Part shown: piece by piece, positions 1-64,000 of the stretch
How the letters are laid out: each line of letters opens with the position of its first letter
Position numbering within the stretch: the first letter of the stretch is position 1
Assembly: GCA_016748015.1 (NCBI GenBank)
Contig: JAAOMT010000483.1
Coordinates: forward strand, 186,001 to 250,000
Source of the DNA: Geosiphon pyriformis uo1
Lineage: Eukaryota; Fungi; Glomeromycota
DNA: 64,000 bases
Direction of reading: 5' to 3'
The notes under the pieces: model-generated
Told to the model about the DNA's origin: nothing
What the model saw: the letters and a program-made list of their open reading frames with translations, nothing else
The model's database searches: none
Position numbers and translations under genes: made by a program

Positions 1-263
1 GATACATGATGAGCTAAAGAAATGTTCATAATAATTGCAACTCCAGCACCCATAAAACCTTTATCCAATCCTAAAGAAAAGATTTACACTCCATTAAATT
101 TATCTTTTATCCATGGCCCAAAAGAGGACCTTAACTTTGTTTCAGTGATAAAAGAAACCATGTTTCCCAAGTTTACATGCCAACGAACTATATTGTCCTG
201 CTTCGCAGGAATGTTCATGCCCCAAACATTGCACGTAGCAAATTTCTAGACCAGACCGCTCAT
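1..263 (-). pseudogene. LINE ORF2 N-terminus (apurinic-like endonuclease)
   Basis: Translates as MSGLV*KFATCNVWGMN...SFITETKL...GAGVAIIMN, matching the APE motifs TxNVxG, xETKL and GVAI. Contains in-frame stops. Confidence 0.85.
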
Positions 264-2149
264 TGGAGTGAAGGCAATAAAGAGGAACCTGAACCAGCAC
301 ACAAGAAATCCAATCTCGCCAAAACAGAACTAACTGAAGCCTCCAGAGCCGACATTTTAGACTCCAAACCACCCACCTTGGTAGTTAGAACCTTCGAACT
401 ACTCGAATTTAAGCCACCACCCATATCAATACTTGGAAAATGGTGATTAGATAATGCCAATTCACCATCCAGAGCCATATCAGAATCCAAACCAGGGGCC
501 AAAGGCACAGATCCAACCAGAAGAGGGGCACCAGAAGATGGAACCATGGGCACCAATTCAACAAAACTCAATTTCCTTAAAATATCAGACACTTGGTCAG
601 CCAACAACTCGAGAGAGCATTCCAAAGATGCCAAGTGAGCATTCAAAGAAGAGTCGACAAGTGTAGAAGAAGGAGAACCACCACCCAAATCTGGGGTCAT
701 ACAGTGAGAGGAATCAGCACCAAGACCAAAACCAGAAGGAGAGCCACCAGAAGGGAAAGCAAGAGAGACTACCTGGGTCCACGATTTGCCACCAAAAGCA
801 GCAGAGTGGGATATAGGAACATTTTTCTTTGCATATAACTTGGCCAATTGGAGACAATCCACACTAGGAGCACACCTTTTATTAAAATTAATTAAGAAAT
901 CAGAAGATGACGTATCTAATGCATCGCACTCTAAAGCCAAATGTCCAAGATGCCCACATTTTCCACACCAAACCAAATCCAGCCTAACTCAAGAAAGATG
1001 AACACCACCAAAAACAGGCTCAGTGAGAAAAGCAAAATTCAAATCATTCTCGGATTCGAAGCCAACTACAGCACAGCGAACCCTATTGCCAGTGTCCAAT
1101 GAATGATTAATAATACAAGTTCTGCCACCAGTTTTATCCAAAAGATTACTAAGGTCATGTGCTGTTGTTCCCACCGGCAACATAAACAGAAGCATCCTAA
1201 AACAATCCCTAAAGGCCCAGATATCGCAATCTCTCACAGCTTTTGTCATATGCACAGAGTCTTTTTCAATTAAGAAGGACCATTTTGAAGCCAATTGCTC
1301 TGTCTGTCCTAATTTGGTGAATTCCACTACAGCCTTCTGCCACATACCAACCAACTGGATTTTGATTGACTTAATTTGCCCAAACTCAGAAACTGTGGCG
1401 ACGATCATTTCTTTTGGCATATTCATGGGAATTTCTTTGATCACCACAGCCCAATCTGAACGAAGCCCTTGTTTCCTCACATTATTGTTTATAACGATCT
1501 CCTCTTTTTTGGCCAATAATACAGCTTTCCTCATGTTCTCCTCAGATGTAAATGTTAATCAGATAATTCCTTCAAATTTTGAGGAGATAGTGGCCCCCCC
1601 AAAACTATTGATCTTTGAAAAAACCTTCCTGATTAAATGAGTTTTCGCCATTGCCGATTTGCCTTCAACAGCTGAAAGATTGATATCCAAGACAAAAAAT
1701 TTCTTAACTGCCACCTCTATAAGAGTTTTGATGATTTTGGGATCGATCCAGATTTTATCCAAAGGAACCTTTTTCATAAGGGGGGGTGGAAGGGGCTTCA
1801 TCTTTTCATCCATCTCAAAGTCAGGAGAACCAATAATAGAACCAAAATTCACACTAGTATTCACACGTTTAGTCTTGGGAGTATTAACAGCTGAACCCAA
1901 AAGAAAATCATCAAAACCACCAGACATACTAACATTCTCATCATCATTAGAAAGGCTTTCTACATCGGAATATACACTAGCACTAGAACCAGACTTCAAA
2001 GAAATATTCTTTTTATCACCAGAGTGTTTAAAATTACCAAGAAAAGTTTTCTTTTTTTGTGAAAAGGAACCACCAGTAGAACTGTGAAACATGCCCTTAG
2101 AAGCCTTCTTACTAAACATGCTGCCACTAGAAGCAGCCTTTGAATCCAT
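260..2149 (-). pseudogene. LINE ORF1 (two RRM-like segments plus CCHC zinc knuckle), 630 codons with 2 internal stops
   Basis: ORFs 1559-2149, 989-1534 and 260-976 lie in one frame. Knuckle CGKCGHLGHLALEC; RRM-like VVIKEIP...KAVVEF and ...RCAVVGFES. Confidence 0.85.
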
Positions 2150-2676
2150 GACAAAGAGGTTATTAGTTAAAGAAATATTGATATAATACTAATAAGAGAA
2201 AAACAAAAACTTCTTCTTCAGAAAAATAACTCGTTGAGGGTTTTTTGGGAGTAAAAAAAAAAGAATTAAATTTATTTAAATATTAATATTAACAATTATA
2301 ATATTTAAATTGTAAATTAAAAATAACAATTATATATTTTAGCTATTAAATAAAAATAAAAAAATAAAAAATAAAACAAATATAATTATAAACTGGAAAA
2401 ATTAATTTATTAATTTCAAAAACAATATAACCAAAAAAAAATTAACCAACTTAATCTTAAAAAAAAATTTTAAAAAACAATATTTTTTTTATTAATATAA
2501 ATTAATAAATAAAAACAGTATTAATAACAAAAAAATCTTAAAATAAATAATAGCATAAAATTATAAACCAGCAGATTTTAACTTAAATAAACAATTTTAT
2601 TAAAAATATAATATATAAATTAAAATTTTAAAAAAATAAAAATATTTTTTAATAGATTTTAATTTGTTTTAAGAAC

Positions 2677-2715
<39 letters not shown>
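2677..2715. repeat. (TTA)13 microsatellite in an extremely AT-rich spacer
   Basis: Read directly from the sequence. Confidence 0.95.
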
Positions 2716-2716
<1 letters not shown>

Positions 2717-3300
2717 ATTAATATTTAATACATAAAACTTTATAAAAAAAAAAAATTTCTTTCTTTTCTTTATTCCAAATTCCCAAAAAAGAGTCAAAAA
2801 AGTTTTTTGAAAGAAGTTTTTTTACTATTCAGTACAATAAATTCAAACCGTTTTTGCTTAATTACAAGGCCACTGTTGGTCCTAGTATTGTTGTCATGAA
2901 AAAAACTCTCAAGGATTCTGGTTCTGATGCTGGTATCAAGTTTGTTGTGTCAAAAAAAAAGAAAAAGAAGTGCTTTGAAAGATAGTGTTGGTGACAAGAA
3001 AATTTTTACTAAGATATTGAGTGATCATTTATGATGCTTTGAGATTAGTAACACTACTGAATCTGATAGTGTAAATATGGAAGAGAAGTGTTTAGTTAAG
3101 AAAACCAGCTTTAATTATGATAAAGGTAGTGCTTTTACTAGAGAAAATATGGATCAAACACTTAAAAGTTCAAAGATACTAACCAAAAAAGCATTGAGAA
3201 AACCACTAGAAAAAATTAATTTTTTGAGTAATGATAATAATAATATTTTGTCAGATACTTCTTTAATACTTCCTTCTCTCTTGAAAATTCTGGTTGATGT

Positions 3301-4175
3301 TGTTACAGGTGATTATTTCTACTGTCAAATCAAATAACAAATCCGTAACTTGGTGCTCAAAGCTAATTGCAGTTGATATTGATCTGAAGATTTAGTCTCT
3401 GAAAGTTTTGGTTGAGTCCTTTGTATAATGAACAGAGATTCAATAGTGTCGATAGTAGATGTATCCTTCCAAGAGTTTTCCCAATTTCTTTCTCAGCATG
3501 GTGGCCAGATTTAGTCTGGCAGTCATGCCCTTCTGGTAAGCTATCCGATAATATATATAAAACCCTACCCTTATTTCTGGGTCTTTTACCAGGCTATTCT
3601 TGACATCAATAACTTAGCGCTTAATCTTTTAATCAATTAGTATACAACAACAAAATCAAAAAATGAAAGAAAATAAAATAAATAAAAAATAAAAGTAAAG
3701 AAAGTAAAGAAAATAAGCCAAGGCAATTTGGTCCGTTAGTATTTTGTCAATAGCCGTGATCAAGAACTATTGTTCTAGTGTGGTTAAGTATCAATTATTA
3801 TCAACATGAAGTATTGATAGTGGAGAGTAAATTGAAATATGGAATGATTATTTATTTGATGATTAGTTTCTTGGCTAAGGATTCTGTGGTATCAATTCTG
3901 TCTTTTCTGTTTTTAACACTACTGCTATATATACATAATTGAGATTCCTCAATTTTTTGATTCTTTATGACAGGAATCCTGGAATTCCTGAAATCCTGCA
4001 ATTCTTTTGAGAGGAATCCTGGAATTCTGGAATCCTGCAATTCCTCATTGAGAATCCTGAAATTCCTGGAATCCTGCAATTCTTGAGAGGAATCCTGGAA
4101 TTCCACATTTACTATGCTTACTTCTGATTGGCTAATAATTATGCTAATATAATTCCTATATTTTTATGAGTAACA
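3301..4175 (-). repeat. 3' LTR of element A
   Basis: Direct repeat of 12605-13479, adjacent to the PPT. Confidence 0.96.
3970..4105. repeat. U3 tandem GGAATCCTGGAATTCC/CTGCAATTC repeats (also at about 13275-13409)
   Basis: Short reiterated units upstream of the TATA-like box in element orientation. Confidence 0.85.
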
Positions 4176-4190
4176 TTATTCCCTCCTTTT
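4176..4190 (-). promoter_or_regulatory. Polypurine tract of element A
   Basis: AAAAGGAGGGAATAA abuts the 3' LTR. Confidence 0.9.
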
Positions 4191-4820
4191 AATATTGAGC
4201 TCCGTTGAAATCTAACTCATGTAATTCCCCCTCTTGAAGTATTTCCTGGATTTTGTTTTCGAGAATTACTTGTGTTATTTGGGTCTGTAATGCTTCAAAT
4301 TGAGCATTGGTGATTTTTCCCAATTAATTACTAGTCACCATATCCATTTCTCTGTTGAGCAATATTTTTGGTTTATCCTAAAATGCTGTGTGTATTCGGT
4401 ATATGGCTCGGGCTTGTGTGGATAAGTTGTTCTTTCCCAAAAATGTTCTAATTGTTGTAGTATTCTTTTGTCGAATAATCGCTTTGTTTTATCCATATAT
4501 AGATTCTGAATGTTTACATGTTGTCCCAAGTAAAAATAACAATAGTTTCGTGGAAATTGTTGTATCCACCAATTCCAAGTTTCTTTAGTCAACTCTTGAT
4601 ATAGTGACTCTTTTGTCAATTCTTTGATTATTGCTAATTTTACTTTCGCAATGATTTTGTCCACTGTATTTTCAGTTTTTTTCTGTGTTCTGAGTTGTAA
4701 TGTCTTTCTAGTATCTTGATATCGAATAGTTTATTGATTGATTGTAATCTCCATTTCCTGGTGTTGGATTAATTGAAAGAGTTGTTATGCTAATGAGTGA
4801 ATATTGTCTGTAATTTCCAT
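4180..4820 (-). pseudogene. ORF3 of element A (env position, unknown function)
   Basis: ATG at 4820 gives MEITDNIHSLA*QLFQLI...ITINQ. Includes ORF 4335-4664. Homologous to ORF3 of elements B, C, D and F. Confidence 0.75.
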
Positions 4821-4859
4821 TTTTCTGATATTTCCTGTCACATTTACCATGTCTTTATA

Positions 4860-7800
4860 TATTCTTTTGATGAATCAATTTAACATGTTGTTGTCGATAA
4901 TAATGATTGGTTCCAGATCTTGTGGAATCTCATTTGGTTGGACTAGTATTCTCTGTACTCCTAATCATGGAATATTACTGGTAGATAGTAGTGTGATGTT
5001 GTGATATGGCTTCAGTCAATCTCTATGTGCTGCTTTGGTTAAAATTTTGTTATTCAATCTTAATTTGTAAGCTCCATTTTCTAGAATTTCTTCTATGTGA
5101 AATGGTCCGTCCCATTTGGGGTCAAATTTTTCACTTCATTGTTTTTCTGCTTTGGTATGATGTAGTAATACTTTGTCTTCGATCTTGAATTCAACTGGTT
5201 TGTCTGGTAGTTGACTATCATGTCTTTCTTTTAGTGTTTCTTGTGACTTTTGAATATTATCAGCTGCTCTTTTTTGTTTGTTTTCCAATGTTTCTATTAA
5301 GTCATATGTTCTTCTCAGCAATGTTTCTTGAAAATTTTCCTCTGTTATTGGTTCAGCTGGATATGTATTAATTTCTCTCTCTACTGGTAACGTTGCTATT
5401 CTCTCATATACTAATTCAAATGGTGTTGCTTGTGTAGTATCCTGTTTCGTTGTCCGATAAGCAAATAGTACTGATGGTATAAACAAATCCCAATTGTTCT
5501 GGTTTTCTTGGCTGAGCTTGGTTATTGTTTCACACAATGTTCTGTTGAATCTTTCTACCAATCTGTTGGTTTGTGGATGGTATAGTAATGATAATGGTCT
5601 TTTGATTCCGAATCTTTGGCTCAATTCAGTTAATGTTCTGTTCACAAAATGAGTTCCTTGGTCTGACAATAATTCTTTTGGACATTCATGTCGACAAATC
5701 AACTCCTGATAAACGAATTTGGCAACGGATTCTGCATCCGCTCTTTGAATTGCTTTTGCCTCTGGCCATTTAGTGAGATAGTCTATAGCTACTGCTATGT
5801 ATCTGTTTCCTCTACTGGTGATTGTTAATGGTCCAACTAAATCAATTTCCATACGGTCAAATGGTTGTCCTACTTTGATTGGTCTTAATGGTTTACTGGG
5901 TCTTGTTCCTCCTCTTCACTGACAAGCTTCACAATTTTGAACATATTGAATGATGTCTGGATACATTGATGGCCAATAGTATCTTTTTCTAGTTCTTTCC
6001 ATGGTTGCTTCTTTGTGAAAATGTCCTGCTGTTGGATTTGAGTGCATGTTGAATAATATTGTCTCTTTTTTTGGCTCTGTAATTACTTTGGTTAGTTGGT
6101 CCGGATCTTTTCTATTTTTCCAATAAAGTATATTTTGGTGAGTGATAAAATATTTTGATTGTTGTTTGATCCTCTTTCATTTTGTATAAGATAAATTCTC
6201 CTTGAACTGTTGAGTATTTAGATAATGTTACAATTGTTAATATTTTTGTATGTTCATCTTTTGTTGTATTTTCCATTGGTATTGTTCTGGTTTTATTATA
6301 TCTTTGGGTTGAAATGTTCTTAGATTTGTCTTATTCGCAATAAACCATCAGCATTTCCATTGTCTTTTCCCTTTTTGTAATATATAGTATAATTGTATGG
6401 TGTGAGTGCCATTTTCCATCTTAACTGTCTTCCATCTCCAAATTTTTGTTTTTGGAATGATATCAATCCCTTGTGATCTGTGTATACTTCAAACTTCTGG
6501 CTCAAGTATTCTTTCCATTTCATGATGGCCCAGTATATTGCTAAGTGTTCTTGTTCCGGTGTTCCATAGTTCTTTTTGGCTGGTGTTAAACCTCTGCTGG
6601 CATATGCTACTGAATGTTCTCTGCTGTCTGATCCTCTCTGAAATAATACTGCTCCCAATGCTTGGCTGGATGCATCAGTGGTGATGATGAATGGTTTGCT
6701 GTAATCTGGATAGATCAGTACTGGAACTTGGATGAGCTTTTTCCTTAGAATATCAAAAGCTTCTTGTTGACTTTCTGTCCATTCATATTTCGCATTTTTG
6801 TTTTGTAGTTGATTGAGTGGCTGTGCTATCTTGGAAAAGTTCTTGATAAAATGATGATAGTAGCTGGCAAATCCCAAAAATGATTTCAGTTCTGTTATAT
6901 TGGTTGGTACTGAAAAGTTTTTTACTATCTCTATTTTCTCTGGATCTGTTTTGATGCCGTCTTTGCTGACTATGTGTCTCAAGAATTTGAGTTCCATCTT
7001 GCCAAAAAAGCACTTTGTCGCATTTAACTTCAGTCCTGCTCTTCTTAGTCTTTTGAACACTTGTTGAAGATAATAAAGATGATCATCAAACATCTTTGAG
7101 AATACATTGGTGTCGTCCAAGTATACAACTACTGATTTCCACAATAAGTCCATATAAACAATTTCCATTAGCCATTGGAAAGTCGCTGGGGCATTGGTTA
7201 AGCCGAATGACATTACTTCAAATTCGAAATTCCCTTTTCTAGTAGTAAATGCCGTCTTTTCTTTGTCAGCTGGATTCATGGCTACTTGCCAGTATCCACT
7301 GTCCAAATCTAATATGGAGAACTATTTGTTCCCACCGAAAGCATCAAATAATTCCTGTATTCATGGAGTTGGATAACTGTTTCCACGAGTTACACCATTG
7401 AGTTTCCTGTAGTCTACACAAAACTGGATTTTTCTATTTTTCTTATGGACGAGTACCACTGGTGACGACCATGGACTTATTGATGGTTAAATTAGCCTGT
7501 TGTTAAGCATTCTGTTTATCTCTTGATAAATAATCTCATGGCTGGCTGGTGGCACTCTGTATGCTCTTTGTTTGATTGGCATTGTATCTCCAGTCTTGAT
7601 CTGATGTTGGATGATGTCAGTTCGGCCAAACTCATTTTCGCTGGCAAAGATGTCATTGAAATTGTTAAGTAACATTTTGAGCTGCATACATTGGAGTGGA
7701 TCTAAGTTTCTCATGTTCATTTGTTCCAATTGTTCTGGTTGGAGCAAATAACATTCATCTCGTCCATAGATTGTTTGTGATGTAATGTCAACATATCCAC

Positions 7801-10230
7801 AAAGTTATGGAAAGTCTGGAATGGGGTTTGGTGGTTGGTCTTCTATTTCTGTGGTTAAATATCCAATGGTTATTCTTTTTGGTATGCTGATGACATTGCC
7901 AGTATTGTTGTAGATGGGAATTTTTATGCTGCTATAGCTTTTGGCTGGTATGTGGAAATTGATCAACCCAATCTCTCCCGATTCACAAAGAGTTGCTTCC
8001 ACTTCAAACATCTGTTCTTGCTCCTTTTCCTTTCTTTCTATTGCTAACATGTACTGGCTATATGGTGGAATGGAAATAGCTTGACCAGTTGAGATAATTT
8101 TTCCTTGGCCAACAATTTCTTCCTCTGTCATGTTAACTGATACATCTATTCTACCTGTGGATCTGAATCTCTGTATTCCTCTCACTGTGATTCCTAATTC
8201 CTCCCTCTTTCTCACTGATACTAACTGAGCTATTCTAACCAGAGGCAGGAATATTGCCTGTGCTATCTTTTCATTGGGCTCTATTACATAGGCCTTTTCT
8301 GAGTCATTTTGTAGCATAGCAATGATATTTTCTATATATCCTGTGTCAATTATTCCTCCTCTTATATTAATCTCTCTTTTTGCTAAACTACTCCTAGATG
8401 CTAATTGAACCATGATTGTTGCCAGAATTTCTAGTGCTATTTTTAGATTAAGGCAGGTGTGTGAATGTGGTTCCAATTTGATGGCATCTTTTCCTGGATA
8501 TCTCAGATCAAACCCTGCATTAGTATCATGCACACATTCTGGCATAATACCTTTCCCATTGTCACTATACCATTTCAACTCTTGTTCCTTGGAAAGATCT
8601 GGTAGTGCAATGTATTGTTCATAGTTTACCTCGGAGTTTGTATCTGAGTTAGAATCATTGTCATTGTCATTGCCATTTTGAATGGAGTTTGAACCGTTGT
8701 TGTCACCGTCATTGTTGGAGTTTGAATCGTGATCAATCGGCGATTCTGATTCTGATTCTGATGTGCAGCTGCTGATTGGTTTTTCCTCTTCCAGGATCAT
8801 GTAGATCATGCGTGGTGGTGGATTGTAAATGAGATCACACTCATCACAATACTGGAAGTCACAGAGAATTAGGCAGTGTTGACATAGTCGAGCATTCAAC
8901 TGCTTTAATCATTGTTCTTGTTCTTCTCTTGTGGGTGCTAATTCTTGGTAGTGTTTGTGGAATTGTTCCGGATCCAGGAGATTTATGATGGGTTCTGTGT
9001 CCCAGTCAAGCTCTAAAGGTTCTGGGGGTTGTCTTTAATCGTTTTTATCTCTTCTGGCATTGCCCCTTTGATTTTTGCAAGTGCCATTTGCCAAATTTTG
9101 TTGTTGTCATGTGGGCAACTGTCCAGTCGTTGTATGGCTCTTCTCCAGGCTGCTTCTATTGGGGTTCCTTTCTTTACCCAGTCACTTATTAGAATCGTGT
9201 ATTGACACAATACGTCACATGTTCTTCCTCATCTAAGAATGTCATGCCACATTCCTTTGTCCAAGAGAGTCTCTCCACAAGCTAAGCATGGCTGATTGTC
9301 CCATTTCCCTACTTGTTTTGGTCTTCCAAAGTGTTCAAGGATGCATGGGCAGCAATAAAACCTAGTTGCCATTGAATATTCTTCATCGTCCCCACAGCAT
9401 GTGCCCATTGATGACAATTTCTTGCCACAATCGACGCATATAAGCTTGAGTCAACGATAGGTAGATCGTTGTGGTGTAGTGTAGGTGTTATAAGTGGTGG
9501 TGGTTTGAGTGGTCTATTTTTCTTTTCCTTTCCCTTTATTTTCTTTTTTTTCTTCCTATTCCCAGCTTGAAGTTGGTTCACTCTTGTTGTTGTTGGTCCA
9601 TGTCAAGTCATCGGTTTCCCAGGTAAGTTCTTCTTTTTGTTTTCCTTTTCCCTTGTTGTTGTCATTCCAAGAGAGTATTGGTGGCAGCTCATTGTGCTCT
9701 TCGTCAGCTCACGATACTTGGTAGGCTTTCCAGGTAGGCTTTTCTTTCTCCTCCTCCAGCTCGATCAATAGTTTCTCTCTTGGAGGAGTTTTGAAGTGGC
9801 CACACATGGCCGGAACATGTATGTGTTGGCCCTGATACGTTAGCTAGAGTTCCTGGATGTTCTAGTCTAACGTTGCATTGACTTTAGATAGCCACTCATT
9901 ACCAACGAGAGCTTGGTATTGAGTGGCTTCTATTACTAGAACTTTAATGGGAGTCACTATGCCATTGACTTCAAAAGGAAAATCATTGATTTCGCCGATG
10001 GGAGTTTTGGTCACTCCATTGGCTGTGATGATTCTGGCGCTGGCAGCTCGATCAACTCAGTGACTTAATTGATCCATGAGTTGTTTAGTGATTATGCTGC
10101 CAGCTGATCCACTATCTAGAATGAGTTTGATGGAGTGACCATCAACTCTGGCATCCATGTACATTGCTGTTATAGGTTTCTCTTCAAGGGCAGCTCTACT
10201 GAATAATGGTATTGGTGCATTTTCTTTGAG
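4860..10230 (-). pseudogene. pol: pol of element A: protease, Cys-rich domain, dUTPase, RT, RNase H, integrase
   Basis: PR LILDSGSAGSII (about 10120); RT VVYLDDTN; RH TTDAS...YTDHKGL...NADGL; IN IDLVGP, LLSDQG, VERFNRT and the GPF motif WDGPF. Many stops. Confidence 0.95.
8150..8530 (-). pseudogene. dut: dUTPase domain within pol of element A
   Basis: All five trimeric dUTPase motifs in order: AGFDL, SRSSLA, GGIIDTGY, KIAQAI and RGIQRFRSTG (consensus RGxxGFGSTG). Confidence 0.92.
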
Positions 10231-10479
10231 TTCAAAAGGGAAGATGGCTGCTAGGGATTTGTTGCTAGAGATGGTTGCCAGTGGAATGGTGTTGATAGGT
10301 ATGTGCTGATTAGATTCTGTGTTGTTGGATGTGGCATTTTCTGGGGTAACTAGGAAACTTAAATAATGTTGAGAATTTGGGTTTTGAACGCGACTGGTAT
10401 CCAAATTCCAGGTGCGTGATCCTAATAGTGGGTTTAGCAAACTGGGAATTGGTTGGTGAACAACTATCGCCAATCTCCA

Positions 10480-12542
10480 GTTTTAAGTGACTCTGGATCG
10501 AGGGTTGCCTGATGTTATTTGAGCTGGGTTCTGAGTTGGTGTTTGAATTGGTTGGGGTTGATAGATGATTTGTGGCTGCAGTTAATATATTACTTGTGGC
10601 TGTGGCTGATGAATTGGAGATTGATATATTGACAGTTAATAGATTGGTTGCTGCATCATGGGCAGGTAATTATTTCAATATTGGTTTTGACTCTGATTTG
10701 GATAATGATTCGGAGTTTGGAACTGGCAATTGAGATTTTGATATTGATTTCCTGATCTTTGGTTATTTAGACACTGGCGACAGTCAATTTGGATATGACC
10801 TTGTTTACCACAATAGTGGCAGATACGCATTTCCTGTTGCCACTGTTGATTGGTCGATGAAGATGGACGTGGTTGATTTTGGCCACGATTAGAATTTCCT
10901 TGATTATTGCGTCATTGTGGAGGCTGATAAATGGCGTGATTGTCAGCTAAGTATCCTTCCAATCTCTTATTAATTGATTCACTGAACTTCTCCAATTTAG
11001 AATCCAATTCAGATGATCCGTTTATTACTAAGTTAATGGCTTGGGTGTGGTTAGCCTCTGATTTGGCAGATTCAAAATCTCTGGTGCATGTAACTGCATC
11101 TTGAAAAGTATCTGGATGCAATGGCCATACATGTTGCAAGATGCTGCTGCACAAGCCACGGATAAACTGATTGAGTATCTGTGGTGCTGTGAAATAATTG
11201 GTGTCAATTGCTTGAATTTGGCATAGGTTTTAATGGAAGTGTCCCAGGTAAGTGGTGACTGCTTCAGTTTCTTCTTGTTTTATGATAGTGAATGCATTAA
11301 CTAGGCGATTGATACTGTTATTGTTGCTGAAATATCTTAGAAATTCTGCTTTGAAGGCATTAAAATCTTGTGGTTTATTAACCAAGCTCTAATACCATAA
11401 ATTGGTAGTATCCTTGAGAAAGTAGGGAATGGCTTGCATTACTCGAGCGTCATTCCATCCATTGGCTGCGATGGCTTTTTCTACATTGTTTAGCCATATT
11501 TGAGCATCATTCTCTTTGCCAGTAAAGTTGTCAAGTTTTGCGATTGGTGCGTAGGCCATTGAATCTAAGTTAGGTGGTTGTAGTGGCTGTTGAAGCAGTT
11601 GTTATTGTCCTGGCTGTTGGGGTGGTAGTTGAAGTGGCTGTTGTATGGGTTCGGCTATGGGATTAATTGGCAGTTGATCAAGAACAATTACCGGAAGTAA
11701 GTTTTGCTGATTAATTAATTCGGAGTTTTGATTTCTTTGATTTGGCGGCATTTGAATATTTGGAGTTTCGATTTCTGGATTTTTTAACTGTTGCTGAGTT
11801 TGAATGTTCAGGGTTTCAACTTCCGGATTTTCAGTAATCGGGTGCTGGTAGTGAATTCTTGATTCTCTGATTCTTCTTTCTCTTTTTCTGATTCCGCTGC
11901 TTCCCACAGATCAGAGATTCTGAAATCTGGTGAAGGCAGTGGTAATCAAAGTCCTAATGGGGTTGATGATCACGAATTAAATCCCTCAAAGTATTCACCG
12001 TATGGTCCTAACAATTCTGTTTTTCTTTGTCTATTTTGGAATAGGAATCATCCAAACACTAATGTCGCAGTTGATGGGAACACGTCTGTTGATGATATGT
12101 TAATGGCGCTTCCAGGTGTATAGTGGTAGGATGGGTTGTTTAGGGATTCAACTCTGTTTTTCTTCCAAGTAGGTGGCTGTATTTTTCTGGGTTTTACTGC
12201 TGGTGTTTGTAATTTTCTCTTGCCTTTACTAGCATATGTAATTGGATATTTTTGTTGAGTGTGATGTTCAATTTCTTTGTTGATCTCAGTGATGATGGAT
12301 GCGAAATTATGATTTGTTGGTAGGTTGGTGTTTTGGATTAATTCCTTATAGAAAGTTTCTCTTGCTGATTCAGTATTCACTGGTGTTCCTAATAAAGAGG
12401 AAATCTTTTCATTGACATAGAAATTGAAGACTGATTTGGCGGATATATAATTGTGGTTTAATCCCAAGTATTGACAATAGTGTTGAAATAAGAATTTTGC
12501 GAATCCTAAATGGTTTGCTCCTATAGTTTTTGATTCTGCCAC
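10480..12542 (-). pseudogene. gag: gag of element A
   Basis: Capsid-like AYAPIAKLDNFTG..DAQIWL and QFIRGL segments; knuckle CHYCGKQGHIQIDC at about 10780-10822. Confidence 0.9.
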
Positions 12543-12585
12543 TTTTGGTTTGGTGTTGTCAGTGCTGGTTCTCTGTAGGATTATA

Positions 12586-12602
12586 CCTCACAAGGAGCAC
12601 CA
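12586..12602 (-). promoter_or_regulatory. Primer binding site of element A
   Basis: TGGTGCTCCTTGTGAGG starts 2 nt after the 5' LTR. Confidence 0.9.
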
Positions 12603-12604
12603 AA

Positions 12605-13479
12605 TGTTACAGGTGATTATTTCTGCTATCAAATCAAATAACAAATCTGTAACTTGGTGCTCAAAGCTAATTGCAGTTGATATTGATCTGAAGATTTAGT
12701 CTCTGAAGATTTTGGTTGAGTTCTTTGTATAATGGACAAAGATTCAATGGTGTCGATAGTAGATGTATTCTTCCAAGAGTTTTCCCAATTTCTTTTTCAG
12801 TGTGGTGGCCGGATTTAGTCTGGCAGTCATGCCCTTCTGGTAAGCTATCCGATAATATATATAAAATCCTACCCTTATTTCTGGGTCTTTTACCAGGCTA
12901 TCCTTGACATTAATAACTCAGCGCTTAATCTTTTAATCAATTAGTATACAACAACAAAATCAAAAAATGAAAGAAAATAAAATAAATAAAAAATAAAAGT
13001 AAAGAAAGTAAAGAAAATAAGCCAAGGCAATTTGGTCTGTTAGTATTTCGTCAATAGCTGTGATCAAGAGCTATTGTTTCAGCGTGGTTAAGTATCAATT
13101 ACTATCAACATGAAGTGTTAATAGTGAAGAGTAAATTGAGATATAGAATGATTATTTATTTGATGATTAGTTTCTTGGTTAAGGATTTTGTGGTATCGAT
13201 TCTGTCTTTTCTGTTTCTAACACTACTGCTATATATACATAATTGAGATTCCTCAATTTCTCAATTCTTTATGACAGAAATCCTGGAATTTTTGGAATCC
13301 TGCGATTTCTTTAAGAGGAATCTTGGAATTCTGGAATCCTGCAATTTCTCGTTGAGAATCCTGAAATTCCTGGAATCCTGCAATTCTTGAGAGGAATCCT
13401 GGAATTCCACATTTACTACGCTTACTTCTGATTGGCTAATAATTATTCTAATATAATTCCTATATTTCTATGAGTAACA
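12605..13479 (-). repeat. 5' LTR of element A
   Basis: 875 bp, followed by the PBS. Confidence 0.96.
13230..13237 (-). promoter_or_regulatory. Putative LTR TATA box (TATATATA)
   Basis: The context tatatatagcag is kept in the A, D, E, F and G LTRs although the flanking U3 sequence diverges. Confidence 0.6.
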
Positions 13480-14860
13480 ATGTTCCAGTTAGAAAATCTT
13501 TTGCTTTAGATATTGAATTGGATAAAATAGTTAGGAAATTCTTTTAAGAGAAGCTGGTAGCTGTTAGGAAATTGTTCTCAAAAATTAATGGTTTTAGAGA
13601 GGCCTTTACATTCTCAAAATTTGCTGAGATCATTAGAACAACATTCACTTCTGAATTAAGCTTAGCACAAGCTACAGCAAAAACAGGAGCTGTAAATATA
13701 TTGGTAAATACTAATCTCAAGAAATCTTCTATGTATTTAGATTAGACTATGATGTTGAAAGAGATTCCTATTGGAATATTAGCTGAAACTGTGCACACTG
13801 TGCTGTCTGAGTTTAATGCTATTATGTTAATCAAAATGCAATTGGTGGGGCTGTGGCAAAAAGCTGTAGTAAAGTTTGTCCAATCAGATCAGGCTGATTT
13901 GGTCATAACTAAATAGTTCATCTTAATTAGGAAAGATACTGTGAGAATAGCTAAGGCTAATATAGACAAAGAATCATAGAATATGAAAAATCAGCATAGA
14001 GCACTACTTTATACACTGCTAATGAACACCAACACTCATAATATTTGAGATTTCATTGGTTTTGTAAGTAAGAAAACATGTGTTATTGATCAACACTTTG
14101 TTATATATGCCCAAGTCAGATGTGCTGTTGTTTGTTTTGACTTAGTTAATTTACTAAATGCTGTTATGGAAACTATGCCTATTTTAAGGAGTGTCAATCT
14201 GTGCTGGTCTCATCTAGGTTCTGCTAAGTGTGCTAAATATGAGAAATTGGATTATACTTTCTTGAACTGTTCTATAGATAAAAAATTATTTTCTGGTAGC
14301 TTATCTTACAGAATCTTGTTGAATAATAATAAAAGCAGACTGGCATCTATTTATGCTAGATGTTCTGCTCCAATCTCCTATTCTGTTTCTTTTGGTGGTG
14401 TCTTTTGGGCCAAGATTGTTGGTGGGTCTTCATTCTCTTTTTTTCCTATACATAATAACTCTGTTGTTCCTGGTTCATCTTTAAAGATAAAACTTGCCCT
14501 AATAGTGTCTATGGATTTGGATAATAAGTTTGCTGCTTTTGAGTGTAGTCTTACCAGTTTCGCAGAATGTATTGACAAATTGGTTAAGAGGTTGGACACA
14601 CCTAAGCCAATGGTTTTCCAGTCTAGCCTTAGATGTTAGCCATTAGTAACTTCTTTATCACAAAATTAAGAAGCAGATATAGTGATAAGTGAAAGTTCAA
14701 ATGTGGTCACTGGTGGTGAGACTATTGTAAAAGTGACAGTTTTTGATTTTTTAGTTGTCTTAAAAATGGAAAACACTTTGAACAATCTGTTAATCACAGT
14801 TATAAACCTTTTAGCTAAAATAAACAATGCTGGTTTGGTTTCTGTTACTCATATTTTTCA

Positions 14861-17800
14861 ATGACAAATCTGGTTTAGAGATTTGCTACATGTAATGTTT
14901 AGGATATCAATGTTTCTGCCAAGCAGGAAGATGTTGTTCATTGGCACATGAAGTCTAAAAATATGGTTTCTATTGTTACGAAAATAAAGTTAAGATCTAG
15001 TATTAGACCATAGATCATGAACAAGTTTGATAAAGTAAGAATATTCTCTTCTGGCTTGGACAAGAGTTTTTTGGTACTGAAGTGACAATTATTATAAAAA
15101 ATTCTCTTGCATGTTATGTTTTTAAAGTTGAAAAAGTTCCTGGTTATCTTGTTTCTGTTTGGCTTTTTTTTAAAGACAAGCTGTTATTAGTGATTTTAGG
15201 TCTATACACTAGTGCTTTGGCTGAAACCAGATTTAGTCAGTCTTTTGAGATTAACTTTTTTATTGGTAAGGCTGTTAATTTCTCTATATTCATGGTTTTA
15301 GATGGAGATTTTAATGAAAATAGATCTAAAAAAAGTGCGAATTTTAAGTTCTGCTCAGATTTGGGCTTGGTTAACTCTTTTAATGAATATTCACTAGTCA
15401 AAGCTTCTACTTGGGGCAACTTAAGGGGTACCATAAAGGTTATTAATTATATTTTTGTAAGTGGAAGTTTATCATTTGCAGTGGCTGGTTAAAAAGTTGT
15501 TCTTGTTTCTAATTTCTTTAACACTAATCATAATGCTGTTTTGGTTTTAGTTGGTCTGAGTGGTCTCCTAAATGCTTGTTTCAATGGTGATTATATGTAG
15601 GCTAATAGGGATAAGTAGAAGTTCAAGATTAAGAATGCAGATACCAATAGATGGTTGCACTTTAGAGCATGTTTATTGGACAGATTTTTGAAATCTAAGG
15701 GCAAATTTAATGGCACAAGGGATACTGGAAATCTAAATACTATATAGAATATTTTTAAGAAAGTAGTAGTAAGCTTTGTTAATAAAGTGTTTTTTAGGTA
15801 CTGGTTTAGTGAGTTTGATTGTTCTAGAAATAAACAGTCTTTAAAGTTCTTTAGAGTGGAATTGTTGGTGGCCAAGTTGGTAAAGTGTTTGAGCTTAGGT
15901 CAGGAGTTAGATATCAATTACCTTTTTAATATATGGTCCAATTTTGATAATAAGAAGGCCTCCAAAATACACATAATGTTTGGTAATAGTAAGAGCAAAA
16001 AGAGCATTTTGCAATACCTGTTAAGAGTCAAAAAAATGTACCAAAAGTCTAAGTATTATGAATCTAGAATTGCCAAAAACATTTCCATCAGAAAGACAAT
16101 AAGCAAGTGTATGGAGATCTTTTGCTCTAACAAAGGATGGATAATCAAAAGTGTTTTAGAACAGTCATTCAAAAAGGTGGTGCTCAACTATCTAATAGTG
16201 AATGATAAGTTAATTCTGGTGCCTGATAAAGTTAAATCTGCTGTTAATGTTATCATAGAAAGATAGACAAGAAAACATAATGTTCCCAACTCTCTGTCTA
16301 CTCATTGGTCTAATCAATATGCCCCTTTAGATTATGTCAATAATAATGCATTTTTTAAATATTATGTGTAATATTAAGTCTAATAAGTTTTTTTTAGTGG
16401 TCAAAAGATTGTCTAATGGGAAAACTGCTGGCATTTTTGGTATTCCTAATGAACTTTGGAAGCATAAAGATGCTCAAGTTCTAAGACAGTTTGTTGAACA
16501 TTCTCAATACATACTTAGTGTTGAGTATGGTACTTTTATAGTGGAAACAGGCTTAAATTTCTATAATACCAAAGCCATATGATTAAGAAAGAACACTCAC
16601 CAATATTAGACCTATTGCTTTGATCAAAACTGCCTAAAAGATACTGTTCAAAATTTTTTTTGACAGAATATCTCTAGCTTGCAGTGAATTTAATGTCCTT
16701 TACAGTGACAATTTTTCAGTTCTGAAAGGTATGTCCATTCAGGCTCCAATTTTTGCCATTGGTTCTATTATTGAGAATGCACTAAAAAAAAATAAAGAAC
16801 TGTAGTTAGTTCTCCAAAATATGCAAAAAGCCTATAATTCAGTTGGTTGGTTCTATTTGCAAAACAGCTTAATTAAAATCAGAATGTGCCCCTGTTTTAT
16901 AGAATTTTTTGGAAGCATACATAATAATTGGACCAACTGAGTAATGACAGACTTTGAACTGACTGATAGTTATACTGTTCATAATAGATTGGATTAAGGA
17001 GAAGTCTTTTTACTATTGTTGTAGAAGATTTTTTATGATCTTTTGTTTTGTGAAATCAAAAGACATGAGCAATTGTATGATTACAGATTGAGTTCAAAAT
17101 TTTTCACAAGGACTGGTAAAGTTAATCCTAATGGTAACAAAACTTCTTTTTTTGCAGCTGGTGCTTTTGTGGATGACACTATTTGGGTTAAAAAATACAT
17201 GATGGCTACACAACACATTTTGAACATTGCAAGTAAATTTTTTGAGATTAATAACATTTCTATTAATATGGACAAAACAATCATCATTCCTATTAATTGA
17301 GAAGCCAAAAAGATTTCAATGTCTATTAGTGGCTCTAATATCTTTATAGCCAAAAGGCATGAGTCTTATCAGTACTTAGGGATCTTTTTTTCTATAGATG
17401 GTCTATCAAAGCTGAGTTTAGTTAAAGCTTATTCTGATATCAGGTTCTTTTCAAATATGGTTTTGAAAAAGACCATTACTAAGAAGCAGTTTTTGTACTT
17501 GGTCTCTGCTGTTTTACAACCCATAATTAGTTACAGATTACAATTTAGTTGTGTTCAAAAACTGTATGTGAAAAATGGGACAAAATATTAAGGAAGAGAC
17601 TGAAGCTCAAGGCCAATCTCTCCAAGGATTTTCCAAATGAAGCTTTGTATCATTCAGAACTGTATGGTTTAAGAACTTTTGAGCATTTGCTAACTGAGAA
17701 TCTGTTGGCTGGCTTAATTGTTTTTGCAAATGCTAACAAAATCCTCAATGAGTTATTTAAGCACAGAGCTATAAAGTTGCAGGCTGCTAACTGGATGCTT

Positions 17801-20506
17801 CAGCACTCTCTTTGAGTTTTAATCAAGTTACTGATTGATCCAATGAATTGTTTTCTGGCTGGTACAACATGTGCTCTCAATTTGTGCAACCTGTCTTTGG
17901 GTGGTAATCTGCCTAATGGTTTTCAGACCAAGAATAATATTGCAGTTCTGAATGTGCTCAGCTCTAAGTCTTATTTGAGTGTAATAAGATCTCTTAAAAA
18001 GTACAGTATTGTGTTTGCAAATCAGCTTTTAGATTATCATAACACATGTTTTATATAGAACACTTTTTATAGATAGAAAAAACTGGATCCTAGAGAGCCA
18101 GTTTCTGTTTGGTTTGTTTCTCTGGTCAAATTTATTAATGAGAGTGGTTTGTTAAATAGTATATTGTTGTTTTTTTGTTCCATTCTTGCTGACTCTCCTT
18201 GTGATTTTGGCTACATTAGTAAATATTTGCTGGATTCTGGTTTGAATTTTATAATTATTTATATGAATGGCTCCATTAAAAACTTGGGTTTATTAGGTGC
18301 TTGTGGTGATACTACTGCCTATTTTCCAGATGTAAACATTAGCATTGGGGTAAAAGTAAATGGATTGCTATCATCAACTCTAGTAGAACTACAGACCATT
18401 GCTCTTGTTTTGGAGTGTGTGCCTGCTTCTCTTTTAGTTAATTTGTTTACAGATAGCCAAGCTTTACTGAATATGTGTACTTTCTTTAGTGGTATATCTC
18501 ATATTGACTTTCATAACAAATGTTGAATTGAAAAAAAGCATATTTGCCAGGTTATTTCCAAAAAAAGTTTGTTGGTTACTTGGAATAAAAGTCAAGAGTT
18601 ACTTTGGTGTTATCAGTAGAATTTTAGCTATTAATTAGCATGAAATTACCTTCATAATTCTTATCATTAGTTAGCATATATTATTATTATTTCGATTATC
18701 ACTTATTATTTAATCAAATTATCAAATATCATTACTCAATCAATAATCCAATTTGTACTCTAGAAATTAAGATGATCAAATTACACAATACCCTAAACCT
18801 TTTAACATAGTCAAAATTCGCCGAAATTAATGAAAATTGGCCGAAATAATCAAATAGTTCAGTGAAATAACTTGTAGTTTACCGAAATGTATCTTTAGTT
18901 TACCCAAATTGTAGCAAAGAGAAAAGTGCAAGTTCAAAAACTAGTACTATAACAAGTTATATAAAAGAAGAGCTTCTCTCTTCAAGAAAATGTATCTTCT
19001 CATAGTATTTTATCATAGTACTTTACTTTAGATATTTTAATTGAAACAAATCACTTTTTACACATTCAAATAAAAATTAAATATTCAAAAACCAAATCCT
19101 TAAATTATTACACTTGAAATTCTCTCAACACAACTAATGTTTTGAAATTGATTAGCTACCAATTTCAGTAATCTGTTAGTGACTCCAGGCCTGGATAAAA
19201 AACGTTTTCTTTGACAAAATTCTATTTCTTTTACATTTCTTTTATTTTCTTTTTCTTTTTTTATTATAATCATTAAGGTAGTCTACAGACAAGATTCCTG
19301 TAGAAGAGTTGACTTTCACAACAAAGTAACTACACATTTTAGTGAGCTTTCAGATAAGCAATTTCTGGGAAAGAGTTGATATTTACTACAACATAATTAC
19401 ACAAAGTAACTGGCATAGAATTGGCCATTCCACTTATAAGCCCAGCAGTTCAAATTATAGGAGATAATTTGAAGATAAATTCAGTTACTGGGGGTTCAAC
19501 TACTTCCTGGAAATGTGAATTCACAGCAAATCAACATTAACAACATTAAAGAAAAGAGACCAAAAACCTCTGGTAACATTGGTGTTGTTAGAAATAAACA
19601 TGCCAATTTCTATGCTAATACTGTAATTTTCTCTAAGTCTTTTCTGCCTCTTATGGTGTCATATTGTTTTCTTAATGTTGAAAGCAGGCCTGTCTTTGGA
19701 AGTGCTTGTTATGTTGCTAAAAAATTATTCTATGCAGTTTACTCTGTTGGTTGGAAAGCCAGGTGTGTTGGTAGCACTATTAATGCAAATCTCTGTAACT
19801 GTTTTAATGTTTGGCACCCCAATAGTAAGTTCTAATTGGACTACACTAGCTCTGCATTGGTAACACTTCAGTCTTATTTCATAAAAATGCTACACCATTA
19901 TTTGCTAGTGGCCAAAAGAAAAAAAACATATAATTCAAGATATTTGAGTGCTACATACATTTGGTGTGGTATGATGAAAGACTCTAATTACATATTTTCT
20001 TGTGCTTATGATGGCAAAGTTAAGAAAACTTTATTGTCTGATGCTACTTTGGAATGAGATGTGTTGCTAAGTATGTCTACCAATGGAAATGTGGTTGCTC
20101 ATTCTCTAAATGAGGCTGTTTCTTTCAACAATTGTTTATAATACTGGCTAAAAATTTCATTTTAAAGAGTTGGATAATTGACACAGTAGATTATTTGGGT
20201 GCTAATTTTAGGAGAGATGCATTAGTTATCAATTTTGTTTGTCATTTCACTGAGTATCACAGATCTGCCATTTGGTTGCCTGTGGCCAAGTTAAGATCTT
20301 ATTATAAGAAGTACAACCTCTTGCCATATGATAGTTCTTCTTTTCCTTTGGTGTTCAGTTTGTTTTTATTGTGGTTTGCTGGAATGATATGAGATTTTGG
20401 TTTCAAGTTGGATATCTATGTGTGCTTTAGCTTGTATTCATGTCTGTTTAAATTAAATTTTGGTTTCTTGAATAATATTCCTGTAGTAAATAAATTAAGT
20501 ATATAG
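14861..20506 (+). pseudogene. LINE copy 2 ORF2: APE endonuclease, RT, RNase H, C-terminal Cys/His-like motif
   Basis: APE TCNV, GDFN, INYIF; RT RPIALI, QNMQKAYNSV, AFVDDT; RNase H YMNGS, ELQTI, FTDSQA and GVVRNKHAN. The RNase H is split by a solo LTR. Confidence 0.9.
18608..19578 (+). mobile_element. Solo LTR, family B
   Basis: TGTTAT..GTAACA ends; TSD TTGG at 18604-18607 and 19579-19582; homologous to the reverse complement of 57566-58573. Confidence 0.93.
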
Positions 20507-20999
20507 CACTGCTTTGATTGGCTCAAGTGATTAGTCATGTGTAAAAAGAGCATAAGCCATGCTTAATTTAGATTCTTTTTTGTTTCTATGTATTTAGGTA
20601 GTGATTGGGCTGCACTCATAAAACTTCTAAAAAAAAAAAAAAAAAAAACTTTATAGAATTAAATATTTTTTTGTAAAAACAAAAAAAAAATTAAAAAAAT
20701 TAATATTATTTAAAATATTAAAATTAAACTAACAAAAAATTTAAAATAAATATTTAAAAAATCATGTTATCTATAATTTTAAAAATATTTATAAATTTTA
20801 ATTTTATAAACAAAAATATGTTAAAAAAATAAATAAAAAAATAAAATATTAAAATATATATTAAATTTTTTTTAATGATTAAAAAATTAATAAAAAAAAA
20901 GTTTTTTCTTAAAATATATTTTAAAAATACTTTTTATTATTAATTAATAAATATAATTTAACTACTACCTATTAATATACAATTAAATAAGAGAAAAAT

Positions 21000-21405
21000 A
21001 TTCTTTTTCTCCTATGTTCAAAATCATTATAAAAAAAAGTAATTTTATTAAAAAAAAGTTTTTTAATCATTCAATACAATAAATTCAAACTGTTTTTGCT
21101 AGACTATGAAGTTGTTATTAGCTTTAATATTGTTATTATAAAGAAGTCTATTAAGAATTTTGGCTTTAGTATTAATAATAAACTTACTTTTTTAAAGAAA
21201 AAAAGGAAAGATAGTGCTTTGAATAATAATATTAGTAACAAAAAATATTTCTACCAAAAAATTGAATAGTTATTTTTGAGACTTAAAAACTAGTAACACT
21301 ACTGAATCCAATAATATTAACATGAAAAAAAGTGTTTAATCAAAAAGACCAGTATTAACTATGATAAAAATTGTACTTTTAATAATGAAAATTCTAAACA
21401 AATAC
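21000..21405 (+). mobile_element. LINE copy 3, decayed 5' UTR and ORF1 start, cut by element D
   Basis: Collinear with 2760-3160 (tacaataaattcaaac..tttttgct; agtaacactactgaatc). Confidence 0.8.
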
Positions 21406-22177
21406 TGTTATAAGTAATTATTTGAAGTATAGAAACAAATAACAAATCTGTAATTTAGTGCTCAATAGCTGAATAGTGTTGATAATATCTGAAAATTTTG
21501 GTGAAGTTTTTTGTATAATAGACAAAAATTTAATGGTTGTTTTAATAGTCTTCCAGAATGATTATTTCATTGAATTTTTTTTTAATTTAATGGCCAGTTT
21601 CCTAATAAGCTATTCTTAATCCCAAGTGTCTACTCTTATTTCTGGGTCTTTTATTAGTCTTTTTAATATTAATAACTCCATGTATTTTACTTCTTTAATC
21701 AGTTAATCAAATAAAATAAAAAAATAACAGAAAAAAAAAGAAAATAAGAAATTAATATTCTATCAATAGCCATGATCAAGAGTTATTGTTTCAGTATGAT
21801 TAAATATTAGATTCTATTAACATGATGTGTTGATAAAGTAAAAATGATGAATATTTTTTAATCAAATAACAGTAATATGAATTCAGATAGTAATTGATAT
21901 TTTATTGATATATAATAAGATTCTGTTTCAAATTATAGAAAACTATCTTTTAAAAGAAGGGGTAAGATATAATTAATGAGTTGAAGTATTAATCCTGAAT
22001 TGGATTCTAACTGGAGATTCTGTCTTTTTTGTTTTTAATACTTTTACTATATATACATAATTAATGCTTTATATTGTTGACAATATACTTATGTGCTTAA
22101 TATTATTATTTTATTGGTCTATTTTTTCTATCTGTTTTTTTTACTATTTTTTTTGTATTCTTTTTCTATGAGTAATA
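21406..22177 (-). repeat. 3' LTR of element D
   Basis: TGTTAT..GTAATA ends. The R/U5-side sequence is homologous to the A LTR but U3 differs. Confidence 0.85.
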
Positions 22178-22189
22178 TTATCTTTTCTT

Positions 22190-22832
22190 TTTTAATATTG
22201 AGCTTTGTCGAAATTTTTATTTTGGATTAATTTTATTACTTCTCTTTCTAATACTGTTTGTTTAATTCTGGTTCTTATGTTTTCTACTTGTGAGTTATTC
22301 ATTCTTTCCTACTGGTTAATAATTATTGTTTTCATTTCTGAATGTAATAGGTTTTCTGAATAATTTTGAAATATGGTGTATAGTCAATAGATTGTTCTAG
22401 TGTTGAATTTGTTTTTTTTTTGATAAAGTCTTTAATTTGCTGTATTATTTCTTGATTGAATATTTTTTTGGATTTGTCAATATATAATTTCTGGATATTC
22501 AGCTTTTGTCTTAGCTAATAGTAACAGTATGCTATTGGAAGTTGTTTTGTTCATAACTTCTAGTTTTCTTTGGTTAGTTTCTTTGTTAGAATTATTCTTG
22601 GTTGGAATTATTCTTGGTATTTTTCCAAAAGTGTTTTTTACTTTTTTCATGATTTTATCTAACCAATATTTTGTTTAGTTCTGTGGTTGCTAATATGAAA
22701 TTTTTTTTCTCTTTTTGTGTTTTGATAGCAAATTGTTTGGTAGTTGATAACAATTTTCATGTTTAATTGTTGTTAATTTATGGCTTGAAATAGTTGTTAA
22801 GCCATTGTGTAAATATAATCTGGAATTTTCAT
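22190..22832 (-). pseudogene. ORF3 of element D
   Basis: ATG at 22832 gives MKIPDYIYTMA*QLFQA, homologous to ORF3 of elements A and F. Confidence 0.7.
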
Positions 22833-24593
22833 CTTTTATTGTTGTTGTTGTTGTATCTACTGTATTTTTTTATATAATATTTTGTCAATTAATTTGATAT
22901 GTTTGTCTAGATAATTATGATTGGTTTTAAATTTCGTGAAATTTTATTTGGTTGAACTAGTATTTGTTGTACTTTCAGTTGTGAAATATTACTAGTAAAT
23001 AATAGTAATATATTGTAATATGGTTTTAATCAATCTCTATATGCTGTTTTAGTTAATATTTTGTTGTCTTATCTTAATTTATAAGATCTATTTCCTAGAA
23101 TTTCTTTAATGTGAAATAGTTCATCCTATTTGGAATCAAATTTTCTACTTTATTGTTTTTCCATTTTGGTATAATGTAAAAGTACTTTGTCTTTAATTCT
23201 AAATTTAATTGGTTTAATTGGTAATTAGTTATTATGTCGTTTTTTTTGTTTTTCTTATAATTTTTGAATGTTATTAGCTGTTTTTTATCTTTTGTTTTCC
23301 AAAGTTTCTATTAATTTGTATGTTTTTAGCAATGTTCTTTGAAAGTTGGCTTTTGTTATTGGTTCTATTAAATATGTGTTGATGTTTATTTTAATTAATA
23401 ATATTGCTGTTCTACTATAAACAAGTTCAAATAGTGTTGCTTGTATGATATCTTGCTTTATTGTTTAATAAGCAAATAGTACTAATGGTATAAACAAATT
23501 CCATTTGTTCTGGTTTTTTTGGCTGATCTTGGCTATTACTTTATACAATATTCTATTAAACTTTTTGACTAAGCCATTTGTTTATGGATAATATGATAAT
23601 GATAATAGTTTCTTAATTCCAAATTTTTGACTTAATTCTGTTATTGTTCTATTCACAAAGTGAGTTTTTTAATCTGATAATATTTTTTTAAACATCCATG
23701 TTTACAAATCAAATCTTGATGAATAAATTTGGCTATGGATTCTGCATCTGCTCTTTGAATTGCTTTTACTTCTGACTATTTTGTGAGATAGTTCATAGCT
23801 ATTGCTATATAATGATTGTCTTTGCTAATTATTGTTAATGATCTGACTAAGTCAATTTCAATTTGATCAAATAGTTGTCTCATTTTAATTAGTCTTAGTG
23901 GTTTACTGGGTCTTGTTTTTTTTTCTTTAATAAGCATTACAATTTTGAATATATTAGATAATATCTGGATATATTGATGGCCAATAATATCTTTTTCTGG
24001 TTTTTTTCATGGTTGCTTCTTTATGAAAATGTTCTGTTGTTAAATCTGAATACATATTGAATAGTATTGTTTCTTTTTTTGGTTTTGTAATTACTTTAAG
24101 TGGCTAATTTGGGTATTTTCTGTTCTTCTGGTATAATATATCTTGGTGTGTGATAAAATATTTTGCTTGTTGTTTTATGTTGTTTTGTTTCTTTTGAGAT
24201 AATTTCTTCTTAAACTGTTAAGTATTAATATAATATTGGAGTTGTTGATATTTTTGTGTGTTTATCTTTTATTATATTTTTGGGTTAAAATGTTCTTAGA
24301 TTTGTTTTATTTGTAACAAACTGTTAGCATTTCCGTTTTCTTTTCTCTTTTTGTAATGTACTATATAATTAAATAGTAATAGTTTTATTTTCTATCTTGT
24401 ATGGCAATTGTCTTTAAATTTTTGCTTTTGGATTGATGTTAATTCTTTGTAATCAGTATACACATCAAACTTTTGACTTAAATATTTCTTTCATTTTATA
24501 ACAGTCTAATAAATAGCCAAATATTCTAATGCTAAAGTTCTATAGTTTTTTTTAGTAGAACTTAAGCTTTGGCTGGCATATACTATTAAGTGT

Positions 24594-25606
24594 TGTTACT
24601 AGTAGAATTTTAGCTATTAATTAGCATGAAATTACCCTTATAATTCTTATAATTCATTAGTATATTAATGTCATTTCAAATTATCATTTATTATTTAATC
24701 AATTATCACATATCACGATTCAATTAAAATAATCTAATTAGTATAACAGAAAGTAAGATGATCAAATTACACAATATCCTGAACTTTGTAACATTCAGAA
24801 ATTCGCCGAAATTTACAGAAATTCGCCGAAATTTATAAGAAATTCGCCGAAATTTACAGAAATTCACCGAAATTATGAATAGTTCACCCAAATTAATTAA
24901 TAGTTCAGCAAAATAACTTGTAGTTCATCAAAATGTATCTTTAGTTTGCCGGAATTTGGGCAAAGAGAAAAAGTGCAAGTTCATAAACTAGTACTACAAC
25001 AAGTTGTATAAAAGAAGAGCTTTTCTCTTCTGGAAAATATATCTTACTTTAGATTTATCTCTTAAAACCGTTTATATACACACAAAAAGAAATAAAAATC
25101 AAATAATTCGAAAAACCAAATTCTTTAATTATTGTACTTAGAAAAACCCCCAAAAACCCAACTAACATTTCGAAATTGATTAGCTACCAATTTCAGTAAA
25201 CTGTTAGTGATTCCAGGCTTGGATAGAAAACGTTTCTCTTGACAAAATTCTATTTCTTTTACATTTCTTTTATTTTCCTTTTCTTTTCTTATTACAATCA
25301 TTAGGGTAGCCTACAGACAAGATTTCTGTAGAAGAGTTGACTTTCACAGCAAAGTAACTATACATTTTAGTGAGCTTCCAGATGAGCAATTCCTGGGAAA
25401 GAGTTGATGTTTACTACAACGTAACTACATAAAGTAACTGGCAAGGAATTGGCCATTCCACTTATAAGCCCAGCAGTTCAAATTATAGGAGATAATTTGA
25501 AGATAAATTCAGTTATTGGAGGTTTAACTACTTCTAGAAAACATGAATTCACAACAAACAGACATTAACAACATTTAAGAAAAGAGACCAAAAATCTCTG
25601 GTAACA
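24594..25606 (+). mobile_element. Solo LTR, family B
   Basis: TGTTAC..GTAACA ends; TSD GTGT at 24590-24593 and 25607-25610. Confidence 0.95.
24798..24894. repeat. About 20-bp tandem repeat GAAATTCGCCGAAATTTACA in the B LTR U3
   Basis: Four clear copies and one degenerate copy. Equivalent arrays lie at about 49330-49420 and 58280-58370. Confidence 0.9.
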
Positions 25607-27639
25607 GTGTTCTCTTCTATCTGGTCTTTTTTGTGACAACACTGCTTCCAAAACTTGTCCTAATGTATCAGTAGTAATAATAAATAATTTGCTGTGATCA
25701 AAATAAATTAGTACTAAAGCTTGAATAAGTTTGTTTTTTAATATGTCAAAAACTTCTTGCTGCTTTTCAGTCTATTCATATTTAGTGTTTTTGGCTTAAA
25801 GTTGATGAAATAATTGAGTCAGTTTAGAAAAGTTTTGGATAAAGCAGCAATAGTATTCAGCAAATTCCAAGAATGTTTTTAGTTCTGTGAAATTTGTAAG
25901 TACTGGAAAGTTTTTGACAATTTTAATCTTATTTGGACCTGTTTTGATGCTGTTTTTGTTTACAACATATTTCAAGAATTTCAGTTCTGTTTTGTTAAAA
26001 AAACACTTTATAGTATTCAACTTTAGTCTAGTTTTTCTTAGTCTTTTAAATACTTGTTGGAGATGATGAAGATGATTATTGAATGTTTTGGAAAACACAT
26101 TGGTATTATCTAAATAACCTACTATTGACTTCTATAGTAATCTAATATAGACAATTTCTATTAGTTATTAAAAAGTGGCTGGAATATTTATTAAGCTAAA
26201 TAATATTACATCAAATTCAAAGTTTTTTTTTCTGGTTGTAAACACTGTTTTTTCTTTGTTGGTTGATTCATGACTACTTGTCAGTAATCACTGTCTAAAT
26301 CCAAAGTGAAGAACCATTTTTTTTCTTCAAAAGCATTAAATAGTTTTTGAATTTGTGAAGTCAAATAGCTGTCTTTATAAGTCATACTATTAAGCTTTCT
26401 GTAATTTACACAAAAGCAGATTTTCCTATTTTTCTTTCAGATTAGTATCACTGATAATGATTATAGACTCATGAATGATTGAATTAATCTATTGTCCAAC
26501 ATTTTGTTGATTTTTTGTTGAATGATCTTATGGCTTGCTAGTAGTACTCTGTATGTTTTTTGTTTAATTGGCATTACATCTTCAGTTTTGATTTGGTGTT
26601 GGATAATATTAGTTCTGTTAAATTTCATTTTTACTTGTAAAAATGGCAGTAAAGTTGTTAAGTAGCATTTTGATTTACATATGTTAAAGTGGGTCTAGAT
26701 TTCCCAAATTCATTTGTTCTAATTGTTTTAATTGGAACAAATAATATTTTTTTCATTTGTATATTGTTTGTAATATAATATTCACATATCTGCAAAGTTG
26801 TAGAAAATCTGGAATGGTGTTTGATGATTGATCCTTAATCTTGGTGCTTAAATATTTGATGATGGTTTCACTTGGTATTTTGATAGTGTTTTCAGTTATA
26901 TTGTAGATAAAAATTTTGATGTATTTATTGTTTTTGGCTAATATGTAGAGATTAATAATTCCAATTCTTCCTGATTCATAAATTGTAGTCTTTGTTTCAA
27001 AAATCTGAGGTTGATCTTTTATTTTTCTCTCTATAATTAATATGTATTGGTTATATAACAAAATAAAAACTAAGTGACTGGTAAAAATAATTTCTCTCTT
27101 GTTAATGATTTCTTCCTCTGCCATATTAACTGGTACTTTTATTCTATCTGTAAATTCGAATTCATTTTTTTTTCTGGCTGTAATTCTTAATTTTTTTCTT
27201 GTTTCTGCTAATATTAACTAAGCTATTTTAACTAGAGATAAGAATATTGTTTGTGTTATTTTTTTATTTAGTTTAATAACATATTTTTTTTCTGAATTAT
27301 TTTGTAGTATTGCAATAATATTTTCTATATATTTTGCATCAATTATTCCTTCTCTAATGTTGATTTCCTTTTTCATTAAACTAAATCTAGATGCTAATTG
27401 AACTATTGTTATTATTGGAATTTTTATTGCTATTTTTAGATCTATATAAGTACACATATTGGATTTCAAGATAATGACATTTTTTTCTGAATATTTTAGA
27501 TTAAATTCTGTATTAATATTATGTGTGCATTTTGGCATAATATTTTTATTATTATTGCTGAATTATTTTAGTTTCTGCTTTATTAAAAGATCTAGAAGTG
27601 TAATATATTGTTTAGAATTGTAACCAGAGTTTAAATAAT

Positions 27640-28630
27640 TGTTATCTAAGTAGAAAAACCAATTCAAAGTTATAGAAAAAACATAACCAAAAATGTAACA
27701 ACATGAAATAATACAGAATAATATAAAAAAACACAGAATAATACATAATAACTCAGAATAACATAATACAAAACTCGATAATATATTATAGCACAAAATA
27801 ACTAATTAAAACATAGAATAACTAATAATAATATAGAAAAATAAAATGATAACAAAAATAACAAAACAATAACTAGCAAGAATAAAACAATTAAAAAACA
27901 ATTCTGTAGAACCAAAAAAATGTATAAAAACAAGTAATTATAGAAATTAGAAAAGCATCCAGACAAGAATCAATTTTTCTTTTCCTTATAATTATTATAT
28001 TTTATAAAAATAAAAAACTTATTTGAAAAACCACAAAATCATTGATATATAGTCATCAATTATCTTGTGTTTGAATTAAACTAATCCTTGTTTCATAATT
28101 TTATTCCAGAACAGATGCTTTTAGTATAAATGTTTTGAACTCTTAATAACTGGACCAATTACTCTTAATCATGGTAATTAATGATACTAATTCATCTTTT
28201 TTTATTTTTTTTTATTTTACTTTATTTTATTTTGTGGAGCAACAACATAGGAAAATTGACTGTCTGAAAATAGACTTTGTAATAGTTTGGTAAAAAAAGA
28301 AGGCTTTTTCTAAGTTTAAATATTAACATTATCTTGGTAGCTTATCAGAAGAGCAAAAAAACACCACCAGACCTTAATGACTATGCTTGTTAGCTTAAAG
28401 AAAATAGCTTACATTACATATAAGAAATTATAATATCATGAAACATATCTCTGTGTCTTATAACCAAAGAACTCTATAGATAAATTCATAACAATCCGAC
28501 AAACTTTTAGAGACTAATAACATTAACACAACAAACAAGACTACTGAAAGAAAATTATTAAAAACTCCCTAAAAACCAAATTTTGAGCACCAAATATTAT
28601 TATCATACTCCACTAAGTTTATTCATAACA
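27640..28630 (+). repeat. 5' LTR of element C
   Basis: Direct repeat of 28798-29806 and 40639-41660, followed by the PBS. Confidence 0.92.
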
Positions 28631-28649
28631 TTTGGTGTTCTCTGTGAGA

Positions 28650-31600
28650 TTATAAAAATTTACAGAGACAGAACACCCCAAAAATTCACAAAAGTAACAA
28701 CTCTCAAAACAGTAGAAAAAGATTATTTACTATATGAAAAAACATTATTTCAATACTTTAGACAAGATTTGAAAATACTATTTGAAGCTGTTACTGCTAT
28801 TACCCAAGTAAAAAAACCAATCCAAAGTTATGGAGAAAACATGACTAAAAACATGATAACATAAAATAATATAAGATAATGTAAAAAAATACAGAATAAC
28901 GCATAATAACTCAGAATAACATAATACAAAACTTGATAAATGTGGTATAACACAAAATAATTAGTGGAAACATAGGATAACTAATAATAACATAAAAAAC
29001 AAAGTGATAACAAAAATAGTAAAGCAATAGCTAGCAAAAATGAAACAATAAAAAACAATTCTGTAGAACAAAAAAATATATATAAAAATGAGTAGTTATA
29101 AAAGTTAGAAAAGCATTCAGACAAGAATCAATTTTCTTCTTTCTTATAATTATTACATTTTACAAATATAAAGGACTTATTTAAAAACCACAAAATTATT
29201 GATACATGATCATAAATTATCTTGTGTTTGAATCAAACTAATTTTTGTTTTATACTTTTATTCCAGAACAGATGTTCTTAATATAAATGTCTTGAATTCT
29301 TAATAATCTGAACCAATTGTTCTTAATTATAGTAATTAACAATACTAATTCATCTTTCTTTATTTTATTTTATTTTTTTTATTTTTTTTTATTTTTTATT
29401 TTCTCTTGTGGAGTAGCAACATAGGAAAATTGATTGTTTAATAATAGACTTTGTAATAGCCTGGTAAAAGAGAGAGGCTCTTCTTAAATTTGGATATTAA
29501 TATTATCTTGATAGCTTACCAGAAGAGCAAAAAGACACCACCAGATCCTAATAACTATGCTCATTAGATCAGAAAAAATAGTTTACATTTACATACAAAA
29601 CATTGCAATATCATGAAACATTTTTCTGTGCCTTATAACCAAAGAACTTTATGGGTAAATTCATAACAATTAAACAGACTTTTAGAGACTAATAACACCA
29701 ATATAACAAACCAGCCTACCAAACAAAAACTCTCAAAAGCTTCTTAAAAACCCAAGTTTTGAGCACCAAATATTACTATTATACTCTACTAAGTTTATTC
29801 ATAATACCACTAAAAGAAATTTTTGTCAATATCAACAGGCAAAAATTGACTGTCTGTTAGGCCAAACAACAGATACAGAAAAAATCAAAAAACAAATACA
29901 CCAAAAATTATTAACATATTCAACAGAAATCACTACTTAAGTCATAGTTAAGACCCTTTGTATAATTAACAAAGAAATCAAAAAATACATAACACAACAG
30001 TATCCTCAAATAAAAGGAAGACAATTAGCAAAGCCCAACTTTACAAAATTCGAGTTTAAATCTGATAATACAACAGCCACACAAGAACAAACTCAATTCA
30101 TGGTCAGCAAGAAGTCAAGATTACTTTCATCAACTACTTTATTATATTATTAGACATCAAAAAGTAGAATCTTATTCAACCAACTTACAAAAACAGAAAC
30201 AAAAACTCCAAGAACTCCCAGAACTCTGTATTTCTGAGATCATAATAATAATCTTTGGACAAAATTCCTAAGAGAATACAAATTGTTATTTAGGAATCTT
30301 ACTTTAACAGCCAGTTAATCCAGCAAAAGCATGTTCTTTTGGATATCACTACTAACACAGTTTTTAATAGAATTGGCAACCACTCCTATAGAAGAAACAG
30401 CCATTTTGCTACTCATTGGCCCCAACAAAAAAAAACAACCAGTATTAGCATCTGAAGAACAATATAGTATCACACCATCAATTTCCTTAGCCTTAACCAA
30501 TAAACTACCTCCAATTAATTAGAACATGACTTACCAAAATATTGCTAGGTTTGAAAAATTTTCCAGAAAAGAAAATAACACAAATTCTTGGATTGTGGAA
30601 GCCAAGAAAGCAATTACTGCCAACAATTGGGATAATAACAGAACAATCCAAATATTGTCTTTTTTTCTAACAAAAATGGCAGATTCATAGTATCAAAGTC
30701 TTGAAGAGAAACCAACTAACTTTGCTGCTTTCAAATTTGCTTTTTTGTGATATTTTTATAAACCTAATATACTTATCAAATTACAAAATCAGTTTAGTAT
30801 AGTAAAACAGAAAGATCATAAAGCCATAACCACTTATTTTGGATGATTTAATCAAATTCTCTAACAGGTTTAGGCAATTGAAAGAGACTATTACACATAC
30901 AGACAAATCCTTAATCAATTTATCAAAAGATTAAAAAGTAACATTTTACAATTAGTAAAACTTCAGCACCCAATAAACTTACAAAAAGCAATCTTTCTTG
31001 TTCATAACTTCAAATCAGCAAAACAAGAAGCCAACTACACTCAAGTTGTCAATTTGGCCATCAATAAAACCCGCAATATTAATGAAAAGCTTATCCAATT
31101 AAGTGAAAAATTAACTCAAAAAATTGAGGAATTTTTAGCCAGTACTACAGAAACCTATCAGCTACCCCAATGAAAAGACAACAATAACAACAAATACCAA
31201 CTACAACAAAATCATCAACAACAACAACAATTCTAAAGATCAGATCTCCATAATTGTTACTACTGTCAAAAACCTGGACATATTGCCCAGAATTGCCAAA
31301 AGAAAGTAACAGACTAAAACCAAGGAAATTAATATTATCAACAATTAAAATATTCTCAAGTCATAAGACCACAACACTCAGCACCTCAATATTAACCACC
31401 ACAGTACTTACAACAAATGTTCCAGAATTACTATTAACCACTATCAGCAATAACTCAACCAGCATCTTAATATTAAAATTCTGTATATAGTTAACCAAAA
31501 ACTTGAACAATTGACTACAATTAAGGATGATAAAACATTAGTAAGAATTAATTACAACCTATCAATGAGCCATTCTAACCAATCAATTGTGACAATACAA

Positions 31601-31800
31601 CATTCTAATCAATGCCAACTAAATATCCTAATCAAGTCTCATATTTTGATCTCACCAAAACTCCAAATTTTGGTAATACTACATCTTTAGAAGGGAAGAA
31701 TGTAAATAAACTTCTTAATCTTTTAACTCTAAAAACCATCTTAACTACCATCACTATTCTACTTGTCACCATCATAGAAGACCATACTCTGGCCACTATA
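28650..31800 (+). pseudogene. gag: gag of element C, interrupted by a solo LTR
   Basis: Capsid-like FEKFSRKENNTNSWI..ANNW; knuckle CYYCQKPGHIAQNC at about 31255-31296. Confidence 0.85.
28798..29806 (+). mobile_element. Solo LTR, family C, inserted into gag of its own family
   Basis: Third copy of the C LTR with no adjacent PBS or PPT. Flanks are CTGC and CCAC, a decayed TSD. Confidence 0.88.
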
Positions 31801-34800
31801 TTTTTTTTCAATCTTAATAATTTGAATAATATCATTGATCTTTTTAGCAGAGTTACTATTAACCAAAACAAACCAATCATGGTGATGTATACTAATGTTT
31901 GAGTAGAAAAAATAAACATTAAATTAATATTCAACAGTAAATCTACAGATAGCATAATTACAAAACAACTTATGAATTAATTAAGTCACCAAGTGGATTA
32001 GACAGCTACTGCCCAAATTATTACAGCAGATAAAAATACCAAGATCCTAATAAGAGAAATTGACAATTTTTTTTTCAAAATTAGCAGAATTCAAATACCT
32101 ACTAAAGTTTTTGTCATGGAAGTTATTCAATATTAAGCCTTTGTAGAAAACAATTGGCTAATAAAAGCCTATGCTACTCTAGACTGAAATATACAAAAGC
32201 TTTAAATTACTTTCAAAGGACAACATGCTTGAATACTCATAATATGCAGACACTTCCAAATAACAACCCCAAAATAATCATTAATCAAATTTAATAAACT
32301 AATTTCCCAACCAACCTTAAAAACATACCAAGTTTTTTGAACAGACAATTTTTGAACAGAGCTTCTAACAATCTCTACTTGAGAAAATAAAGAAAAAGGA
32401 AAAACTGATAAAGAACATCAGGTTCCCTTATCAATTTACCAAATACCATATTAAAAAGATCAACTATACTAACTTCTAAAACTAATCTGTGTTGATTGTA
32501 AAAAGAAATTATCTTTAATAGATGTCTGTATTGGAGATGACAAAGTTTGGCCAACTGCCATAAAATATTATTGTTAACTGTGTGTATTAGAAAAATTCAG
32601 ATGATCAAAATAGCAGAGCAAATAGAACAATATCTTCTGTTTTATATGTAGTGAAATTCTATCTAATAAAGATCTATGGAATAACATTCCTAAAAAAGGA
32701 GGAATCTGTGATAAGTCTTGTCAGTACACCATTTTGATTAATAACTGGATGCAAAAAAAACTTTGTTCACTGCAACATATCAACAGACAATAAACTGACT
32801 GGAGAATTATTCTTATAATAAAGAAAAAATTTGGAAAATAGCCCTAGCAAAATGTGAAGAAGCCATTATTGAAGAAATACATACCATTAAAAATGCTTTT
32901 ATAATCATCAAAAAAATAGATGACCTATTCACAAATAACTTGGAAGTATTCTAAGACTGATACCAAGAATTGGCTCTTATCTGGGAGGAACAAAAGCAAA
33001 GCCTAACTGACTTCAATACAAAGCTGTGCAATCATTGTTTAATTTCTTGCCATTTTTAACACTGTAACAAATGTGATTTTTTATTCAATCTACCTCTAAG
33101 AACATTATATTCTATCACAGAATTATCAAAACCTAAAGACAACTATAAATTAGTCACCAAGAACATGTTATTTTAAGAGCTGAATAAGGCTGTCAAAATG
33201 GAACAGTACTTTGTCTATCTTGACCTCTTTAAAAAATTGGAATTAAAATAATATAATAACAACCATGAAGAAATATGTCTTGAAAAAACACACAAAACTA
33301 ATGCTAGTTTTGACTTAAAATACCTTGAACAATTACCTATAGTTATAGCTTTATATTTTTTTGTAACAATAGATCTAAAAATAGTCTTGAAAATTTTTAT
33401 CAGTATGATGGTACAAATCACATCTTGATTTAGTCTGGCTAAGAAAAAAATTAATATGAAAAAAGGAATTATTAATGCTAGATATATCCAGAAACATTAT
33501 TAGAATATTACAAAACAATTCAGACCAACCCTACAAAATTGAGTTACAAGAAAAAATTGCTTAAGCTATCTTTTTGCCTTTTATAAAAATACCCAAATTA
33601 ACTTCAGTTACTACATATAAAGAATTAAATCTCATTGTTAAAAGAATTAATGGATTCAGATCAAGTAGAAAAGGAAACATATTCATCAATTTTATTGAAG
33701 AAAGCAGTGACCAAATAGAACTTATATACACAGACACAATTATTTTTATCTCTCCATATTGACAATATATTCTTAAAATAGAAAGAAAGATCTAAGATCA
33801 AGTCATATTATTTAAAGCCAATCCAGAAATTTGCTCTTTAGCTGATATAATCAATTTGTATATACTAATCAAAGCTTATAAACATTTAAAAATTTCTATC
33901 TATAATTACACTAAAGATACTATTGAAATCCCAAAATAAATTCTTATTGGTTTCATATCCTCAAACATTCAAAATCCAAAAAAACCTCAACCTATTTCAG
34001 ATTTTATGCAATTATTCTTATTTTGTAATATTACTTTACAAGTATAGAACCTGCTAAAAAAAAGTTACTTATTTACATTAGAAGAAATCAACAAATTAAA
34101 TTTGAGAAACTTAAGCACTCTATAGCAAATACAACTTAAAGTCCTTTTAAATCAGTATACCAATGTTTTTGCCAGCAAAAATGAATTTGAACACACTGAT
34201 ATTATTAAACACCAGATTAATATAGAAGACATGTGACTCATTAAGCAATAAGCTTATAGAATAAACCCAACAGATAACAATCTAATCAAACAGAAGGTAC
34301 AACAAATGCTTGACAACAGTTTAATCAAAAAATTGTTAAGCTCTTAGTCCTCTTTAATTGTATTAGTCACAAAAAAAAATAGAAAGATAAGATTCTGCAT
34401 GAACTATCAGAAACTAAATAGTATTATTTAAGAAGATAGTTATTCCACTCTTTTTATTCAAAAAATTTTAAACAATCTGGGAAATAAAAAATAATTCTCA
34501 TTATTAGATTTCACCAGCAGATATTGACAAGTCAAAATAGATTTAAAGAACAAAAAAAAAACAGCATTTACTATGTGAGATAGAAACTTTGAGTTCAACA
34601 TAATGCTTTTTGGACTTTACAACATCTCTGCTATCTTTCAATAGTTAATAAATATTATGTATAAAAGAATCTTATAGAAATTAGTTATAATATATTTAGA
34701 CAATACTAATGTATTTTCTGAAACCTTCAATAACCATTTACTTTACTTTCAACAGATTTTTAAGTACTTCTGGGGTGCAAAACTAAAACTTAATCTTAAC

Positions 34801-35425
34801 AAATGCTTTTTTGGAAAAAAAAAACTGAAATTTTTAGGACACCTAATTGGTAAAAATGAAGTCAAATCTGATTCAAACAAAGTACAAAAAGTTAGAGATT
34901 TTTCAGTTCTAACTAATTTATAAAAACTAAGAAAATTCTTAGAACTGGCTGGATACTATTGTTAATTTGTTAAAGAATTCTCAGATATTGCTAAATCTTT
35001 TTACCACTTATTGTCAAAACATGTGCTGTACTTCTGGAAAAAAAAACAGTAAGAAGCATTTGATTACTTTAAACAATAATTGATTACAGCACCAATTTTG
35101 ATCTACTCCAACTTCAACAAAAGATTTATAATTGCAACAGATGTTTTAAAAAACACATTAGAAGTAGTTCTGTCTCAAATCAGACCAAACAACAGAAAAC
35201 ATCCAATTACATATACTAGTCATAACACAAATTCAGCAAAAAAAATATACAGTACAACAAATTTGGAATATCTTGTCATCTATTGAGTTATATACACATA
35301 AAAATACTATCTTAGCCAACTATTTGACATATATAATAATCATAAAAGGCTTATTTGGTTACTTAACAAACCACAACCAAAAAGAAAATATGTGTGATGG
35401 AGTACTTATTTGTAACAATTTCTAT

Positions 35426-38318
35426 TGTTACAGGTGAATATTTGGGATCTTAAATTAAATAACAAATCTGTAACTTGGTGTTCTATTGGTATATTGGTGA
35501 TATCAGTGATCTAAAGGTTTTATCAATCTGAAGGTTTTGGGTGGAATTCTTTGTATAATGAACAGAGCTTTGATGATTGTTCTATCAGTAATCTCTTGGA
35601 ATCACAATTTCTTTAAATTTTTTTCTTAGCATGATAACTGGTAATCTGACAGAGATGCTCTTTTGGTAAGCTATCCTTAAATTTTTAAATTCTTAATCCT
35701 ATACCCTTCTTTTGGGGTCTTTTACCAGACTATCCTTGATGTTAATAATTCAATGCTTAATCCTTAATTAATTAGTATACAACAATAAAATCAAAGAAAT
35801 AAAAAAAATAAAAAAATAAAAAAATAAGCCAAGGCAATTTGCAAATTAGTATCCCATCAATAGTTGTGATTAAGAGCTATTGTTTTAGTGTTATTAAGTA
35901 TCAATTGCTATCAACATGAAATGTTGATAGTGGAAAATGAATTTGAGATAGTGAATAATTATTTTATTGATTTGGAAGGTTGCTTAGATTAAATCTAAAC
36001 TGAGAGGTCTAAACTAAAAGAAGGGTTTTTTTTTTGTATTTTTAATAATTATGATTTGTAAGTCTAATTGATTTTGTTAGTCTAATTGACTCTGTAAATC
36101 AATTAACTCGAAGTCTTCTTGACTAATTTTCTAACTTCTAATACTACTGCTATATATATATAATTGAGACTCCTCAATTTCTCAATTTTTTACACCAGAA
36201 ATTTTGGAATTTCTGGAATCCTGCAATTCCTTTGAAAAAAATCCTGGAATTCTGAAATCCTGTAATTCCTTATATGAGAATTCTGAAATTCCACATTTAT
36301 TACATCTACTTCTGATTGGCTAATTTTATATGCTAATATACTTTTTATATTTTATAAGTAACATTATTCCCTTCTTTAATATTGAGCTCCTGTAAAATCT
36401 TCTAAATTTCTCTTTTGTATCAATTTTGTTGCTGTAATTTCTATTGCTATTTTTTAAATCTAATTTTTATATGTGACTGGGTTTTTAACTATAGTGGTCT
36501 GTTCAGAATATCCAAGTTTAAACCTTGTATCTGTATTATATGTATGTTTAAACATAATGCCCTTATTATTATCACTAAATTGAATTAATTCCTGCTCTGT
36601 TGTAAGATCTAGAAGTATGATAGATTGTTTAGTGTTTGAAGTGGAGTTTGAATTGTTGTTGGTGAAGTTTGAATTGTCATTGTCATTAATGGAGTTTGAA
36701 TTGTTGTCATCATCAGCAAAGTTTGAATTGGAATTATGTTCTGATTCTGATTTCTATTTGTTCTCGCTAATTGGCTCTTCTTCAAATATATGACACATGG
36801 GAGTGAATTGTGACTACATTCCAATATTCTGACTCAGAACTGTCAGGTGAGTTTTGCTAATTTATTGGTACTATGAAAATTAGATTTTATTGGGCTATTG
36901 GAGATAAGTTTTCTTGTAAGATAGTGGTATTTGGAATTTATCAAACTTTGAATGTTTGGGTTTTTGAATAATTCCTGGAGTTTGAATTGCTAGAGATTTA
37001 ACAAGTTTTATTAATGGTAAGTTTCTTTATATGATAGCAGAGTTAGAATTATTGGGTTTCAAATGTTTGGGTTTTTTTAATGATTGGGTCTTGAATAATT
37101 GGAGTTTTAATGAGTTTATTAAAAGTAAGTTTCAAATGTTTGGGGTTTTAATAATCAGGTCTTAAATATTCGGAGTTTTAATTTAACAATTTTTATCAAA
37201 GGTAAGTTTCAAATATTTGGGGTTTTAACATTTATGTTTTGAATAATCAGAGTTTTAATTTAACAAGTTTTTCAAAGATAATGCTAAAATAAGAATTTTG
37301 CAAATTCTAAGTAATTTTTCCTTGTTTTCTCTTGGTCTGTTACTTTCCTGCATAGTTGTTGCTGGTGCTGATTTTCTGTTGGATTATACCTCACAGGGAG
37401 CACCAAATGTTACAGATGATTATTTGGGATCTCAAATCAAATAACAAACCTGTAACTTGGTGCTCTATTGGTATATTAGTGATATCAGTGATTTAAAGAT
37501 TTTATCAGTCTAAAGGTTTTGGGTGGAGTTCTTTGTATAATGGACAGAGCTTCAATAATTGTTCTATTAGTAGCCTCCTAGAATCACAATTCTGTTAAAT
37601 TTTTTTCTTAGCATGGTGGCTGGTAATCTGGCAAAGATGCCTTTCTGGTAAGCTATCTTTAAATTCTTAATCCTATACCCTTCCTTTAGGATCTTTTATC
37701 AGGCTATCCTCAATGTCAATAATTCAGCACTTAATTCTTAATTAATTAGTATACAACAATAAAATCAAAGAAATAAAAGAAATAAAAAAATAAAAAAATA
37801 AGCCAAGACAATTTGCAAGTTAGTATCCCATTAATAGTCATAATCAAGAGCTATTGTTCCAATATGGTTAAGTATCAATTGCTATCAACATGAAATGTTA
37901 ATAGTGGAAAGTGAATTTGAGATAGTAAATAATTATTTTATTGATTTGGAAAGTTGCTTAGATTAAATCTAAATTAAGAGGTCTAAACTAAAAGGGTTTT
38001 TTTTTTATATTTTTAATAATTATGATTTGTAAGTCTAATTGATTCTGTTAATCTAATTAACTCTGTAAATTAATTGACTCAGAGTCTCTTTGACTAATTT
38101 TCTAACTTCTGATACTATTGCTATATATATATAATTAAGATTCCTCAATTCCTCAATTCTTCACATTAGGAATTCTGAAATTTCTGGAATCCTGCAATTT
38201 CTTTGAGAGGAATCCTGTAATTCCTCATACAAGAATCTTGAAATTTCACATTTACTATGTCTACTTCTAATTGGTTAATTTTATATGCTAATATACTTCC
38301 TATATTCTATAAGTAACA
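35426..38318 (-). mobile_element. Non-autonomous A-family LTR element G (2893 bp)
   Basis: LTRs 35426-36363 and 37408-38318; PBS TGGTGCTCCCTGTGAGG; PPT AAAGAAGGGAATAA; TSD CTAT/CCAT. The 1044-bp internal region has no RT or IN. Confidence 0.92.
36940..37280. repeat. Degenerate tandem repeat of about 75 bp inside element G
   Basis: Recurrent gtttcaaatgtttggggtttt...ggagttttaat units at about 36946, 37055, 37128 and 37206. Confidence 0.75.
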
Positions 38319-39852
38319 CCATACAAAGTTTATTATAAGAAAGAATTTAAGAATGCCAATGCTAACAGCTTGTCGAAAATAACACAAATCTAGCCTCAAA
38401 CTTATGAATACAACTATTTATCAGCAATTACATTAGTACTTATTAACACTTCAGTTCAAGAAGATATTATCTTAACAAGAACAGAGTATTATATAAAAAC
38501 AAGCTCAAAAATACTTTATTTAAAATAATCAACTATATTATCAAGAATATTAAAACTGTACCACTTCACAACAGATTATAAAAAACAATGAAAAAGAAAC
38601 TATTTTACATAATATACATTTTGACCCAACTGCAAAACACTTCAACAAAAATGCTACTCTAAAAAAAATCATAAACTGATATTATTGGCCAATGATATAT
38701 AAAAATATTTTTGAATACATGCTTAATTGTGATTTCTGCCAAAGAAGAGAAGGAACAAAATTAATAGAACCACTTCAACCCATTTCAGTTGAAAACTCAT
38801 TTGATAGAATCAGAATCAATTTGATCAGTTCTTTTTTAATTACATCCAAAAAAAATTGTTACATAGCTGTAGCAATAGATTATTTTATCAAGTGATTAGA
38901 AGCCAAAACAATTCAAGTGGCTAATGCTAAAACAGCAGCCAAGTTTGTATATCAAGATCTAATCTGCTGTTATAGATACTTAAAAGAATTGTTATCTAAC
39001 TAAAAAACACATTTTGTTAATAATATGCTAATTAAACTAAGTCAACAGTTTGAAATAAAATAACCCTTATTACTACTCTATTACTCACAAACAAATAGAC
39101 TAGTAGAACAATTTAATCAAACACTGTGTAAAGCATTAGCAAAAATAAGTTACAAAAATGCACAAGAATAGGACTTATTTATACCTTCTGTATTATTTGC
39201 ATACCAAATATTAAAACAAAATACTACCCAGTTTACATCATTTAAATTAGTCTACAAAAGGAAAGCTATTTTACTTATTAAACAAAAAATATCTTCTTTT
39301 CCAACAGAAACAATTACTAAAGAAAATTTTGAAACTATCATATGCCAAAAAACATAATAGCTTATGGAAATATTAAAAAATAATTATAGAATAGCAGCTA
39401 ACAATATTAATAAAGCTCAAAAATAACAGAAAGAAAGATATAATAATCGCCTATCTAACCAATCAATTGAATTCAAAATTGAAAACCAAATACTGTTATG
39501 TTGTATAAAGACTAAAAAACAGTAGAGTGGAAAGTTTAATCCAAAGTAAGATGGTTTATTTCACATACATGAAGTTTTAGACAATAAAACTTACAAATTA
39601 AAATTGGAAGACAGAATTTTAAAGAAAGTAGTACATGGAAATCAGTTGAAAATTTATTATACAAACCAAAAAACATTGTTATTTATATCACAACTAAGAA
39701 CACAGATTCTATTAATTAAACCAGAAAATATACTACAAGATTTGAAACCAATCATCATCATCAAAATATAATCAACATATGACTATTTAATTGGAAAATT
39801 TAAGTATATATAACAGCCAAAACAGTAAAAATAAATCAATAAAACTTGCAAT

Positions 39853-40624
39853 ATAAATCTTTTAAATCAAATTTTACAACTTTCAAAACAACTATTTAAC
39901 ACAATTTAACAATCTACCACTCAAATAAAAATCACAATTGATAAAAAAGAGATACAATACAAAAACAGGAGCAGAAAAGGGGTGAACAAAAGTTCAATTA
40001 GAACTGAATAATCTCATTTCTATAAACAATCTCTTATTCTAGTAATTAGTGCTTTACACAAAAATCAAGGAAAAAAAAAAGAAAAAAAGAAAAAAAAAGA
40101 TATGTTATAAAAAACACTTGACACAAATAAGAAGAAGAAGAAGGTAACAGAAATAGATATGTGTTGAATGAAACTCAAAAAATTAAAAAAGTTTTTAGCA
40201 GACTAATATTAGAACCAGTAATAAGAAAATGAACACCAGAAAACTCCAGAATGTGGAAAGAAAAATTTTTACTAGTATATTGGTTCTATAAGATTAGTGA
40301 ACAACTAAAATTGAGTACACTATACAAAAACCACAACTGTCAAACATTCAACAAAGTGGCTCTTAAACAAATAAAAAAATTTATAGGAAAAAGCAACCTA
40401 ACACTAAATTACAAAGCAGCATATCACTTATACTTAGCATTTAAATATTGTTTAGCCATATTACTAAACAGCTTATTAACAACCATTACAGTCAAAAATG
40501 TAAAATGAATGATGAATAATCAATTTAAAGATTTACAAAAAGCAATACTCAATGCTATAATCGAATACTATACAAAGAACACAGATTTTACAGATGCATA
40601 TGATTTCACAAAAGCTCAATTCTA
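39853..40624 (+). pseudogene. ORF3 of element C
   Basis: Begins INLLNQILQLSKQLF..IKITIDKKEIQY. ORF 40251-40508 reads YWFYKI...AAYHLYLAF..AILLN. Homologous to ORF3 of elements A and B. Confidence 0.72.
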
Positions 40625-40638
40625 AAAGAGAGAGATAA

Positions 40639-41660
40639 TATTACCCAAATAGAAAAACCAATCCAAAGTTATAGAGAAAATGTGACCAAAAATGTGACAA
40701 CATAAAATAACACAGAATAATATGAAAGAACACAAAATAATGTGTAATAACTTAGAAAAACATAATACAAAACTCGATAATATATTATAGCATAAAATAA
40801 CTAGTTAAAACATAGAATAACTAGTAATAATATAGAAGAACAAAGTGATAACAAAAATAGTAAAGCAATAGCTAGCAAAAATAAAACAATTAAAAAACAA
40901 TTCTGTAGAACCAAAAAAATATATATAAAAATAAGTAGTTATAAAAGTTAGAAAAGCATTCAGACAAGAATCAATTTTTTTCTTTTTTATAATTATTACA
41001 TCTTATAAAAATAAAGGACTTATTTAAAAAACCACAAAATTATTAATACATAATTATTAATCATTTTGTGTTTAAATTGAACTAATCTTTGTTTTATACT
41101 TTTATTCTAGGACAAATACTCTTAGCATAAATGCCTTAAATCCTTAATGACTGGACCAATCATGCTTGATTATGGCAATTGATGATATTAATTTATTTAT
41201 TTTTATTTTATTTTTTTTTACTTTTATTTTTTTTTATTTTTTATTTTTTATTTTTTTTTTCTTGTAAAGTGGCAACATAGAAAAATTAACTGTCTGGAAA
41301 TAAACTTCATAATAGCTTGGTAAAAAAAAGAGGCTTCTCTTAAGTTTAAATATTAACATTATCTTGGTAGCTTACCAGAAAGACAAAAAGATATTGCCAG
41401 ACTCTAATAACTATACTTATTAGCTTGGAAAAGATAGCTCATATTACATACAAAAAGTTGCAATACTACAAAACATATTTCTGTGCTTTATAACCAAAAA
41501 ACTTTATGGGTAAATTTATAACAATTTAACAAATCTTCTGAGACTGATAATACTGACACAACAAATAAAACTACTGAAAAAAAATCATCAAAAGCTCTCT
41601 AGAAACCAAATTTTAAGCACCAAATGTTACTATCATATCTCATTAAGTTTATTTATAACA
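40639..41660 (+). repeat. 3' LTR of element C
   Basis: Preceded by the PPT; ends in ATAACA. Confidence 0.92.
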
Positions 41661-41678
41661 TTATTATTGTTTTTGCTA

Positions 41679-43404
41679 TAATACAAATTATTTATAATCA
41701 TCAAAAATATAAATTAGTCTGAAATTTTAAATGATAATTTTTACATGTTTTTATTTATATAATTAAATTTTATTGGTTAATATATATGTGTTTTTAATAT
41801 ATTATTTATAATAAAAAATAAGATTTTATATAATATAAAACCAAATACAGTATTATAAAGTTTAAATATTATTTAATTTTTCTAATTTTTTAAGAATATT
41901 ATCTGGAATTCTTCTATACAATTTATACTTTTTTATAGCATATTTTATTAATTTTTCACTAAGATCTTTTTTATAAAGATTTATATAACACCAATATTTT
42001 CTTGAAAATTGTTTAATAGTTATTAAAGATACTGATTTAAGACTTTTAAGTACTGTTTTTTGTAATCTTTTCCATAAATAATCGTATTTGTTATATGCAT
42101 ATCTTTTAGCAACTTCTTAATATCTTTTAATAAAATTTAATTTGCAATGAAATTTTGGAAAAAAATATACTTATGTCTCATACTTTTGATTAATTCTTTA
42201 ATTGTATTTTTTTAAGTAAGAAAATCAAATTTTAAAGATATTACTTAACATACACAACAAAAAACTCTTGAAGAATCTTTGATTTTTTCTTTGCATTTTT
42301 GACATTCTAATACTAATTCTTTTGATAGCCATTTTTCTCATTCTATTAATATTTGTTTAATTTCTTTAAACAATTTTTAAAGTTTTTTATCTGAATATAT
42401 TTCTAGAAAAATCATCAATTATAATTGATTATCTAATCCAAAAGAAGTATCTCACATTAATGATTGCTTTCTATTTGGATTTAAATTTATTCTGTTTACA
42501 ATTAAAGCATCTTTATTAAATACTACATAATTAAAGCTATTATTAAAAGCAAATATGATTGTACAATTTGAATATAATTTCTTAAAAATTGGAATTGTTT
42601 TATATTTAATTTGTTTAAGAAGATAGTCTGCTGTCTAATAACCATCTTGATTTATACCAGGTTGCAAATAACATTGTGTCTTTTCCAGTATATTAGAATA
42701 GTTTTCTATATTATTTTGTTATAAACATAAATATCTATCAATTTAATTAGAAATTCATTGATCATAATTGATCTTCTATTTTCTTTTTTTCTTAGTGACA
42801 AATTTCTATGCTTAGCTCATATGTTATGCTTGCTATTATTTAAATAAAAAATGCATTCATTATGGATTACAAGAATTTTTTTTTTCTATTAAGTAAGTTA
42901 GAATATATTTGATCTATAAATTTATCTTTATACTTTGATATATACTTTTCATGCTCATATATTTTTTTTATTTCTATCATAATATAAGTCTTGATAATGT
43001 TGTTGGAATAAATAACCAAGAATTTTGAGCTATCTTACTGTAGTTATAAGACTAATAGGTTTTTTTTATTATTCTAATATTAAAAAACAATTTATGTTCA
43101 ATAAATTTTTTAAATATAGCTGAAGTTTTAGTTTTTAATCCAAATATAACATTTTTCTGCAATGTTTTCATCCTCAATTATTCTAATTACTTTTTAGTGT
43201 TTTCATGTTTTGATATTAGAAACTTATTATTAAGCAACTAATACTTTGCAAGATATCAAATTCTTTATGTTTTCTATATACTACTATTAATAAAAACTTT
43301 TTAGACAATTTCCAAACTGACATTAATTTTTCAATGTTTATTATTATCATTTAACAAGGTAAAATATTCAAAAATAGCTTTTTTTTGTTTATATTCAAAG
43401 ACAG
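41679..43404 (-). mobile_element. Decayed IS630/Tc1/mariner-type DNA transposon (transposase pseudogene), cut by element E
   Basis: Minus-strand remnants in order: VIHNECIFY (HDE, about 42860), RSIMINEF, QDGY*TAD, FAFNNSFNY (FDNSSNH, about 42545), DALIVNRINLNP, FCC, FPKFHCKLNFIK (PKFHCELNxIE, about 42140). Confidence 0.75.
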
Positions 43405-44817
43405 TATTACTTATAGAATATAAAAATTATATATTAATACACAAATTAGCTAATTAGAATAAGATACAGTAAAAATAGAATTCCAGGATTTTTTTCAGAG
43501 GAATTGCAGAATTGCAGAATTACAGAATTTCAGTATAAAAAATTCAAGGAATCTTGTATAACAAAATTTATGTATATATAGTAATGATATTAAAAGCAGA
43601 AAGAACAGAATTTTTTAGCTAAAATTCTTAATTTAGAACCACCAAGTTTCAATATCTTATATCAATAAAAATATTTATTTTAATCATAATCTATTACCTA
43701 CTATTAACACTTCATGTTAATAGTAATTAATACTTAAATACACTAGACCAATAGCTTTTGATCATGGCTATTGATGGGATACTAACTCTTTCTTGTCTTG
43801 GCTTATTTTTTTTCTTTTGTTTTGTTATTATTTATTAATTAATTAAAAATTAAACACATAGAGTTATTGATGTCAAAGTAACTGATAAAAGACTTAAAAA
43901 TAAGAGTAGAATACTCAAGGATTAAAGATAGCTTACCAGGAGAATTACTGGCTATTATGCTGAGAAAAAAATTTAATGGAATTGCAATTCTGAGAAGTAA
44001 TGAATAAAACAATACTTAAATCTTTGTTCATTATACAAAGAACTCAACTAAAACTTTCAGATCACAAAATCTTCAGATAATATCAATTATATCAGCTATT
44101 AAGCATCAAGTTATGAATTTGTTATTTGATTTGAGACCCCAAATAATCACCTGTAACATTTGGTGCTTTTTGTGAGGTATAATCCTACAGAAAACTAGCA
44201 CCAGTAGCAACCATTTAAAAGTGGCAGAATCAAAAATAATAGGAACAAACTATTTAAGATTTGTCAAATCTTTATTCCAATATTACTGTTAATGCTTGAG
44301 ATTAACCAGCAATTACTTATTAACAGAATTAGCCTTTAATTTTTACATCAATGAAAGAATTTTATTGTATCTAGAAAAATCAGTAAATACTGAATTCACA
44401 AAAGAAAATTTCTATAACAAATTAATTCAAAACACCAGTTTACTAATAATTTATAATTTTGCATTAATCATTATGGAAATCAATAAAAAAATCAAAAATT
44501 ACACCCAACAAAAATATTCAATCATCTATACAAATAAGAGTAAAAGAAAACTACAAACTCCAACAGTAATTTTTCAAAGAATACAACCACTTATTTGGAA
44601 AAAACCAAGAGTCAAATCACCAATTTATTTATCATACCACTATATACTTGGAAGTATCATCAATATTTCATCAGTAGGTGCATTTATATCAAACATAAAA
44701 ACACCAGTAGCTCGAATCTCATTCCCAAATAAACAATCAAAAGCTGACCTATTAGGAACATACAGTAAGTATTTTGAAGAATTTAAATCATAATTACCTA
44801 TGCCATCAGAATTTCGA
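43405..44817 (+). mobile_element. A-family LTR element E, 5' LTR (43405-44158), PBS and start of gag; cut by element F
   Basis: LTR ends CTGTAACA, followed by TTTGGTGCTTTTTGTGAGG. ORF 44296-44793 is homologous to the element A gag N-terminus. Confidence 0.88.
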
Positions 44818-45819
44818 TGTTACACTTAGAAAAAAAAAATAAGACATAATAAAAAAAAAGAAAATACATGATTATAAATTAGCTAATTAGAATAGAAAGA
44901 GAGAAAAAAAGATTTTTTAGGAAATCTTGAATGTTTTAAAAAATCCAGGATTATTTAAGAAATCCAAGATATTTCAGAAAAGTTGAGAATATTTCAGGAA
45001 ATCTTGGATGTTTTAGGAAATCAAAGATTTTACAGAAAAATCTAGCAAAAAAAAAATTTCTTGTGTAAAAAGAATTATGTATATATAGCAATAGTATTAA
45101 AAGCAGAAAAAAGACAGATTTCACTCAGAATAGAAATTTTTATCCCTATCTCTACTTTATTACTTTAAGAATAATTACTATTAACCAAAGTAAAAAACAC
45201 CAAATATTAAATAAAACTATACTTGTTATTACATCATATATGTTACTATTACTTGATTGAAAATCTGATTCAACTCTCTATTATCAACATAAAATGTTGA
45301 TAATATCCAATACTTAATTACATTGGAACAATAGCTTTTGATTATGGCTATTGACGAGATACTAATTGTTTTTGCCTTGACTTAATTTCTTTATTTTTTT
45401 TATTTTATTTCTTTTGTTGTTTCCATGTTGTTTACTAATTGATTAAGAATTAAGTACTAAGTTACAAACATCATAAAAACTGGTAAAAGACTCATGAAAC
45501 AAGGGTAAAACACTCATAGAATTAAGAATAGCTTACCAGAAAGATTACCAGTTACCATGCTAAGAAAAAAATTTGATGAAATTGCAATTCTAGAAGGCTA
45601 CTAAAAACAACCAGAGAATCTCTGTCTATTATACAAAGAACTCAACCAAAACCTTCAGATCATCAAAACCTTTAGATATTACCATCATAACAGCTATTGA
45701 GCACTAAGTTACAGGTTTGTTATTTGATTCAAAATTCCACATAATTATCTGTAATATTTGGTGCTTTTTGTAAAATATAATCTTACAGAAAACCAGCATT
45801 AACAACAACTATCTAAAAG

Positions 45820-48610
45820 TGGCAGAACCAGAAAGGATAGAAACAAACTATTTAGGATTCACCAAATCCTTATTTCAGTATTATTGTTAACACTTAAGAT
45901 TAACCAACAATCATCTATCAGCAGAATCTGTCTTCAACTTCTATGTTAACAAAAGAATCTCATATTTGCTAGGAATACCAGTAGAAACTGACTCAGCAAG
46001 AGAAAATTTTTACAATGAACTAATTCAAAACACCAGTCTACTAACAAATCATAATTTTACAGCAATCTTTACTGAAATCAATAGAAAAATTAAACATTAC
46101 ACTCAACAAGAATATCCTATTACATATACAACCAAAGATAAAAAAAAACTACAGACATTAGCAGTAACATTCCAAAAAATACAACCACCTAGATAAAAAC
46201 AAGAGTCGAATTACCAACTCATTTATTATACCACTACACACCTGGAAGCACTATTAACATTTCATTAGTAGGTGCATTTATATTAAACATGAAAACACTA
46301 TTAGCATGGATACTATTTCAAAGTAAACAATCAAAAGCCAACCTATTAAGAATCTACAGCAAATATTTTAAAAAATTTAAATTGTGATTACCAATGCCAT
46401 CAGAATTTCAATTACTGCCATTTCAACCAGATTTCGGAACCACAAGTTCTTGGGAGATAATGGAATTGGAAAAAGAGAAAGACAACAATCAGAAATTTAA
46501 TTATCAAAATTCAATTGTAGAAAACCCAAAAATTGAAACTCCAAATATTCAAACTCAGCAAAATCAGAACAATCCCAATTCTAATACTATTAATCAACAC
46601 TTATCTCCAGTAATTGTGATTAATCAACCACCTATTGAACTAATTGCTAAACCACTACAGCAGCCAATATTATTTCAGCAATAACCACAACAATTACTTC
46701 AACAATTACCACAATAACAGCAACAAATTGTAGTACTAATAACATATACATTAATTGCAAAATTAAAAAACTTTACTGGTAAAAAAAATGATGCCCAAGC
46801 ATAAATAAATAACATCACCAAAGCAATTACAGCTAATAATTGGAATGATGCTAAAGTCTTTCAAGTGATCCTCTACTTTTTTTAAGATACTGCCAATTTA
46901 TGATATTAGAGTTTAACCACTAAACCACAAACTTTCCAGGAATTCAAACTTGAATTCTTGAGATATTTTAGCAACAATAATAGTATTAATTGCCTAGCTA
47001 ATATCTTTACCACTATTAAGCAAGAAGAAACTAAAGCAGTCACTACTTACCTAAGATGCTTTTACAAAAATCTGCACCAAATTCAAGTCATCAACATTGA
47101 CTATTTTATCATAGTTCAAATCTTGAATTAATTAATCTGTGGATTATGCAGCAGCATCTTACAATATATATGTCTATTACATCCAACTACTCTTTAAGCC
47201 ACAGTCATCTAGACCAAAAATTTTAAATTTGCTAAATTCAAAGCTAACCATGCCCAAACTATTAATCTAATAATGAACAGATCATCTAACTTGAACTTAA
47301 AATTGAAGCAATTCAGTAAGTCAATTAATCAAAAATTGGAAGAATATTTAGCTGATAATTGAGCAATTTATTAACTCTTACAGTGATGCAATAATTAAGA
47401 AAATACAAATTGTTTCTAAAATCAGTTGCATCTATTATTATTGACCAATCAATAGTGGCAGCAAAAAATGTATGTTTGTTACTATTGTGATAAACAAAGA
47501 TATTTAAGAATCGACTGCCAATTAAAGATAGATAACCAATAATCAGAAAATCAAAATCAAAACTCCAATCATAGATTTCAAACCCTGAACTATGCTAACA
47601 ATCTATTAACTGAACCATATCAATATTAGTTTTATTACTCACAAATTATGCAGCCAATTTATCAACCACCCATTTATTAATCAGCAACATTCATAATTTA
47701 TCAAACCTTACCACCACAAATAATTTATCGAATCTTATTAATTCAAATATCATCATTAAATTCAGCTTACCTAACATTTAGAAATCAAAGACTGAGAGTT
47801 ATCCATATTCAACAAAACTGGAGATCAGCAATTGTTATACATCAACCAATCCCCAGTTCATTAATTCTATAATCAGAATCATAACAGTGGAGTTTGAGAA
47901 CCAGATATATTCAAAACTAGAATTTTCAGAACTATTTAAATCTTCTGATTACCCCAAAAGACACCATATCCAACAACCTAGAAGCCAACCAAAAACCATT
48001 TACCAGTAATATACCTCCAGCAATCATTACTGAAGATGAATTACTTGCAGCCATCTTTCTCTTTGAACTTAAGAAATTAACAACACCTCTTTTTAGTGAA
48101 GCTGTTCTCAATACCAAACCCATTACTGCAATATACACTGATACCAACATCAATAGTTAGTCCATCAAACTGATTTTTGACAGCAGATCAGCAGGCAGTA
48201 TCATTACATAACAACTCATAAACCAATTAAATCACCAAGTTAATTAAGCTGACAGTACCAAAATTATTACTGCTGATAGAGCTACCAAAACTTCAATCAG
48301 TAAAATTGATGACTTCTCTTTTGAAATCAATGGCATCACCATATCCATTAAAGTTCTAATCATAGAAGCCACCCAATACCAAGCTCTTATTGGTAACAAT
48401 TGGCTGGCTAAAGCTAATATTGTATTCAATTGAACCATCCAAGAATTGCAGTTTAGTCAGAACAGCCAGTATACACAAGTACCAGCAATGTGTAATTACT
48501 TCAAGACTACTGACATGTCAGCACCACTCATTAAATTTAACAAAGAAGAAAAAAAACTGACCTGAAAAGCCTATTAAATTTTATGGGCTGATGAAAATTA
48601 CAACAAATTG
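45820..48610 (+). pseudogene. gag: gag and protease of element F
   Basis: Collinear with the element A gag; knuckle CYYCDKQ..; PR LIFDSRSAGSII at about 48170. Confidence 0.87.
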
Positions 48611-48614
48611 CTGC

Positions 48615-49622
48615 TGTTACTGGAGGTTTTTGGTCTTTTTTCTTGAATGTTGTAAATGTCTATTGGTTGCAAATTCACGTTTTCTAGAAGTAGTTGAACC
48701 TCCAGTACTAAATTTATCTTCAAATTATTTTCTATAATTTGAACTGCTGGGCTTATAAGTGGAATGGCCAATTCCATGCCAGTTACTTTGTGTAGTTATG
48801 TTGTAGTAAACATCAACTCTTTTCCAAGAATTGCTCATCTGGAAGCTCACCAAAATGTGTAGTTACTTTGCTGTAAAAGTCAACTCTTCTACAAAAATCT
48901 TGTCTGTAGGCTACTCTAATGATTATAGTAAAAAAATAAAAGAAAATAAAAGAAATATAAAAGAAATTGAATTCTGTCAAGGGAAACGTTTTCTATCCAG
49001 GCCTGGAGTCACTAATAGTTTACTGAAATTGGTAGCTAATCAATTTCAAAATGTTAGTTGGATTTTGGGGGTTTTCCAACTGCAATAATTAAAAAATTTG
49101 GTTTTTCAAATTATTTGATATTTTTTTTTTTTTGTGTGTGTAAGAATAATTCTAAGTAATAAATCTAAAGTAAGATACATTTTCTTGAAGAGAAAAGCTC
49201 TTTTTTTATACAACTTGTTGTAGTACTAGTTTATGAACTTGTACTTTTTCTCTTTGCTCAAATTTTGGCAAACTAAAGATACATTTTGATGGACTACAAG
49301 TTATTTCACTGAACTATTGATTAATTTGGGTAAATTATTCATAATCTCGGCAAATTTCTATAAATTTCGGTGAATTTCTTATAAATTTCGGTGAATTTCT
49401 GTAAATTTCAGCGAATTTTTGAATGTTACAAAGTTCAGAATATTGTGTAATTTGATCATTCTACTTTCTATTATACTAATTAGATTATTTAATTGAATTG
49501 TGATATGTGATAATTGATTAAATAATAAATGATAATTTGAAATAATATTAATATATTAATTAATTATAGGAATTATAAGAGTAATTTCATGTTAATTAAT
49601 AGCTAAAATTTTACTGATAACA
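48615..49622 (-). repeat. 3' LTR of element B
   Basis: Direct repeat of 57566-58573. Confidence 0.96.
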
Positions 49623-50310
49623 TAATCTCCTTCTCAAAACTGAGCTCCATCGAAGTCCAAGCACTATCTGTGATATTGAGATAGTGATCTAAAATAATTG
49701 AAGTAATCTGGTCTGAAAATTGTTGAAATTTCAGTTCTGTGAGTTTGCCAATGTATTGAACTTTCATTGGTTGTAGTATTGGATTTTGTAGAATATTTTC
49801 ACAAGTATTAAACAAATTATAGAGTCTAAAAGCTGTTCTAAGTTTGTAGCGAGTGTTTGTTGGTCCAGCTGCTGTTTTGAATTTATTATGAATTTGTTTT
49901 TGTATAGCTTCAGGAGTGAGATTTGTTGTTTCAAGTTCCAGTTTTCGTTCATAAAGTGTCTTTCTAATGTAAAAGTATTTATAGATAGGGGTGTGTTCAT
50001 TGTTCTGTTCATTGAAAAGTAGTAGAAGTTTTTGTTGTATTGTAGCATTTGGTGGAATGTCAATAGGAGCAATTAAAAGATTTTTTTTTAGTGCTTGCTT
50101 CAAAAGTCTTGGTAACCTATTTTCAGAGTGACTTCTTGTTTTTTTTCTATAGGGGTGATAGTTTTGTAAATGATTTACTACTGGAGCTGTGGTTTCTTTC
50201 TGAATGTAATTAATTTGACTTCTATTAATTGTTATGGATAAGTCAGGAAGTGTTTTCAAGGCTAATATTAACTTTTGGGATATTTGTTGAATATTTCAGG
50301 GAATAATTAT
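49603..50310 (-). pseudogene. ORF3 of element B, best-preserved copy (218 open codons; inferred about 235 aa)
   Basis: ORF 49603-50259 extends 17 codons upstream in frame to an ATA at 50310, with one TGA (probably from CGA). It runs through the PPT into the LTR. Confidence 0.8.
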
Positions 50311-50469
50311 GATAAAATTGACTAATTATGAAAAGAGAGAATAAAGAAAATTATTTTTCAATATGGAGTTTTTATTTGTTTTTGGGTTTGGGTGTTTTTT
50401 GTAATTATTTACTATTTTTTGTTTTTGTGTTTTTATTAAAGAATTATTGTAAAATTTAAGTGTTCAAGT

Positions 50470-53400
50470 TTGGTTGTTGTTCTATTATAATTATTGGTTC
50501 TAAATTTCGGGGAATATCTTCAGGATTAATTAAAAAGGAATGTGTACCAATTTGTGGAATTAATGGTTCAGGATTGTTTCTCGAATGATAGTGTTTCAAT
50601 TTGTCTCCATGTGCAACTTTTGCTAGTATTTTATCATCAAGTCTTAACTTGTATGATCTATTGCCTAAAATTTCGTGAATATAAAATGGTTCATCCCATT
50701 TGTTTTCAAATTTTCCACTCTATTGTTTTTTAGTCTTAGTTCTGTGTAAAAGAACTTTATTTCTAACTTTAAATTCATTAATAATGGGTGGTAATTTGTT
50801 GTCATGTCTTTCTTTTTGTTGAGCTTGAAAATGTTCAATGTGAGTTGCTGCTATCTTTCTTTTTCCTTCTAGTGTACTGAAAAGAGTGTAGGCCTTTCTT
50901 TAAAGTGTTTCTTGAAAGTTTTCTTCATTGATTGGTTGCACTGGGTATGTTTCTACTGTGAAATTATTTGGTAATATTGCTGTCTTTCCATAAGTAAGGT
51001 CAAATGGTATGTGTTTTGTAGTATCTTGTTTTAGTGTTCTGTATACTAGTAACACTAATAGAATAAAGATATCCTATTTCTGCTCAAAATCTGTTGAGAC
51101 TTTGGCCAATGATTCACACAATGTTCTGTTGAAACATTTTACAAGTCCATTTGTTTGAGGGTGATAAGGTGATGATAGAGGTCTTTTGATATTGAATTAT
51201 TCACAAATTTCTTGTATCAAGTTGTTCACAAAATGTGTTCCTTGATCAGATAAAAGTTCAATTGGACATTCATGTCTACAAATAATGTCTTCATAGATGA
51301 AATTTGCTACTGATTTTGCATCTGCTTTTTGGATGGCTCTAGCTTCAGGCCATTTAATAAGATAATCTACTACTACTGCAATATAGCAATTTCCTTGGAT
51401 TGTGATAGGTAATGGTCCGACTAAATCAATTCTAACTCTGTCAAATAGTTGTCCAACTTTGATTGGATTTAAAGGTTCTGTGAGGCGAGTTCCTCCTCTT
51501 TTTTGATAACTATCACAAGATTCTACATATTGTCGAATGTCTTTTTGCATGTAAGGCCAAAAATAATATTCAAAAGTTTTTTGAATTGTTCCATCTCTTC
51601 CCAAGTATGCTGAAGACAGATCTGTGTATATGTTATATAAAATTGTTTCTTTTTCATTTTCCTGTACTAATCTAAGTGGTTGGTTTGGGTTTTTACAATT
51701 TTTGTAATAAATTTTGTTGTGGTATATAAAATATTGTTTGGATTGGTATTGTAATCGATGTTTTTCACTTGAGGACCAATTTTCTGGCATGGTGAGAGTT
51801 TTCAAATAGTTTTTAATGTTGTTGTAGTTTTTTGGATCTATTGTTGTTGATTTTATTGTTTGTTCTACTGTTAAGTTTGTTGGTGTTAATGTTGGTATTA
51901 ATATTGTCTCATCCTTAAGAGGCTGTTAACATTAATGTGTATTTTTTCTGGTTTGTGATGTACAATATATTTGTAGTCTGCTAAGAAGTCATTCTATTGA
52001 GATTGTTTGGCACTTTGTTCAGTTTTTTTTTTATTGAGCCATTTGAAACCAATATTGTCAATTATGATATCAAATTCTTTTCCATTCTTCAGATATTGTT
52101 AAAAATGTTTAAGAGCCCAGATAACTGTAGCAGTTTCTAATTCAGTTGAGCCATATTTTAGTTCTGTTGGTTTGAGTGTTCTACTAGTATAGATAATGAC
52201 TTGTTTTTGCCTATTTTCATCCAATTGTGATAAGATGGCACCAAATGCTATGTGTAAAGCATTAGTGGCTAATTGGAACTGTTTGTTGAAGTATGGATAA
52301 GCAAGAACTGGAGCTGTTGTCAATTTTGTTTTGAGAGTTTCAAAAGCTTTTTGTTGTTCTTTAGTCTATTTGTATGGCACATTTTTGTTGGTAAGATAAT
52401 TAAGTGATTTGGCAATTTCTGAGAATCCTTTTATGAATTTTCAATAATAAGAGACTAATTCTACAAATCTTCATAGTTCTGTAGTATTTCTGAAAGTTTG
52501 AAAGTTTTTGACAGCACTGATTGTTCCAGGATTTGATTTGACTTCATCTTTATTAACTATGTGTCCAAAAAAGATCAAGCTTGTTTTTCCAAAGTGACAT
52601 TTTTCAATGTTTAACTTTAATTCTGCTTTTTGTAATCATTGAAAAACTTCTCGCAGGTAAATGAGGTGGGCTTCAAAGCTTGGTGAGTATATATTAGTGT
52701 TATCAAGATAGACAACTACTAATTGCCATAAGAGCCCTTTATATACAACATCTATGAGTCGCTGAAATGTTGCTGGTGCATTGCAGAATTTAAAAGGCAT
52801 AACATTGAACTCATAGTTTCCTTCTTGGGTGGTAAATGCTGTTTTGGGTTGGTTTTTTGTGTCCATTTTGACTTGCCAGTATCTAATTTCTAAGTCCAAA
52901 GTTGAGAAGAACTTGGCTTTTTCTAAAGCATCTAACATGTTATCAATTCTTGAAAGAGAGTAAGCATCTCCAATTGTTACACTGTTTAATTGGCAATAAT
53001 TAACACAAAATCTGATTTTTCCATTTTTTTTTTGACAAGGACTACTGGTGAAACCCAAAGACTTCTTGATGGTTGAATTAATCTGTTATTAAACATTCTC
53101 TGGACTTCTTTTCTGATGAATTGGTAATTGGCAGGTGGCACTCTGTAAGCTTGTTGACGTTTTGGTGAAGTATCTCCTGTATGGATTTGATGTTGAATGA
53201 TATCCGTTTTTTCCAGGTCATTGTTGTCTTTTGCAAATATATCTGCAAATTCAGCTATCAATTGTTTCAATTGTCTTTGTTGTTGAGGTTCTAAGAGATC
53301 CATGTTGATATGAGAGAGTTTTTTTTCCAAAAAATGGTAGTTTTCAGTAGTGAGAATAATATTTGGATTTGGAAGTAGAGTGTGCCTTACAATTTCGATA

Positions 53401-55560
53401 AAATTAGAGACAATTTGAGGGTTTTCATCTTGAAAAATATTGCTGTGTATGATTCCAATCTCTAATTTGTTTAATAAGACAATAAGGTAATTATTGGGAT
53501 TGTAGAATATAACTCAAAATTTTTTCATTTCTTTGGAAATATAAACATTTGGAATTGAGATTTCATGCTTCAAACAGATTTGTTCATTGGATTCAAAGAA
53601 TTGTTGAGTAGTAGTGGGTTTTGAGCAAGTGTAAATTTTGTGATGTTTTTCAAAAGGTGAAATGGTAATTGGTTGGGGAAGTTGAAGAATCTGGTGAAAT
53701 TCATTTTGTATTTTAAGGGCTATGTTTACTGGAACTGTAAATCGTCCAATTGAACCAAAATTTTAAGTTCCTCTTTCACTTTTTTCCAATTGTTCTCTGT
53801 TGTTAACTGATTGTAGACTCGAAATATTGATTAAGGGTAGGTAAATTGCTTGAGCAATTTTTTTAGCATGTTTAATTTTGAATGGTTTGTCTGTTTCATT
53901 CTGCAACATGATGGTAATGTCTCCACTGTATTCTGCATCTATAACTCCTCCTCTAATATTGATTTCTTTGCTTGCCAATAATAATCTGGAGGCAATTTGA
54001 ACCATTACTCCAGGTGGAATTTTAAGAGCGATTTTGAGATTGATTTTTGTTAAAGACTTTGGTTGGAGAACCAAAGTATCTTTTCCTGGGTATCTTAGGT
54101 TATATCCGGCATCAATTTCGTGTGCTTTTTCTGGTCTGATTCCTTGGCCATGGTTGTCAAAATATTTAAGTTGTAGAGGTGGTTGCTTTTCAAGGAGATA
54201 GATGGGGGTGGTTGGTAGTTTTTCTACTAGTTTGAATACTCCAAATTCGATTTCATTTTCATCATTCTCCTTTGGCAGAAGAATGCTAAGAGCATAGCAT
54301 TCTGGACACCATTTGTCATCACAAGGCATGATGTATTCTTTGCACAATTGAATGTTCATTTGCTCTAATCATTGAATTTGAGCTTCTTGAGTCGGGTATA
54401 TGTGGCTTGCAATTTGGTGGTAGGTTTCTACTTTATCTTCATAATCAAATTCAGCTAATTTCATGGTATACTCAATGTATTCAGCTTCTTTTATTTGGCA
54501 GACATTTTCTTGGGTGGCTTCATTGATCAATGCCATTGCTAGGTCAAAAATCATTTTAGCATCATGAAGGTAGTGGTAAAATTTATTGAGAGCACTGTTG
54601 TATGCTGCATCAAATGGTGTTCCTCTTCTGACTTTTTCCGAAATTGATAGAGCATATTGACAGGTTTGATCACATACTCCTCTTCTCATTACAACATCAA
54701 TCTAGTTGCATTCTTCTGGTAACATATCTCCACATGTAAGGCAAAGTGTGTTGTCCCATTTTTCACTTCTTTTTGGAGATCCAAATCGTTCTCTATGACA
54801 TGTTTTACAAAAGTAATAGATACAAGTTTCATATTCCTCTTCTGGAGAAATACATGCTTCCATTGATAAAAGTTTCTTGTTGCAATCTTTGCATTTGAGT
54901 GGAATATAGGGTGGTTGTTTCTATAGTTCTGGTGTAGAATATCTAACTTTCTTCCATCCTCTTGATTCTTCAAAAATCTCCTGTTCTGTTTCTTCAGCCC
55001 AATTGGATGTTGATCCAAAAGCCATGTAGGTTTCAGTAAGTGGCATTTTTTTCTCCTCTTCAAATTCAAATACTGGGGCTTTTTCTGATTGTTTGTTAAA
55101 GATACCACAAGTAGCAAATACTATGGTGTATTGTCCTTGGTATGAGATTTTTAATTCCTAAGTTTCTCAGTCCAAGTTTGCATTGGCCTTAAGAAGCCAA
55201 TCATTTCCAACCAGAGCTTGGTATTGGGGTGCATCCATGACTAGAACTTTGACTGGAATGGTGATTCTATCAATGGTGAATAAAAAATTGTCAATTTCTT
55301 CTACTGGTGTCTTTTTCATACCATCTGCTATAACAATTACAGTTTGGGCTGGTCTGTTAACAGTTCTTTAAAACTGTTGTATTAACTGGTAGGTAATAAT
55401 ACTTCTAGCTGATCCACTGTCTAGAATTAGTCGGATGGGTTTTCCTTCTACTGTAGCTTCAGTATACATGGCAGTGATAGCTTTTTGTTCATTAGCTGCT
55501 GCATTATTAAGCAAGAATAGTGATTCATTTGCTTCAAATTCGAATGGGAATATATTTGAA
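50470..55560 (-). pseudogene. pol: pol of element B (PR, Cys-rich domain, dUTPase, RT, RH, IN)
   Basis: PR LILDSGSARSII; RT VVYLDNTN; RH LATNA and ETATVIWAL; IN IDLVGPLP, LLSDQGTHF and WDEPF. Confidence 0.94.
53745..54115 (-). pseudogene. dut: dUTPase domain within pol of element B
   Basis: Motifs DAGYNL, ASR, GGVIDAEYSGDI, KIAQAI and ERGT*NFGSIG. Confidence 0.9.
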
Positions 55561-55749
55561 AGGTTGGCATTTGGGCAATTTGAACTGGTGGAATAGTGTT
55601 GTTGGAAGAGTTTGATCTGGGTGCTGCAACTTCACCTTTAGAAAGTGCAGATTGTTGAAAATCCGATTCCTCTGGTATTGTAAGATAACTGGGTTGAGTG
55701 TAATAGTAATTGGGTCTTTGCTGACCAGAATTTCGGGGAACCAACTGGT

Positions 55750-57520
55750 TATTTAGATTAATTCTGTTGTTGTTATTCTGAAATTGATTTTGGAGTGTGA
55801 ATTGGTTATGTTAAACCAATCTTCTTGCTGGTACTTGATATTGTTGAGTGGGTGGTATCTAATATTGCTGAATTGGTAAAGATTGCTGATATTGTTGTTG
55901 AATTGGTTGTGGAGCTGGTTGATAATAGCTGTTTTGAATTTGTGGTCTCAGTGAATAATAAGTTGGTGGTGGAAGTTGGTAATAAGATTGTTGTGGTGAA
56001 GAGTAACATTGATTACTCCTGTTTTGTTGATCTCTTTGTAGTTTCCTGCAATCTCATTTCCAGTGTCCTGAAATTCCACAATAGTAACAATTTTGAGGTT
56101 GGTTGTTGGATGGTGGTCTAAAGTTGTTTTGGTTGTGTCACTGTGGTGGTTGATATTTTTGTGGTTGTTGCTGCTGTTGTTATTGGTTTGTAAAATAGCT
56201 TTCAACCTTCTTTGTGAGTTGGTCTATCTTTTCTTCAGCTGCTGAACTGGTTTCTTCAATAGCCAAGTTAACAAGTTTGGTGTGGTTCATTTCTTCTATA
56301 GCCATTTCATAATTTTTTGCATGTCTAATGGCAGTTGCTAAGTCTGCTGGAACATGTAGACGGACTTTTTTAATCAGTTTGTCTTTTAACCTTGCTATAA
56401 ATTGATCTAGAATTTGAGCATCAGAATAGTAGTCATTGGTTTCTAATTGTCAAATTTGTTTGAGAAGTTTGTTGAATCTTCCAAGATAGGTCATAACAGT
56501 TTCAGATGTTTCTTGCTTAATATTGCAAAAGCGGTTTCTAAGAGTGATAGAAGTGTTGTTGTCAGTGAATTGTTGTAGAAAAGCATCTTTAAATGCTTGC
56601 CAGTTTTCAAATAATTCTTCTAAGTTTTCAAACCATTCTTCTGTAGTTCCTTGGAGAAAGTATAGAATTGCTTTGAGCATTCTTGCTGCATTCCAACCAT
56701 TTGCATCTCCTGCTTTTTGAACTTTGTCAAGCCATTCTTGAGAACTGGTATCATTATTTTTACCCATGAATTCTGGAATCTTTGCAATATAAGCAGTTGC
56801 CATTTCTTCTTCATTTTCTGTGGCTTCTTTTGGTTCTGGTTCAGTTTCTTCACTTTCCAAGCTTTCTGAATGATTACTTTTGTTTTTCTGTAAGTAATCA
56901 ATAATATTGGCACTTGTTGATATTGGTTTCTGTTGTTGAGTAGAATTTCTAGATGACTGAAAATCTTCTGGTCTGGAGAAATGGTCAAGTGGTAAACTTG
57001 GTGTTTGTGGTTGAATAAGTGAAATTGGAAATGATGTAATAGAAAGTGGTAATTTGACACTGGTTCTTTGTTCAGGTGTTTGCAAGTGTTTGGCAGTTGT
57101 CTTTGGTAGTATTGGAGTGTTTGGAGTGGTTCTTGAGTATTGTTTCACTTTTTGTTTGCCTTTGTTGCTTGTCTCTGTTTCTAATTCAAAGTTAAAAGAA
57201 TATTTGGGCTGTACTGAGTATTTTTCTTCACAGTATTCAATAATATTAAAATTAAGTTCTTGGAAGTAGGTAGCAAGTGTTTTACTGTTCAGGTCTTCTG
57301 TTCCCAATTGTGAATAGTGCACTAAATTATTGTAGAGATTGCTTCTAACTTTTGAAATGTTGTAGTTTCTAAAAAGATAATTATTGATGCGATTTTCAAT
57401 ATATTGGTATACTGATTTCTTGACAACTTCAATTCCGTCTGAGATGTTGAATTTTTGCTTGCAGTGAGTGTAAATTGACTGATGATACTCTAGAGTTGTT
57501 GTGTCTGGTGTGGTCACCAC
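55750..57520 (-). pseudogene. gag: gag of element B
   Basis: 356-codon open segment containing AYIAKIPEF..QEWLDKV; knuckle CYYCGISGHWK*DC at about 56047-56090. Confidence 0.9.
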
Positions 57521-57565
57521 TTTGAATTTGTTGTTGCTGTGTTATTTCTATAGGAGAGCACCAAA

Positions 57566-58573
57566 TGTTACCAAAGGTTTTTGGTCTCTTTTCTTGAATA
57601 TTGTAAATGTCTGTTGGTTGCAAATTCACGTTTTCTAGAAGTAATTAAACCTCCAGTACTGAATTTATCTTCAAATTATTTCCTATAATTTGAACTGCTG
57701 GGCTTATAAGTGGAATGGCCAATTCTGTGCCAGTTACTTTGTGTAGTTATGTTGTAGTAAATGTCAACTCTTTCTCAGGAATTGCTCATCTGGAAGCTCA
57801 CCAAAATGTGTAGTTACTTTGCTGTAAAAGTCAACCCTTCTACAGAAATCTCGTCTGTAGGCTACTCTAATGATTATAGTAAAAAAATAAAAGAAAATAA
57901 AAGAAATATAAAAGAAATTGAATTCTGTCAAGGGAAACGTTTTTTATTCAGGCCTGAAGTTACTAACAGTTTACTGAAATTGGTAGCTAATCAATTTCAA
58001 AACATTAGTTGGGTTTTGGGGATTTTCCAACTGCAATAATTAAAGAATTTGGTTTTTCAAATTATTTGATATTTATTTCTTTTTGTGTGTATAGGAATAG
58101 TTCTAAGTAATAAATCTAAAGTAAGATATATTTTTTTGAAGAGAAAAGCTTTTTTTTTATACAACTTGTTGTAGTACTAGTCTATGAACTTGCACTTTTT
58201 CTCTTTGCTCAAATTTTGGCAAACTAAAGATACATTTTGATGGACTACAAGTTATTTCGCTGAACTATTGATTAATTTGGGTGAACTATTCATAATTTCG
58301 GCAAATTTCTATAAATTTCAGCGAATTTCTTATAAATTTCAGTGAATTTCTGTAAATTTCAGCGAATTTTTGAATGTTACAAAGTTCAGGGTATTGTGTA
58401 ATTTGATCATCCTACTTTCTGTTATACTAATTGGATTATTTAATTGAATCATGATATGTGATAATTGATTAAATAATAAATGATAATTTGAAATAATATT
58501 AATATACTAATTAATTATAGAAATTATAAGAGTAATTTTATGCTAATTAATAGCTAAAATTTTACTGGTAACA
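57566..58573 (-). repeat. 5' LTR of element B
   Basis: Followed by the PBS at about 57548-57563. Confidence 0.96.
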
Positions 58574-58577
58574 CTGC

Positions 58578-61500
58578 CAATACTCTCATGGAATGACAAA
58601 GAGAAGGGAAAAAAAAAAACATATCTGAAGAAACCACAGCCATTAAAGAAATAGATAGTGATTGGAGAAAATTATACTCAACCAACACTAGACTAAAATC
58701 ATTATATATACTATTAAAATGTAAGGATTGTAGGAAAAAACTGTCTTTTATAAGAGCTTGGGTTGTGTCCAATAAAGACTATTGAACATAAACCCATTAT
58801 TACTGCAAATTATGTCATAGAAAATATTATGGTTACTTTAAACAATAAAAAAAGTAAAACAATGAACTATGTTTTGCTTATAGAGAGCAGTTGCTCGATA
58901 AAAGAATGTGAAACAACATTCCTGGTTGAGAAGAAATATATAATGCTTTGTGCCAATATACAATCCTCATAAGTGATTGGGTAAGTCATAGAACACTTAT
59001 TAATGCAGCATGGCATCAAACAATCTCTTACTTGGACAGTTATTTACACAATAAAGATGAAATTTGGAGAATAGTAAACACCAAAGTCAAAGACACATTG
59101 CCCAGTAAAATTCTGAAAATCAAAAACAATCTACCAAAACCAGTAGAAACAATTCACATTTTCAATCCTAATGCTTTTCTGGATGTTAAAACTGGTTCAG
59201 AAGAATTCCACAACTATTGCCAAAACTTGGCACTGATTAAAAAAAAGCAAGAACAGCATTTAAAACAATTAAACACCCAATTATGTGACCATTATTTAAT
59301 TCTATATAACTTTTAATATTGTAATAAGTGTAATCTTATTTACAATCTACCACCATGCATGATTTACACAATCTCTAAAGAAGAAAAACCAATCAACAGC
59401 TGTGCATCAGAATCAGAATCAACATTCAATTCTGATTCAAACTCTAACAGCAATAACAACAATAGCTCCAGTTTTATTCAAAATGACAATAATAATACTG
59501 ACAATTCAAACTTCGATTCAAACCTTGAACAATACATCACACTTTCTAATCTCTCTAAAGAGCAGAAACTAAGATGGTACAGCAACAATAATGAAGGTAT
59601 TATGTCAAAACGTGTACATAATATTAATGCAAAGTTTGATTTGAGATATCCTGGAAAAAATGCCATTAAATTGAATCACATTTGTGCACATGTATTGATT
59701 TGAAAATAGCACTAAAAATTCTAGCAACAACAATAGTTCAGTTAGCATCCAAGAATAGTTTAGCAAAAAAAGAGATTAACATCAAAAGAGGAATAATTGA
59801 CATAGGATATATAAGAAATATTATTATAATGCTACAAAATAACTTAAAAAAGACCTATATTATAGAACTAAACAAAAAGATAGTATAAACAATATTTCTG
59901 CCTCTGGTTAAAATAGCTCAGTTAGTATCAGTAAAAAACAAGAAAAAATTAAGAATTATAACAAGAGGGATAAATGAATTTAGATTTACAGGTAGGGTAG
60001 ATGTATCAGTTAATATGGCAGAAGAAAAAATTATTAACAAAGAAGAAATTATTTCTATCCATTAATTATTCTCTATTCTACCATATAATCAGTACATATT
60101 AGCAATAGAAAGAAAAATAAAGGATCAAGTCCAGATTTTTGAAGTCAAATCAAACATTTGTGAGTTAAGAGAAATTGGACTTACCAATCTTTATATACCA
60201 GCCAAAAACCATAATCATATCAAAATTCTCATCTACAATACAACAGGAAATATTATTGAAATACTAAAAGGAACCACCATCAGATATTTAAGCATTGAAG
60301 TTAAAGAACAACCACCAAACCCCATTTCAGACTTTCTACAACTATGTGGATATGTGGATATCACATCATAAACAATATATAAACGAGAAGAATGTTATCT
60401 ACTTCAACTAAAACAATTAGAACAGATAAACTTGAAAAATTTAGACCCATTACAACATATGTAGCTTAAGATATTACTTAACAACTTCAACAACATTTTT
60501 GCCAGTAAAAATGAATTTGGCAGAACTAATATAATCTAACATTAAATCAAGACTGGAGATGCAATGCCAATCAAACAAAGAGCATACCAAGTACTACCAG
60601 CAAGCCAGAAAATTATTTGACAAAAAATCAATCAGATATTAGACAATAAGTTAATTCAACCATTAATAAATCCATAATTATTACCAGTAGTACTAGTCTG
60701 TAAAAGAATAGAAAGATTCACTTTTGTGTGGATTACAGAAAACTCAATAGAGTAACTTATAAAGACAGTTATCTAACTCCACAGATTCAAGAATTGTTTG
60801 ACACTTTTGGAGAAAAGAAATAATTCTCAATATTGAATCTAGACAGTAGTTATTAACAAGTAGCTATAAATTCAGCCAATAAAAAGAAGACCACATTCAC
60901 AACAAAAAAAAAATTTTGAGTTTGAAGTAATGCTATTTGGCTTGATAAACACTTCAACCATGTTTTAATGGCTCATAGAAATTGTCTATACCAGACTGCT
61001 ATAGAAATCAGTAGTTATATATCTGAATGACACCAATATATTTTCAAAAACATTTGATGATTATTTTTATTATCTACAGCAAGTGTTTAAAAAACTCAGA
61101 CATGCCAAATTAAAATTAAATGCAAACAAGTGCTTTTTTAACAAAACAGAACTGAAATTCTTAGGACATATCATGAGCAAAAATGGCATCAAAATAGATC
61201 CAGACAAAATTAAAATAGTCAAAAACTTTCCAGTACTAACCAACTTGATGGAACTAAGAGTATTTTTAGAATTTGCAGGTTATTACTGCCACTTCATTAA
61301 AGACTTTTTTAAACTGGCTCAACCACTTCACTAGCTTCAAACCAAGAATATTAAATACAAGTGAACAAAAATTCAGCAAGAAGCTTTCAATATATTGCAA
61401 AAAAAGCTTATCTAAGCATCAGTACTGATCTATTCAGATTACAACAAATCATTTATCATCACTACCAATGTATTAGATTAAGCATTGAAAGCTGTATTAT

Positions 61501-63252
61501 CTCAGAGAAAACTGGATGGAAGAGAACATCCAGTAGCATATGCCAGTTGAAGTTTAAGTCCAGCAGAAAAAAACTATAAAACACCAGTGCTAGAACACTT
61601 AACTATTTACTAAGCAGTTATCAAATAGAAGAAATATTTGAGCCAAAAGTTCAATGTATATACTAATCACAAGGGATTGACTTTAATTCAGAAACAAAAA
61701 TTCAGAGATGATTGCCATGCAAGATAAAAAATAGAATTATCACTATTCAATTATATAGTGTATTATAAAAAAAGAAAAAAAAAACAGAAATACTAATGGT
61801 TTGTTACAAATAAAACAAATCTGAGAACATTTCAACTCAAAAATATAACAAAAAATGAATTCACAAAAATATCAACAACTTCAACAATATATTGATACCC
61901 AATTGTTCAAAGAAAAATTATTTCAAAAAGAACAAAGCAACATAAAACAACAATCCAAATATTTTATCAACCACCAAAATATATTATATTGAAAAAATAA
62001 AAAAGATCCAGACCAATTACTTAGAGTAATTACAGAATCAAAAAAAGAAACAATACTATTTAATATGTACTCAAATTCAACAGCAAAACATTTTCATAAA
62101 GAAGCAACTATAGAAAGAACCAGAAAAAGATACTATTGGCCATCCATATATCCAGATATTATTTAATATGTTCAAAATTGTAATGCTTGTTAAAGAAGAG
62201 GAGGAACAAGACCCAGCAAGCCATTAAGACCAATTAAAATAGAACAACCATTCAATTGTATTGGAATTAACTTAGTCAGACCACTAACAATTACCAGCAG
62301 AGAAAACAGATATATTGCAGTAGCTATAAACTATCTCACAAAATGGCCAAAAGCAAAAGCAATTCAAAGAACAAATGCAAAATCCATTACCAAATTCATT
62401 TATCAAGACTTAATTTAACATAGATGTCCAAAAAAATTGTTATCAGACCAAGGAACTTACTTTGTGAACAGAATATTGGCAGAATTAAGTCAAAGATTTT
62501 GGAATTAAATGACCATTATCATCACCATATTATCCACAAACCAATGGTTTAGTTGAAAGATTCAATAGAACACTATGTGAAACAATTGCTAAAATCAGTC
62601 AAAAAACCAGGACAAATAAGATTTGTTTATACCATCAGTATTATTTGCTTATTGAACAATAAAGCAAGATACTACATAAACAATACCATTTAAATTGGTA
62701 TATTATAGAACAGCAACACTATTAGTCGAAATAAAAGTCAAGACATATCTAATTGAACCAATAACAGAAGACAATTTTCAAGAAACATTGTTGAGAAAAA
62801 CATATAACTTAATAGAAATACTAGAAAACAAATAACGAAAAACAGCTAATAACATCCAAAAGTTACAAAAAAAACAAAAAAAATGACATAATAACCAATT
62901 ACCAGATAAACCAGTTGAATTTAGGATTGGAAACAGAATACTTTTACATTATACCAAAGTGGAAAAACAATGGAGTAGAAAATTTGACCCCAAATAGAAT
63001 AGACCATTTCACATAAAAAAAATTCTAGGGAATAAAGCTTATAAATTAAGATGGAACAACAAAATCTTAACCAAAACAGCACATGATAATCGACTAAAAC
63101 TCTATTACCACACACCATTATTTACCAATAATATTCCACAACTGGGAGTACAAAGAATACTAGTAAGACCAGATAAGATTCCACAAGATTTAGAACCAAT
63201 TATATGCATTGAAACAAAACACATTGATCTGATTTACCAAAACAATATATAA
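58578..63252 (+). pseudogene. pol: pol remainder of element F (Cys-rich domain, dUTPase about 59620-59995, RT, RH, IN)
   Basis: dUTPase NAKFDLRYP and ASKNSLA..RGIIDIGY; RT IYLNDTN; integrase collinear with element A. Confidence 0.9.
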
Positions 63253-63285
63253 GGAACCAAAACACGTAACAATAACAACAGAAAA

Positions 63286-63945
63286 ATGAAAATTCCAGAC
63301 CATATTTATCAACTAGCACAACAATTATTTTAGGCCATAAATTAATAACAAACAGACATAAAAATAATGATCAATCATCAAACCATCTACTATAAAAACA
63401 CTAAAAAAAAAGGAAAAAGACTACACTATATTAATGAACACACAAAAAAATTAGCAATAATATTAACAAAATTGTTAAGAAAGTAAAAAGCACTCTTGAA
63501 AAACCAACTGTTATTGTCTAATTAAGAAAAATGATAACAGAAAATTGGAATCAATGGATAGAACAATTTCCAGTTTTATATTGCTATTAACATTTGGAAC
63601 AAAAATTAATAATTCAGAATTTATATATGGATCAAACCAAAAAAGTCTTTGATCAAAAAATTATACAAGACATAGAAAACTTTATTGAAAAGAAATCTAA
63701 TTCGGATATATACATCAAAACTATCTACCAAATATACACATCTTTCAAGACTATCCAGAAATACTATTACAATCAGAAATTAGTAGCTTATCTGTTAATC
63801 AATGGGGAAAAATAACCAACAGCCAGTTTAAGAAACTCCATAGAACAATAGATAAAATAATTTTAGAAAAGAAAGTTATGGAATTATTACAAAAAAAAAT
63901 ATTAGGAGATTTTGATGGAGCTCAATATTAAAAAGGAGAAAATAA
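63286..63945 (+). pseudogene. ORF3 of element F
   Basis: ATG at 63286 gives MKIPDHIYQLAQQLF*AI...; later NWNQWIEQFP and IQNLYMDQTKKVFD. Confidence 0.75.
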
Positions 63946-64000
63946 TATTACACTTAGAAAAGAAAAAAATAAGACATAATTAAAAAAAGAGAAAACACAT

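Follow-up and report, generated by a model that had tools for sequence, protein, structure and literature searches.

A conserved accessory gene between integrase and the 3' LTR of Ty3/Gypsy retrotransposons in Geosiphon pyriformis encodes a predicted soluble helical protein

Accessory genes in described LTR retrotransposons

What the accessory ORFs of LTR retrotransposons do, where they are not env, is an open question (PMC7264820). Plant elements such as Athila and Bagy2 carry a sense ORF, termed aORF-3S, between pol and the 3' LTR, and maize Grande carries gene23, which is described as encoding a nuclear protein and having its own promoter (PMC7264820). Among fungal Gypsy elements, an 'add. 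ORF' of unknown function is marked in the legend to Fig. 3 of PMC2864245, Boty has one also (PMC7264820), and PosPlaTy3-5 has a dUTPase between protease and RT (PMC2864245). Bdelloid LTR elements combine a dUTPase with third ORFs that are not env and that encode GDSL esterases, DEDDy exonucleases or small membrane proteins (PMC5408684). The VANC proteins are family-specific anti-silencers of VANDAL transposons (PMC6719617). PMC3248453 and PMC8778642 contributed nothing here on a third ORF.

The gene examined here, ORF3, is carried by Ty3/Gypsy elements in a 64,000-nt stretch of the Geosiphon pyriformis genome (hereafter, the window). It shares slot and strand with the aORF-3S of Athila and Bagy2 and is likewise retained over copies and families, but many aORF-3S products are described as env-like with membrane segments, whereas ORF3 has none and is fungal (PMC7264820). 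Like Grande gene23, it belongs to no known family and lies in the 3' internal region, and a nuclear product and a promoter of its own would be further points in common if the reading given below holds; gene23 differs in being antisense and from a plant, and the two are likened by description, not by sequence. The elements of PMC2864245 share with ours an additional ORF and, in PosPlaTy3-5, the placement of the dUTPase, but they are, again going by description, chromoviruses from other fungal groups, whereas ours have no chromodomain match and a separate integrase. The bdelloid elements resemble ours in bearing a dUTPase and a non-env third ORF, yet their third ORFs are of known enzyme or membrane types, and no enzyme family matches the Geosiphon ORF3 (PMC5408684). 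With VANC the likeness would be one of role, namely an accessory protein whose targets are the family-specific repeats of the element that encodes it; VANC serves Arabidopsis DNA transposons, and we saw no sequence or fold match to it (PMC6719617).

An initial annotation of this DNA held that fungal Ty3/Gypsy elements normally lack a third ORF, which is overstated given the additional ORFs already published (PMC2864245, PMC7264820). For ORF3 itself, our search, made outside Repbase, the Geosiphon genome papers and the supplement of PMC2864245, found no published description. ORF3 is a real, old and undescribed protein family in a known kind of slot.

Layout and decay of the elements

Decayed LTR retrotransposons lie nested within the window, which is part of a genome that consists of 41.2% LTR sequence (PMC11952901). 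Elements A and B are full length (Table 1), and C, D and F are partial or interrupted. The initial annotation grouped them into three divergent families; the window holds four (A, B, C and D/F). A and B have the hallmarks of Ty3/Gypsy LTR elements, with TG...CA ends, the PBS TGGTGCTC, a PPT and 4-bp duplications. Pfam matches follow the domain order of the superfamily (gag, protease, RT, RNase H, integrase), and the full layout adds a Cys-rich insert and then a dUTPase between protease and RT, a stop between RNase H and integrase, and ORF3 after integrase. The nearest solved structure to the RT of L001, a metagenome contig carrying a related element, is that of Ty3 (E 6e-47; next, 2e-20). Identity with Troyka was rejected, which requires CG...CG termini and a 3-bp duplication (PMC12440569).

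Table 1. Coordinates of ORF3 and associated features in the window (positions on contig L001 are marked as such)
Feature	Position	Strand	Remarks
Element A, full length	3301-13479	-	LTRs 3301-4175 and 12605-13479; 4-bp duplication ACAT; gene order as in B
Element B, full length	48615-58573	-	Paired TG...CA LTRs, PBS, PPT; 4-bp target duplication GCAG
3' LTR of B	48615-49622	-	TG...CA; 20-nt tandem repeat in U3, about 49343-49418
5' LTR of B	57566-58573	-	PBS TGGTGCTC at 57556-57563
B gag (long N-terminal extension, capsid, CCHC)-protease-Cys-rich insert-dUTPase-RT-RNase H	51898-57555	-	Decayed
B integrase	50456-51841	-	Own ORF, past the stop that ends RNase H (about 51898-51900)
Stops after RNase H	6320, 24300, 38390, 51898, 61823; L001:772-800		Frames differ between families
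dUTPase, protease-RT interval, all families	7808-8908, 27218-27562, 53766-54368, 59317-59703		Confirmed by Pfam for A and B
ORF3 of A	4189-4820	-	4 stops, one frameshift near 4430-4460
ORF3 of B	49603-50310	-	230 open codons (49603-50295); crosses the PPT and runs 20 nt into the 3' LTR
ORF3 of C	39853-40625	+	Heavily decayed
ORF3 of D	22192-22832	-	Heavily decayed
ORF3 of F	63286-63931	+	Decayed
Cis motif GGAGCTCA, then PPT, of B	49626-49648	-	GGAGCTCA itself at 49641-49648
Further GGAGCTCA copies	about 4196-4203, 63918-63925; L001:3091-3098		Just upstream of PPT
TATA-type motif, A	4855-4861	-	41 nt before the ATG of ORF3; possible internal promoter
TATA-type motif, C	-48/-46 from ORF3 start
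TATA-type motif, D	-44/-42 from ORF3 start
TATA-type motif, F	-40 from ORF3 start

In all six elements examined (A, B, C, D, F and L001) a stop follows RNase H at an equivalent position, with a new start 10-60 nt downstream, and this recurrence indicates that integrase is a separate ORF. In the usual Ty3/Gypsy layout integrase lies inside the Pol polyprotein; the arrangement found here departs from it and is a variant layout, no ground for exclusion from the superfamily. The tail of the L001 integrase has no chromodomain match at E 0.1 and only a weak match to SH3_Tf2-1, and the integrase tails in the window, compared by eye, end shortly past the same motif as that of L001. The C-terminal integrase chromodomain that marks chromoviruses was thus not found.

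The two LTRs of A differ at 54 of 882 sites, 52 of them by transitions, and those of B at 59 of 1008, 58 by transitions. This excess points to decay by cytosine deamination, and divergence so dominated by transitions makes ordinary dating unsafe.

Several other features of the elements were recorded. The dUTPase is retained in a genome that bears the marks of C-to-T decay. Between protease and dUTPase, A and B have a Cys-rich region with several CxxC pairs and a helical stretch (about 9000-9480 and 54300-55000, both minus strand). Their Gag proteins have N-terminal extensions of about 250-340 codons without a Pfam match (11550-12590 and 56800-57541, both minus strand), and the two extensions look unrelated. 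Family B has also left solo LTRs at 24594-25607 and 18608-19578, with 4-bp duplications GTGT and TTGG, the former of which splits the RT-RNase H region of element D. Flanking the LTR elements, at 260-2188 (minus strand) and 14049-18526 (plus strand), are decayed ORFs that by eye resemble pieces of non-LTR retroelements, with ORF1-like, endonuclease-like and RNase H-like stretches.

Conservation, selection and predicted fold of ORF3

The initial annotation had placed a separate ORF of about 210-260 codons between the end of integrase and the PPT in A, B, C, D and F. These coordinates are correct, and the reading frames span 210-257 codons, but only that of B is open. Even there the start reads ATA and codon 5 is TGA, positions at which the relative P0003 has Met and Arg; the frames of A, C, D and F contain stops and frameshifts, and all five copies in the window are inactivated. 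Of the 17 in-frame stops scored, 13 stand where intact relatives have Gln, Trp or Arg, as expected from C-to-T/G-to-A decay.

The similarity noted between the families is significant and stands far above the control. A profile built from A-family proteins alone scored 239 bits on A, 81 on F, 68 on D, 47 on C and 10 on B, with a best score of 0.1 bits on the reversed window. Profiles of the A and B families aligned over 185 columns in hhalign (probability 92.9, E 3.7e-7), and P0208, from a fifth family that has no copy in the window, matched all five ORF3 places by tblastn (E 6e-20 to 7e-8). Searches by tblastn straight from B were weak (C, E 0.001; A, E 0.003). Identity between families is 16-48% in the ORF3 core, against 45-68% in integrase. 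The conserved positions comprise Y-x-Y/F-x-I/L-G, a turn Asn, A-x-x-R-L/I-x-x-x-F and G-K/R-I/L-T, and core residues are conserved over ten family representatives. Homology of ORF3 thus spans at least five Geosiphon families and two metagenomic ones.

The C-terminal halves had also been reported to align. The shared last residues are the translation of a DNA motif, GGAGCTCA, together with the PPT, which A, C, D and F read in one frame; B and L001, whose ORF3 extends into the LTR, read it in another. Protein conservation of the last residues was therefore ruled out as an effect of this cis motif. Kept whatever the reading frame, GGAGCTCA is likely a cis signal for reverse transcription or packaging.

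The B copy has 196 homologues, and among the matches listed all 120 are Geosiphon pyriformis hypothetical proteins; a fragment of the A copy has 66, all annotated in the same way, and both counts are of annotated proteins, not of whole-genome copies. At least 262 annotated 'hypothetical proteins' of G. pyriformis (196 + 66) are pieces of one transposon gene, and naming ORF3 corrects the Geosiphon gene catalogue. A combined A and B profile, searched against 1.84 billion representatives, gave 105 matches, of which 103 are named as Geosiphon element copies or resemble them (19 named, 79 at least 70% identical to such, 5 at 54-69%) and 2, P0220 and P0223, are full-length metagenomic proteins with close relatives P0281 and P0282. 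No host gene was among the 105. Nor was there any member of the expanded hypothetical families of mycorrhizal fungi that the initial annotation had named as similar; as the profile was built from A and B only, remoter mycorrhizal kin may exist. In the Atlas, three clusters without a name score 0.84, and two of these come from Mucoromycota; they could represent mycorrhizal families or the family of ORF3 itself. Searches of IMG/VR with ORF3, integrase and the PPT motif gave no relative, and tblastn against phages returned nothing real. The metagenome contig L001 carries, in order, RT-RNase H, the stop, integrase, a 316-nt spacer, P0223, a PPT and the start of an LTR. Its ORF3, P0223, is intact at 230 aa, and open full-length frames are also found in P0220 and P0282.

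Because decay corrupts transitions, selection was gauged from transversions, with the ratio of their rates at 0-fold and 4-fold sites taking the place of dN/dS. By this measure ORF3 gave a ratio of 0.47 between A and F (52/362 versus 16/52, p 0.005) and of 0.37 between A and D (47/356 versus 18/51, p 0.0003), bearing out the earlier suggestion that it is selected. The corresponding ratios were 0.33 (p 0.08) and 0.15 for integrase and 0.11 for RT-RNase H; LTR controls in an arbitrary frame gave 1.28 and 0.54 (p 0.09), so that one control is not clean. ORF3 is under purifying selection, weaker than that on pol.

In the LTR control that pairs 3301-4175 with 35425-36400 (p 0.09, arbitrary frame), transversions by codon position numbered 16, 19 and 33, a skew that could have arisen by chance or could reflect a remnant of coding sequence within the LTR. 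A separate observation concerns 4-fold transversion divergence between A and F, which is 0.045 in integrase (5139-5915 versus 62190-62980), 0.27 in RT-RNase H and 0.31 in ORF3; this unevenness hints at recombination between families.

Unrooted trees were built from 6 integrase rows and from 15 of 32 ORF3 alignment rows, chosen as family representatives. In the integrase tree B and L001 form a group (support 100) to which A, D and F do not belong; in the ORF3 tree A, D/F, E and C group together (support 99), and B, L001 and the ENA proteins stand outside. Both trees thus part B and L001 from A, D/F and C, a match that fits inheritance of ORF3 from an ancestor of the lineage and gives no date for it.

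The absence of any membrane segment, also suggested from the first reading, held across the family as judged by hydropathy. No stretch of 19 residues reached a Kyte-Doolittle value of 1.6 in 120 B-family proteins (maximum 1.5) or in 9 others (maximum 1.33). The signal peptide and transmembrane anchor expected of an env protein are thus absent by hydropathy, ORF3 proteins have only 1-3 cysteines, and at 209-239 aa and all-helical by prediction they are unlike viral fusion proteins, of which no match was listed in the Pfam, PDB or BFVD searches. In the full-length model (pLDDT 74) a short helix and a beta-hairpin at the N-terminus, both of low confidence, are followed by a basic linker predicted to be disordered, and the C-terminal half is helical. 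Modelled alone, the core, about 130 residues in seven predicted helices, reached pLDDT 91.6 and pTM 0.84. Hydropathy, transversion ratios, core model and tree match agree with the initial annotation of an ancient, selected, soluble, helical accessory protein other than env, and we are highly confident that ORF3 is a real, selected, non-env accessory gene.

ORF3 matched no described Gypsy domain or env family in Pfam, PDB, BFVD or Foldseek searches, in keeping with its first description. Pfam, PHROGs and NCBIfam gave nothing at cut-off, PDB sequence searches gave a best E of 0.04 in one and nothing in the other, and Foldseek against PDB and BFVD gave nothing at E 0.001. The best Z scores in VIA-align were 5.4, 6.0 and 3.8, that of 6.0 being to an unrelated designed protein. 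The best PHROG was phrog_23683 (E 4e-4; 6 of 28 members, all of the B family; function unknown), which occurred in none of 30 genomes. Matches to Glypican, importin-5 and FtsQ (in 8 of 28, with 16 bits where the cut-off is 366) were rejected as due to chance.

Weak matches nonetheless converge on one type of helix-turn-helix. The Pfam family DUF1016_N aligned across the helix-turn-helix stretch of 2 B-family proteins at E 0.037-0.12 (13-15 bits against a cut-off of 32.8), and Atlas clusters for DUF6192, DUF3102 and DUF1016_N scored 0.83-0.86. Among 50 structural rows were KorB (1r71; Z 4.3, 95 aligned, rmsd 5.0), Spo0J (1vz0; Z 4.2, 92 aligned, rmsd 4.7) and ParB-parS (6s6h; Z 4.2, 56 aligned, rmsd 2.5); the KorB and Spo0J alignments cover nearly the whole core, and 28 rows outrank KorB. 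Profiles that we built from fetched loci for DUF1016_N (78 sequences) and ParB (29 sequences) matched each other (probability 82, E 1e-5), which makes these weak leads a single superfamily; for DUF3102, 30 genomes yielded 1 match, not enough to build one. ORF3 aligns to both profiles in the same register, with the same helix order and Gly-led turn. These alignments are not significant (DUF1016_N, probability 1%, E 0.049, 1 of 60 shuffles higher; ParB, E 0.42), and global alignments to either showed no gain over shuffles. ORF3 also differs from the ParB/KorB and DUF1016_N proteins in having no ParB CTPase or nuclease domain and in being carried by a eukaryotic retroelement. The helix-turn-helix is a lead, not membership.

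Possible functions of ORF3

TATA-type motifs precede ORF3 in four of the five copies. Their spacing is held in A, F, D and C despite linker gaps of non-triplet length, with a chance of 1-6% per element, a figure to be read in light of the interval of -55 to -35 having been set after the matches were seen and of the relatedness of A, D and F. Element A contains only 4 such motifs in 8.4 kb. None lies within 200 nt upstream of ORF3 in B, and in L001 the only one is at -126. The pattern in the four copies suggests that ORF3 may have its own promoter. The B, D/F, E and metagenomic proteins, unlike those of the A and C families, further contain a basic Pro-Tyr linker, which may resemble the consensus of a nuclear-import signal. 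Short repeats, specific to each family and arranged in tandem in U3, occur in the LTRs of A, B, C and L001. Repeats in U3 are common in LTRs generally.

From these features we propose the following mechanism. A conserved accessory gene of this Ty3/Gypsy lineage, lying in the interval between integrase and the 3' LTR and encoding a predicted soluble helical protein, would be transcribed from its own internal promoter. The protein would enter the nucleus and bind the DNA of its own element, with the LTR repeats as candidate sites, presumably through a ParB/KorB-like helix-turn-helix formed by a helix, a turn of G-[KP]-[TN]-N and a second helix with A-x-x-R-[LI]-[YH]. Binding would then switch on or protect the element. 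The role of trans-activator or anti-silencing factor offered in the initial annotation is plausible. We hold the whole mechanism, a separately transcribed nuclear DNA-binding regulator that promotes or protects expression of its own element, as a tentative reading that falls a little short of probable. One point against the DNA-binding step is the acidity of the three metagenomic proteins tested, whose pI values of 5.2-5.9 are unusual in a protein that binds DNA.

The function of an accessory ORF becomes testable here, given an intact protein with a confident model and candidates for both its promoter and its binding sites. If the mechanism is true, a fungal retrotransposon would possess an activator or anti-silencer that binds DNA, in parallel with complex retroviruses and the plant VANC proteins. 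A broader view would make early-diverging fungal Ty3/Gypsy elements the envelope-less likeness of complex retroviruses, with a separate integrase gene and an internally promoted regulator, derived from the ParB/KorB helix-turn-helix of prokaryotic mobile elements, that co-evolves with family-specific LTR repeats and helped the elements to fill much of the Geosiphon genome despite heavy C-to-T mutagenesis; we regard this as doubtful.

ORF3 could instead be a cofactor of integration or of the particle, binding integrase, Gag or the element's RNA or cDNA and aiding nuclear import or target choice in place of a chromodomain. Its position directly past integrase, the matching trees and the L001 integrase tail without a chromodomain match would all fit such a role, and chromatin-linked helical domains are among the top structural rows (CHD1 C-terminal, Z 5.4; Orc6, Z 5.9), although scores of this size are noise-level for helical bundles. 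Moreover, the ORF3 of A, C and F shares the frame of integrase, 20-30 codons beyond a stop, and the annotated copy P0158 reads from integrase into ORF3 with no stop. Against this, ORF3 of D is out of frame, the linkers of A, F, D and C differ by gaps whose lengths are not divisible by three, and the spacer measures at least 145 nt in B, L001 and L002, a second metagenome contig in which another ORF lies within it. On these grounds a conserved integrase-ORF3 fusion was rejected, and we consider the cofactor role unlikely.

The evidence for a separately expressed, selected, soluble protein would serve equally well for a repressor, through which each family limits itself or controls its copy number. 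The proteins behind the weak fold leads, KorB and ParB, are themselves repressors. The very high copy number argues in the opposite direction, with 196 + 66 annotated ORF3 copies in a genome so rich in LTR sequence (PMC11952901), and self-limitation seems to us distinctly less credible than activation or protection.

A role in spread between nuclei or hyphae, as an env substitute or a coat-like RNA-binding protein, would fit the place of ORF3 in the env slot, and a closterovirus coat cluster appeared in both Atlas queries (0.82 and 0.91, the latter the top row for P0220). That match shares 138 of 256 features, under the tool's mark of 170, with 1 of the 10 best named matches agreeing; the listed structural rows include neither a coat protein of filamentous RNA viruses nor a fusion protein, and the protein lacks hydrophobic segments and is poor in cysteine. 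Such a role is very unlikely. That ORF3 is a captured host fragment and functionless passenger, as the inactivation of all five window copies and its much faster divergence than pol might suggest, is largely refuted already by the depletion of replacement-site changes, the open full-length frames of L001 and P0220/P0282, the core residues conserved across families, the confident predicted fold and the lack of any matching host gene, and we give it almost no credence.

The L002 contig runs from the end of integrase through a spacer and an extra ORF of about 128 aa to ORF3. The extra ORF (L002:424-811) has no Pfam match and lies 110 nt past a TATA motif, and this sub-lineage may carry two accessory genes.
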